From: Macrostomum lignano
Lineage: Eukaryota
NCBI GenBank assembly: GCA_002269645.1
Contig: NIVC01001280.1
Span: 62,001-126,000 of the forward strand
Reading direction: 5' to 3'
Length of the DNA: 64,000 bases
Shown here piece after piece: positions 1 to 64,000 of this stretch (its first letter is position 1; the number at the start of each line of letters is the position of its first letter). The position numbers were made by a program, and so were the translations under genes. The notes under the pieces are model-generated. The model searched no databases. It saw nothing but the letters and a program-made list of their open reading frames with translations, and was not told the DNA's origin.

Positions 1-88
1 GCCCCGGCCCCGACCTAAGCAAGTTTAGACTGGCCGACAAAAGGGCTCAGACAGACGGACAGCAAGTTAGCAATATATACAGATAGTG

Positions 89-1495
89 ATGCAAGCAGGC
101 CTTCTGTCACCATTACCGATATCTCGGCTGACCTCAATGTATCAACAAGTTGAAGCTTCGGCGTCAACAGCCACCACATCCGATTCAGCGGATCTGCTGA
201 GCCAGTGCACAACAGAGTGGTCCAGGTACTTTATATCATCTCGGATAGCGCCTTGTAGCAGTGGCAAGTACACCTACACAGCAGCTCTGACTGCCGACCT
301 GCAGTCGCAGCCAGAGCGCCCACGACAGCGAGTACCCTCTCGGACTCACCGACGTCACCCGTCTCCGCCTACTCCCTCGCCTTGCCCGCCTCCTGAGCCG
401 GCCTCGTTTGCCGCCGAAGTCGAAGACACTGCCGATTCATCTGGCGACAGCGGACGCGGCAGCGAAGCAGATGGCGACAGTCCAGCAGAGTCGTCGGGTT
501 CACCGACCCCGCAGAACTGTACCTCCGGCAGCGACACGGCCATCGAGCGGCTGCGCAAGCGGGTGCAGTTTGCCGATGAGGTCGGACAGGCCCTGACGCG
601 GGTGAAGCTGCTCAGCGTCAGCGAACCAGATAACAGACTGCCATTGTTGGTGCTGGCAGAAAACCGTGAGTTTTAACTGATAGCTACTAAAGCTGCTATA
701 CCCTGTTCGGTTGATGCTGTTATCGGCCTGCAATCGGCCTGCAGTGAAGTGGCTTTCAGTCGTCTCTGAGATTTAAAAAATTACAGTCTTCTATACAAAT
801 ATCCAAGTACGAGTCCGAGGTCCCACGATCTAGCTGGTCCTAATTTGAAGTTCCCGATGCCCTATTTCTGACCTCCATATCATATCAAGTGCCTACTGAT
901 AGTAGGCGACTACGCATATCAAATTCAGACTAAAATTATGACCACATAACTAACTGCAGATGACTTCAGCCAGCGACTGCATCAGCAGGCTCAGTGGGAC
1001 TCGAACGAGCCGTGGCTGAGGTGCAAATTCAGCCAACCCAGTGCAAAGTACGTTGTGTTTCGCGAGTCCCTGGAACGCAACCTTGTGAGCCTGAGCTTTG
1101 TACACCTGGAGCCAGACACCATTAGGGGTTCCATAGCTGTGAAGAACGTCAGCTTCCGCAAGCGAGTCTTTGTCCACGTCAGCTTTGACAGCTGGAACAG
1201 TTTCAAGGACGTGGAGGCCACCTACAATGGGTCTGACGGCCAGCAGGACAATTTCTCCTTCAGCCTACCATGCCCTCCGGACCAGCAGGCAGACATTCAG
1301 TTTTGCGTCTGCTTCGAGTGCGACTGCGGCACATTCTGGGACAACAACGGCGGGGAGAACTACCGCATCGGCGTGGTCCCCGCTGCGCCAGCTGGCAGCG
1401 GCTACACCCGCGACTTCAAACCGGACTACGGAGGAGTGGCCGAGTTCTCTGAGTTTTCAGCCTGGGACCACTTTGATGACCAGGTGTACTACTAG
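89..1495 (+). CDS. PPP1R3: Protein phosphatase 1 regulatory subunit 3-like (glycogen-targeting subunit, CBM21 domain); 2 exons
   Basis: Exons 89-665 and 960-1495 (donor C|GTGAGT at 666, acceptor CTGCAG at 959; the phase-1 join restores the frame). RVxF PP1-docking motif KRVQFAD, FSQPS motif, and CBM21 signatures GSIAVKNVSFRKRVFVHVSFDSW and FWDNNGGENY. The paralog (B/C/D) cannot be assigned. Confidence 0.9.
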
Positions 1496-2730
1496 ACTTG
1501 GCGAAGCTAGGCGTAATATTAGTATTCAATATATGCTATTTTCTATTTGCTCAGTACCGTTAGCCTTTTGTACTCTCGTCTACAACTAACCGTTAATGAT
1601 CTCTGCTCTGCAAACTCTTCGTGCTTAGCAATTGTTATGTACTGGTTTCAGTTTCTGTACATTTGGGATTCGTCATGCTTCTGCCACGAACAATTCTGAC
1701 AGAGCGGCCAAAGCAATACTCTACTCAATTTCATCTGTGCTTCTTTGTGCCCGTTATTCGCTATTTTTTATTGATTCCCTCATAAAGCTAAAGCTATTCT
1801 CCTGAGCTGCTCAGCAGCTTGCTTAGCAGCACATTCCCTCATGCGATCCCAAGCAAATTCTCACCTCTGCGCACCTGCCAGTCCCTCTGGGGCTCCAACT
1901 ACGCCGCTTTCAAGCTGTCAGCACTTTCAGGCCATCAGCGGTAATTCAGCATGTTTAAGTTTGGGCATTGCTCATCACCAACCAGTGCCCTGTACTCTTA
2001 TTGAGTCCTGCTTGTCATTTCACGCATTTGTGTCATATCGCCTTGATTCCTGCTGCACTCAGTGAAGGTTTCACTTATTTAGAGTTCTATAAATAGTTTT
2101 CTTGCAATGCTTTCTCTCCCATGAATGTATAATTCGGCCACGCTAATCTAACGCTTACGCACCACTGCTCGGGTGCCACTGCCCACCTGACGTTGTTGAG
2201 TTCGAATTTGTAATAGAGTTGAAACTCAATAAACACTGCGCTATCGGTTTTTGTCGCAATTACTTATCAGATTATCAAAATATTTCATTTCTTAACGTTA
2301 CCGAAGCGATTATTGCCGACATACTTACTGCTTTTTACCACGCGAGTCGAAATTCGATCGAGTGATGACGCTCTCCGTGATTACGCATCGAGTCAGTCCA
2401 ATCAGAGATATTCGGCCTGACTGCCGGTTAGCAACCTAAAAGCCAGCCGATCTCATCTGAATTTCGGCAAAGCCTCACCATGTACCAGCATGGTCCCCAT
2501 GTTTTCCATGAAAACCATCTTTACATCGGGATTTGTACATACAGGTAGTATGGGGTACACTGAACCATTGCGTTGAGAATTTAGCAAGAGAAAATAAGAG
2601 ATTTCAAGCGGCGGCAGAGTTGTTTATTTGAAAAGCAATCTTGTTTGTTCCAAATCTCTAGTGTATACTAGTGCATGTGTACGCTCGTATGTGTACATGT
2701 GATAGTGTGTACATGTACATGCATAATGCA

Positions 2731-3029
2731 CATACATGCGCAACCTCCAAAATTCGGTCGGCCATGCGACTTAGTTTTAACAAAAATGCGACGTAGTTTT
2801 TGGCCAAAAATGCGACTTACATGTAAAAAAAACCCTAACGCAAAATTAACGCAACTTTGGGTAAACGGCAGGAGTAACTATAACTGTCTTATTAAGTCAA
2901 AATGCCTCGTCAGCTACTTAGTACTACTACTTTGCGTTTTTTTCGGGTGGGCATTTTTACGACTTCCTTGGTTGGCCGCCAAATCGGTCGGCCGGATCGG
3001 CCGACTCGGCCGACTGTTGCGCATGTATG
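2731..3029. mobile_element. Non-autonomous DNA transposon (MITE) with 14-bp TIR and 8-bp TSD (hAT- or P-like)
   Basis: Perfect TIRs CATACATGCGCAAC (2731) and GTTGCGCATGTATG (ends 3029); flanking direct repeat ATAATGCA at 2723-2730 and 3030-3037; repeated subterminal ATGCGACTTA-like motifs. Confidence 0.85.
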
Positions 3030-3211
3030 ATAATGCATAATATACCCACTTTGAAATATGTTCTGACACTGCTGTGAATAAATAGATCAAGAGCTATAAA
3101 GAAAGGCACAACATATCAATAGATGAACATTGGGTCTGCCTTCTATCGAAAGCAATAACAATTTTTGTTGCGCACCTTCTCAAACAAGAATAAAGTCGCC
3201 AGCCCCCCGGT

Positions 3212-3620
3212 CCGTCGAGATATTCGACGGTTCTGCCAGGTCGGAATTTTCCATAAGGGCTAGTAGTGTATTCAGTACACCCCTGTGCGCCAATCAGCAC
3301 TGCAACCTCAGCACTGCGTCGCTGAATGCTTGAGAGACTAGCTGAGGGCGTCCAACAGTTGAGGCTTGCCCACTGTCGAGGCTTGATCAGCGAAACTCGA
3401 GTAATTCGCATCAAGGTCATAGTCACATGGTGCCACCTGTTGAAGGTCCAGAAGCTCCGCCTAGGTGAAGGGCTGCAGTGACCAACGAAGTCAGAGCTGA
3501 TGTAGACACATATGGTCAACGTGCTGATGAAATTTGGAGGCTTGGCAAGGCCGCACTGAGGCGCAGTGTTGATTGGCGCACAGGGGTGTACTGAATACAC
3601 TGGCGCTTTTGGAAAAAATC
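3212..3620. mobile_element. Foldback/MITE-like repeat with long imperfect inverted arms
   Basis: AGTGTATTCAGTACACCCCTGTGCGCCAATCA(G/A)CACTGC at about 3265-3303 is inverted at about 3563-3601, and similarity extends outward to about 3244/3620. A related copy lies at about 61356-61526. No TSD identified. Confidence 0.6.
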
Positions 3621-3964
3621 TCTAGGGTGCGGATAGCAACGGGCCCTCTTGTACCCTTAGCTCCCAAGACTCAGAAAAGCCAAAGCCCCAAAAACCCCAA
3701 CACTTGTTTAAACTTCAAAAAAGGCATATGCAGGATCATGCTAAAAGGTGGGGGGCTCCGCCCCCATGCCCCCCTGGTTCCGACACCACTAGATATTCAT
3801 AAAGCTTTTCGTTTTATAAAATTAGGATTTTAGGTTAATTTTATCGCCTACGTACGGTAGTACATGTTCTGTGCCTATATACAGCATTAAAATGGAATGC
3901 ACACTGCTCGGCTCATTGGTATTTATTATAAATTGGAATATATTTTATCATTCTTAGCTGACTC

Positions 3965-4336
3965 CAGTGGCGGATCTAGAGTTTCATTTCGGAGGGGGAG
4001 GGCGATCCAAGTTTGGGGCGCCAACACGAGTATAAGGGGCGCCAATTTTTAAGCTAGGGGGCGCAAAAAATGCGTATAGGGGGGGGGCGAAAAATCAAGC
4101 TTGGGAACGCAAAAAATGCGTGTAGAGGGCGAAAAATGAAGCTTAGGGGCGCAATTTAAATGCGTATAGGGGGCGAAAAGTCAAGCTTTGTGGTGCAAAA
4201 AAGGTGTTTGGGGGCGAAAAACCAAGTTTAGGGGCGCAAACTTAGGTTTTTGGGGGGCGCAATATGTTCTGTCCAGCTATTTTGGGGGGGGGGGAAGGGC
4301 AGCCACCCCCCGCCCCCCCCCCTAAATCAGCCCCTG
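3965..4336. mobile_element. hAT-like MITE with 8-bp TSD
   Basis: Imperfect TIRs CAGTGGCGGATCTAG / CTAAATCAGCCCCTG; exact TSD GCTGACTC at 3957-3964 and 4337-4344; internal degenerate repeats of GGGGCGCAAAAAATGCGTATAGGGGG type. Confidence 0.8.
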
Positions 4337-6590
4337 GCTGACTCTGTAACAATATGTGTAACAGATATAATAAAGCTTGTTATTATCATATACCATTCTT
4401 TCTTAATGAAACTGTTTTACCATATTATTCTTATTTGTTTTAATAATAAAAAAAGTTTTCACTTTTGTTCATTAATTTAAATTAACAAGCTTTGATGCTT
4501 TTCTTGGAATGCAATTACTTTTCCTAGCCGTTAATCAGAGCCTACTTAACAACCCAGTCGAGGGCTACCTAGCATTGTTTTTACTAAGTTTAGTTGGTTA
4601 ACTTGGTTTGCTTTTTCTAGTCTTTTGTTGCTAGTGCAGTCGCAGCGAGCGAGGGTAATAATACAATCGTAGTAGGCTTTTTATATTATCTTAGTTTTAT
4701 CGACGTGCTCATAAACAAATATCAATCTTAATGTAATGTTTCTTAGACAGTAAGTTTTAAATATCCCTAAAACAGTTTAAAGAAATTAAAGATGGACTAG
4801 TGCCAGCTAATGGATATTTAAAATATATAAGTTTTAATTACAAACTGTGCTTTACAAAATATTGGCTAATCAAAAATGTCAATTGTGAGGAATGGTATGT
4901 TGAGTTTGTTGAGTTATGTTATTCTAATACTTGTCATTATTCTTTTTAGTAGTGTTACTACTCTACTCTGCTATTAAATTTTTATTTATTAGTATTTATT
5001 GAATTTTTTATAAGATGAAAAATTAGAAATTTAGGTCTATTCTATAATTCAATTACTTATTCAGGAAATGTCTTGTCTTTGTCTTTAAATATTAGTTTAT
5101 TCTTTTGATTTAGCTTTTAAGACAAATTTATTAATCAGTGATAAATCTAAGGGCCTAGGGTCTTAGCCCCCTTAGATAGGCCATTTTTACTATATTTTTT
5201 CTTTGTTTTAACCATTGTTAGACTAATATATTACTCATTTTAAAAGGAGTATGGTCATTTGGAGCAGGTCATTGGAGCAGGTCATTTTGGTGACAAGTCA
5301 TTTCAATGATAAACATTTTTGTGACAAATAGTCATGTTGGTGATTAGTGGGTTTTATATGATAAATACACTTCAGGTTAAGTGAAAAATAGAGGATTCAA
5401 TAAGTTGGTCATTTTATTTTTAGTGATAAAAAGTACTTTATAATATTAGTTTGTAGCTATTTTGTTAAGATTTATGTTTTGTATATTTCAGAAATTCTTT
5501 GTAAGATTAATAATATTATATTGTTTTGTTTTTATATAGATCATTTTATATTTGTCTTAAAATATTCCAACACAAACATCTAGAAGAGCTTTTTAATTAA
5601 ATGCCTACCAAAAAACACAAGTAAATATTCACTAAATTTAGAAAATTTACAAATACAAAAGATCACAACTCTGTAATAGTAGATAAAATTAAATGAAATA
5701 ATATTTTACAATTTTAATAGACCTCTAAAAATTTTGGTTTCATATCACTTAAGATTTGCAAGATTATTTTTTTGCTTGAAACTACAATGGCTATTATTAA
5801 AAAGATCTTTTTCTTATTATTGAAATTACTTTTGCTTTTGTTACCAAAATGTCTTGTCACCAAAATGAATAATTCTAAGCTCATGATGATATAAATCTCT
5901 GTGCATTGGAAAATTTTGGCATATGCATATATTATTGTTATTATTATTATTATTAATATATATTATATAAGACAAATATATATATATATACCATGTATAC
6001 CATATATTGTCAATGATCTTGATTTTACCCTAACTTTTACCTCACACAAGCAAAATATATTTAGCAAGAAAGAGGGGAAAATGCCATTGCAATATAATTC
6101 AACCTGGTACCCTATATTCAAGCTAATTTTCTATGCTCCTCTATGCCAAGACAAGCAAAAGAACTCACAACAAAATGGAAAACCTATTATCATAAAACAG
6201 CCAATGTTACAAGTTTATTTGTTATTAGATCTTTGTTATTTGTTATTTGTTATTTGTTACTAGTTTATTTGTAGGTCAGTTTAGGTGCAAATCAGTCTCA
6301 AATAAGAATCTGCATTGCATATGGTTATCTTGAATTCCAAGCATTCAACCCTAAACCCTAACTGTTCAACCCTAACTAAGGTACACTAAAACTATATGAT
6401 GTAAAGGTCTATCTTTAGCAATAGGGCAGTAGGGGTAGTTTAGTCTATTGGCAGTAGGGATATTGATTAGAGTTGATAGCCAATAAGCTAGTATAATGAT
6501 AGTTAGCTGTAGCCTATTTTTTAGTCTATTGATGTCATGTTGCCAATTACCATTATGATCATGGTATAACTTGAACATTATCTATTTTAG

Positions 6591-9500
6591 GGGCTGACGG
6601 CTTCATCAAAATTGGAAATGTCATCAAAACAATCAGAAAAAGCAAATCGCCACATTTGATTCCTGTTAACTATTGTAAGTTTTTATTGTATATTTGATAG
6701 TATACTCATTAATTAGTGTTGAGCTTTATTATATGCTGTGTCTTGCATGCTTTTAGTGCCAGAGCCTTTATCTGCCACTCTGAGCCAGCACCTGCAATGG
6801 ATTCTGCAAAAGGTATGTACCAGAGCTATGAAATGCATTTGCAGCAGGTTTCTACACAAAACTCTTCATGATTAATTTCAGGATGTGCTGGGACAGGATG
6901 TGTTCCTGATTGGCCCACCAGGGAAGAGCAAGCGGCAACTGGCTCTGATGTACTCAGTGAGTGTAGCTGTCTCTAAATACTCGCTTGCTTCTCCAGATCA
7001 CAGCTGCATTTGATTCACCTGGTATTGCAGGAGCTCGCTCACATGGAGGTCGAGTACATCAGCCTGTCACGTGACGTTACCGAGTCCGACCTCAAGCAGC
7101 GTCGCGAGATTCGTGCAGGCAGCGCCGTCTATGCAGACGAGTGCGCAGTGCGGGCTGCGCTGGAGGGCCGCCTGCTGGTCTTGGAGGGACTTGAGAAGGC
7201 CGAGCGGAACGTGCTGCCTGTGTTGAACAACCTACTTGAGAATAGAGAAGTGCAGCTGGAGGATGGCCGCTTCATCATGCACCCCAGCCGGTACGACTTT
7301 CTGCTGGGCAAGCACGGCAGCGACACCATGCGGGAGTGGCGCCTGCTGCGCTGCTCCCCTGACTTCCGGTAGGCTGAGCTGCTTTCATGCACTTCTGCCA
7401 TTGCTACTCATCTTCCAGTCCACGGCCCAGCCCACCCGCTACTGAACCTCCAGGCCCAGCCCACCCGCTACTGATCCTCCAGGTCCAGCCTACCGGCTAC
7501 TGATCCTCCAGGCCCACCCTACCCGCTACTGATCCTCCAGGCCCAGCCCACGGCCCAGCCCACGGCCCAGCCCACACGCTACTGATCCTCCAGGTCCAGC
7601 CCACACGCTACTGACCCTCCAGGTCCAGCCTACCCGCTACTGACCCTCCAGGTCCAGCCTACCCGCTACTGACCCTCCAGGCCCAGCCTACCCGCTACTG
7701 ACCCTCAGCGCGTTCCACTTGCTTTATTTCGTGCATGCCTTTTTCCAAGTTTCTCACAGTGACCTAAAAAGTGATTATCTGGCTCCAGTGCAGTTCTGCT
7801 TTATCTCAACGTTTAGAATTTATTCTTTGACCCCTGAATTCATTGTGACTGCATTGACTTCTGCCCACTATTTGGAGCAAGTGGCTTCGAGATAAGGGCT
7901 GTAGGCCTTCTGCTTTCTCAATGCTGCTTTGCATGTCTAATTTCTGCGCTTTAATGTCGGCGGTAGACAAATATAGCCTTCAGGAAATCGCTTAACTGAT
8001 GGATGCTAGCGCTAAATTTTGGTGTGTATTGCCACTTCGAATACCCTCAGTGTGATCGCCCTGGGCCTGCCGGTGCCTCGCTACCGGGGCAACCCACTGG
8101 ACCCGCCGCTCCGCTCCCGCTTCCAATGCCGCCGCGTGCCCGCCGAGCCTGCGCTGCCTGCCGACCGGCCGCCCTCCGACAAACTGCTGCAGCTGACCTC
8201 CTTTGGCATGGCGATCAACGCTGAAGAAGCTCGCAGCCTCGGCCTACCGGATTTTCCACTGGACAACCTGGCCGCTGTGGCCGAATTGTGGAACCTCGTG
8301 CCCGCCATGCCTGTGCAGTACTGGCTGCAGCGGCTCTACCCTTTTGAAGGTGCGCTCGGCCGGGAGGCCGCGGATGCCGTGAAGCAGCTCGCCAAGGTAG
8401 CAACTGCTGCCCTCCAGTGTTTTAGTTGGGGCATCTCCCCTCCAATCCCTTTAGTTGGCGCATCTCCCCTCCAATCCCTTTAGTTGGCGCATCTCCCCTC
8501 CAATCCCTTTAGTTGGCGCATCTCCCCTCCAATCCCTTTAGTTGGCGCATCTCCCCTCATGTCTTAGTTGGCGCATCTCCCCTTCATGTCTTAGTTGGCG
8601 CATCTCCCCTTCATGTCTTAGTTGGCGCATCTCCCCTCCAATCTCTTAATTGGCGCCTCCCCCCCCCCAGTCCCTTTAGTTGGCGCATCTCCCCTCCAAT
8701 CCCTTTAGTTGGCGCATCTCCCCTCCAATCCCTTTAGTTGGCGCATCTCCCCTCCAATCCCTTTAGTTGGCGCATCTCCCCTTCATGTCTTAGTTGGCGC
8801 ATCTCCCCTCCAATCTCTTAATTGGCGCATCTCCCCCCCCCCCAGTCCCTTTAGTTGGCGCATCTCCCCTCCAATCTCTTAATTGGCGCATCTCCCCCCC
8901 CCCAGTCCCTTTAGTTGGCGCATGTCCCCTCCAATCCCTTTAGTTGGCGCATCTCCCCTCCAATCCCTTTAGTTGGCGCATGTCCCCTTCAATCCCTTTA
9001 GTTGGCGCATCTCCCCTCCAATCCCTTTAGTTGGCGCATGTCCCCTCCAATCCCTTTAGTTGGCGCATGTCCCCTCCAATCCCTTTAGTTGGCGCATGTC
9101 CCCTTCAATCCCTTTAGTTGGCGCATGTCCCCTCCAATCCCTTTAGTTGGCGCATGTCCCCTTCAATCCCTTTAGTTGGCGCATCTCCCCTCCAATCTCT
9201 TAATTGGCGCATCTCCCCCCCCCCAGTCCCTTTAGTTGGCGCATGTCCCCTCCAATCCCTTTAGTTGGCGCATCTCCCCTCCAATCCCTTTAGTTGGCGC
9301 ATGTCCCCTTCAATCCCTTTAGTTGGCGCATCTCCCCTCCAATCCCTTTAGTTGGCGCATGTCCCCTCCAATCCCTTTAGTTGGCGCATGTCCCCTCCAA
9401 TCCCTTTAGTTGGCGCATGTCCCCTTCAATCCCTTTAGTTGGCGCATGTCCCCTCCAATCCCTTTAGTTGGCGCATGTCCCCTCCAATCCCTTTAGTTGG

Positions 9501-12500
9501 CGCATGTCCCCTTCAATCCCTTTAGTTGGCGCATGTCCCCTCCAATCCCTTTAGTTGGCGCATGTCCCCTCCAATCCCTTTAGTTGGCGCATGTCCCCTC
9601 CAATCCCTTTAGTTGGCGCATCTCCCCTCCAATCCCTTTAGTTGGCGCATGTCCCCTCCAATCCCTTTAGTTGGCGCATGTCCCCTCCAATCCCTTTAGT
9701 TGGCGCATGTCCCCTTCAATCCCTTTAGTTGGCGCATGTCCCCTCCAATCCCTTTAGTTGGCGCATGTCCCCTCCAATCCCTTTAGTTGGCGCATGTCCC
9801 CTTCAATCCCTTTAGTTGGCGCATGTCCCCTCCAATCCCTTTAGTTGGCGCATGTCCCCTCCAATCCCTTTAGTTGGCGCATGTCCCCTCCAATCCCTTT
9901 AGTTGGCGCATCTCCCCTCCAATCCCTTTAGTTGGCGCATCTCCCCATCAATCCCTTTAGTTGGCGCATCTCCCCTCCAATCCCTTTAGTTGGCGCATCT
10001 CCCCTTCATGTCTTAGTTGGCGCATCTCCCCTTCATGTCTTAGTTGGCGCATCTCCCCTCCAATCTCTTAATTGGCGCATATCCCCCCCCCCAGTCCCTT
10101 TAGTTGGCGCATCTCCCCTCCAATCCCTTTAGTTGGCGCATGTCCCCTCCAATCCCTTTAGTTGGCGCATCTCCCCTCCAATCCCTTTAGTTGGCGCATC
10201 TCCCCTCCAATCCCTTTAGTTGGCGCATCTCCCCTCCAATCCCTTTAGTTGGCGCATCTCCCCTCCAATCTCTTTAGTTGGCGCATGTCCCCTCCAATCT
10301 CTTTAGTTGGCGCATCTCCCCTCATGTCTTAGTTGGCGCATCTCCCCTCCAATCCCTTTAGTTGGCGCATGTCCCCTTCAATCCCTTTAGTTGGCGCATG
10401 TCCCCTTCAATCCCTTTAGTTGGCGCATCTCCCCTCCAATCTCTTAATTGGCGCATCTCCCCCCCCAGTCCCTTTAGTTGACGCATCTCCCCTTCATGTC
10501 TTCATTTCCCCTCCAATCCCTTTAGTTGGCGCATCTCCCCTCCAATCCCTTTAGTTGGCGCATCTCCCCTTCATGTCTTAGTTGGCGCATCTCCCCTTCA
10601 TGTCTTAGTTGGCGCATCTCCCCTTCATGTCTTAGTTGGCGCATCTCCCCTCCAATCTCTTAATTGGCGCATCTCCCCCCCAGTCCCTTTAGTTGGCGCA
10701 TCTCCCCTCCAATCCCTTTAGTTGGCGCATCTCCCCTCCAATCCCTTTAGTTGGCGCATCTCCCCTCCAATCCCTTTAGTTGGCGCATCTCCCCTTCATG
10801 TCTTAGTTGGCGCATCTCCCCTCCAATCTCTTAATTGGCGCATCTCCCCCCCCAGTCCCTTTAGTTGGCGCATCTCCCCTCCAATCTCTTAATTGGCGCA
10901 TCTCCCCCCCCAGTCCCTTTAGTTGGCGCATGTCCCCTCCAATCCCTTTAGTTGGCGCATGTCCCCTTCAATCCCTTTAGTTGGCGCATGTCCCCTCCAA
11001 TCCCTTTAGTTGGCGCATGTCCCCTTCAATCCCTTTAGTTGGCGCATCTCCCCTCCAATCCCTTTAGTTGGCGCATGTCCCCTTCAATCCCTTTAGTTGG
11101 CGCATCTCCCCTTCATGTCTTAGTTGGCGCATCTCCCCTTCATGTCTTAGTTGGCGCATCTCCCCTTCATGTCTTAGTTGGCGCATCTCCCCTCCAATCT
11201 CTTAATTGGCGCATCTCCCCCCCAGTCCCTTTAGTTGGCGCATCTCCCCTCCAATCCCTTTAGTTGGCGCATCTCCCCTCCAATCTCTTTAGTTGGCGCA
11301 TCTCCCCTCCAATCCCTTTAGTTGGCGCATCTCCCCTCCAATCCCTTTAGTTGGCGCATCTCCCCTCCAATCCCTTTAGTTGGCGCATCTCCCCATCAAT
11401 CCCTTTAGTTGGCGCATCTCCCCTCCAATCCCTTTAGTTGGCGCATCTCCCCTTCATGTCTTAGTTGGCGCATCTCCCCTTCATGTCTTAGTTGGCGCAT
11501 CTCCCCTTCATGTCTTAGTTGGCGCATCTCCCCTCCAATCTCTTAATTGGCGCATCTCCCCCCCCAGTCCCTTTAGTTGACGCATCTCCCCTTCATGTCT
11601 TCATTTCCCCTCCAATCCCTTTAGTTGGCGCATCTCCCCTCATGTCTTAGTTGGCGCATCTCCCCTTCATGTCTTAGTTGGCGCATCTCCCCTCCAGTCT
11701 TTTAGTTGACGCATCTCCCCTCCATGTCTTAGTTACGCATCTCCCATGCAGTCCCTTTAGTTGGCGCAGCTCCCTTCCAGTCTCTTAGTTGGCGTTGCTG
11801 TTCTCAAGTCCCTTAGGCAAAAAATGGGTCAACAGTCGGTTTTCCGGGTCTTTAGCTTTAGCTTTAGTTTTAGCTTTAGCACCATGCTCAGATTTGCGAA
11901 TATCTTTTACTCATTGCATGCAATCTTCTTCGCTTGAATTTCATTGCAGAAATTCGAGCTGCCCACCCAGCTGGACCACGCTAGCCAGATTGCAATGCTG
12001 GGGTTGACCGCCAGCCAATCAGCAGCTGGGGACAACAGCACTAGCCAATCAGCAGCAGGCGAAGCCACGGTCAGCATTCGCATCGAGGCGGCCCTGCTTA
12101 GCAAGCGGGTTGACCTGAAAGTACCAACGGGCCCCTGGCCGCTTTTGGCGTCATCGAAATCAGACGGATGCAGCAGTGGCGGCGGCTTCGTGAACACGCG
12201 GTACCACTCGGGGCTGCTAGCTGACCTCATGGTGACCCACGCAGGCGGGCAGGACTTCGCGCTGATTGGACCGCGCGGCTGCGGCAAGTTTACCGTGGCC
12301 TGCCAGCTGGCCCGTCAGCTGGGCTATCCGCTGGCGCACGTGGTCTTGTACAGGGATATGTCCAGCCGCGACCTGCTGCAACAGCGGGTCACCGACGCAG
12401 AAGGGGATACGCAGTGGCGGCCCTCCGCGCTGGTGCAGGCGGCTGTGGCGGGCCACCTGGCGGTGCTGGATGGCCTGCACCGGGTCGACCGCGGCACCTT

Positions 12501-15500
12501 CGCTGTGCTGCACCGCCTGCTTGGTGACCGCGAGCTGGCGCTGTTCGACGGCACCCGCCTGCTGCGGCACGACCGCTACGACCGACTCAAGGCCGACCAC
12601 GGCTGGTCCGACTCTGACATGGCCGCCCGCCGCTTGCTGCGCATCCACCCCGGCTTCCGGGTTGTGGGCCTGGGTGAGCTGTCCCCCGCCAAGCAGCAGG
12701 CCAACCAGTGGCTCAGCGATGAGATGCTTACCGCCTTTCTCTTCCACTCCGTGCGAGCCCTGTCAGCTGATGAAGAGGCCGGGCTGCTGATGAAGGTGCG
12801 ATTCAATTTTTTTACAATTTCTTGAGTAAAATCTGAGATGTTACAGTTTAGCCAAGTTTCAATGGTGCTGCAATACTGCACATGGAGTTCAGACAGTGGA
12901 AGCGACCGAAATGTTTACTTTCAAGTGCGTAGATTCCTAGTGCATCGATAGACTCCCCAACCCGAACTCGCAGTCCGTGCCGAAGCCTGGATACCCAGCT
13001 CACCCATTCCTCATCTCTCCAACCCCGCAGCTGGTACCAAACTCGCAGTCCGTGGAGCCGTCCGTCAAGCGGCTCGTCGGCTTCGCACACCGGCTGCGCG
13101 ACTCCTCGGATCCGTCTCACGTGAGCCTGGCGGGCAGCCTTTCCACCCGCCAGCTGCTGCGGCTCTCCCGCTGCGTAGCCGCAGATCCGCAGGTGAATTT
13201 GCGTGAACTGCTGGAGCGGGCCTGTCTGTCCCGCTTCCTGCCCCGCCTGGCGGCGCAGACTCTGGCTCAGTGTCTCGATGAAGCCGACTTCAAGCCGCCC
13301 GACAGCGCCGCGGCCGAGCAGCCAATCACGTGAGCCGGCCGTTGTGGAAACCCTGCACCAAATCAGATAGCTGTTCAACTGAACCTTTTAGTGTTGAGCC
13401 TGCAGCTGTCACTCTTCCATCAAGATTGCCCAGCTCTGACGGAACTGGCACAATCTATCATATTGTGCTGAGGTGTAGAAAGTTGTACATTAAGTGGGAT
13501 AATGTGTAAACAATGACACATTGGGAATGGAACTGGCACAATCTATCATATTGTGCTGAGGTGTAGAAAGTTGTACATTAAGTGGGATAATGTGTAAACA
13601 ATGACACATTGGGAATGGAACTGGCACAATCTATCATATTGTGCTGAGGTGTAGAAAGCTGTACATTAAGTGGGATAATGTGTAAACAATGACACATTGG
13701 GAATGGAACTGGCACAATGGCTAGGCAATGTGCCAAATAGAATTTAAGCCCCAGTATTCGGTCCAACCCAAGCTTCCAGCATCAAGTATGTCGCTTCCTC
13801 CGCGCCTCTTCCAGCTGCTCCGTCAGCTCTGACGGAACGCGAATTCATATCGGCTCGGCAAGCGCACATCTTCCACCTGAGCTGCGCAACGAGATGAAGA
13901 TCCCGGAGACTCTGTTCTACGACAACCAAACCCACATGCGCGTGCTGGAGGCCATGCTGAGGGACTTCAGCATTGGCGAGCACCTGCTTCTCATTGGCAA
14001 CCAGGGGGTTGGCAAAAACAAGCTGGCCGATCACTTCCTGCGGCTGCTGCGGCGACCCCGCGAGTACGTGCAGCTGCACCGGGACACCACCGTGCACAGC
14101 CTCACCCTGCAGCCCACCGTGCTGGACGGCCGCATCGCCTTCCAGGACTCCCCGCTGGTCCGCGCCTGCCGCTTCGGTCACGTGCTGGTGGTGGACGAGG
14201 CCGACAAGGCGCCCACTCACGTGACCTGCGTGCTCAAGACACTGGCCGAGTCCGGCGAGATGGCGCTGCCGGACGGCCGCCGCATCGTCCCGGCCGGCTG
14301 GGCTGGGCCGCAGTCTCCGGGCGTCATCCGCACCCATCCCGACTTCCGCCTGCTGGTGCTGGCCAACCGGCCCGGCTTCCCCTTTCTCGGCAACGACTTC
14401 TTTGGAGCACTGGGTGACACCTTCGCCTGCCACCCGGTGGACAATCCGCAGCTGGACTCCGAGCTGCACATGCTGGCCCAGTACGGTCCCGATGTGCCGC
14501 AGCAGGTGTTGCAGAAGCTCGTCAGCATGTTTGCTGACCTCAGAGCCATGTCTGACGAAGGCAACCTGCAGTACCCTTATTCGACCAGGGAGCTCGTCAA
14601 TATTGTGCGACACCTGCAGGTGAGTTTAGATTTGTATTCTAGCGTCAAGTTCTGCATCTATTCTTTTTTAGCTGCACCCATTCACTCTTTGCTGCACCCA
14701 CTCACACTGGTACACCCATCCACACTTTGGTATACCCATTCACTCTTGGGTACACCCATGCACACTTTTTTGCACCTATTCACACTGCTGCATCCATTCA
14801 CACTTGGGTACACCCATCCACACTTTGTTGCACCCACTCACTCTGGTACACCCATTCACTCTTGGGTACACCCGTTCACTCTTGGGTACACCCATTTACA
14901 CTTTGCTGCATCCAATTACTCTTGGGTACACCCGTTCACTCTTAGGTACGCCCCATTCACACTTTGCTGCACCCATTCGCTCTTGGGTATACCCATTCAC
15001 TCTTATGTACGCCTCATTCACTTCCGGGTCAACCCATTCACTCTGGTACCCATTCACTACCGGTCATACCGATTCACTCTCGGGCACTCCGCCATCCAGT
15101 ATCTGTTACGTTCCCTGGTTCGCTCCGCCTTGCAGAAGTTCCCTGGCGAGCGCCTCTCTTCGGTGCTGCAGAACGTGTTTGACTTCGACTCACACAACCC
15201 GGAGCTGCGGTCCACCCTGGCGGATGTGCTCACCAAGCACGGCATTCCTGCCGAGTCGGTCGGTCACCACAATGTGAAGCTGAGCAAGCAGTAAGATTCC
15301 CGTTAACTTCTGATTTCTCCGCTATCTCTGCTCCTGCGATCATTGCATGTGACACCATTGGCTGCTGTCCTTCCTCCGAGAGTCATAAATTTATTTGAGG
15401 GCGCGGCTGACATTGCTGTGACCTTTGTTCTTTGTTATGCGTAATTTAAATCGATTTTATTGGCATTGAAAATTTGCTAAATTTCCTGTAATATCAGCGA

Positions 15501-18500
15501 GGTGCTGCAAATATACTTGAGCTGTTATTTGCTGTCACTGCGACTCTCGCTTGAAGGACAGCTGCTTTCATTATCGTGCAAGTCTTAATGTCGAATTCTG
15601 TATTGCTTTGGTTCTTGTCCGTTTTCCCACATTGAGTGAGCAGTTTGTCCAGGTAAACGATTCGGAGCTCACGAAACTGCAATTAGAGTGACCCAAATTA
15701 AAATACGAGCGTGAAAGTGCCAATAGTTTCACTCCGGCAAGATGCAACAGCTGAATTTTACAGTTGTATTTGAAATCAAGTCTAACAATGCAGTAAGCTG
15801 TATTTGTATAAGTAGTGCTCATATGCAAGCGACCGGAGCATTGCCAGACTTCAGACAGTATATACATTACCTTGCAACCTGTCTGAGTCATGCAGCCCAC
15901 TGCATCGGTTGCAGACTCCCGCTGCCCAGTCCTGTGCTGCTCGGCAGCAGCAACCTGCTCCCGGCCAATCGGTTCAGCCCCTTCCTGACGGCGGCACAGA
16001 GCCAGTTTCACCTCAAGGGGCCCGCCGACCTGCCAGTCAGCTCAATCAGGCTGGACGGCGGCTCGGGTCGCAGTGAGCACTTCAGCGAGCTCGAGTCCTT
16101 TGCCTGCATTCCGCTCGATGATACTGATGGACTGGCTGACATTTGCGTCACCTGCTGTGAGTATGAGCGACACGACATCGCAGTCCTGCTGTATGAGTGA
16201 AATCTGAACCAGCTTAGTTGCTTTGTTAGTTTACAGGGCTGCGCACTGCCGCAAATCAAGGCGACATTCGAGCTAGCGGGGAAGCAAGTAGTTATGCACA
16301 TTCTGTTGGAGCCCTGAGCACGCTTGTGCACATGGGTACGCACTCCGGCACACAAATGTAGGATGTACAGCGGCCCTGACTTTTCATCGTCCGGAATGTA
16401 CACACACTGCCTTGGGGGGTCGGCCTTCATGGGCGAAGCTTCAGGTCAATTTCCCAGAGGAAGCCCAAATTAAAGGTGGTCGAACGAATTTCAAACCAAT
16501 GTGCTTTGTACTTTGGCGCGAGAGTCAGCGTTACTGCTGAGCTACTTACTGTGCGTCTCTGCATAAGCTTAGGGATGCCACCCCCTGTATTGGCCTCTGC
16601 AGTATGCTTGGCACAGGTGCTGAGTGCTATCTGTGAGCATCTATGAGTATGAGTGAAAACTGCTTCATGGGTGTGTGATATGCGATCTCGGTGATGCACA
16701 CTGCCAATCGATCCCATTCTCAGCTGACGATGGCAGCCACAGGCTGGTCCACCTGGCCACGATCAACCCCGTGCGGGTCTACTCGATGGTCCCAGGATCC
16801 AGGACCGCCAAGGTGTTGGACTTCACGGAGATTTTTCCCGACACTGGCCACTTCTACAAGCCACGGGTGCACCTGCTGTCTCTGGAGAAAACCATGCCGC
16901 ACTGCTTCCTGCTGCACGAGGAAATGGTGCGACTGCGTTCATTGCAGCACGGGTTTGCAGCTTTCTGTAGCCTGCTCATGCTCACTCATTCCATCACATT
17001 GCACATTGCCGTCCCCGTCCCCAGAGCTGAGCACCCAGCCATCGCTCTACAGACCCATGCCCTTCACCAGAGCTGAGCACCCAGCCATCGCTCTGCAGAC
17101 CCATGCCCTTCACCAGAGCTGAGCACCCAGCCATCGCTCTGCAGACCCATGCCCTTCACCAGAGCTGAGCACCCAGCCATCGCTCTGCAGACCCATGCCC
17201 TTCACCAGAGCTGAGAACCCAGCCATCGCTCTGCAGACCCATGCCCTTCACCAGAGCTGAGCACCCAGCCATCGCTCTGCAGACCCATGCCCTTCCCCAG
17301 AACTGAGCACCCAGCTGTCACTCCGACCAATGCTCTGGCCCCAGAACTGAGCACCCAACTTTCACTCCGCAGACCAATGTGCTTCTCCTAGTGGACGCAG
17401 GTAAACGCCAGGTGTCCCGGGTGAAGTCGCAGGGCCTGCCGGAGCACCCCTTGGCCAGCGGCAGGAACCTATGGCGACGGCCGACGCTCGCCAAGGGCAG
17501 CTCCTTTCGCCTGGCCGATTCGCTGGGGCTGGACGGCAGTCCCGTGATGTTCCAGCAAGGAAGGTGCGGCCACAAAAGAAACTCTTCAATTTGATTTGCA
17601 ACTTACCAGTACAAGTCTTCGTTTGCTTTCAGAGACCACGTTGAGCTGCTGGACCTGAGGGGCGGCTGGTCTCTCAGTCTGCAGCTTCCGGCGCCTATCA
17701 GCAACCTGCAGCCGCTGTCCGAGACCTCCTGGATCGTGCAGTTTGTCAACAATGACAGGTTGGTTGCGTGGGCTCTGAGCAATATGTTTTTTGCAGCGGT
17801 TGGAGAGATTTCTACTTTCTTTTTATAATGCCAGCATATTCTCTATTGCAGCCGGCACATTCCATAGTTGTAGCCGGCACATTCCATAGTTGCAGTCAGC
17901 ACATTCCATAGTTGTAGCCGGCACATTCCATAGTTGCAGTCAGCACATTCCATAGTTGCAGCCAGCACATTCCAGAGTTTCAGCCAACACATTCCATAGT
18001 TGCAGTCAGCACATTCCATAGTTTCAGCCAGCACATTCCATAGTTGCAGCCAGCACATTCCATAGTTGCAGCCAGCACATTCCATAGTTGCAGCCAGCAC
18101 ATTCCATAGTTGCAGCCAGCACATTCCATAGTTGCAGCCAGCACATTCCATAGTTGCAGCCAGCACATTCCATAGTTGCAGCCAGCACATTCCATAGTTG
18201 CAGTCAGCACATTCCATAGTTGCGGCCAGCACATTCCAAGGTTACAGCCATCAAATTTCTGCTTGCAGCCAGCACATTCTGCTGCAGTCGCCGCAGGAGC
18301 TTCATCAGTTCAGCCTGCTGCAGCTGGAGCAGCCGGAGCTGCTGCCACAGAAGATCCAGTGGGCCTGCCCGCTGTCGACGGACTTGCCGTCGCTTCGAGT
18401 CCAGCCGGAGACGCAGTTGTCAGCCGTGTCGGCAGCCGGCGGCGGCCACTTGTCGGTGCTGAGCCTGGCGCCGCCAAATGCAGAGGGTCTTCACCAGCTG

Positions 18501-21500
18501 AGCCTGCACCGGATCGACTCGCTCACTCATAAACCTCCCGCTGCTGCTGCGGCGCAGGTGGGCTTCGCAGAAGTGCTGAACAATCTTTTCCTGACTTGCT
18601 AGTTTGCTAGCTTAAACTTTTAATGTCTTCTGAACTCGTGGGCTGGCACAGTATGGGGCTAGCACAGTATGGGGCTAGCACAGTATGGGGCTAGCACAGT
18701 GTGGGGCTAGCACAGTATGGGGCTAGCACAGTATGGGGCTAGCACAGTATGGGACTAGCACAGTGTGGGGCTAGCACTGTATGGGGCTAGCACAGTATGG
18801 GGCTAGCACAGTATGGGACTAGCACAGTATGGGACTAGCACAGTATGGGGCTAGCACTGTATGGGGCTAGCACAGTATGGGGCTAGCACAGTATGGGGCT
18901 AGCACAGTATGGGGCTAGCATATTTTGGGGCTAGCACAGTATGGGGCTAGCACAGTATGGGGCTAGCACAGTATGGGGCTAGCACAGTATGGGGCTAGCA
19001 CAGTATGGGGCTAGCACAGTATGGGACTAGCACAGTATAGGGCTAGCACAGTATGGGACTAGCACAGTATGGGGCTAGCACAGTATGGGGCTAGCACAGT
19101 ATGGGACTAGCACAGTATGGGGCTAGCACAGTATGGGGCTAGCACAGTATGGGGCTAGCACAGTATGGGACTAGCACAGTATGGGACTAGCACAGTATGG
19201 AGCTAGCACAGTATGGGGCTAGCACAGTATGGGGCTAGCACAGTATGGGACTAGCACAGTATGGAGCTAGCACAGTATGGGACTAGCACAGTATGGGACT
19301 AGCACAGTATGGAGCTAGCACAGTATGGGGCTAGCACAGTATGGGGCTAGCACAGTATGGGGCTAGCACAGTATGGGGCTAGCACAGTATGGGACTAGCA
19401 CAGTATGGGACTAGCACAGTATGGGGCTAGCACAGTATGGGGCTAGCACAAAATGAGGCCAGCACAATGAGTCCTTTTGAGTCTTAATCAGCTGCATGAC
19501 GTCTCACGCCCACTGCCCGCCGCCTCCCGCCAGGCACGAACTCGCGATCCGATGTTCGGCTCTGGATCTGGCGGGCTTGCAGACCCTCGGTTCAGCCAGT
19601 TCTGCCTCCTGCCCGATGGCCGCAGCCTCGTGCGCTGCCGCCCCACTGACCAGGTGCCACCGGAAGCGTTCGGCAACCGGCAGCCGGCCATCGGCACGGC
19701 CGGCGTCTTGGAACTGACAGACCTGGCGGCCAGCACCGTCAGCTACCTGCCGGTGGAGCCGCCAGGACCGGCTGTGCACCGGCTGGCCAGCCGGCCCGCC
19801 TCCTGGTTGGTGTCCGACCTGCCGCGGCTGCTGGCGCAGACTGCTGGTGGCGACCTCGTCTCCGCTGATCAGTCCGGCTCCGTCTGCTTCTGGCAGGTAG
19901 CGCCGGCGGGCCTGGAGACGGCGCTGGCCGAGTGGCGCCGGTTGCTTGGCGATGAAAAATCGGCGCTCGGTGGCGGATCGCGTCAGATGCTGATCGAGCG
20001 GCAGCTGCCGCCGGGCTCCAGCAGCCTGTCGGGGCCGAAGCAAGGCAAAGTGGACCCCACCGGGGCGCCGCACGTGGGCGGCAATATGTGGGCCGGTGGC
20101 ACCGGTGGCCGCGACACGGCTGGTCTGGGAGGAGTTGGCGGGCCGTACCGGCTGGATGCGGGCCACCACGTGTATCAGGTGCCCGACGAGATTAAGCGGG
20201 CCGTGCCACCTGAGGTGAGCTGATCTGAGGGGTGTCGCGTGTCGGTGAGCTGCAATTTCTGTGCTCCTGTGTCTTATCTGTCGGTCAAAACTCGTTGCAG
20301 ATTTCGGAGGCCGCACGCGAGATGGCCCGCAAGGCGTGGCGGGAACGGCTGCGCGAGATCGAGATGTCCGAGCACGACGGCGAGCTGTACGACACCTACC
20401 TGCGCCGAGTGCGGCCGCAGGTGTCCTCACTGAGGGCGATGCTGCAGTCACTGGAAGCCAAAGGGAAGGAGCGGGACTGGCTGCGGCATCAGGTGAGCTT
20501 TGGCCTCTTGAATTCTTTTATGTCCTGATTTGCTTGGTAGTTACAATTTTTTACTACAGAAGAGTAGGTTTCAGAAAACTTTTGATCCCCCCTTTGTAAT
20601 AAAATTCACCCGAAAAGACAGTTTTCCCTTGTTTGAGAACACCGACACACCGCGTCTTGTTAAATTCTTATGTTCACGAGCAATGATTATTGTACAACGA
20701 TTTATTCGTTATTCGTAAGGAATAACTTACAGTTCCGCATATTTTTACCACTAGAAATCTCTTTTTCGTGTTAAAGTACCATTGGACTGTCAGACTGACG
20801 GACAGACCAAATAGACGGTATGCCACAAAGGCAGCAGCAGCCCGGTAGGCAATGGTGTAAGACAAGCTCAGCCCCACACAGCCTCGCCCCGTGATCTGTC
20901 TAAGACCACTGGCAAAGTAAAGCCCTGACGTAGCAGCACCTTTATGCAAGTGCGCACTACTAGCTGAATTTTTCTGAATCCATTTAGACGCAGGGTGATC
21001 TAGACGACGGCAAGCTGGTAGAGGGGCTGGTCGGCGAGCGTGCGGTCTACCGGCGCCGAGGCGAGCGGCCGCCGGAGCTCGGGACGCCTCCAGAGAAGCC
21101 GAAGCTGCTGCGGGTGCTGGTAGACGTGTCGGGCTCGATGTACCGCTTCAATGGCACCGACCAGCGTCTTGAGCGACAGCTGGAAGCCTGCCTGATGCTC
21201 ATGGAGGCCTTCGAAGGCTTCGAGACAAAATTTGCCTACGAGTTCCGCGGCCACAGTGGCGAGGGTCCCGACTGGAACTTCACCAGCGCAGTTCGGCCGC
21301 CAGCCAATCAGAAACAGAGGCTGGATGCTCTGAAGGCCATGCTGGCCCACTCTCAGTTCTGCATGAGTGGCGACCATACAGTAGAAGCCATCGACTGCGG
21401 TGTGCGGCAGCTTGCCACGGCCGAGGCGGACGAGCGCTTTCTCGTGGTCTTCTCAGACGCAAACCTGGACCGGTACGGCATTCATCCCAAGCAGCTGTCC

Positions 21501-21683
21501 CGGGCCCTCACCCAGGACGCCAGGGTCACCGCCTGCGCTATCTTTTTGGGCACCCTCGGCAATCAGGCGACCTTTTTGCGAGAGAGCCTGCCTAGCGGCC
21601 ACGCTTTTGTCTGCTTAGACAACGCCAGCCTGCCCCACATCCTGCAGCAGTTCTTTACTTCCACCTTGTTGGCTACCGACTGA
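6591..21683 (+). CDS. VWA8: von Willebrand factor A domain-containing protein 8 (KIAA0564-type; three AAA+ modules plus C-terminal VWA); at least 17 exons, start exon uncertain
   Basis: Frame-compatible exons: 6591-6674, 6757-6812, 6882-6956, 7031-7368, 8051-8396, 11950-12795, 13031-13329, 13815-14619, 15136-15290, 15915-16156, 16724-16926, 17373-17563, 17633-17758, 18269-18557, 19492-20214, 20301-20492, 20988-21683. Diagnostic VWA8 strings: QDVFLIGPPG, SDLKQRREI, LEGLEKAERNVLPVLNNLLENRE, GNPLDPPLRSRFQ, GPRGCGK, LIGNQGVGKNK, VVDEADKAP, PHVGGNMWAGGTGGRDTAGLGG, and MIDAS motif VDVSGSMYRF. Confidence 0.95.
7425..7707. repeat. Intronic minisatellite, about 29-bp unit (CCAGCCTACCCGCTACTGACCCTCCAGGT), about 9 copies
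   Basis: Period 29 seen directly (e.g. 7625 and 7654); lies in the VWA8 intron 7369-8050. Confidence 0.9.
8421..11794. repeat. Intronic satellite, 27-31-bp unit (TTTAGTTGGCGCAT(C/G)TCCCCTCCAATCCC), roughly 115 copies
   Basis: Period 29 (8461 and 8490), with a shorter variant TTAGTTGGCGCATCTCCCCTTCATGTC; fills almost all of the VWA8 intron 8397-11949. Confidence 0.97.
13441..13718. repeat. Intronic tandem repeat, 88-bp unit, about 3.2 copies
   Basis: GGAACTGGCACAAT recurs at 13441, 13529, 13617 and 13705; the copies are nearly identical. Confidence 0.95.
14665..15080. repeat. Degenerate about 20-bp intronic repeat (CACCCATTCACTCTTGGGTA-like)
   Basis: Many diverged copies within the VWA8 intron 14620-15135. 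Confidence 0.8.
17021..17386. repeat. Intronic minisatellite, 46-bp unit, 6 near-perfect plus degenerate copies
   Basis: CCAGAGCTGAGCACCCAGCCATCGCTCTGCAGACCCATGCCCTTCA at 17021, 17067 and onward; the last degenerate unit spans the acceptor at 17372. Confidence 0.92.
17846..18239. repeat. Intronic minisatellite, 22-bp unit (TTGCAGCCAGCACATTCCATAG), about 18 copies
   Basis: Direct periodicity; source of the spurious repetitive ORFs 17843-18234. Confidence 0.95.
18641..19450. repeat. Intronic minisatellite, 17-bp unit (GCACAGTATGGGGCTAG), about 47 copies
   Basis: Direct periodicity with GGGG/GGGA/GGAG and CACAG/CACTG variants; VWA8 intron 18558-19491. Confidence 0.97.
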
Positions 21684-22632
21684 ATGATTTAAGTACAAAG
21701 TACTTGAAAAGTAAAATTACTGACAATAATTACTTCGACTAGCCCAGTTTTTGTTGTTAGCTCAGGTAGAATCAGTAATAAATTCTTATCTGAAAGGCAA
21801 TTCTTGCGAAGCTATATGTATTTTTGCCATTCAACTCTTTTGGAAGCCTAGTTTTTCCTTAGTCTCATTTATAAGCTGGTTTAAACCATTGAGACGAAGC
21901 CAGACGAAGGCTAAAGCCTAAGAAAGCTGCAACAGGTAGGATTTTGCGTCCTGCCTGCACCTGCTCACGTCGGATAACAAAGAATTGAACTCGAAGCACG
22001 GTATTTCTGGGCCCAGGCTGCTGCGGTCTACAGCCCAGCCGAGGCAATGGCCATGCCTTTAGGCCCGCAGATGCGGGCGAGAGAAAAGTGAAGCCAGCGC
22101 CTACACTGTCTTTCTTTTTATTTAAAACACTGCAGAACAGGCGCGTGGGAACGAAAGTTCTTGTAAGCTACATAGAACAAATGCAAATTACGCAGCAAGT
22201 TTTAGCTGCAGCCGTCCTTCGCAAATGACTGCATTTTATGCAGTTCATAAAAGCCACCCAGCTGCAGCCAGTGACCAGTGAACGCAAACCTGCCAAAGTG
22301 CACAGCGAGCGAAACCGCTGGCCGCCAGAGGCAACCATCCTCCGACCGACCATGTAGAGGTGAACCAAGCGCGGTGCTTGGTCGATTTGTTTTGTCGGTA
22401 GCTATCGCATGAACACTTAAAGGAATGGGCACAGAACACTTAACTTTCCATCAAGCACTTTCGGAAGAAACACTCGCTGAACTCGGTCGCCGAACTGGTT
22501 GGTCTCTGAATGCCGCACGGTGAGCTCACAGTCGCACTCCGACAAGACGATGCTTGCTGCCGCAAGGTCGCCCTTCAGATAGAGCCGCTCCAATCGTGTC
22601 GTCACCTTTGGTAAAGTTGCGCGTCTGATGAA

Positions 22633-22916
22633 AAGCAAAATTAAGAACGTGAGCGCTATATCATTTTTGTTTGTTTCGCCTCGCGTCTGGCATCGTCAGG
22701 TTCTTAAAACTTAGTTACGATCTATTTGTTTATTTACTTATATTTACCAATTTAGACAATTTAGCTACTTGTAAATACCAATTTATAAGTATATTTACCA
22801 ATTTATAAACAAATAAATCGTAACTAAATTTTAAGAACCTGACTGATGACGATGCCAGACGCGAGGCGAAACATGTCGCATAAAAAATGATAGCGCTCAC
22901 GTTCTTAATTTTGCTT
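22633..22916. mobile_element. Foldback element with about 100-bp inverted arms and an AT-rich spacer
   Basis: Arm 22633-22733 (AAGCAAAATTAAGAACGTGAGCGCTA...TTTCGCCTCGCGTCTGGCATCGTCA...GTTACGA) is the reverse complement of 22805-22916, with a few indels. Confidence 0.8.
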
Positions 22917-23619
22917 GTCGTCACCTAGCTTCGCTTTCCGCAGCATACTCCACCAGGCTGCGTGAACTGCACAGAACGCGATGTCACTTCGATTTTTGGT
23001 TGCAGCTTGAGATCTGCGGCTCTAAGAGCGCTGCTGCCAGTTGAGACATCGGCGAATACCACGAACAGCTTGACCATCGGTGTTCACACATGTCTGGCCG
23101 ACCGAGGGCTCTGAAGTAAAGCGAGACCGCGTTCGCGTACGCCTAGTAACTCTGAAACACTAACAGCTGCGTGGACAACTCGGCCAGGTACCTGACCACG
23201 TGTACCGGTTGCGCTTGCGCCGAAGTAAAGTGCTGGGAGTTGCATAAACGCTGCAGGACGCGAGCTGTGATGGGTAATTTTGTTTCGTGCGGGGCGCAAA
23301 GGCGCTTTCGATTGTATCTGTTTTCAACGAATGTCTTGAAAGTCGCTATATCTATGTATGTTTTATCAGTCATTAAACGCCGCGGAATTTCTGCCACTGC
23401 CGTGAAAAGACGGGAAGTTAAACAGGACAGAATACTTCAAGTAGATTATTGCACAGCGTCTGAATTTCTAGCATTAGGTGAGATCACCTCGCTGAGTGTG
23501 CACAGTATGGGGCTTGACTTAGCTGCAGGGGGCGTCCGGCGGATGCATCGAGGAGGCGGAAGAGACCGCCCATTCCGCTAGCCCCTGGCGACCAACGACT
23601 TCCGTTGAAGTGGTGTCGC

Positions 23620-26600
23620 TCAGGGGGACCCGTCGGTCTCGCCTGCAGCGCGGTCCTCCTCACCGACGGTGGGGAAGAAATCAGCTCGTCCGGTGTCCCT
23701 GAGGTACCGGGCGAGCAGCGGGATGCTCTCGGGCCTGCAAACGTCGGAGAGAACCGGGTTTGGCCCGAGGTGAGTAAGCCTGGCCCTGGTGAAAACCGGG
23801 CAGTGGCAGATAAAATGCTCGGCGTTTTCACTGCCTGAGCGGCAGAAGGGGCACCGCTCCTCGGGTACTTGGCCCTGAAGGAAGCGGTGGCGAGAGAAGC
23901 AGCCATGCCCGGAGAGGGCCATGCTAACTGCTCTGAGGTCTCTGCGGTTGAGCCTGAGGAGGGCTCTACGCAGGAGAGGAGAGGGGCAGGGGACGGCAGC
24001 ACGGGATTGCCTACAATTCCGGGTGTCGTGCCACCTGCGGAGATGCTCGGAGTCAGCCCAGCGCTTAACGCGGGAATTGATCACCGAGGCGGGGATGGGG
24101 GCTCCAGGGCCCGGCCCCAGCAGCGCGCCGGCGGAGCCAGCCTTGGCCAGCAGGTCAGCGCGCTCGTTGCCGAGGAAGCCGGCGTGGCCCGGGATCCATC
24201 TGAGCTCCACTTGGTTGCCTAGCGCAAGCCCGTTGAGCTGGGTGTTGCAGTCCAGGACGGACCTGGAGCTGGCGGTGCTGCGGCAGAGGGCCCGAAGGGC
24301 TGCTTGGCTGTCAGAGTGAAAAATAAATTTCCGGCCGCTAAGCTGCCTTCGGCGCAGCTCTGCCGCGCAGGAGCTGATGGCAAGCACCTCGCTCTGAAAA
24401 ACACTGGAGTTGAGCCCAGTGTGCTGGGAGTAGCTCCACACCACTTCTCCCTTGAAGAAGACGCAAGCTCCGAAGCCTGAAAGACCATGCCTCATAGAGC
24501 CGTCAGTGTAACAGTGGACTTCAGAATCGCTCCAGCTGTCACTCGCCTCGTGTCGAGGCTGAATGGTGACCTTATACCTTTGGCTCAGGAGAAGGGTGGC
24601 TGGGATCGAGTCCGTGAGGATGTTGAGCCCGCCACACTCCTCGAGAGCCTTGAGGCAGAGGTCAGAGTGCGGGATAAGCGACCGCTTCTTAAAGGCCCGC
24701 ACTTTCTTGAAGGCCACCCCAGCATCCAGAAGCCGCCGGGTGCTCTTCGCCGCCTCTCCTTTGATATAAATATCCAAAGGAGGGGCACAGAGGAAGGCAT
24801 TCATGCCTTCAAAAGGAGTAGAGGGTGGAGCGCCCATAGTCATGCGGCAGGCTCTGCCCTGGATTTTGTAGAGAGCGTCGAGGTTGCTCTTGACGCTCAG
24901 GCCGCTAGCCCACACGAGGCTGGCGTAACTGATCGAGGGGCGGATGATGGCAGTGTAAATCCACCACAGCTTCCTGGGGGTGAGCCCCCAGGTGGTGCCC
25001 ACGGCGCGCCTGATCTGAGCCAGTACAGCCAGGGCTTTTTTGGCTTTAGTTTGAATGTGCGGAGTCCAGTTAAGCCTGTGGTCCAGAGTGAGGCCCAGGC
25101 AGCGGACCTGCTTCTCCATGGAAATATTCTTTCCATAGAGGGTGAGGGGCTTAATGGTCCAGAGCAGTTTGTTGGTAAACATGACTGCTGTGGTTTTCGA
25201 CTCAGAGAGTCTAAGGCCACATTGGTTTGCCCAACGCTCCGCTCGTCCCAGAAAGCCCTGCAGAAGGTCTCTGATGGTATCAACCGAGGGGCCCGCGCAT
25301 ATCGCGGTCACATCATCGGCATAGCCCACCTTGAGAATGGGGTCGTGGAGATCACTGCAAAGCAACTCATCCATGACCATGTTCCAGAGAACGGGGGTGA
25401 GAACGCCGCCCTGGGGGCCCCCTTTCAGGACAGGCACCGAAAGAGAGCTGCCGTTCAGGTGGGCCACAGCAGTGCGGTTTCGGATCATGAACATGATCCA
25501 TCGGACAAGGTGAGGGTGCGTGGCCCTGGATTCCAGGGCTCTGCAAAAGGCCTCGAAGATGACGTTGTCGAAGGCCCCCTCAATGTCCAGGAAAAGCGAG
25601 AGGGCAAAGCCGCTGCCAAGAACGGCCCTCTCCAGGAAGTCAACAATGACATGGAGAGCACTCTCGGTAGACCTGCCCGCGCGGAAGGCGTGCTGGTTCT
25701 GCGAGAGTGGGAAGCGCTTCAGCTCGACCGAAAGTAGGCGCCAAAGCACCAGTCTCTCGAGGAGCTTGAGGCAGAAAGAGGTGAGGCTGATAGGCCTGAT
25801 GGCCTTCACCGATTGGTAGTCGCTCTTTCTAGGCTTGGGGATAAAGACCACCCGGGCCTCTCTCCACGCAACTGGTACATAGCCCAGCTCCACACAAGCT
25901 CGAAGGAGACGACAGAGCAGGTCCAGGAAGCGGTGGTTTTTCACCGCCTCGTGCAAGAACGCTGGGTAGATGCCGTCGGGCCCAGGCGCCTTGAACGGGT
26001 TAAAGGACCTTGCCGCTCTAATAATGCGGTCTTTGGTGATTATGGACTTTGCTAGACCTTGCCCTCCCACTGTGTGGTCGGGCGGGCCCTGCTGAGTCGG
26101 AGATTTAGGGAAAAAACTGTTGAGCATGAGCTCTAGAGTCTCTTCCGAACTCTCTGTAACCGAGCCATCAGGTCTCTTCACAACAGAGAGTTTAGAAAAA
26201 CGGTCATTAGTGAGTGCCTTAACCAAGCGGGCTACGGGGCGAGAGCCCTCAAGCCCTTCGCAATATTGGCGCCACTTGGCCGTCTTGGCCCTTCTGACTT
26301 GGCCCTTAAACTCGTGGATCGCACGGGTATAGGCCTCTATATCAGATGGGTCTTTGGTTTTGAGCGCTCGCCTTTGGAGGGTCCTGGCTCGGCGCCGAAG
26401 GGCCCCGAGCTCTGGGTTCCACCAGGGAGCAGATTTCTTGCCTTTATAGGCCTTTAGAGGGCAGGCTGCTTCAAAGGCAGTGGTGATCGCCCCGCCCAGG
26501 GAGGAGGCGAGATCGTCCACCACCTGGCAGTCAGAGAGGTCACTGGGGGGGGGAGTCAAGATCCCGAAGGCCGCGGCTCAGCTTCGAGCCAAAGGCAGCC

Positions 26601-27327
26601 CAATCGGTGTTCCTGACGTTCCGACTCCAAGTGACCTTAGGCTTTTGCTTGGTCGGCCCAATGCAAAAGCGGATAAAGTGGTGGTCCGAGAGCGAGTCCT
26701 CGTCCCACACTCGCCAGCCCGTGACTGCGGAAAGCAGTCCGGGTGAGGCGATGGTGGTGTCGATGACTTCGGCCCACCGCCCATTATTGAACGTTGGTGC
26801 ATTGCCCACGTTACAGAAGTTGAGGTTAGTGCTGCTGACATAGGCCAGCAGCTCCTCGCCTCTGCTATTGATGTTCTTGCTGCCCCAATGCAGGTGGTGT
26901 GCGTTCACATCCCCTGCAATGAGCAGTTCGAACCGATGGGACGCAACATAGTCAGTAAGGTTGACTAACGCGTCGCAGACAACTGGGGCATCGCCCGGGA
27001 AATAGGCAGAAGCTACCAGCACAGGTTTATTGGGAATGAGGTTATTGATTTGAACAACACAGATGTCCCCAGTCGAGAGATCAGGTCTCATCCATGCTTC
27101 AAAAGCTTTTGCAGCAAAGACCAGAGATCTTGGGCGAGGCTGAGAGTCCGCCATGCAAAAACAGTGGTAGCCAGATGCACATTATTTGGCTTACCTTTAG
27201 TCATCCAGGGCTCCTGTACGAAGACCAGGCCCGGAAGCTGTTGCTCTGCCGTGCGCATCAGGTTGACCGACGCCGCCACGCAGTGCTGGGTGTTGATCTG
27301 CAGACACCAGGTAGTCGCTGGCATCAT
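23620..27327 (-). pseudogene. LINE ORF2 (APE endonuclease - reverse transcriptase - RNase H - CCHC) with two frameshifts
   Basis: EN motifs LQINTQH, VQEPW, AGDVNAHH, SDHH; RT motifs KAPGPDGI, RPISL, QHAFR, FLDIEGAFD, GGPQGGVL, YADD, CLGL; RNase H motifs YTDGS, QSEVLAI, HSDSQAAL, WIPGH...GNERAD; C-terminal CPFC...HFICHC. Frame breaks near 27177 and in the G9 run at 26545-26553. Confidence 0.92.
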
Positions 27328-28844
27328 TGCAGATCGGATGTTGCAGCCGCCAGGAGTTCCTCCTCCTCCTCGGCGCTCACCGGCTTCGGGTCGGGGTCGC
27401 CGGTGTCCATGGGCTCTTCTTCAGCAAAAGGCCCCCGATTGGCCGGAAGGCAATAGGCAGCGTTCGCCGCCCTTTGCCCACCATCCATGGGGTCCTCCGC
27501 CTCAGATTGGCCCAATGCCCTGGAGCAGCCAGCCGCCTGGGCAGGCGGGTCCGTCTCCAGTCGGCCCTGCCCCGAGGGGTTGGGCCCAGCTGGGACGTCC
27601 CCACCCTCCCTGGACGAGCTGGTGCGCCTAGGCGTCCCGGCGACCTCTCGCCTCAGCTGGGTGATTTTGGCGGTACGGACTGCCTCAGCTGCACGCTGGT
27701 ACAGGCCGCGCCGCTTGGTGCTGCGCGCCGGGCGTCGGTCGCCTCCGCCCTCAGCAGCGCGCTCAGCTTTGCCCGCGCGGCCGTGCTGCCGGGCAGGGCG
27801 GTTTGCTTTGGCAGTCTGAGCAGAGGCTTGCGCCTCGGCCCCGGCCGCCTTCGCATCCCGCCCGCCCTGCTCACTGCCACGGGGAGGGTCGGCCTCGTAG
27901 GAGCGGATGCGCAGCTTCCAAAGGCCGACGTTGATGAAGCTGCCGTGTGGATAGCGCCTCATCCAGGCGTCCGACAGCCCCAGGATGGCTGTGAAGCCAG
28001 TGCCGTCGGTGCGCTTAAGGGTGTCATGCACCACTAGGCCCGCGGCGGGAAGCTCTCGGTTGACTGCTAGCAGTCCTTTCCGGAGCTCGTCAGCAGAGGT
28101 AACAACGCTCCTGGCCGGGACCCAGATTCGATGCCTCTTGGTCCGGGGGCGCTCGTCCTCTCTGCAGAAGGCTAGGTTGAGGTCCCAGCTCTGCTCGGGC
28201 AGCAGCTCAAGGAGCCGCCGACCCGAGTCAGCATCACTGGGCCAAATGAGAAGGCACGAGTCCCTCGTCGCATTCGAATGAATGTTCAGAGGCGTGCCCT
28301 TCAGAGTAAGCTTCCACAGGAAACCATCAACGGCACTTCTCACCTGCTTCAGCTGATCGGGAGACAGGCGCGCGTCCTTTCCCAGGATGACAACCGCCGG
28401 TTGCCTCTTTGCCGCATCAGCCTAGGAGGCCCGGGGGTCGGTGGAGCCTTCTTCAGGTGGGCTGTCCACCCTCCCGGCTGCATCGGCCTCCCTATCCTGG
28501 ACAGGGGCTTCAGTGGGCTCGAGGCCCTCTTCCGCCACCGCCCCAGATTGGGAAGCTTCCGCTGCCGCGGGCCGTTGGCCCCTGGCGCCGGTTAGGCTTC
28601 CGCCCTCCTTGGCCCGCCTCGCCTTGTTAAGTCGACGGCGGGCAGCTCCAGAGGTGGTGCTCAGCTGCTTGGCAGCTGGAGTAGCAGGTGTCTTCTCGGA
28701 GGCACCGCTCAGAGTTGGCTCCACGGGTCTCGCCGAGGCGTCCCCGATGGTAGCAGGTGGTATGGCCGCGGAGTCCACGGCCCCAGCCGAGGCCGGAGGC
28801 ACTGTGTCATCCACAGCCGGTTGGGTACTTCGGTTAGAAGCCAT
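27324..28844 (-). pseudogene. LINE ORF1 (gag-like) with one in-frame stop
   Basis: The supplied ORFs 28422..28964 and 27324..28343 are in the same frame, separated only by TAG at 28422-28424. Likely start MASNRS at 28844. The ORF1 stop overlaps the ORF2 start (ATGA). No CCHC knuckle seen; the central part resembles, from memory, the DUF4780-type ORF1 region (unverified). Confidence 0.75.
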
Positions 28845-31012
28845 TGGCTGGAAGTAAAAAGGTGGGACTTCCTGCAGAACACAGGCAAAGAGCCGCAAGG
28901 CCGCAACCCCAAACCAAGCGGCAGGCCCCAAAAAAGCAAAATACCACCCTGCGGGGGGACCCAAAAGCGCAAGGGGAACCGTTAGCGACCAGACTACTCC
29001 CTGGCCAAGCGTCCATCAGCACGGAGTTACACTGGGACATTAGAGGGTGCGTTTATATGGTCACACCAGGACCCGGCGCCAACGAATCAGCTCGGCAAGG
29101 CCCGAGAGCCTGCCTTAACACCCACGGGACGAGTACCCTTCGAAGTGCGCCTTGCAAGGTGAAAATCAGGAGACAGAGTCTCTTTAGCTATCAGCCCGCC
29201 AGGGGAGGCAGGTGTGAGCATCGCTGGCTGGGATAAGGGCCATACCAGTCTCATACTGCACAGATAGTTCACCACGCCATTGCGTGCAGGACCCGGGGTC
29301 CTGGGGGCAACAGCCCCGGCCAGTATGGGGCTAGCACTGCAGGTCACAGCTGGAAAGCATGCAAAAATTGATTCCTGTTGATTTCGCAGTTGTTTTCCCA
29401 ACAGCAAATTCAATAAAGTTCTTTTTCATCGACGGTGGGGAGTTTTCCAACCATAAAGAGCTCTCTAAAAATCCACGCCGATTTATAGAAATGTATCCGT
29501 GTTTAAACGGTCGCTTGAATTGTCATCTCTGATAAGTGATAAGTCAATTTACCAAGTTCATGTTAAATTAGAATAAGAACTCGTAGATTGGCTTGCGGGG
29601 ACAAAGCAAAATCATTGACTTATTGACGTCAAGTTGGTCCGGTTTTTTAAACACCAAAAAAATCATTCACTTCCATACAGAAGATCTAGATTAATTTTTA
29701 TGGTTGAGTGCAGTAGTCAGAAGCTGGCTGTTTGTAAGCTATAATCCCTCCCCACTTTATTCATTTTAGTTTCATTTTACATTTGGATTGTAGAATGCAT
29801 TCGAGCAGTCTGTCGTCAAACTTCTCGTCTGCAGTTAAGTGGAGGAGTTACTAGAGTGAAGATAAATTTTTGACAATAAGACTTGAGACCAAAAGTCCGA
29901 AATATTTTACAAACTGCATGGATATGAAACATTTTCGCGTCAACGCAGCTGTTTATTCAGAGTATGATCTACTCGTAAACTTAGCTCCCATTTAGACAAC
30001 ATTAGAGAACGAAAGGTTTTGCAGTTTGGCCCTATCCAATTAATTGCAACAAGGTATGACAAGTTTGTTGTCAATAACACAATACAACGAATTTGGTGTA
30101 AGTGGATGAATGGAATACAAATAGATCAATTCATCAATACGCTGAGAAAATATTTTTTGCTTTATAACAAAAATGATATTTCAATCGATACTACAAATCA
30201 TGACCACAGTATGTACAAAGAACTAAGTTTTGTTTTTATTTCTCTGCTAGTTTAAATTCGTGTATTGGTTTCCAAGACATGTATGAATCATCATCCTGCA
30301 CCGCTTCGGCCGCCTCGGCGGTTGCTCGTCATACTGTCTATGATTGCCATGTCCATAATTAACGCTATCAGTATCCGTAAACTGTTAGACAATTATCAGT
30401 AATTTCAGTCGGTAATTTCAATCATTTAAATATATGCATGCACGCTTTTGTTTTGTTTTGTGTTGTTGTGTTTTGTTGTTCATTTGCAACATCAATACTA
30501 CAACTTTCGCCAATTATCTCCAGTTAGGCCTATTTGCTTAGGACTAATTTTTATTTTTCCAGGAAGAATCCAGCAACAATAGGCCTAAAGAAGTAGTTTC
30601 CTTCAACTTCAAGTAGCTGTAATGGAGAGTTCATTGATAAATTCAGTTTTATTTTTAGTCCTAAATTGATTTAATTTAAGCAATGTAAAACAGAGAAAAA
30701 TGAAAGCCTATTATTCCCTATAAAATCTAATTTCTATTGGCTATCAGAGATAAAATATTATTATTGATCATCAATTAGTCCATAGTAAGTATTTTATTAC
30801 ATAATTCTTCAAGAACCCTAGATAAAATTTAGGTTTCTAGGCCTAATTTTTAGATAGGCCTAGCTTAGGCCTATTCCCCATACTCAGGATCAGATTCCAG
30901 TTACTTCATTTGCTGCCAGCTTGTCAATTTGTAGACAAGTTAGCTCTGTCTAAAAATTAGAGAAAAGGACTTAGTATAGGCCTAGTTAATCTAATATTAG
31001 TAAAATTATTCA

Positions 31013-31172
31013 CAACCTTGGGATTCACCCGGCCGTTTCTATTGGCAACACACGCATGTAAGTCGCTATTGGCTGAGAGCAGTCACGTGACTACTGTTCT
31101 GTCCAATAGCGACTTACATGCGTGTGTTGCCAATAGAAATGGCCGAGTGAATCCCAAAGTTGCGCATGTATG
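31013..31172. mobile_element. Palindromic MITE sharing the GTTGCGCATGTATG TIR; 8-bp TSD
   Basis: About 60-bp near-perfect inverted arms; right end GTTGCGCATGTATG at 31159-31172; TSD ATTATTCA at 31005-31012 and 31173-31180; left TIR truncated. Confidence 0.82.
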
Positions 31173-33045
31173 ATTATTCAAATAGATGTATAGGGGCCTA
31201 AGTGCAATTGATGTTTTTTATTTATAGGGATACCTGTATTCAATTCTAAAATAAATTATTTTATTAGGCCTCTAACTAATTTTCTATATTCTTTGCTTGT
31301 TATATATATAGTTATCATGATATGGATATATTAGAAGTTAGCCAATATTTTTTGATTATGTACTAGATATAGTGCACACTAGCCAAAATACACTAGTATG
31401 CTAGGTTATGCCTATGGTAAGTCTAAAATCTCTTAGCCTTAGCTTATTTAGTGGCATAATCAGGAGGGTAAGTAGGTAGATGCTCTTTTCCCTTAACCTT
31501 AGACAAAAACCAGAAAAAATCAAAGGTGGGACCAATTTTTATCAAAATATAGAGCTATCTATTTATCTCTTTTGGGTCTTTACTCTCCAAAATCTATCTC
31601 TTAACAAATTTTTGGTTGTATTACTAAGCTTATTCTAGCATTAATATCCATAATTTACAAAAGTCAAAAAATGAATAAAATTTTTGACAAAGCTAATAGT
31701 AATATTCTTTATATATTTACTATATACTTGCAAAAGAATTATTAATTTAACTATATACTTATTGACTTATGACTATATTATATAAATTTTCTTATTAAGA
31801 TTTTACAAATACTTAAATTTTCATACTTTTAACATAGTTTCTTGTGTTTATACAAACTTTAGTGGCATAGTGCAGCCTTTTCTAGGTCCAGAATATATGT
31901 ATAGACCCTATGGCATATAGTGTATACTATATAACAAAATTTAGGCATATATATATACCATAAGACTTTTTAAAAAGTGCATTAAATAGCTGTCATAATT
32001 CTACAAATGTGACTTAACGATATGCTTTTGAATGTGGGTTTATTACTATGCTATAGCAATAGCATGTCCATTATACTACTAGAGATTCCAATGAGATTTT
32101 AATAAATGCTTTTTGGTCCCTTTTAATAATTTATTGTAATAGATCTCAGCTGATTGAAGCTTTTTGATACCTCACTTAAAGAAATTGGTCAAAGAATAAA
32201 AAAGTTATAGCAATTTCAGTTTTTTTATTTTGGTTATATCTCATAGTGCATTTTTCCTATAGGGCTCTATAATCATTTTGGTCCAAAAATCAGAATTTTT
32301 TTCTATAAAGTTTTGTAATTTTTGTCTCTAAGTCAATTTTAGTGACCAAGGTGTCATTTTTTGCATTTTGGCTACTTTTTGATAATACCAAAGTGTATAT
32401 AGTGCCTTTTAGGCATCTTGTGCTATTTAAGTTATAATTCAGGGTTAAATATTAATTGATCAATTTTGACTGCATGGTCAACTTTAAGGGCATATATCTT
32501 AGCTTGTATATAAGTTACAATAGTATTAAATATGTCATTGTTTTGCAAATTTTCTATATATTAACTTTGTAGTGTAAACTTTTTTACCAAATTGTATCCA
32601 TTATTGTCTAATTTTTACTTTTTGGCTAGTATTAAATTAGGCCTTTTGGGCAGTTTTGTTATTTTTTAGCAGCTAGGAATATTGGTTTTTTAAACAGTTT
32701 AACAGTAAACACACAGCAGAATAACTGGTTTTGTCATGTCTGTGAGATAGTCTATCAATCCACTTGTATTTCAATAATATATAAACCAGATCTGAGTGTC
32801 ACATGCATTTCATATATGTACTTTTTATTATAAAGTATGGCTATCAAATCAGCTTAGACCTGGGTGTACTAAAATTGAAATATAACAGAGAAGAGAGTGC
32901 TAAAATGATAGCAGTAAAATGGAAAGAATTAACAATTTGTTGGGCTAGATTTTTCCCATTCTCTTGCATTCTCTTGTATTCTTGCATTCTCTTGCCAGTA
33001 GTAAGTAAACTAGACAAACTGCTAGAAAAACAGTACAAAATCAAT

Positions 33046-33173
33046 CATGCTTGGGCGCCACCTTGGGATTCACTTGGCCATTTCTATTGGAATACTATTC
33101 CGTCCAATAGCGACTTACATGTGTGTGTTGCCAATAGAAATGGCTGGGTGATTCCCAAAGTTGCGCATGTATG
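33046..33173. mobile_element. Deleted copy of the 31013-31172 palindromic MITE
   Basis: Shares CCTTGGGATTCAC...CCAATAGCGACTTACATG...CCCAAAGTTGCGCATGTATG; flanks AAATCAAT / ATATCAAT (1 mismatch). Confidence 0.75.
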
Positions 33174-33195
33174 ATATCAATGATACATGTTGGAA

Positions 33196-34924
33196 TAAAC
33201 TTGACCGGCGACACGCCAGAAGCGCGCAGAAATGAGCTACGCGACTTCTTCGCCGATATCGTCAACGCGCCGCCACCGCCTCTGCCAGAAGTGATGCCAC
33301 TGCCGCTCGAGACGGCGCTGCCGCCGCAGAAAGATTTCAACACCCAGCCAGTGACCAGCAACGACGTTGTGCAGTTCGCTCGCCAGGCGCCGGGAGGTCG
33401 CGCCCCGGGACCGGACGAGGTGCCTATCGAGGTGCTGCGAGTCACAAGGGTCGCCATTGAGGTGGCTCGTGTGATGAACGGTGTCCTTTCTGGAGATGCC
33501 GCGCCCCGCGAGTGGACAACCGCGCACATCGTCGCGATCCCGAAGAAGCCAGGCACGACACGGAAGGAGGAGCACAGGGGGATCTCGCTTATGTCCTGCG
33601 CCGCGAAGCTGTTCAACCGGGTGCTGCTGGCTCGGTTACAGACTGTGCTGGACCAGTTCCTGCGAACTGAGCAGAACGGGTTCCGCCCACATCGCGGCAC
33701 AGTGACGCAGATCCTAGCCCTCCGCCGCATCATCGAGGAGGCGCGCATCCATCAGTCAAGTCTCGTGGTGATCTTCATTGATTTCCTCAAGGCCTTCGAC
33801 TCGCTGGCTCGCGGCGCGCTGCCTCTCGTGCTTCGTGCGTACAATGTACCGGAGCAACTGATTTCCGCCATCATGGCGATGTACCAGGACACGACCGCTT
33901 CGGTGATGACGCCAGATGGACTGTCAGACCAATTCAGCACGTCGTCAGGCGTGCTGCAGGGTGACACTTTGGCGCCTTTTCTGTTTGTGCTGGCACTGGA
34001 CTGGGTGCGGAGAACCGGCCTGCCCAACCTGGATGACGGCTTCCTTTTGAGAAGACGCACGAGTCGGCGGCACCCGGAGAAGCGGCTCTCCGTTCTCGGC
34101 TACGCGGACGACCTCGCGCTACTTTCATCGACGGCTGAAGGTGCCCAGCGGCTGCTTGATGGCCTGACGGCGGCAGCGTCGCGGGTCGGCCTTAAGCTGA
34201 ACGCGCGGAAGACGGTAGTGTTCACGGTGCCCTCCGACTTGCCGGCCGAGATCAATTACCGAGACGCTGCCGGGAATGCTTTTATGCTTACCCGCTGCGA
34301 GCGCTTTGTGTACCTCGGCGGTTCCGTGCCGGACGTTGCCGACGACCTGAAGAGACGACGAGGACTGGCCTGGGCCGCATTTCGATCTGTGCGCTCCGTG
34401 CTCCAATCTGAGGCCCTGGACGACGGGCTCAAGGCTCGGCTGTTTCAGGCAGTCGTCGAGACTGTCCTGTTGTACAACGCCGAGACTTGGACCCTGACGG
34501 ACGCCTTGGAGAGGCAGCTGGACGCTGCACATGCGGCAATGCTGCGTGCGGCTTTCGGAGTGCGCAGCGGCCCAGGCAGCGAGACCAATGCCGCGCTCTA
34601 CACTAGGGCGCGCCTGACGCGGCCTTCTGACCTGCTGCGCGGGCGGCGACTTCGACTGGCTGGTCATGTCATCCGGTCGGAGGCCCGCTGTCCTGAGCCG
34701 CTACACGACGTGCTGCTGCTCAAGCTGCAGGGACCGCGGAGGCGAGGCCAAGGGCGAACGGTGCGATACCCTGACCGACTTTCGAGTGACGCTGGCGCCC
34801 CGGACCAAGCAGGGGGATGCGACTTCCTGAGGGCAATGGCCCAGAGACGCGCTTTCTGACTGCTCCCCCCTTTCTGGCTACTGCGTGGCCGGCGGGAGCA
34901 GTACCTTGTTGTTGTTGTTGTTGT
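33196..34924 (+). mobile_element. 5'-truncated RTE-clade non-LTR retrotransposon (RT domain intact)
   Basis: Open frame to 34859 with RAPGPDEV, HRGISL, EQNGFRP, FIDFLKAFDS, GVLQGDTLAPFLF, GYADDL, FVYLG, LLYNAETW, RRLRLAGHV; short 3'UTR followed by a (TTG)n tail; TSD ATGTTGGAA at 33187-33195 and 34925-34933; no endonuclease domain. Confidence 0.92.
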
Positions 34925-35798
34925 ATGTTGGAAGCATTCTAATGCATCATAATTTATGAAAAATAGTAACCTCATGCATCAATGCCATATATATATATAT
35001 GTAGACAAGTCCTTGATGATGGCAGAGTCTTTGAAGACACTCCTAGAGGCAAGGCTAGAAAGGCAATGCATAGAGGTAGGTAAACGTAAAGTGGTGGTGC
35101 AAAAAAGAGCAAAATGCTATTTGTCTATTTTTTGTATCTTTTCCTGCTTAAATTCTGCATTAGATCATACTATAAGTTATGTATGCTTAAACACAAATCC
35201 TATCTTAGCTAAATATACACCAATGTATGCCAAAAAGGTAACAATTCCCTAAAACCTGTGGGTGCATATCTTCTGCAAACTTGGGGCATCTGTCCAGGCT
35301 GCTATTATAAACTTATTGAACAAAGTCAATCAACTTTGCAAGTGAGTTTTCTAAGAAAGGTTTTTGTTTTTAGTGGTACAACTAAAGGGGGGCAAACAAG
35401 CAGCCACCCCCTTGGTGGAGACCTGAAAAAATCAAAGGACATTTTCGCCAAACTTCAGAGCCATCCCCTTTGCCCCCTTCCTTTTGGCGTTTATCTTCCA
35501 GAATCTGCCCCCTCACAACAAATTTCTGGTTGTACTAATATTGTTTTTGCAGTAGATTTTCATACACAGTCTTATTTTCATATATGCCCATGATGAATTG
35601 TCTTGAAATATGGTCACAGTGTGCTATTTAGCCTAAACAAGCATTGGTTTTCAAGTAAATACTGAAAAAGATTATGAAGTAAAAAAGCAAAGCTGACCAA
35701 CTTGCAACCAATTTCTGAGCTGCAGGCTGCTGCCACCCATGCTGATTTTGTCAGTGCAGCACGCCTGAGCAGCAGCAGCAGCTAGCAGGAGCCCCGCA

Positions 35799-38700
35799 AT
35801 GGGCTGCGCCAACTCCAAGGACACCCCGAGCTCCTCGCGGGGCCGCGGTCTGAAATCTGCCCATCAGCTGCAGCCACAGACAGCACAGCTATCGGAGAGG
35901 CAAATCGAGGAGCTGTGGCCGCAGTTCATCAAGGACATGGACATCACCGCCGACCGGGCCAGGGACATGGCCGCTCTGGACACGGACAAGAAGGTCCAGG
36001 CCCTGCAGAACTGGATCACATCCAAGCGGCCGGGACTGTCTCAGACCAACTTCTCAGTCAGGTATTATGTCACTCACCTGCGCAGCCTGCGACACAGCAG
36101 AGGCGCTGGAGCTAGCACAGGGACCGGGACTCTGGAGAAGAGCGACCTGCTGAAGAGCCTGGAGAATAGCCTCAGAACTTATACTGTCGAGTAAGTTATC
36201 TTTGAGAGTAATTGGCCTTTGACGTACGCACACGTACACAAGTCCCCAGCTTTGACTCCATAAAGTGCAGTCAAGCTAAACCGGCTGCAAATGATAAATT
36301 TAGCGTTAGTCCGAGCCTTTCCATTTTCACCATTTTCTTCGTAGATGGCTTGAAGAATTCCTGGAAGAAGGAGGCCTGGAGCTGCTGATCGAGTACCTTG
36401 GCAAAACGCTTGATGATCTCATAAGGTGAGCTGGAGGTCTTAGCATTAAAGTATTTGAATTAGCTCGTGTACGTTGATTGCCCATTGGATCTGCATTAGC
36501 TGTAGCTGGGCAAGTATAGCTGGGCTCATTATTATTCCGGCCACGCAGCGCCGAGGAGCAGGCAAACGGCAGTTTGTCGGGCCGCCGTCCCACCGCCAGC
36601 AGCAACACCGGCACTCCGATGGCCGGTGGCGGCAGCGCAAAGAGGTCGGCTAAGCGGCAGCGGCAGCCGCCGTCCAGGGCAGGTGAAGGCGACGAGGCTC
36701 TGCTGGGCGACCTGCACAACGGCATCAAGTGCATGCGGGTCTTCTTCAACAACCAGCGCGCCTGCGAGCGGACCTTCCAGGACAGCGCCGCCGTGAGCAT
36801 CATCGTTCAGTGTCTGCTGCACCCCAGGTATAGCACCAAAACTTTCGCGCTGGAGCTGCTGGCTGCGCTCTGTATGCTTGATGGCATGCACGCCAGGGTG
36901 CTGGAGGCCTTCGACTGCCTGAAGGAGCGGATCGGGGAGGCCAGGCGGTGGGAGACCCTCATTGTCTACTTCAGGCATCACGACAGTCTGCCGCCTGAGC
37001 AGTACAGTATTGAGTTCATGATCAGCTGTGCCAGGTTCGTCAATGTTGTACAGAACATCAACAATGAGCAGCTGGGTCTGCGGGTCTTCCTCCAAGCTGA
37101 GTTTGCCCAGCTGGGCCTGGAGGATTTTTTGCACAGCCTGCAGGGCAAATACGAAGACTGCCGGCTCAACAGTCAGCTCGAGGCCATTGCTGACAACACC
37201 ATAGACATTGTGAGCCTGTATCACGACTCCCTAGCCAAGCAGGCCGCGGTGTCCCGGGCGGTGAGTCTGGAGGATGAGCTGTACTCTGTGCAGGCCAGAC
37301 TTCGGCGTTTGGAGGACGAGTCTGTGGCCCGCATGGCCGAGCTGGGCCAGCGCCTGCAGCGTTCCGAGGCCGAGTGCTCCAGCCTGCGCCAGGAGAAGGA
37401 TGCTGCTCTCGCCCGCATGCGGCACAGCCTGCGGCAGGCCAGCCAGACGGCTTCGGATCGCGAGTCGGAGGTGGACCGCCTGCTGGACGAGATGAGCCGC
37501 CGCCTGCGTGACTCGGAGGCCGAGCTCGTCCGCACAAAGGAGGAGCTGCAAGCTGCCAAAGACGCCTCGACTGCCGCTGCTGCATCAGTGCCATCACTGC
37601 CTGTCCCGCAACCAGCTGCACCCGCCGCCCCAGCGCCGCCTCCGCCCCCTCCGCCGCCTCCCCCGCCGCCAGCTGGGGTGCCTCCTCCCCCACCGCCGCC
37701 TCCGCCGCCACCGCCACCAGTGTCGCTGGGAGGTCCAGCTGGGCTGAACCTGAAGGACGCGGTGATTCCGAAACACCGCCTGCCCCTGTTCAACTGGACG
37801 GTGCTGCCCCCTAACCAGTGCCGCGGCACCATCTTTATGGACATGCAGCCCGATCGGGTCCGCCAGGGCCTCGACTGCGACGACTTCGAGGAAAAGTTTA
37901 AGCTGGCCGCCGCTGCCGCCACTTCTGCAGCCTCTACCGGGGGCGACGGAGACTCCACGGACGACCCGCTTGCCCGCATGCGGAAGGACAAGCCGACCCT
38001 CCTCAGCCACGACCGCCTGCGCAGCGTCGCCATCCTGCGCCACAAGCTCGATGCTCTTCGTCTCAGTCCCGACCGCCTCGTTGCCGCTTTGGACAGTTTG
38101 GATCCGGCTGCGGTGCCCACTGAGCTGGCTGAGATTCTGCTTAGGCAGGGCGTGCCAACTGCCGAGGAGCTGCAGGTGAGTCCAGTGCAAAGCCGAGTTA
38201 TCGCTCGTAATTTTGTCTATAATTCGTCTGGCGCGCAGAAGCCAAGTAAAGGTTTACTCAACATACTCGTAGGTCACTACTTATGTTGACTTTTTGACCA
38301 CTGTTATACACCGTTGATTTTGCAGGCCTACAGGCAGTACGAGTTCGTTGAAGGTCGCAGCGTGAGCGAGCTGCACGAGCTGGACCAGCTGCTGATCCGC
38401 CTCTGCCGCGTCGAAGGCCTGGAGCGCCGCCTGCAGGCTCTCCGTTACATGGGGCAGTTTGAAGAGGTGCTGCACGGCGTTGAGTCCCCGCTTCGTTACG
38501 TCATTACGGCCTCTATGAACCTGGAGAAGTCCGCCAAGTTCAAGCGGCTGCTGGAGCTGCTGCTCACGCTGGGCAACTACCTGAACAGCCACAAGCGGGG
38601 CGTGGCCTATGGATTCCGACTGTCCAGTCTGTCCATGCTGCCCGACACCAAGTCCGGGGACAAGAAGTGGACGCTGCTGCACTACCTGGTTGACCTTATC

Positions 38701-40631
38701 GACCAGCAGTTCCCAGATGTGGCCACCTTTGAGTCTGACCTCAGGTGCGCTGTTTGAACTTTATAAGCCGCTTGCTAAAGGGATAATTTAGGTTTTAGTC
38801 TGCATTTCCTACCTTTAAACTGCGACTAGAGCGGCTTTCAACTTTTGGTGGAACATACGTTCAAATTTAGTTTATTGTTATTAGTAAGAATTTTGCTCGA
38901 TAGGTAACTATTCACCAGCAGCTGTGAAACTGCTGTTTAAACACCGGCTATTCAATTTAGACATTCCCAGCATTTTTTTTCTTTTGAAAAAGTCTAGAAA
39001 AGAAGTACGTTTCGTAGGTGAGCTCTTATAGGAGGAGCTCTTAAGTAGCCTGTACCTTTGAATAGCTAGCTATTAAACACCTGTGCTGACCCAGCAGCTT
39101 TCTCTTTGCTATATGCAGGTACGTGGAGAAGGCCGCTGCCGTGAACCTGGACAATGTTAAGGCGGACGTTGTTCAGCTGCTGGCGGGCATGGAGCTCATC
39201 CGCTCTCTCAGCTCAGATCTGCCCGACAACGCTCGACTGCGCGAGTTCTACGAAGCGCATAAAGACAAGGCGGAGCGGATAAAGACTGACTTGCGCACTG
39301 CGGAGGAGTGCTTCAACCTGGCCAAATCCCGCTTCGGCGAGGGCACTCAGCTGGTAACTTCTGACGCCTTCTTTGGCGTGCTGCACCGCTTCCAGGTGGA
39401 TGTGCGGCGCGCCCGCACCGAGAATGAGCAGCGCCGGCTCATTGCGGCTCAGCGGGAGGGCGGCGATGAGCGGCAGCAGAGCTCCAAGGTAAGTCGCACA
39501 TCTGGCTGTGACTCATGGGATCGGCAGGGAGTGAGGCAGTCTCCATGGGATCAGCAGGGAATGAGGCAGTCTCCATGGAAACAGCAGGGAATGAGGCAGT
39601 CTCCATGGAAACAGCAGGGAATGGGGCAGTCTCTATGGCATCAGCAGGGAATAAGGCATGTCTTCATAAAGCATAGAAGACCAGGAGGCTGATGAGGCGT
39701 TGTGCAGCTCAAGAGTTTAGAAACAGGTGTTTCTCGCTAAGATGCATTGAAGGAGAAGGTTGAGAAGCGCAGCATGTGCAGGTCGGATGGCTGGTAATCC
39801 AGAGCAGGGTAATCCAGATCCAGAGAAGCACTGTAGGAAATTCCAAAACTGCGTCTAGGCAGAAAAGCAGCTGACGAGCGGATCGCGGCGGGGCTTCTGC
39901 CTAAACTTTGCGACACTTCAGTTGCAGCGCTGCTGGCGGACTGTTTAGCTGTCAGTCAGCTGGGCTGTTGAGTCCCGGCTTGGTTCGCAAATTGCTTTTT
40001 TCAGCTGCAAAAAATTGCCGTGATTTTTTTACTCCTAAAAGCGCATGTCTATCCGCAGGTGGCTGCGCATTCAGTAAGCTTCCAATTTGGGATTGAGTTC
40101 CTGGCTTCATTCTCGGGCTAGTCTGCCCAGATTCTTCAATCGCAGACCTGCCATCTCGCATATTTTAGTGGCTTGATGATCTGAGCCTTAGCAGTGTGAA
40201 TGCCATTTTTTACCAAGGGTTTTCCACCTAGAAATTTTTTACGCAGCACTTGCAGCTGCTTGAATTTTATTGATTTCTGTCTCATCAGTAGCCGATGGGC
40301 CTTTGAGACTCTCAGGCGGTGAAAAAGTAGCCTAAATACACGCTAAATGTGAAGCCACCCGAGTCCTCGACGGGTTCAAGTTCCGAGACATGGGTTGGTT
40401 CTTCACTCGCTTTTGTCACCTCTGCAATTGCAGCGCAAGCAGCAGGAGGAGGCGGGCAGGCGGAAGGCCCGCAAGCACACCCGCACCATTGAGGACGGCG
40501 CCCTGGACGACATCATGTCTGACTTCAGCCGCGGCGCGCTGCTTATCGACGACGGCATCCGACGGAAGCGGCGCACCGCGGATGCACCGCAGGGCCGGCC
40601 GTCGCCAAAGTTCGAGTCTGTGCCCGTGTAA
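35799..40631 (+). CDS. FMNL: Formin-like protein (FMNL/FRL subfamily: GBD-FH3-FH1-FH2-DAD); 6 exons
   Basis: Exons 35799-36190, 36345-36425, 36549-38175, 38326-38744, 39119-39488 and 40434-40631, all frame-compatible. N-terminal MGC; WLEEFL...GLELLIEYL; polyproline FH1; FH2 motifs LPLFNW and LGNYLNSHKRGVAYGFRLSSL...DTKS...TLLHYL; DAD-like DGALDDIMSD followed by the basic RRKRR. Confidence 0.9.
39514..39660. repeat. 30-bp tandem repeat (CATGGGATCAGCAGGGAATGAGGCAGTCTC), about 5 copies, at the start of formin intron 5
   Basis: Direct periodicity; in frame with the preceding exon, giving QGMRQSPW(D/K)Q repeats. Confidence 0.85.
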
Positions 40632-40728
40632 CACTGCGTATCTGCTAGGCCTGGCTGCATAACAGTCTCCCAGTGCTTTTGCTACCATGTATTCATGTGC
40701 ACCTCATGCAGTCACATCTCTCTAACAG

Positions 40729-40880
40729 TCGCCGCCCTCACTCCAATAGTCACAGCCCTCACTTCAATAGTCACAGCCCTCACTTCAATAGTCACAGCCC
40801 TTACTTCAATAGTCACAGCCCTCACTCCAACAGTCACAGCCCTCATCCCAATTGTCACAGCCCTCACTCCAACAATCACA
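40729..40880. repeat. 21-bp tandem repeat (TCACAGCCCTCACTTCAATAG), about 7 copies, downstream of the formin stop
   Basis: Direct periodicity. Confidence 0.88.
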
Positions 40881-43800
40881 GCCCTGCTTCATCTGCTCCA
40901 TCTAGTCAAGCTTCAAGCCTGTTAGCCTCAGTCCTCCATGCCCCTGCTCTTGTGCACTGTTCATCTAGTCTCAACCATTTTATCGCGCACTTTTCTAGTC
41001 ATCTTTATGCCGTTTTTAATTCAATAATTATTTTGCTGTCGCGAGTGTAATGCTTTGTTGCAAGGACCAGCCAACTTGCACACTGATTTTTATAGCCGCT
41101 TTGCTGGACGCTCGAATTCGTATTATTGTGCCCTATGGGCCTACGTTCTTTGTTTTTGTTGTCGCAAGCTCTGCTTAGGACAAGTCCGCATTATTTTCAG
41201 TGTTGTGAAGTGCGCATGCTTCGCGAGCTGCTCGCCAGCAATCCCTCGAGTTTAAAAGCAGTTTTTTGCTGCTATCAAATGAATAATTAATGAGTACTAA
41301 TCTCACCTGTGTTTTCGAATATCAGTTTTTTTATAATTTGCTTTTATTTCTGCATGTTTCTGTGGTGCGCACCAACAGCAGGTTTGCATCATGAGTTCAA
41401 ATCGCTATCTGCTTGGACACCTGACGATTCTGTTGGATGACAGATGTGCAAATAGATGTGCAACAGATTGACGCGTGTCTCAACGGATTCTCCACCACCT
41501 GCCCGGATGCGCCCTGCTGATGTTTGCCGAGTATTTGAGCTGATCAGCTGCAGTTCCCAGGCAGCGAGTAGTTCTGGCTTGGCTCCTTGCGAACCACTTC
41601 CATAGCGCAGACTTGGCGATGCTTTTTGTTCCTTTTTTCCGTTACGACCTGAAATTGTTAGTAGCGAATCTCCCTTAGTTATTCGCTGCTGAAGTCTTTT
41701 ACTGTTCGCTTTTTGTACTTATCTTTACTATATTTACTGACAGCATGCTAACTGGCTTTACCTGTTTCTTATAATATTAAAACTGCATACAAGTTTGAAT
41801 AATCCAGTGACATAGTTAAACTATCTGATTCAAGCTGCTCTTGATAATGTAATGTTTGTCCTTAGCTCAATTATTTTACCTGCTATTTTTTAATTTTCAA
41901 CATTTCAAGTGTCCATGCAAGCCATGCAGGAAGGGTCGCACCAGTGGCAACGGAGGTGTCCTTGAGACGAAGATTTTGGACTTTATTACCGCAGTCGCAG
42001 ATCTGGTGCAGTTCGCACTGTTATCGAGGATGGATGGAAGGTCAGAATCCTGAGACACAGCAGATAGAACTTCATTGCATGGCTAAGGCTGGGCTACTGC
42101 GTCAACTCAGTCAACATTTGCGGTCAAGGAATTTTAATATGTCGTAGCCAGTTGTCACTGGTCTTGTGGCTTTTGTGTATCAGGAGGGCAACTTTGACAG
42201 GCTTTGATGCGATGCTTGACTGCTGTGCACTGTGCACTGCTGTGAACTGGCTGTTGGACAGCTCAACACATGCAGAGCTGGCTGCTGCTGGTGTCGTTGA
42301 CGATGCAAGAAAACGCTTTGCTTGGCCAATGTTAGGGCATTGCCTGTTGTCTACCTGATTATTGTCGTTTGGCTGTGCCATCGCAAGTTTTCAAAAGCCT
42401 CTCTATACATGCAAATTTGTATAATGCGATCTGATATTTGACTGGGTGTCTTGCTTACACTTACGAGTAGCTGGATTTAATATGCTTAAAAAGTATCTAC
42501 CGATATAAGCAAAAACTGGGAGTCACCTGGCAACAGCAGCCGCGGTAAACAAGCGCGGAAAGGCAGACACAAAGCTATCAATCAGAGCTGATTCTTATCT
42601 CCCGTCCGGTTTCCAGCTCTTAGGCGCGAAGCGGGTGGCCGCCAGACTGCAAAACTAAAGGAGGTAATTCCGGTACAGAGGAGTTGCGATCAAAAGCAGT
42701 CTGATTACCCAAATGTAAACATAAAGAAGGCAGTATGCATGTATAATCTTGCCAAATCTTGATTCCCCAGCTTTAGTTTTGAAGTTCAGCATGTGAACGC
42801 GTTCTCTGAGCTTAGACTGAACTTCGAACTTCAGGCTGCAAGGTGCATGGTTATTTCCGACACGTGACTCGAGTACACGCGCACCGCTGCTTTACTGCTT
42901 GAGTTGGCGGGGCACTGCCTTGCAAGCAAATATTAGCTTGCTATCCAAGCAGAGTCCGTGGGTCTTCGTCCTGCGTTTCGGACTCGTGGGGTTTTAAGTT
43001 CGCTTATTCAGAAGGGTGTTTTTAAATATTCGAGATCGAAATACTCTTAATGCGAAATTCGTACAGGGAGAATTGCGCATTGCGTATGAATTTCGATAGA
43101 AACAATCTCAAGGCTAATCGGTCACTTTCTCTTACACATTCACTTTATTAGTCCAATAGAGGCAAGGTCGAATTCGAATCTCTATCTAGTACACGCTTGC
43201 CTGCATCCATCAGTTTGTTAGTCATATACTGAGTCCCGGCAGTCACTCCGATAACGAAAGCTTCATACACGAACCTCCACGGCTTCCAGCCTCCACATAT
43301 CTAGAGCAAAGATTGCCAACTCATACTATCTTTTAGTGCTTCTCTAGGTTAGGGAGGCATTGTGGTATAATAAACGTGTGATACTACGAGGGTACATTAG
43401 AAAATTCGAATGAAGACCCAGCAATCGTCAGCACTCCAAGGTGTGGAGTCTGGTTCCAAATGACTAAAGATAATTTACGTGTGCATGTGTGTGAGCCTCG
43501 CAGGCATGCAGCAGCTCGATCTTATAGTTCGCAGCGCTTGCAGAGGCCGTGCCTCCAGACTGTTTTATTTATTCCCTTGCTCCCCGTAGCGGGGACGGGA
43601 CACAAAGTCCCGCTTGACAGGCCTCTGCTTGCTGGGGTGCGGGGTGCAGACAGACAGACTTGTGTGCAACTTGTGCGTACATTGTCCGTACAGTATTTCC
43701 CGTACAGCCCGACAAAGACCGGTGTCAAGAGAGGACTGCGGAGAGCGAGTCCCAGATGGACAGACACTTACACAAGGAGGAGGTAAAATCACAGCATGAA

Positions 43801-45053
43801 CTCGAAAGATGCATCACTAAGGAGCTCGCTGATGTAGCAGTGGTTGTAGCGGGTCTGCGAGTTCACACAGCAAGCAGCTTAGTTTGCAATTGCAACTGAG
43901 GCCCCTTGCAGCTTTCTCGCGATATCTGCTGGCTGGAATCATTTTCATTGGTCTCCCGGCGCACCTCCTCTCTCCTTCCTCCCCGGCCAGCAGAGCTAAA
44001 AGGCAGCAGCGGAGGCCGCGCTGCCACCAAGCCACTGGAGCGAGGAATTGGAAGCCAGACGGTAAGAGACATTGCATGCATCTTCATGTCTTCTCACCAC
44101 AGGAAAATCTTGGCTTGATTTTACAATTACAGTCCCACTTGGACTTGCGTACTCACATTTGGCAAAAAGTAGCCTTAAGATTTGTATTGCACCTGTTTGG
44201 GTGTCTGGGTAAGGTAAAGTGAGCATGATCTCAAAACCACGCTAAGATTTAACGCAAACCCTGCGTATCTGCTAGGCCCTGCTGCATGACAGACTCCCAC
44301 TGCTTTTGCTACTCTGCAATAGGATGGGATCATCCGAGTTGATGGTGGGCTGTAGTAGTTGCTGCAAGTCAGTGACTAATAGTAAAGCAAAAATGCAGCA
44401 AAACCGTTAGGAAATTGAGTGTGTACACAAGCATATCTGTAGACTATGCTTGAATATCAGTGCCTTCACAGGCCTCAATGCCACTTCTTGTTTGCATTTA
44501 TTTGCACTCGCGCTAGGCGCAGGCCGCGAGGTCTGGCAGCAATCACTAGCGCTGCAGCTCTCATTGAAATTCAATGAGAATTTCGAATAGCAAAGTTTCC
44601 CAGCGGCTTGAATTTAGCGGCAAAATTGATTCAGCATGCGGCAGAGTGCGTCAGCCTCGGCTCCCAAGCAGCCACACTTGCTGCGAAATTCTGTGCTTAT
44701 TTTTGCCTCCATGACCGAACTGTAACAAACTGCGATTCATGGCTACGAGAATATGAGAGTATCAGCTCACTACTAGTCATTTATCTTCGAGTTTCCTCTA
44801 CTAGCAAGCTCTCTCGGCACTGGATTCAGAGTTACAGTACACTTAAAGTAGATTCATAGATTTAGTATTAAAAATATTCAGAGCAGCTCCGCCATCAACC
44901 GAAATGGTTTATTAGAGGCTCAAAAAAGCCACGTGGTTTTCTTTATGTTTTAGTGCCATGATTTTCTGTTAGCGTGAGTGAGATTCATATTCACTCAGGT
45001 AATACAAATTCAGCTAATAATTCGCAGGCAGAATACCATATTCTAACGCGGCA

Positions 45054-48000
45054 ATGTCCGGACACATCGCGAACTCGAAGGCGTTTGAGAACGTAACGAT
45101 TCCTGTTGATGCGGCTTCGTGCGCAACTGCCAACACTGTTGAACTGCAGCTTGCAGTGCTGAAGGATCCGGCGGCAGAGGCAACCACGGGTGCAAAAGGG
45201 GGAAATGAAGTCACTGAGAAAGTGCATGAGCAAGCCGAACTAGACCTGGATGCCCATGAGGACTTCGAGGAGCTGCCTCCTCGTGACGACTGCTGGCACC
45301 GGCTGTGCGTCCGGCTGCTCTGCTCCGCCGAGGGCGCGGCTCATCGCAAGCGGCTTGTCGGCATCGCCAAGTGGCTGACGGCGGCAGCGGCGGCGCTCGC
45401 CTTCCTGGCCTACTTGGCTTACTGCAGCTTCCTGCTGGCCACAAGATTCCGCGGCACCCCGGAGGCTGAGCAGAGCATCCGCCTGCTGTGGGTGTCGGCC
45501 TTAGCCATCCTGCTGGCTGTCGTCAGCTGGGCTCCTCGGTGCTGTGGGCCCTCACTGGAGCGAGCGGCTGCCCAGTTAAAGCAGCTGCGCAGCCGCTACG
45601 ACCGCCTCTTCCAGCTGGCCAGCACCTTCTGGTGGGTGCCGGAGGCCTTCATTGCCGCCTCCTTCCTCGTGTGGATGGCCGTGCAGAATCCCGCCAATAT
45701 CACGTCCGCTTGTGGTCTGCTGCTTCTTCTGCTGCTGTCGCTCGCCGTCTCGGCTCACCCTGAAAGGGTAATAATAGATATTATTGTCCTTTATAAAGTA
45801 GTATAAATATATATGTACATAGATACTAGCGCATTAGGAAAATAGAAGTATTAAATTTTTTGAGTCGCAAACGTACTGCCTCTAGTCTCAATTATACTGG
45901 AACCAGAAGATTGAAGCTGCTTCCAAAATGTGACAGGTTAACTGGAAGCCGGTGCTGGGCGGGATTTTGATCCAGCTGGTGTTCGCGGTACTGATTCTTA
46001 GAACCAGAGCAGGATTTTTGTTCTTCAACTTCCTGGGCGACCGCACTTCCGAGTTTTTGGAGCACTGCGCCGCAGGCTCAAAGTTCCTTTTCGGTGGTGA
46101 CTACGAGCATCACTTCTTCGCATTCAAGGTGCGTAAGGTGCAAGCCAGATTTTAATGCATAACCACACATTACTCCCAGCTTTTACTATTTCCACCTCAA
46201 GATTCTGCCAATCATTGTGTTCTTCTCCTCCGTGCTGACTGTGCTGTTCCACCTCGGAGCTCTGCAAGCTGTCATTTGCCGCATCGGAGCCTTCATGCAG
46301 ACGGTGATGGGCACCACGGCTGCCGAGAGTATGGTGGCCTCTGCCAACATTTTTGTGGGGCAGGTGAGTTCCCATGGCCTAATGCAGGAATCTATTTTCC
46401 TTTGACAGTTTAGCATTTCGGGCACACATGTACAAGTATATGCAAGTATATATGAGCCAGTGTATTTCATTAACACTTGCAACTTCTGAGCCCAGTTCTG
46501 CCGTTCAGTCCACAGTTGGCAGCAAGCAGTTTGCATACTAGCTGCTGCACATGCAGTAAGTACAGCCAGGGAATCCGGCATGTTTTAGGACTGCTGATTG
46601 CCTGCTGCCTCTATGAGTACATGATGGAGACGCAGCGGCCGCAGATACAGAATTTGTCTTTAGGCTGGGTCCAGGGTATAATTTCTAGGGCAGAGAACTT
46701 CAAATGTCTACGAGCGTATGGAGCAATTCGCGCAAGCATCACACGACAATAATCCAGTGACAATCCAATAATCTAGTGACAATCCAATAATCCAGTGACA
46801 ATCCAATAATCTAGTGACAATCCAATAATCCAGTGACAATCCAATAATCTAGTGACAATCCAATAATCTAGTGACAATCCAATAACCTAGTGACAATCCA
46901 ATAATCTTGTGACAATCCAATAATCCAGTGACAATCCAGTGACAATCCAATAATCCAGTGCCAATCCAATAATCTAGTGACAATCCAATAATCCAGTGAC
47001 AATCCAATAATCTAGTGACAATCCAATAATCTAGTGACAATCCAATAACCTAGTGACAATCCAATAATCTTGTGACAATCCAATAATCCAGTGACAATCC
47101 AGTTACAATCCAATAATCCAGTGCCAATCCTATAATCTAGTGACAATCCAATAATCTAGTGACAATCCAATAATCTTGCGACAATCCAATAATCTAGTGA
47201 CAATCCAATAATCTAGTGACAATCCAATAATCTTGCGACAATCCAATAATCTAGTGACAATCCAATAATCTAGTGACAATCCAATAATCTTGTGACAATC
47301 CAATAATCTAGTGACAATCTAATAATCTAGTGACAATCCAATAATCTTGCGACAATCCAATAATCTAGTGACAATCCAATAATCTAGTGATAATCCAATA
47401 ATCTTGCGACAATCCAATAATCTAGTGACAATCCAATAATCTAGTGACAATCCAATAATCTTGTGACAATCCAATAATCTAGTGACAATCCAATAATCTA
47501 GTGACAATCCAATAATCTAGTGACAATCCAATAATCTAGTGACAATCCAATAATCTTGTGACAATCTAATAATCTAGTGACAATCCAATAATCTTGCGAC
47601 AATCCAATAATCTAGTGACAATCCAATAATCTAGTGACAATCCAATAATCTAGTGACAATCCAATAATCTAGTGACAATCCAATAATCTTGCGACAATCC
47701 AATAATCTAGTGACAATCCAATAATCTAGTGACAATCCAATAATCTAGTGACAATCCAATAATCTTGTGACAATCCAATAATCGAGTGACAATCCAATAA
47801 TCTAGTGACAATCCAATAATCTAGTGACAATCCAATAATCTTGTGACAATCCAATAATCTTGCGACAATCCAATAATCTTGTGACAATCCAATAATCTTG
47901 TGACAATCCAATAATCTAGTGACAATCCAATAATCTAGTGACAATCCAATAATCTAGTAACAATCCAATAATCTAGTGACAATCCAATAATCTAGTGACA

Positions 48001-51000
48001 ATCCAATAATCTAGTGACAATCCAATAATCTTGTGACAATCCAATAATCTTGTGACAAAACATTTGCTGCGCAGACAGAGGCTCCACTGATGGTGCGGCC
48101 GTTCCTACCGCTCATGACCAAGTCCGAGATACACAGCGTGATGACCTCAGGGTTTGCCACCATCGCTGGGGGTGTCCTGGCCGCGTACATCAGCATGGGG
48201 GTGCCCGCCAGGCACCTGCTCAGTGCCAGCGTCATGTCCGCTCCCGCCGCCCTGGCAGTCAGTAAGCTGGTCTACCCGGAGACTCGCAAATCGCGGACTC
48301 GAGTCGAGGACGTGAGGCGCCTCAAGCTCGCTCGCTACCGCGGCATCGTGGAGGCTGCTGGCGCAGGCGCCATCGCCTCGCTGTCCGTCATCGGCGCCAT
48401 CGCAGCCAACCTCATCGCGTTTGTCAGCATCCTGGCCTTCATCAATTCTACGATTACATGGCTCGGCTACAGAGCGGGCCTGAGCTTCCCGCTCACATTC
48501 GAGTTCGTGCTGTCGTTCTTGTTCTGGCCGCTGGCGCTGGTCATGGGAGTCCCTCCCAGAGACTGCCGACAGGTGGCCGAGCTGATCGGCATCAAGACTT
48601 TTCTAAACGAGTTCATCGCCTACCAGCGGCTCGGTGAGCGGTCTGTTTGTGCGGTTTGTTTTTAATTTCTTCCCAGAACTTTAGAGCTTAACTCAATGTT
48701 TTTAGGCGACATCAAGAAGAACTACAATGCTCTTTCGGCAGCAATGGGGAACCTGACAGAGGTGGAGCACAGCTGGAGTGGAACAGATGTAGTGTTTCCA
48801 TCTCTGAACCTTACGCTGCCGGGCGGAGTTCTTTTCGAGGTGAGCGGATACCTTAATAGACATTTTGAAGTCCTGAGAATAAGGAGATTGCCATCATAAA
48901 CTGTCATACGAGTACTGCGCATAAGCTTTCACTTTTCCATTGTTTTTTGGGCTGACAAAGTATCATTACATCTCTCCTAAACTGAACGCTTTTTAGTTCA
49001 CTTTTATTCAATCTTGAAATCAGATCTCTTAACTGTCTCACAAGCTAATTTGGAGCATTTTGAAGTTCAGAAGTTCTGCTTTTACCTCGCGTACTACTAG
49101 CGCAGTATATTTATTTATGCTTTAAAATTCACAGGACAAATCGTTTGTGATCGCCACTTACTCTCTGTGCGGCTTCTCTAACCTGGGCAGCATGGGCATC
49201 CTGATTGGCGCCCTGACCGCCATGGCGCCCAGCCGCAGGGCCGACATCGCCCACTGCGGCCCGAGAGCCCTGGTTGCAGGCAGCATCGCCTGCTTCATCA
49301 CCGCCTGTATTGCAGGTAAGCAGCTCGTACTAGTGGGCTGCAGCGGGATTCATTATCTGTGTGTTATCCGTCATCAGGACCTTTCTGAGTAAGTGCGAGA
49401 CTGTTGCTTCTTGGTGTGGATCTGTGGTGAGTGCAAGGCGAGTGCATTAGGTCTGCATTCGTGATATTTCGGACGACAGAACGACCGCAATTTGAATTCA
49501 GAACCTCGAAACTTCGCGGCTTGTCCAAATCCCCCAACGCCTCCACTGTTTGCTTCACCCTGAGTGCCTTGACTCTTGACCAGATTGACTCTTCACGCTT
49601 GCTTCTTGTGTCCTGGGTCTTGTGGTTGGATGACACACGACTTTTAATGATGCACATGCTGTATGCATGGTGTATGCATTGTGTGTGCATGGTGTGTGCA
49701 TGGTGTATGCATGGTGTATGCATGGTGTATGCATGGTGTATGCATGGTGTATGCATGGTGTATGCATGGTGTATGCATGGTGTGTGCATGGTGTATGCAT
49801 GGTGTGTGCATGGTGTATGCATGGTGTATGCATGGTGTGTGCATGGTGTATGCATGGTGTATGCATGGTGTGTGCATGGTGTGTGCATGGTGTGTGCATG
49901 GTGTATGCATGGTGTATGCATGGTGTATGCATGGTGTGTGCATGGTGTGTGCATGGTGTATGCATGGTGTATGCATGGTGTGTGCATGGTGTATGCATGG
50001 TGTATGCATGGTGTGTGCATGGTGTGTGCATGGTGTGTGCATGGTGTATGCATGGTGTATGCATGGTGTATGCATGGTGTATGCATGGTGTGTGCATGGT
50101 GTGTGCATGGTGTGTGCATGGTGTGTGCATGGTGTATGCATGGTGTATGCATGGTGTATGCATGGTGTATGCATGGTGTGTGCATGGTGTGTGCATGGTG
50201 TGTGCATGGTGTATGCATGGTGTATGCATGGTGTGTGCATGGTGTATGCATGGTGTATGCATGGTGTATGCATGGTGTGTGCATGGTGTGTGCATGGTGT
50301 ATGCATGGTGTATGCATGGTGTATGCATGGTGTATGCATGGTGTATGCATGGTGTATGCATGGTGTATGCATGGTGTATGCATGGTGTGTGCATGGTGTA
50401 TGCATGGTGTGTGCATGGTGTGTGCATGGTGTGTGCATGGTGTATGCATGGTGTGTGCATGGTGTGTGCATGGTGTGTGCATGGTGTGTGCATGGTGTGT
50501 GCATGGTGTGTGCATGGTGTATGCATGGTGTATGCATGGTGTGTGCATGGTGTGTGCATGGTGTATGCATGGTGTATGCATGGTGTATGCATGGTGTATG
50601 CATGGTGTGTGCATGGTGTGTGCATGGTGTGTGCATGGTGTATGCATGGTGTGTGCATGGTGTGTGCATGGTGTGTGCATGGTGTGTGCATGGTGTGTGC
50701 ATGGTGTGTGCATGGTGTATGCATGGTGTATGCATGGTGTATGCATGGTGTGTGCATGGTGTGTGCATGGTGTATGCATGGTGTATGCATGGTGTATGCA
50801 TGGTGTATGCATGGTGTGTGCATGGTGTATGCATGGTGTATGCATGGTGTGTGCATGGTGTATGCATGGTGTATGCATGGTGTGTGCATGGTGTATGCAT
50901 GGTGTATGCATGGTGTATGCATGGTGTGTGCATGGTGTGTGCATGGTGTATGCATGGTGTATGCATGGTGTGTGCATGGTGTATGCATGGTGTATGCATG

Positions 51001-51921
51001 GTGTGTGCATGGTGTGTGCATGGTGTGTGCATGGTGTATGCATGGTGTATGCATGGTGTATGCATGGTGTATGCATGGTGTGTGCATGGTGTGTGCATGG
51101 TGTGTGCATGGTGTGTGCATGGTGTATGCATGGTGTATGCATGGTGTATGCATGGTGTATGCATGGTGTGTGCATGGTGTGTGCATGGTGTGTGCATGGT
51201 GTATGCATGGTGTATGCATGGTGTGTGCATGGTGTATGCATGGTGTATGCATGGTGTATGCATGGTGTGTGCATGGTGTGTGCATGGTGTATGCATGGTG
51301 TATGCATGGTGTGTGCATGGTGTATGCATGGTGTATGCATGGTGTGTGCATGGTGTGTGCATGGTGTGTGCATGGTGTATGCATGGTGTATGCATGGTGT
51401 ATGCATGGTGTATGCATGGTGTGTGCATGGTGTGTGCATGGTGTGTGCATGGTGTGTGCATGGTGTATGCATGGTGTGTGCATGGTGTATGCATGGTGTG
51501 TGCATGGTGTGTGCATGGTGTGTGCATGGTGTATGCATGGTGTGTGCATGGTGTGTGCATGGTGTGTGCATGGTGTGTGCATGGTGTGTGCATGGTGTAT
51601 GCATGGTGTATGCATGGTGTATGCATGGTGTGTGCATGGTGTATGCATGGTGTGTGCATGGTGTGTGCATGGTGTGTGCATGGTGTGTGCATGGTGTATG
51701 CATGGTGTATGCATGGTGTATGCATGGTGTATGCATGGTGTGATCATGGCGTGAGCATGGCGTGTGCATGATATGTTAAATCGCTCAGTATTTTAGCGAA
51801 AGATATTGTAAGCTTGATTTTTTGCTCTTCAAAGGTTTGTGAATAGAAACATTACGGTGCAAACGTTTCGAAATTTTCAGGCCTTTTCTTCACTGACGCA
51901 GATCTGGTGCTGAATTTTTGA
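45054..51921 (+). CDS. SLC28A: Concentrative nucleoside transporter (SLC28/CNT family), paralog A; 7 exons
   Basis: Exons 45054-45767, 45937-46128, 46202-46363, 48075-48633, 48706-48839, 49135-49315 and 51881-51921. CNT motifs: VNWKPV, AFKILPIIVFFSS, ANIFVGQTEAPL, GFATIAG, HLLSASVMSAPAALA, KTFLNEFIAY, YSLCGFSNLGS. Confidence 0.93.
46749..48057. repeat. Intronic minisatellite, 19-bp unit (CAATCCAATAATCTAGTGA), roughly 68 copies
   Basis: Direct periodicity in CNT-A intron 3, with CTAG/CCAG/CTTG variants. Confidence 0.97.
49655..51769. repeat. Intronic satellite, 11-bp unit GCATGGTGT(A/G)T, roughly 190 copies
   Basis: Direct periodicity in CNT-A intron 6; explains the 700-800 aa ORFs found in five frames. 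Confidence 0.98.
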
Positions 51922-52870
51922 TGCGCCGCTCTAGTAGGGCGTCAGGGCTCCTGAACAATCTGAGAGACTATATTATAATTTGAACTCTTAAAAATAAGAG
52001 TACTCGTACCTAGTGCGGGTAAAGGCATGTTTCAGTACAAAAATCCCATCTTTTGAATTGAGTTTCTGCAAGCGCAGAGAGGTTTCCTAAAGTGTTTGAA
52101 TTGAACTCCTGCTTCTTTCGAACAAGACTGTTCAAAATACCTGTAAGAGGTAAAATGGTTTATTTTATCGCATTATAATCGTTGCATGCTTCGTTTCGAA
52201 TCAGCCACGGATCGAAACTAAACTAATGGAGTTAATTATTTGTAATTTCTCACAATTGATATCCTTACTGAGACGATTCTATGGAATCGACTATAGTCAG
52301 TGTTGCATATGTACAATAAGCCAACCGATATTTTCTCAAAATTAATTTTTGCTCGGTCAAGCATCATTATTCCGTGATTTTCCCAGTCTGTTGATAGTTT
52401 TTAAGGCTTCCCAATTCAAATTTGTTTTATAAAAATTAATCACGCGTCTTTATAAGACCATAAATTATTAATTATCTTGGATTTTGCAACAATTTGTTGG
52501 CTTGTAGGTGCCCCATTTTGAATTAATAAAATGAAAAACCGGTTAATTTATTTCGTAACTGAAAATTTCATCAAAAAGTAATCAAAATATTTCGTCTTTA
52601 CCACCGCGACTACTTCTGGTTTGAAACCTTGCAAAAATCAATACTCGCATTCATGCTGCAATTTCGCGTGTTGTTTCTTTTTGAATCTCAACTGGTTTGT
52701 ATTAGTTTTAATAAGTTGGTTTATTGGCTTATATGTGAAATTTCGGTATAACAAAGCAACCCCTTGGTGCATGATCCGTCTGATTGTTTTCAAGTACGAG
52801 CAAGCACCTCTCGAGAATAGGTATAGCTTGTCAAGAAGTCTGCAAGCGGTCGGGGCTGTTGTATATTCTG

Positions 52871-55480
52871 TGGGCTGTTGTCCTCAGGACCTCGGGTCCT
52901 GCAAAAAATGGCGTGGTGAACTATTAGTACAGTATGAGTCTGGTATGGCCCACAAAATACACCAGAATGCTCAATCGCTGGCGGAATGCGTATTGAACTG
53001 TAATCCCTACTTTTCCTGTGAAGATTACGAGTAAGACTCGTAATTTTAATATTATTGGTGTGGTACACAGGTTCATCATCTTGCAAATTTTCAGGGCTGT
53101 TTCACAAACAGTGCAGCAAAAACTGAAGGGGCGAACTGTAACACGAAGGGGCGAAGTGGAAGAAATTCTGAGGGTATGGCCCCTTTCCCAGCCACAGATG
53201 CTCACGCATGCCTCTTTCGGCTGTACGAGCGTACGGGAACAAGAGACTGTCTCCTATTTTAACCTTGCAAGGCGCACTTCAAAGGCTACTTGTTCCGATG
53301 GGTGCTAAGTCAGGTCACTTGGGTCTTGCGGAGCAGATTCGTTGGAGCCGAGGTCCAGGTGTGACCATAAACTCCCCCTATAGGTTCCAGTGTAACTCCA
53401 TGCGGATGGACGCTTGGCCAGGGAGTACACATTTAGACTGGTCGCAAACGTTTCCCTTGGGTCATTGGTCCCCCTGCGCAGGGTATCAGCTATGGTTATT
53501 AATAAAGATAAAAAATAAGAGAAGATAAAAAAAATTTCTTTTTCTCTTGGGGACTTGCCGCTTGGTTTGGGGTAGTGACCTTGCGATTCTGCGGTCATAC
53601 CACCTGCTACCATCGGGGACGCCTCGGCGAGACCTGTGAAGCAATCCCTGTGCGGTGCCTCTGGATAAGACACCCGCCGCTCCAACTACCAAAAAGCAGC
53701 TGAGCACCACCTCTGGAGCTGCCCACCGCCGACTTAATAAGGCACAGCGCGCCAAGGAGGGCAGAAACCCAACCGGCGCCAGAAGCCAACGGCCCCGCGG
53801 CTCCGGAAGCTTCCTGGTCTGGAGCGGAGGCGGATGAGGGTCCTGAGCCCACTGAAGTCCCTGCTAAGGACATAGAAGCTGATACAGCCGGAAAGGGGGA
53901 CAGTCCACCTGCCAAAGACTCCGCCGAACCAAGACGCAACAGGAGGTTGTCATTCTTGGGAAGGACACGCGTCTGTCCCCCGATCAACTGAAGCAGGTGA
54001 GCTGCACAATTGATGGCTCACTCTAAAAGGCACACCTAAACATTCACTAAGATGCAACGAGGGACAGTGATTCTGACTCGGGACGGCGGCTTCTTGATCT
54101 GCTGTCCGAGCAGAGCTGGGACCTTAACCTAGGCTGCTGCAGGACGAACGCCCCCGGACCAAGAGTCATACGAGTATAATCTGGGTTTCGGCGAGGTGCG
54201 TCGTTACCTCTGCCGATAAGTTCCGTAGCGGACTGCTTGCAGTCAATCGAGAGCTCCCCGCCATGGGCCTAGAGGGGCACGACACCCTAAAATGCGCCGA
54301 AAGCACCGGCTTCGCAGCCATCCTGGGGTTGTCCGACACCTAAATATTTAAGAAGTCTTATTTGGTTGTAGTAACTCAGCGTTTATTGAGAGTTTTGAGA
54401 AAGAGAGCGAGAGAGGGTTAACATTGAATTTAGCTCTGGCGTAGCTCAAACAAAACTGAGTTGTACAGGTCGGGAGTCGGAGACCATAGACATAATTAAG
54501 AATTCTATTCTAGAAAATTCCAGAAGGGAAACTGGGATACACTTCCATGTTAATAGAGATGTCTATTTTAAGATAAAATATTACTTATTAAAGCAACACC
54601 TTTAACACTTAATGTAAGCGTTACTCGCACGACAGCCTCATCAATGCCGGCTCTAAAAGCTGCGACGAGGCCGACCCTCCACGTGGTATCGAGCACGGCA
54701 GGCGGCAGGCAGTACAGCCATGGCGCCATCTGATTCAGCGTACAGCTGAAGCGGTCCGCACTCTCAAAATTAGCCAACTAGGGTGAGAGGTCGCCTGGAC
54801 GCCTAGGCGCATCAGCTTGTCCAGGGACCTCAGCGCAGGGCTGACTAGAGACGGATCCGCCTTCCCAGGCGGCTGGCAATGGGCCAATCCGAGGTGGAGA
54901 ACCCCGCAGCCGGTGGACGAAGGGCAGCGAAAGTCGCCTATACTGCCTTACGACTGGTCAGGGGCCTTCTGCTGAGGAGCCCATGGATACATGTACCAGT
55001 GGTTCAACCCGAAGCTAGTGAGCGCCGAGGAGGAGGAACTCCTGGCGGCCGCAACGCCCGATCTGCAATGATGCCAACCTGGTGTCTGGAGATCAACACC
55101 CATCAATGCTTGGCGGCGTCAGTCAATCTGATGACAGAGCAACTGCTCCAGGGCCTGACTGTCCAGAAGCCCTTCGACTTGGGACATCTGCATTTTCTAA
55201 ATCCAGGAATTGTGACCTTCTTTCCAAGAAATCCACGCTGGTAGCATCCGCCTAATTTCCAGGCGATACTCCAGTGATCAGCGACGCGCTCATTGATTAT
55301 GCGCGTCATTTAGAGATGCTCATTGCAGGGGATGTGAAAGCGCACCAACCGGCATTGGTGTGGCAACAACATTAACAACAAAGGCGAAGAGCTGCTGGCC
55401 TATGTCAGCAGCATGAACCTCAACTTCTGATACTAGGGCAGCACAACCACGTTCAACAAAGGACGGTAGGCCACCGTCAT
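52871..55480 (+). mobile_element. Degenerate, 3'-deleted copy of the 23515-29320 LINE family (5'UTR, ORF1 and part of the endonuclease)
   Basis: Collinear similarity to the reverse complement of 29320 to about 26780 (e.g. CAGGACCTCGGGTCCTG, ACCTGCTACCATCGGGGACGCCTCGGCGAGACC, GATCTGCAATGATGCC, GGCGAAGAGCTGCTGGCCTATGTCAGCAGCA); many indels and two foreign insertions; no RT. Confidence 0.9.
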
Positions 55481-57098
55481 CTGGAGACGGAACATCATTA
55501 TCATAAAATATAAAAATCTACACTTGGCATGCACATTTTTTAATAATAATAATAACAATAGAAGGTGGAGAGGAAGGTCAAGTAGCCGAAATGAGCGAAA
55601 AAGTGTCCGAAACCTCCTACCACAGAGGTTGCTGCATTGTGATGTATCAACCCTGTCCGCTTCCCCTTTCCTTAACAGCACAGGTTCGGCCGTATTGGCT
55701 GGAGCCGCCAGCGGCTGAACACTGGTGAACACCCAGAGGATTGAAGGGTACAAAGGCCGCACCATAGCCTGCGGGTTGTTAGCGCAACAGGTGATCTTTC
55801 GCGGGCAATCCTACTACCTGCTTTGGCTGGGATGGGCCCTGGTTACCTTGCTCGTCCTTGCGCTCTCTCTTATCAAGGCTGTCACCCTAATCATATTGCC
55901 GCCTTCTGCTTGTGTCTGCACCTTCCTACTTTCTTATCTATACACTCCACTCCTTGTCTTTGTGACTCTTAGTTTAGTGGAAGTTTTTCTTATATAGAAT
56001 AAACTTCAGGGCCGTACAAGCCTCTATAGCAATTGGTAGTTTTTTTTTGCCAGTTAAAGTCAGTGCAACTTAAATAATTTCCCATCCTTTCCCATTAAAA
56101 GAGGTAAGTTGAATACTTTGGATTCTATGATCTTATATTAAAAAAAATAAGTGGACAAACTAAAGGCAATAAGACACTCAAGGCAAGCATGCAGACACTG
56201 GTCAGGGTTGATGAAGACGCCTGAATAAGCTGGCAAGCAACTTTGCTGAATGGAAAGGAGAAACTGGCGAATCAGCGGACTGTCTGTAGTTGTGCTGTGC
56301 GTTTTACTGTTGGCAGACAGTAAAACCCCAAGTTGGTCTAGCAGTAGAGCTGTACAAGTCTGCTTCAATCAACCCCTGTCCCACTGCCACTGTGTTCATG
56401 CAGGCGAATGCATTTGCGAGGAAATATTTGACATTGGCATTTGAAATTGACACTGGGAACCGAACCACTTGGGATGAGGGTCACGAATCAACCAAAAGGT
56501 TGATACCAGCTTTCAAAATTGAGCCCGTGCATTCGATTTAAAACGCAGGAATAAAAACTTTTAGTTCGTTATAAACAACGAACCGTATAAGTCTCGTGAA
56601 CTTCAATCGGCGCATCTAAATTTTAATTGACCTCAGTATAGCAGTAAACTGCTTAAGAATCTTAATCGCCGAGAAAACCGAGAAAACTATTTTTGCTCAA
56701 GAATCGTCTCTTTTGACTTGCAAAACATCTGGCCTAAACTTGTAGTAAGTCTTAAAAGTTCCTGCAATCTTTACTCTAAATTTTATTTTAATATCCGGGA
56801 AATTTCTCCCCGATTAATTTCCAAAATGCGTTCTAAATAAGTTCTCGTACCAAATTTTGCAAAATAGTTCAGACTTTTAAAAGTAATTGTACCAGTTTGG
56901 TGAATGGTTTCCGAAATATACTATCAAAACTTTTGTTCGAATTTTTCGTTGCTTCCTAAAGCTTCCTCTAATTTTAATCCCGAAAAGCAAGTACAGCCAA
57001 GGATTTAGAGCAAGGGCTCTGCAAGTTGCTTTCGTACAAGTAAAATTTTTCTAGCCAGAGAACAACCAGTCTACCCAAAAATCATTCGCCCCTCAGCA

Positions 57099-60000
57099 AT
57101 GCAGTTGGACATTCAACGAACTTCAAACCCAGCAGCTGATGAGGCGGCATTTGGAGTGGCGGACGAGGTTGCTGACGTGGACTTCGAGGAGCTGCCACCA
57201 CGTGACGACTGCTGGCACCGGCTGTGCGTCCGGCTGCTCTGCTCCGCCGAGGGCGCGGCTCGTCGCAAGCGGCTCGTCGGCATCGCCAAGTGGCTGACGG
57301 CGGCAGCGGCGGCGCTCGCCTTCCTGGCCTACTTGGCTTACTGCAGCTTCCTGCTGGCCACAAGATTCCGCGGCACCCCGGAGGCTGAGCAGAGCATCCG
57401 CCTGCTGTGGGTGTCGGCCTTAGCCATCCTGCTGACTGTCATCAGCTGGGCTCCTCGGTGCTGTGGGCCCTCACTGGAGCGAGCGGCTGCCCAGTTAAAG
57501 CAGCTGCGCAGCCGCTACGACCGCCTCTTCCAGCTGGCCAGCACCTTCTGGTGGGTGCCGGAGGCCTTCATTGCCGCCTCCTTCCTCGTGTGGATGGCCG
57601 TGCAGAATCCCGCCAATATCACGTCCGCTTGTGGTCTGCTGCTTCTTCTGCTGCTGTCGCTCGCCGTCTCGGCTCATCCTGAAAGGGTGAACAGCTATCT
57701 ATTTTTTCCAGAGTGAATTCTTTGAATCTTACGGGGTGTGAATAGTAGAAACCACAACTTTTTCACAACTAGAAGGAGTTCAGAAGCCGAGAAATGTTTA
57801 TTTTTTAGACAACCCCCCATCTCAAATTCGGATCCTTGCGAACACACGCCGCACACGTACACAAATACGCCAGGGGCACCTGTACGAAAATGATCGATAA
57901 GGTTCGATGAATTTTATTGTCAAATATTCTGTAAGTAGCGGAGCGCCCTGATAACGTGAATCGGTGAGTGGCCGATGCCCTGGGCGAGTTGTGGTGCTTT
58001 TTTGTTCCCTTTGAATTGATATGAGGCAGCAGGTGATGTCAGCCTACGAGGCTGAGCTGAACCTGAGAATGTGGTAGCATTAGCTACTCTCGCGTGGCTA
58101 GTGTCTTCCAGGCCATCTGGATCTGGGTAGTGTTCTCCAGGATTGTCTGATTTTGGATCAAAGAATATTTCCTGGTAACTGCACTTTGTTCGCAACTTCT
58201 TCCCATCAATGGGAAGTCCAACTGGGGTTATGACCCGCCTGGGCTTCCCTAGTTGGTGACGTTTGCTGCAGGAATGAGGAGAGGCTCTTGATGACATACC
58301 ATTGGCCTCCAATTCTAAATTCTGCGGCCATGCATCTCGCCGCGCTTTTCCAACTTTTTTTAAATTCCAGCTTATTGGCTTGCTGGAGGACAAAATCTAT
58401 TATACACTAGAACTTGGTTTTCAGGTAAACTTCAGACCTGTAGCTGGCGGTGTGGTTCTTCAGCTGATCTTTGCCGCCCTGATTCTGAGAACTTCGTGGG
58501 GCTACAGCTTATTCAACTTCCTCGGCGATCGGGCTGCGGAATTCATAGCTCACTGCCAGCAAGGCTCAAAGTTCGTATTCGGTGAGACGTATCAGGAGCA
58601 CTTCATTGCGTTTGCGGTAAGCAGCTGTCCAAAATGTCAGTAATAATTTCTCATTCTTCAATTCATTCACTCGTGTGAATCCAACTGAAACCTCCAGGTT
58701 TTACCGATAGAGATTTATTTCTCTGCAGTGATCACTGTGCTTTTTCACCAGGGAATCCTGCGGGCTGTTATTTGCAACGTCGGAATTGTCCTGCAGTTTA
58801 TTTTGGACTGCACGGCGGCTGAGAGCATGGTGGCCTCCGCCAACATCTTTGTGGGACTTGTAAGCTGACACTGCTATGCGCTTTACTGTAGGTGTTGCTT
58901 AGGAGTAGCTACTCAGGGTGTTCGCTCGAAAGGGACTAAATTGTCAAGGTGAACTTGCTGTGCCAATTATTTAATTTGTTTACGAGCGTATTTCTACTTT
59001 TGCCACTCCTATGCGAATGCTAATTTGTGAAAAAATAGTTGGCTGCATTGCACTCGCAGTCAAATAGCTTTGCTAGCGTGTCTGATGAGGGAGATACCAA
59101 ACTTTGCGGAAAGGTAAAGGCAATATTTGAACAATATATACGAGTACCTGAGCCAGCCGGTAGGAAGACGTTACTCGTAAAAGACTCTCTAAGTATGTTG
59201 CCTGCGTAAGCCCCAACTGTTTGGTTGAAGTAATTTTAGGTCATCAGCCGAACTGAAGTGAAAGGTTGCAAATATAATAAGGTACCCTGTGTAAGCAGTG
59301 AGGGCAGCGAGCCGTACAAAATAAAGTTGAGATACGCTCATAGTTCTCCCCCCCCCCCCAGATAATCCAGTGATTTATCGCTTAACTCACTGGCAATGAA
59401 ACTGTCTATGACGGAGCAAACATTGACTTTTGAGAAAAGTTCGCTTTGGAAGGCCCCATATTTTAGGGTCCTACACAAGGGTGCTGACAAGGAAGCCTTT
59501 GGAGTCAAATACATTATCAAGCGATTAAAATTTTGGTAGCATTTACTATTAACCTTTTACTAAAATACTTTTCATTTTGTCAATGAAACGCTTGGGAAGA
59601 TTAAAAATACATATCTACTGGTGGCTCATATAGTATATTCGCACATAGTTGATTTTAACCTTCCGCAAAGCTCCAAAGTCGATATTTTGCTCCACGAAAT
59701 ATTTCTCAGGCTGAAGCCGCTATGATGGTGCGGCCTTTCCTACCGCTCATGACCAAGTCCGAGTTGCACAGCGTGATGACCTCCGGACTTGCCACCATTG
59801 CCGGGGGCGTCATGGCCGCGTACATCAGCATGGGGGTGCCCGCCAGGCACCTGCTCAGTGCCAGCGTCATGTCCGCCCCCGCCGCCCTGGCAGTCAGTAA
59901 GCTGGTCTACCCGGAGACTCGCAAATCGCGGACTCGAGTCGAGGACGTGAGGCGCCTCAAGCTCGCTCGCTACGGCGGCATCGTGGAGGCTGCTGGCGCA

Positions 60001-62277
60001 GGCGCCATCGCCTCGCTGTCCGTCATCGGCGCCATCGCAGCCAACCTCATCGCGTTTGTCAGCATCCTGGCCTTCATCAATTCTACGGTTACATGGCTCG
60101 GCTACAGAGCGGGCCTGAGCTTCCCGCTCACATTCGAGTTCGTGCTGTCGTTCTTGTTCTGGCCGCTGGCGCTGGTCATGGGAGTCCCTCCCAGAGACTG
60201 CCGACAGGTGGCCGAGCTGATCGGCATCAAGACTTTTCTAAACGAGTTCATCGCCTACCAGCGGCTCAGTGAGTGGCTAATTTTGTTTTAATTAGTTACT
60301 CTTAGATTTTCGACATCTTTTCCGCTAACCCAATCCAATTTCAGTAACCATCAAGGAGAATCATCGAGCATTCTTATCAGAATTCGGAAACGGCACTGAT
60401 CTGGTTTACGCCTGGTCCGGGAATGACATTGTTATACCGGTTCTCAATCGCACCTTCTCTGGCGGTCTTCTTTTTGAGGCATGTTTTGCAAGTTTTTTAT
60501 TTGCTTTTCTATTTACGAATGCTTTTCTATGCATTCGTAGTGAAAGTTCAGTTGCTAGATACGGAGCTATGTGTTGAAATCATGGAATCCCATGGATGGA
60601 GTTATTCCATTTGAGCATTAAGAAATTCACATAAAGTACCCAGTTTCCTTATGAGGGGAGAGCCCCTCGATGGTGAATGGTCATTGGTTAATGGACATTA
60701 TTTCTTTTTTATTGGCTTCACTTTCAGCTTCCAAAATACGCCCTAAGTATCGTACACGTAGTGCCTCATTAAATTTTACGGTAACTTTTGCAGCGGAGTC
60801 CTTTTCTAGGTCCTTACATAAGGTGTTCACTCTGTCCACTGGAAACAAAAGATCGATTTCCAAGACTAAACTTCCAGTAAGGAGACACGACTAAACGGCC
60901 CAGGAGCGACCTACTTGGCTGCTTTGATGGTGGTGATACTGAGAGCCAGATAGTTGACCCTCGTATCCAGCTGGGGCCGCGGTGGCTAAGATTAGCTCTT
61001 CTACCTGCCACTGCAAAGTATACCAGAGCAGAAAGCAACCAGGATACTCGGCATGACTAATGGTCTCTAGCCAGTTCGAGACTTATTGCAGACACGCGCA
61101 GCTGCCTTTTACGGGTATATTCAGAGCGCCGCCTGCTTCCGCTCAGCTTTTCCGCCGATCAATCCGGGAGCATGGGAACCCCTTGGTCCACAGGGACTGC
61201 CAGGACCAGCCTCATCGACTGGGAACTCCGCACTGGACAGCAGAATCAAGCCTTTCTTTGAGAACACCTTCCTCGCGGCTTATGAAAACTTTGAATTAAC
61301 AGTCACAGGCAGACTTTTGCATCAATTCAAGCTCTTTAAAGCCATCATCAGCACTACCGAACGAAGTCAAAGCTGATGAAGACACATGTGGTCAACCTGC
61401 TGATGAAATTTGGAGGCTTGGCAAGCAGGCTGCACTGAGGTGCACTGCTGATTACCGCACAGGGGTGTACAGAATACACTAGCGCTTATGGGAAAAATCG
61501 AATCGAAATATTGAATATCTCGACGGTGCTGTTTTGTTTCAAGTCTTGTTGGAGAAGGTGCTCAACAAAAAGTTAGCCTGTGTTCTTGAATTTCGTGTGC
61601 CTGCGTTGCGCCGTTTCGCGCAGCAAAAAAATTGACAAGGGGGGGGAATTACGAGTACCTTGGTAGTTCTATCGTTAATTCATTTCTTTCAACGAAATTT
61701 GCTTTTCGTGAAAAAAATAAATACAAGTAGGCACAAATCAGTGACAACATTCAGATTGAGGAAGTTTTGATTTTCAAGCTGCAGAAATCTATGCTTCAGA
61801 GGAAACTGCTGTGGTTCTGTATAATGAAGCCCGAAGCCAATTCGTGTAGAAACTCGTCTATTTTTGGTTATCTTGCTTATGCAGCGGATAAAGAATGGTA
61901 CTATCTTTCTGTAGCCAAGGAATTTGCAATTTTATTTATTGCTAACTTTTTGCCCCCTGCAGGGTAGATCCGTCGTGATCGCCACTTACTCTCTGTGCGG
62001 CTTTTCCAACCTGGGCAGCATGGGCATCCTGATTGGCGCCCTGACCGCCATGGCGCCCAGCCGCAGGGCCGACATCGCCCACTGCGGCCCGAGAGCCCTG
62101 ATTGCAGGCAGCATCGCCTGCTTCATCACCGCTTGTGTTGCAGGTAAAAATCCGGAGCTTTTAACGGAAACTAATAGTTGATACCGTGTCTCATATACTC
62201 GCACAGGTTTTCAATATATTTATAACCTAACTTTAGGCCTCTTCGTGACTGATGCGGATCTGGTGATGAACTTTTAA
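57099..62277 (+). CDS. SLC28A: Concentrative nucleoside transporter (SLC28/CNT family), paralog B; 7 exons, one GC-AG intron
   Basis: Exons 57099-57686, 58425-58616, 58698-58859, 59710-60268, 60345-60478, 61963-62143 and 62237-62277. Lengths of exons 2-7 equal those of paralog A, and the assembled frame is open. The start may lie in an upstream exon (acceptor-like CCCCTCAG ends at 57096). Confidence 0.88.
61356..61526. repeat. Dispersed repeat homologous to the 3481-3620 arm (and, inverted, to 3212-3311)
   Basis: Shared GACACAT(A/G)TGGTCAAC(G/C)TGCTGATGAAATTTGGAGGCTTGGCAAG and CACAGGGGTGTAC(T/A)GAATACACT; ends ATATCTCGACGG, the reverse complement of CCGTCGAGATAT at 3212. Confidence 0.75.
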
Positions 62278-64000
62278 GCTTTTCTGGAAGAATTACTTCG
62301 ATACTGACTACCGATCTGCTGAGCTCGCAGTCTGCTTTCTCTTGAATTCGATTAGTGGGGCGGCTCCAAAGAGAGAATAAAAATTTAGCATTTTTACCTT
62401 TGAATTTTGTCTGCTTCAAACGTGCCGAATGATTAACCAGCGATTGATCGAGGGCGTACACTGCTCAACTCTGCCCTTCAGTTGTGCGAATTTTTACTCT
62501 CCTAACCTGAAGCCAATCAGCTCGCGTGCTTCACTATTCATCAGCTGTGACTCTACGCAAACCCACACTGCCGATCGCTACAATCGTAAATATCTTTAGG
62601 TATGCTCTCTTACAATGTCGAATAGTTCAGACAACTTAAATGGTCAAAAATATGATCATGTATCTACAGCTGCTAAAGAGGCTTACTGTGCGTTACTACT
62701 GATTTTATGGCCTGAAAGTTAAATGCTTTACTATAAACAACATGCAAATCATACTCGTCAGACAGAAATGCTTTTTGTCAAAGTTCTAAAGTCAATTTAG
62801 CTTTCGAAAGGTTAAAGGTGAAACGTGCATCAAATAGCTTTGCCAGTCTTCTTCTTCCTCTAAGCACTGGATGACGCTTGCCCTGCTCCAAAACAAAGAG
62901 GTGTTGAGGTGTTTTTCAGGGGTGCCGGCTGCCGTCAAATAAATTCGGCATTTTTTCGCCTCTAATATCAGTCAAGCAATGCGTGATTTGCATGCATGAT
63001 GAGCAATGTATTTTAAAGCGTTTTTCCTAATTATGATCTGACATCTTTTTGATCTAAAAAGATGTTTGAGTTTGAACGTTGAGTTTGAGTTTGAATTCTT
63101 AGAAAATGAAATAAGAAACCTCAACAAACTTTGAAATTTGAAATTAACTAAATAAAAATTTGTGAACTTGTATTTAGGGTTCATTGTTGATTAATGACTG
63201 ATTTTTGTCTAACAGTTTAATATTTATGCTTGTTACTCAAGCGCTACGAATATATTTAATCTTTTACTGTTATAAAACAGCAGGTGTTCGCCATTGGCTG
63301 AATTGTGATTTATGTGAAAAGTGGTTTCACTTTTTTACTTTTTAATGCAACACATTAAGACATCACTGTTGTAGAACTATTTTGAATAGATTGGCTGAAA
63401 CAATCAAATAAGGAGAGAGGAATGCAGTCTCAGCAGTTGTATCGGCTGCAGGATAATTAGAACAAGAAACCCCATCACCCACCGGCCAAATAGCTGCTGT
63501 CCCTTCATAGAAGCGGCCTTTATGACAACATACATTACCACTAGTAGTAATGGAGTGTATATTAAGTAATAATTGTTCTAAAATACTTCTATCATTTAAA
63601 ATCTCTCACTATGCCGAGCTATCAGTCATCCTCCACGGAAACACGCCGTGAGGAGAACCGACAATTTCATGCGAAGATCTCGAGGTGAACACCACGAGGG
63701 TTCATTTTCAAGGTCTCTAATATTATCAGATGCTACCGATGCGGCGAAGCCGGGCACCGAAGCTGCAACGCCGCCAAAGGCAAAAAAGCATGCAGGAGCT
63801 GCAACACGCCTGGGCACTTTGGCCAAGGCCTGCCTGTCAAAGGGCAGTTTAAGAAACCGACTGCACGTCCTTGGGGACAATATGCAGGAAGGATCCAGAG
63901 CGCATGAGCAGCCCGTCGATTGACGATGGAGAAATATTCTGCGTGTCTGAAAGCAAGCTACCCCTGATCGAAATCTCAGTTAACGGCAAATGAGTTAGAG

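Follow-up and report, generated by a model that had tools for sequence, protein, structure and literature searches.

Two tandem SLC28/CNT genes of Macrostomum lignano raise the question of how a single duplicate pair can be nearly identical in some exons and deeply diverged in the exons beside them. Both genes lie on the same strand of contig NIVC01001280.1, in direct orientation and about 12 kb apart start to start; the window is the whole 64,000-nt stretch of this contig that was analyzed, and positions below refer to its forward strand unless another contig is named. Gene A (45054-51921; PAA69918.1, BOX15_Mlig021777g1, 660 aa) was resolved by a splice-consistent model into exons 45054-45767, 45937-46128, 46202-46363, 48075-48633, 48706-48839, 49135-49315 and 51881-51921, the translation of which equals the annotated protein exactly. 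Its exon 7 was placed from the annotated gene extent and the C terminus of the relative P0002; it lies past an 11-nt tandem array that sits in intron 6, which corrects the preliminary description of this locus. For gene B (57099-62277; PAA69919.1, BOX15_Mlig026019g1, 618 aa), the corresponding exons are 57099-57686, 58425-58616, 58698-58859, 59710-60268, 60345-60478 (exon 5, with a GC donor), 61963-62143 and 62237-62277, and the model matches the annotated protein with 100% identity and 100% coverage. The two genes share the same six intron positions and phases, and their exons 2 to 7 are equal in length. Reverse-transcriptase-encoding elements are found nearby within the window.

Both products resemble known SLC28 transporters (hCNT1-3, vcCNT) in carrying the three CNT Pfam domains, all above the gathering thresholds, and the conserved ribose contacts. 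Nucleos_tra2_N, Gate and Nucleos_tra2_C scored 70.8, 51.9 and 228.5 bits in gene A and 73.5, 35.9 and 226.7 bits in gene B, the Gate score being lower in B. Both proteins align to the hCNT3 and bovine CNT3 structures with E values of about 1e-110. By reference to the published list of hCNT3 ribose and nucleobase contact residues (PMC7440666), the ribose contacts E519, F563, N565 and S568 are kept as E535, F601, N603 and S606 in A and as E493, F559, N561 and S564 in B.

By comparing one half of the region with the other in a self-BLAST, we found five collinear same-strand matches: 45260-45769/57179-57688 (510 nt, 7 mismatches), 46021-46124/58509-58612 (73.6% identity), 46223-46359/58719-58855 (73.0% identity), 48088-48641/59723-60276 (554 nt, 15 mismatches) and 49147-49319/61975-62147 (173 nt, 5 mismatches). 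Together with ungapped per-exon counts, they bear out the near-identity of exons 1, 4 and 6 that had been described before: three exon segments, which comprise the final 510 nt of exon 1, the final ~455 nt of exon 4 and 169 nt of exon 6, agree at 97 to 99% of positions in A and B. In exon 1, the tract at 45260-45767 in gene A and 57179-57686 in gene B carries 7 differences in 508 nt (dS 0.030); boundary alignment places its sharp 5' edge within the exon and its 3' end at the exon's last base. Exon 4 has 17 differences in its first 103 nt and 4 in its last 456 nt, where the tract (48180-48632 in A, 59815-60267 in B) contains 3 differences in 453 nt (dS 0.008) and one further difference is the exon's final base, just beyond the tract. 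Exon 6 has 6 differences in its first 12 nt and 5 in the other 169 nt, which form the third tract (49147-49315 in A, 61975-62143 in B; dS 0.071), 2 of these 5 falling in its central ~125 nt. The tracts had been thought to be bounded inside exons at both ends; their starts do lie inside, while all three reach to within 0 to 10 nt of the exon 3' end. In all three cases divergence on the 5' side gives way to identity on the 3' side, a pattern that is not significant with n=3.

The remaining coding blocks are heavily diverged, as reported earlier, with 56 to 80% nucleotide identity in exons 2, 3, 5 and 7 and an N-terminal part of exon 1 that cannot be aligned (29.5%). Exons 2 and 3 (45937-46363 in A, ending at the Q356 codon; 58425-58859 in B, ending at the L314 codon) have 62.5% identity with a dS of 2.06 and 67.9% with a dS of 0.97, respectively. 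Exon 5 (48706-48839 in A, partner 60345-60478), which encodes the loop between HP2 and TM10, has 56.0% identity and saturated silent sites, and exon 7 has 80.5% identity. The ~105 nt ahead of the exon 4 tract (48075-48179) had been classed with these blocks but proved only moderately diverged, at an intermediate 84% identity and a dS of 0.55. None of the six intron pairs or the 1-kb flanks showed homology between A and B, their local alignment scores falling within the range of shuffled sequence, which agrees with the earlier statement that the introns do not align. The longest difference-free runs between the two genes measure 235, 179 and 159 nt, and when the 230 differences were permuted 100,000 times, no run reached those observed (null maximum 131 nt); third codon positions alone gave the same outcome. 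Exon length as the sole cause of the mosaic was rejected, exon 6 (181 nt) being converted and exon 2 (192 nt) not.

Silent sites separate the two classes of sequence most clearly. The pooled dS of the three tracts is 0.027, about 45 times below that of the unconverted exons (exons 2, 3, 5 and 7 plus the leading 105 nt of exon 4; dS 1.24), and the dN/dS of 0.23 in the latter indicates that both copies are under constraint. The protein identity between A and B over exons 2 and 3 is 0.66, hardly above the 0.64 between A and its best outgroup from another phylum. Because the unconverted silent sites are saturated and neither introns nor flanks can be aligned, A and B are supported as an old tandem duplicate pair, as first proposed. 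In the literature we found no report of CNT gene conversion in M. lignano. A whole-protein search returned only two M. lignano clusters, with the next matches at 43 to 54% identity and no Macrostomum congener; a query with exons 2 to 4 retrieved only short proteins from distant organisms, and the exon 1 query gave zero matches. The N-terminal helices, for which the exon 1 tract codes, are less conserved than any other portion of the protein, with about 20% identity to outgroups; since A and B are nevertheless 98% identical there, constraint at the protein level cannot account for the identity. GC3 is 0.82 in the tracts versus 0.61 to 0.68 in the unconverted exons, a rise that is expected from GC-biased conversion and is supportive rather than defining.

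According to the above analysis, the pair very probably reflects an old duplication followed by recent, and probably continuing, DNA-templated interlocus gene conversion within exon blocks. Non-allelic conversion, with the genomic DNA of the paralog as template, would have replaced three exon segments in one copy by the sequence of the other, and probably still recurs. Homologous repair requires similarity to flank the copied stretch on either side; since the introns retain no similarity, each event would be kept to one exon and stop at the exon-intron junction. Blocks that are still near-identical, namely the greater part of exons 1 and 4, which are long, and exon 6, which is strongly conserved, would stay convertible, while those that fell below the homology threshold (exons 2, 3, 5 and 7 and the N termini) would diverge freely, and this self-reinforcing loss or retention of homology would produce the mosaic. 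The confinement to exons noted at the outset is upheld.

A second, homeologous locus (L002, contig NIVC01000140.1) allowed us to examine the age of the exon 1 tract. This locus is 95 to 99% identical to the window, non-coding DNA included; its positions 22063-22572 carry the same tract, the exon 1 mosaic is repeated there, and its gene B has a retroelement-like insertion in intron 1. The four-copy comparison (A1 and B1 from the window, A2 and B2 from the second locus) covers the exon 1 tract only. All pairings in this tract differ by 1.0 to 1.8%, with paralog distances of 1.4 to 1.8% and between-locus (homeolog) distances of 1.0 to 1.4%, close to the SNP divergence of 1.9 to 2.4% published for the M. 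lignano subgenomes (PMC10733133). Fixed differences between A and B occur only at the tract edges (45278, 45281, 45758). Site 45598 groups A1 with B1 and A2 with B2, being locus-specific in both paralogs, and site 45343 groups A1 with B2 and A2 with B1; two sites that vary between A1 and A2 also vary between B1 and B2 (P = 0.0016). The three separate tracts are similarly young (heterogeneity P = 0.09), which is more in keeping with a process that recurs than with one event.

These observations suggest that conversion is ongoing. The preliminary description had called it recent or ongoing: the low tract dS and the similarity of paralog and homeolog distances in exon 1 support the former, and the latter is suggested rather than proven by the young tracts and the shared polymorphisms. 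The star-like pattern of exon 1 would likewise follow from one burst of conversion shortly before polyploidisation. Moreover, scaffolds that are chimeras of different subgenomes account for 36% of the assembly length (PMC10733133), which weakens arguments on which copies share a locus, and single-site patterns in near-identical tracts of about 500 nt could be cross-mapping errors after Pilon polishing. The assembly, Mlig_3_7, was polished in this way with Illumina shotgun and RNA-seq reads, and its PacBio reads are the same as those of ML2 (PMC5730564), so neither assembly provides read-level evidence independent of the other.

The divergent island is centered on the exon 3/exon 4 junction, and the unconverted block holds the nucleobase-contact residues of the HP1 hairpin, which makes it plausible, as suggested before, that some exons are protected from homogenisation. 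At the HP1 nucleobase motif (hCNT3 Q341, T342, E343), gene A reads Q-T-E, its Q356 being the equivalent of hCNT3 Q341, the nucleobase contact at the HP1 tip, while gene B reads L-A-E, with L314 closing exon 3 and A315, in place of T, as the first codon of exon 4 (59710). Gene B departs from SLC28 transporters in having L-A instead of the Q-T nucleobase contacts. The first position of the motif varies naturally between Q and M among outgroup CNTs (Q in 61, M in 42 and W in 4), and L occurs in 0 of 108 of them. Gene B also departs at positions that are 91 to 100% conserved in outgroups (F257I, Q282R, G297D, T298C, P318A, F341L). Judged from these residues, selection against conversion over HP1 is plausible, and the present data do not distinguish it from a passive decay of the homology on which conversion depends. 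Selection for another substrate preference may purge conversions over the island, and would also account for the graded identity over the opening 105 nt of exon 4.

Taken further, the same residues would describe one transporter split in two and maintained so by selection, in which conversion keeps the ribose, sodium and scaffold parts alike and purifying selection removes conversions covering HP1. We consider such a split possible but doubtful. It is on a similarly tentative footing that the tip of gene B, L-A-E-A-A, which is present in no other CNT examined, might be read as a changed substrate specificity, and that the graded identity that follows HP1 in exon 4 might be a footprint of selection, which we likewise think rather unlikely.

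The duplicated ribosomal protein genes of yeast evolve in concert, with exons homogenised and introns not, and a cDNA intermediate has been proposed for them. A and B share with these genes the combination of homogenised coding sequence and divergent introns, and a spliced transcript of the paralog, reverse-transcribed or used directly as repair template, would account for exon-only homogenisation and for tracts that halt at exon ends: all three end within 0 to 10 nt of the exon 3' end, no intron base is shared past the splice consensus, and the reverse-transcriptase-encoding elements of the window are close by. A and B differ from the yeast genes, however, in that homogenisation reaches only parts of some exons and leaves out the exons next to them, which argues against a spliced template. 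All six introns are kept at the same positions in both genes, no tract crosses into the next exon, and the exons that adjoin the tracts are diverged from their first or last base, exons 2 and 5 from their first. In addition, DNA-templated conversion predicts the same boundaries, with homology ending at the introns. A cDNA template is thus required by no observation, and we regard it as quite unlikely; of the two templates envisaged at the outset, DNA is favored, and cDNA is unneeded and without positive support.

Still less probable is an artefact of assembly or polishing, in which reads of one paralog built or corrected the other through a collapsed consensus or through Pilon with cross-mapped reads. 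The polishing history of Mlig_3_7 invites this reading, as do the three subgenomes and many near-identical copies in the genome (PMC10733133), and correction with RNA-seq reads would touch exons but not introns. Polishing fixes regions where reads already map, however, and cannot lift identity from ~60-70% to 98-99% over 450 to 510 nt; nor does it agree with the sharp 5' edge of the exon 1 tract inside the exon, or with the paralog-specific differences that persist within tracts and are common to both loci (45278, 45281, 45758). PacBio reads would cover the entire 5- to 7-kb genes with their unique introns. The same mosaic also appears on the second contig and in proteins of the differently assembled ML2, whose predictions match A1 over 647 identical residues, A2 without a mismatch and gene B over exons 2 to 4 and 6 to 7; one ML2 model fuses A to B and thereby confirms the tandem order. 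An origin with no conversion at all, whether by very strong nucleotide-level selection (codon usage, exonic splicing or regulatory elements, RNA structure) or by recent duplication with unusually fast evolution of the other exons and introns, is hardly credible, for although the high tract GC3 leaves room for some compositional constraint and the transport-domain helices of exons 4 and 6 are conserved ones, the 45-fold silent-site gap separates neighboring exons of one gene, the exon 1 tract encodes the part of the protein that is least conserved, introns would still be alignable after a recent duplication, and variants are common to the paralogs across two loci.

Such mosaics also have known counterparts. 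The GOT1p1/GOT1p2 genes of the copepod Tigriopus californicus are mosaic paralogs with divergence islands under ongoing conversion (PMC3728101), and gene pairs under long-term concerted evolution are known in mammals (PMC2720389). As in A and B, stretches of low divergence, ascribed to conversion between paralogs, lie beside stretches of high divergence, the divergence islands are candidates for selection for new function, and the paralogs share variants. Unlike in those systems, the pattern in A and B is resolved at the level of single exons, the unalignable introns setting hard limits, and the comparison was made through the homeologous loci of a neopolyploid rather than through populations or species. 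The pair is a clear new example of an already well-known process, and an unusually clean one, in which lost intron homology splits conversion into tracts each within one exon.

A duplicate pair that is young in some exons and ancient in others makes a single divergence date or dN/dS value misleading. For M. lignano, a neopolyploid with three subgenomes, the data indicate that tandem paralogs exchange sequence on roughly the time scale of subgenome divergence. Such exchange bears on the assignment of copies to subgenomes and on the design of paralog-specific knock-downs or probes: exons 2, 3 and 5 tell A from B, while exons 1, 4 and 6 do not. The unusual HP1 of gene B also gives a lead on the nucleobase selectivity of CNT transporters that can be tested.

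Genes A and B are tandem paralogs of the SLC28/CNT (concentrative nucleoside transporter) family on the plus strand. Gene B (57099-62277) encodes a protein that matches PAA69919.1 of M. lignano (BOX15_Mlig026019g1) at 100% identity along its entire length, and the record of PAA69919.1 leads to contig NIVC01001280.1 of assembly GCA_002269645.1 (Mlig_3_7); its seven exons lie at 57099-57686, 58425-58616, 58698-58859, 59710-60268, 60345-60478, 61963-62143 and 62237-62277. Gene A, which lies upstream, equals PAA69918.1 (BOX15_Mlig021777g1, 660 aa), with exons at 45054-45767, 45937-46128, 46202-46363, 48075-48633, 48706-48839, 49135-49315 and, past an 11-nt tandem array occupying intron 6, 51881-51921, a position that corrects the preliminary description. 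All six intron positions and phases are common to both genes, exons 2-7 are equal in length, and each gene has three CNT Pfam domains above threshold and aligns with the human and bovine CNT3 structures (E about 1e-110). Neither the window nor the 10 kb that follow it contain a third CNT copy. The donor of intron 5 is GT in gene A and GC in gene B (60479-60484; GAG/GCATGT); the GC donor is used in the annotated transcript-based protein, and gene models of the older ML2 assembly omit exon 5 entirely.

Comparison of one half of the region with the other by BLAST returned five collinear exon matches and nothing more. Exon by exon, A and B differ at 7 positions in the last 508 nt of exon 1, at 4 in the last 456 nt of exon 4 and at 5 in the 169 nt of exon 6 that follow its first 12 nt (6 differences). 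These near-identical tracts 1, 2 and 3 had been noticed from the sequence alone, as had the divergence of exons 2, 3, 5 and 7, for which we obtained identities of 62.5%, 67.9%, 56.0% and 80.5%; the N-terminal part of exon 1 is unalignable (29.5% identity). The start of exon 4, previously called heavily diverged, turned out to be only moderately so (17 differences in the first 103 nt; dS 0.55 over the first 105 nt). Nei-Gojobori dS is 0.030, 0.008 and 0.071 in tracts 1, 2 and 3 (pooled 0.027), while outside them it reaches 2.06 in exon 2 and 0.97 in exon 3 and is saturated in exon 5, with 1.24 for the pooled diverged parts (dN/dS 0.23). The longest runs without any A/B difference measure 235, 179 and 159 nt, and 100,000 permutations gave none longer than 131 nt. 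For each of the six intron pairs and for the flanks (1 kb), local alignment scores fell within the range of shuffled sequence, in line with the earlier view that the introns do not align. The tracts do start inside exons, as had been described, but all reach to 0-10 nt from the exon 3' end. With these two corrections and the new place of exon 7 in gene A, the earlier description of the mosaic is correct.

A second contig of Mlig_3_7, NIVC01000140.1 (locus L002), matches the region at 95-99% identity, in non-coding DNA as well, and carries A2 (PAA89715.1) together with the first exon of B2, the counterparts of the window copies A1 and B1. We treat this locus as a homeolog because it is diverged to the same degree as the three M. 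lignano subgenomes are reported to be from each other (SNP divergence 1.9-2.4%; PMC10733133). Exon 1 of B2 is built like that of B1, with a B-type N-terminus followed by an A-like tract; the remainder of B2 is separated from it by a GC-rich, retroelement-like insertion in intron 1 (L002 23017-26784). The window copy lacks this insertion, which has about 68% similarity to positions 23513-26934 of the window, where an ORF for reverse transcriptase and RNase H is encoded. By its sequence, this segment is a putative retroelement insertion differing between the two homeologous loci.

The mosaic might be an artefact of assembly or polishing: Mlig_3_7 was polished by Pilon with Illumina and RNA-seq reads (PMC5730564), which could alter single sites inside the tracts, and it was built on the same PacBio reads as ML2. 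However, polishing is unable to turn about 65% identity into 98-99% or to make a sharp tract edge inside an exon, and the same B2 exon 1 structure stands on the second contig. Proteins predicted from ML2 also speak against an artefact: they agree with A1 in 647 identical residues, with A2 without any mismatch, and with B in exons 2-4 and 6-7. In one ML2 model A is fused to B, which confirms the tandem order.

We infer that the mosaic arose by DNA-templated interlocus conversion between the tandem paralogs. Strand invasion and re-annealing need homology on both sides, and as the introns share nothing, each event would be trapped in one exon, which would account for tracts that end at the splice donor. 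Near-identical blocks would stay open to conversion and blocks under the homology threshold would escape it permanently, together giving a stable mosaic. The preliminary description had proposed exon-confined conversion from either DNA or cDNA; the confinement agrees with the unalignable introns, but nothing calls for a spliced cDNA template or positively supports one: neither gene has lost an intron, and no tract crosses into an adjoining exon.

Every pairing of A1, A2, B1 and B2 differs by 1.0-1.8% in the exon 1 tract (510 nt), and paralog distances are no larger than homeolog distances; the last homogenisation is therefore about as recent as subgenome divergence. Sites splitting A from B at both loci occur only at the tract edges (45278, 45281, 45758), and the core holds eight singletons among the four copies, one site (45598) grouping A1 with B1 and A2 with B2, and one (45343) grouping A1 with B2 and A2 with B1. 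Two of the five sites variable between A1 and A2 also vary between B1 and B2 (chance P = 0.0016), and in the exon 4 tract A1 and B1 differ at four sites, at one of which A2 equals B1; such shared variants suggest that exchange continued after subgenome divergence. Since unalignable introns separate the three tracts, at least three separate events are required, and a recurring process fits their similar divergences (no significant difference, P = 0.09) better than a single accident. At 0.82, GC3 of the tracts exceeds the 0.61-0.68 of the other parts, the direction expected of GC-biased conversion. At 45516 and 45522 (gene B partners 57435 and 57441), B1 alone has T and I (LLTVISW); the other three copies (A1, A2, B2) carry A and V (LLAVVSW), so that B2 is nearer there to the A copies than to B1.

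The hCNT3 structure places nucleobase contacts at Q341, T342 and E343 of hairpin HP1 and at V375, and ribose contacts at E519, N565 and S568, with F563 also taking part (PMC7440666). The equivalents of Q341 and T342 are the last codon of exon 3 and the first codon of exon 4; flanking the junction, both fall within the unconverted block (exons 2-3 up to the start of exon 4). A and B share identical ribose contacts, which are encoded in converted parts of exons 4 and 6. The HP1 tip reads G-Q-T-E-A-P, the usual form, in gene A and G-L-A-E-A-A in gene B. None of 108 outgroup CNTs has L at the Q341-equivalent position, where Q, M or W occurs, and 103 of them keep the final proline. Gene B deviates at sites 91-100% conserved in outgroups (F257I, Q282R, G297D, T298C, F341L), and its median similarity to outgroups in the unconverted block is 0.50, against 0.56 for A. 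Identity rises stepwise along the gene, from 62-68% in exons 2-3 through 84% in the opening 105 nt of exon 4 to 99% thereafter. Selection against conversions spanning HP1 would yield this gradient, but it would also arise passively, so the proposed "protection" of exons can still only be inferred. Exons 2-3 also encode the TM4-TM6 scaffold helices by our mapping onto the published topology (PMC7440666), and divergence there is thus not solely a binding-site matter.

The array in intron 6 of gene A (49655-51770) comprises about 192 copies of the 11-nt unit CATGGTGTATG (95% matches) and produces long spurious ORFs on both strands and strong local GC skew; this intron is about 390 nt shorter at L002 (2177 vs 2565 nt). 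A minisatellite in intron 3 of gene A (46747-48058; about 70 copies of the 19-nt unit CAATAATCTAGTGACAATC) has a counterpart roughly 350 nt shorter at about 12054-13072 of L002. The formin gene upstream of gene A (Drf_GBD, Drf_FH3, FH2; 36574-38289 and on to about 43 kb) is also present at L002, and its repeat near 39.5 kb (period roughly 30 nt) differs in copy number between the loci. Elsewhere in the window, long retroelement ORFs occupy 23620-26559 (minus strand; RVT_1 and RNase H) and 33171-34859 (plus strand; RVT_1), and two plus-strand ORFs at 11944-12825 and 13894-15294, each with an AAA_5 (dynein-related ATPase) domain, are probably exons of a single larger gene. A satellite at 8421-11794 (about 110 copies of the 29-nt unit TTTAGTTGGCGCATCTCCCCTCCAATCCC) has strongly asymmetric strands (GC skew about -0.4). 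Several more minisatellites occur at 7.4, 13.4, 14.7, 17.0, 17.8 and 18.6 kb, and GC content falls to about 30% in AT-rich stretches at 4-6 kb and 30-32 kb.

Duplicated genes that combine converted with unconverted segments are well documented, and divergence islands in them have been read as sites of selection. The GOT1 paralogs of Tigriopus are one example (PMC3728101), and mammalian gene pairs with long-lived conversion are another (PMC2720389); our literature search turned up no such case in M. lignano or among CNT genes. The pair is thus a well-defined case of an already documented process, unsurprising in principle, and of practical use for work on these CNT genes or on M. lignano subgenome assignment.
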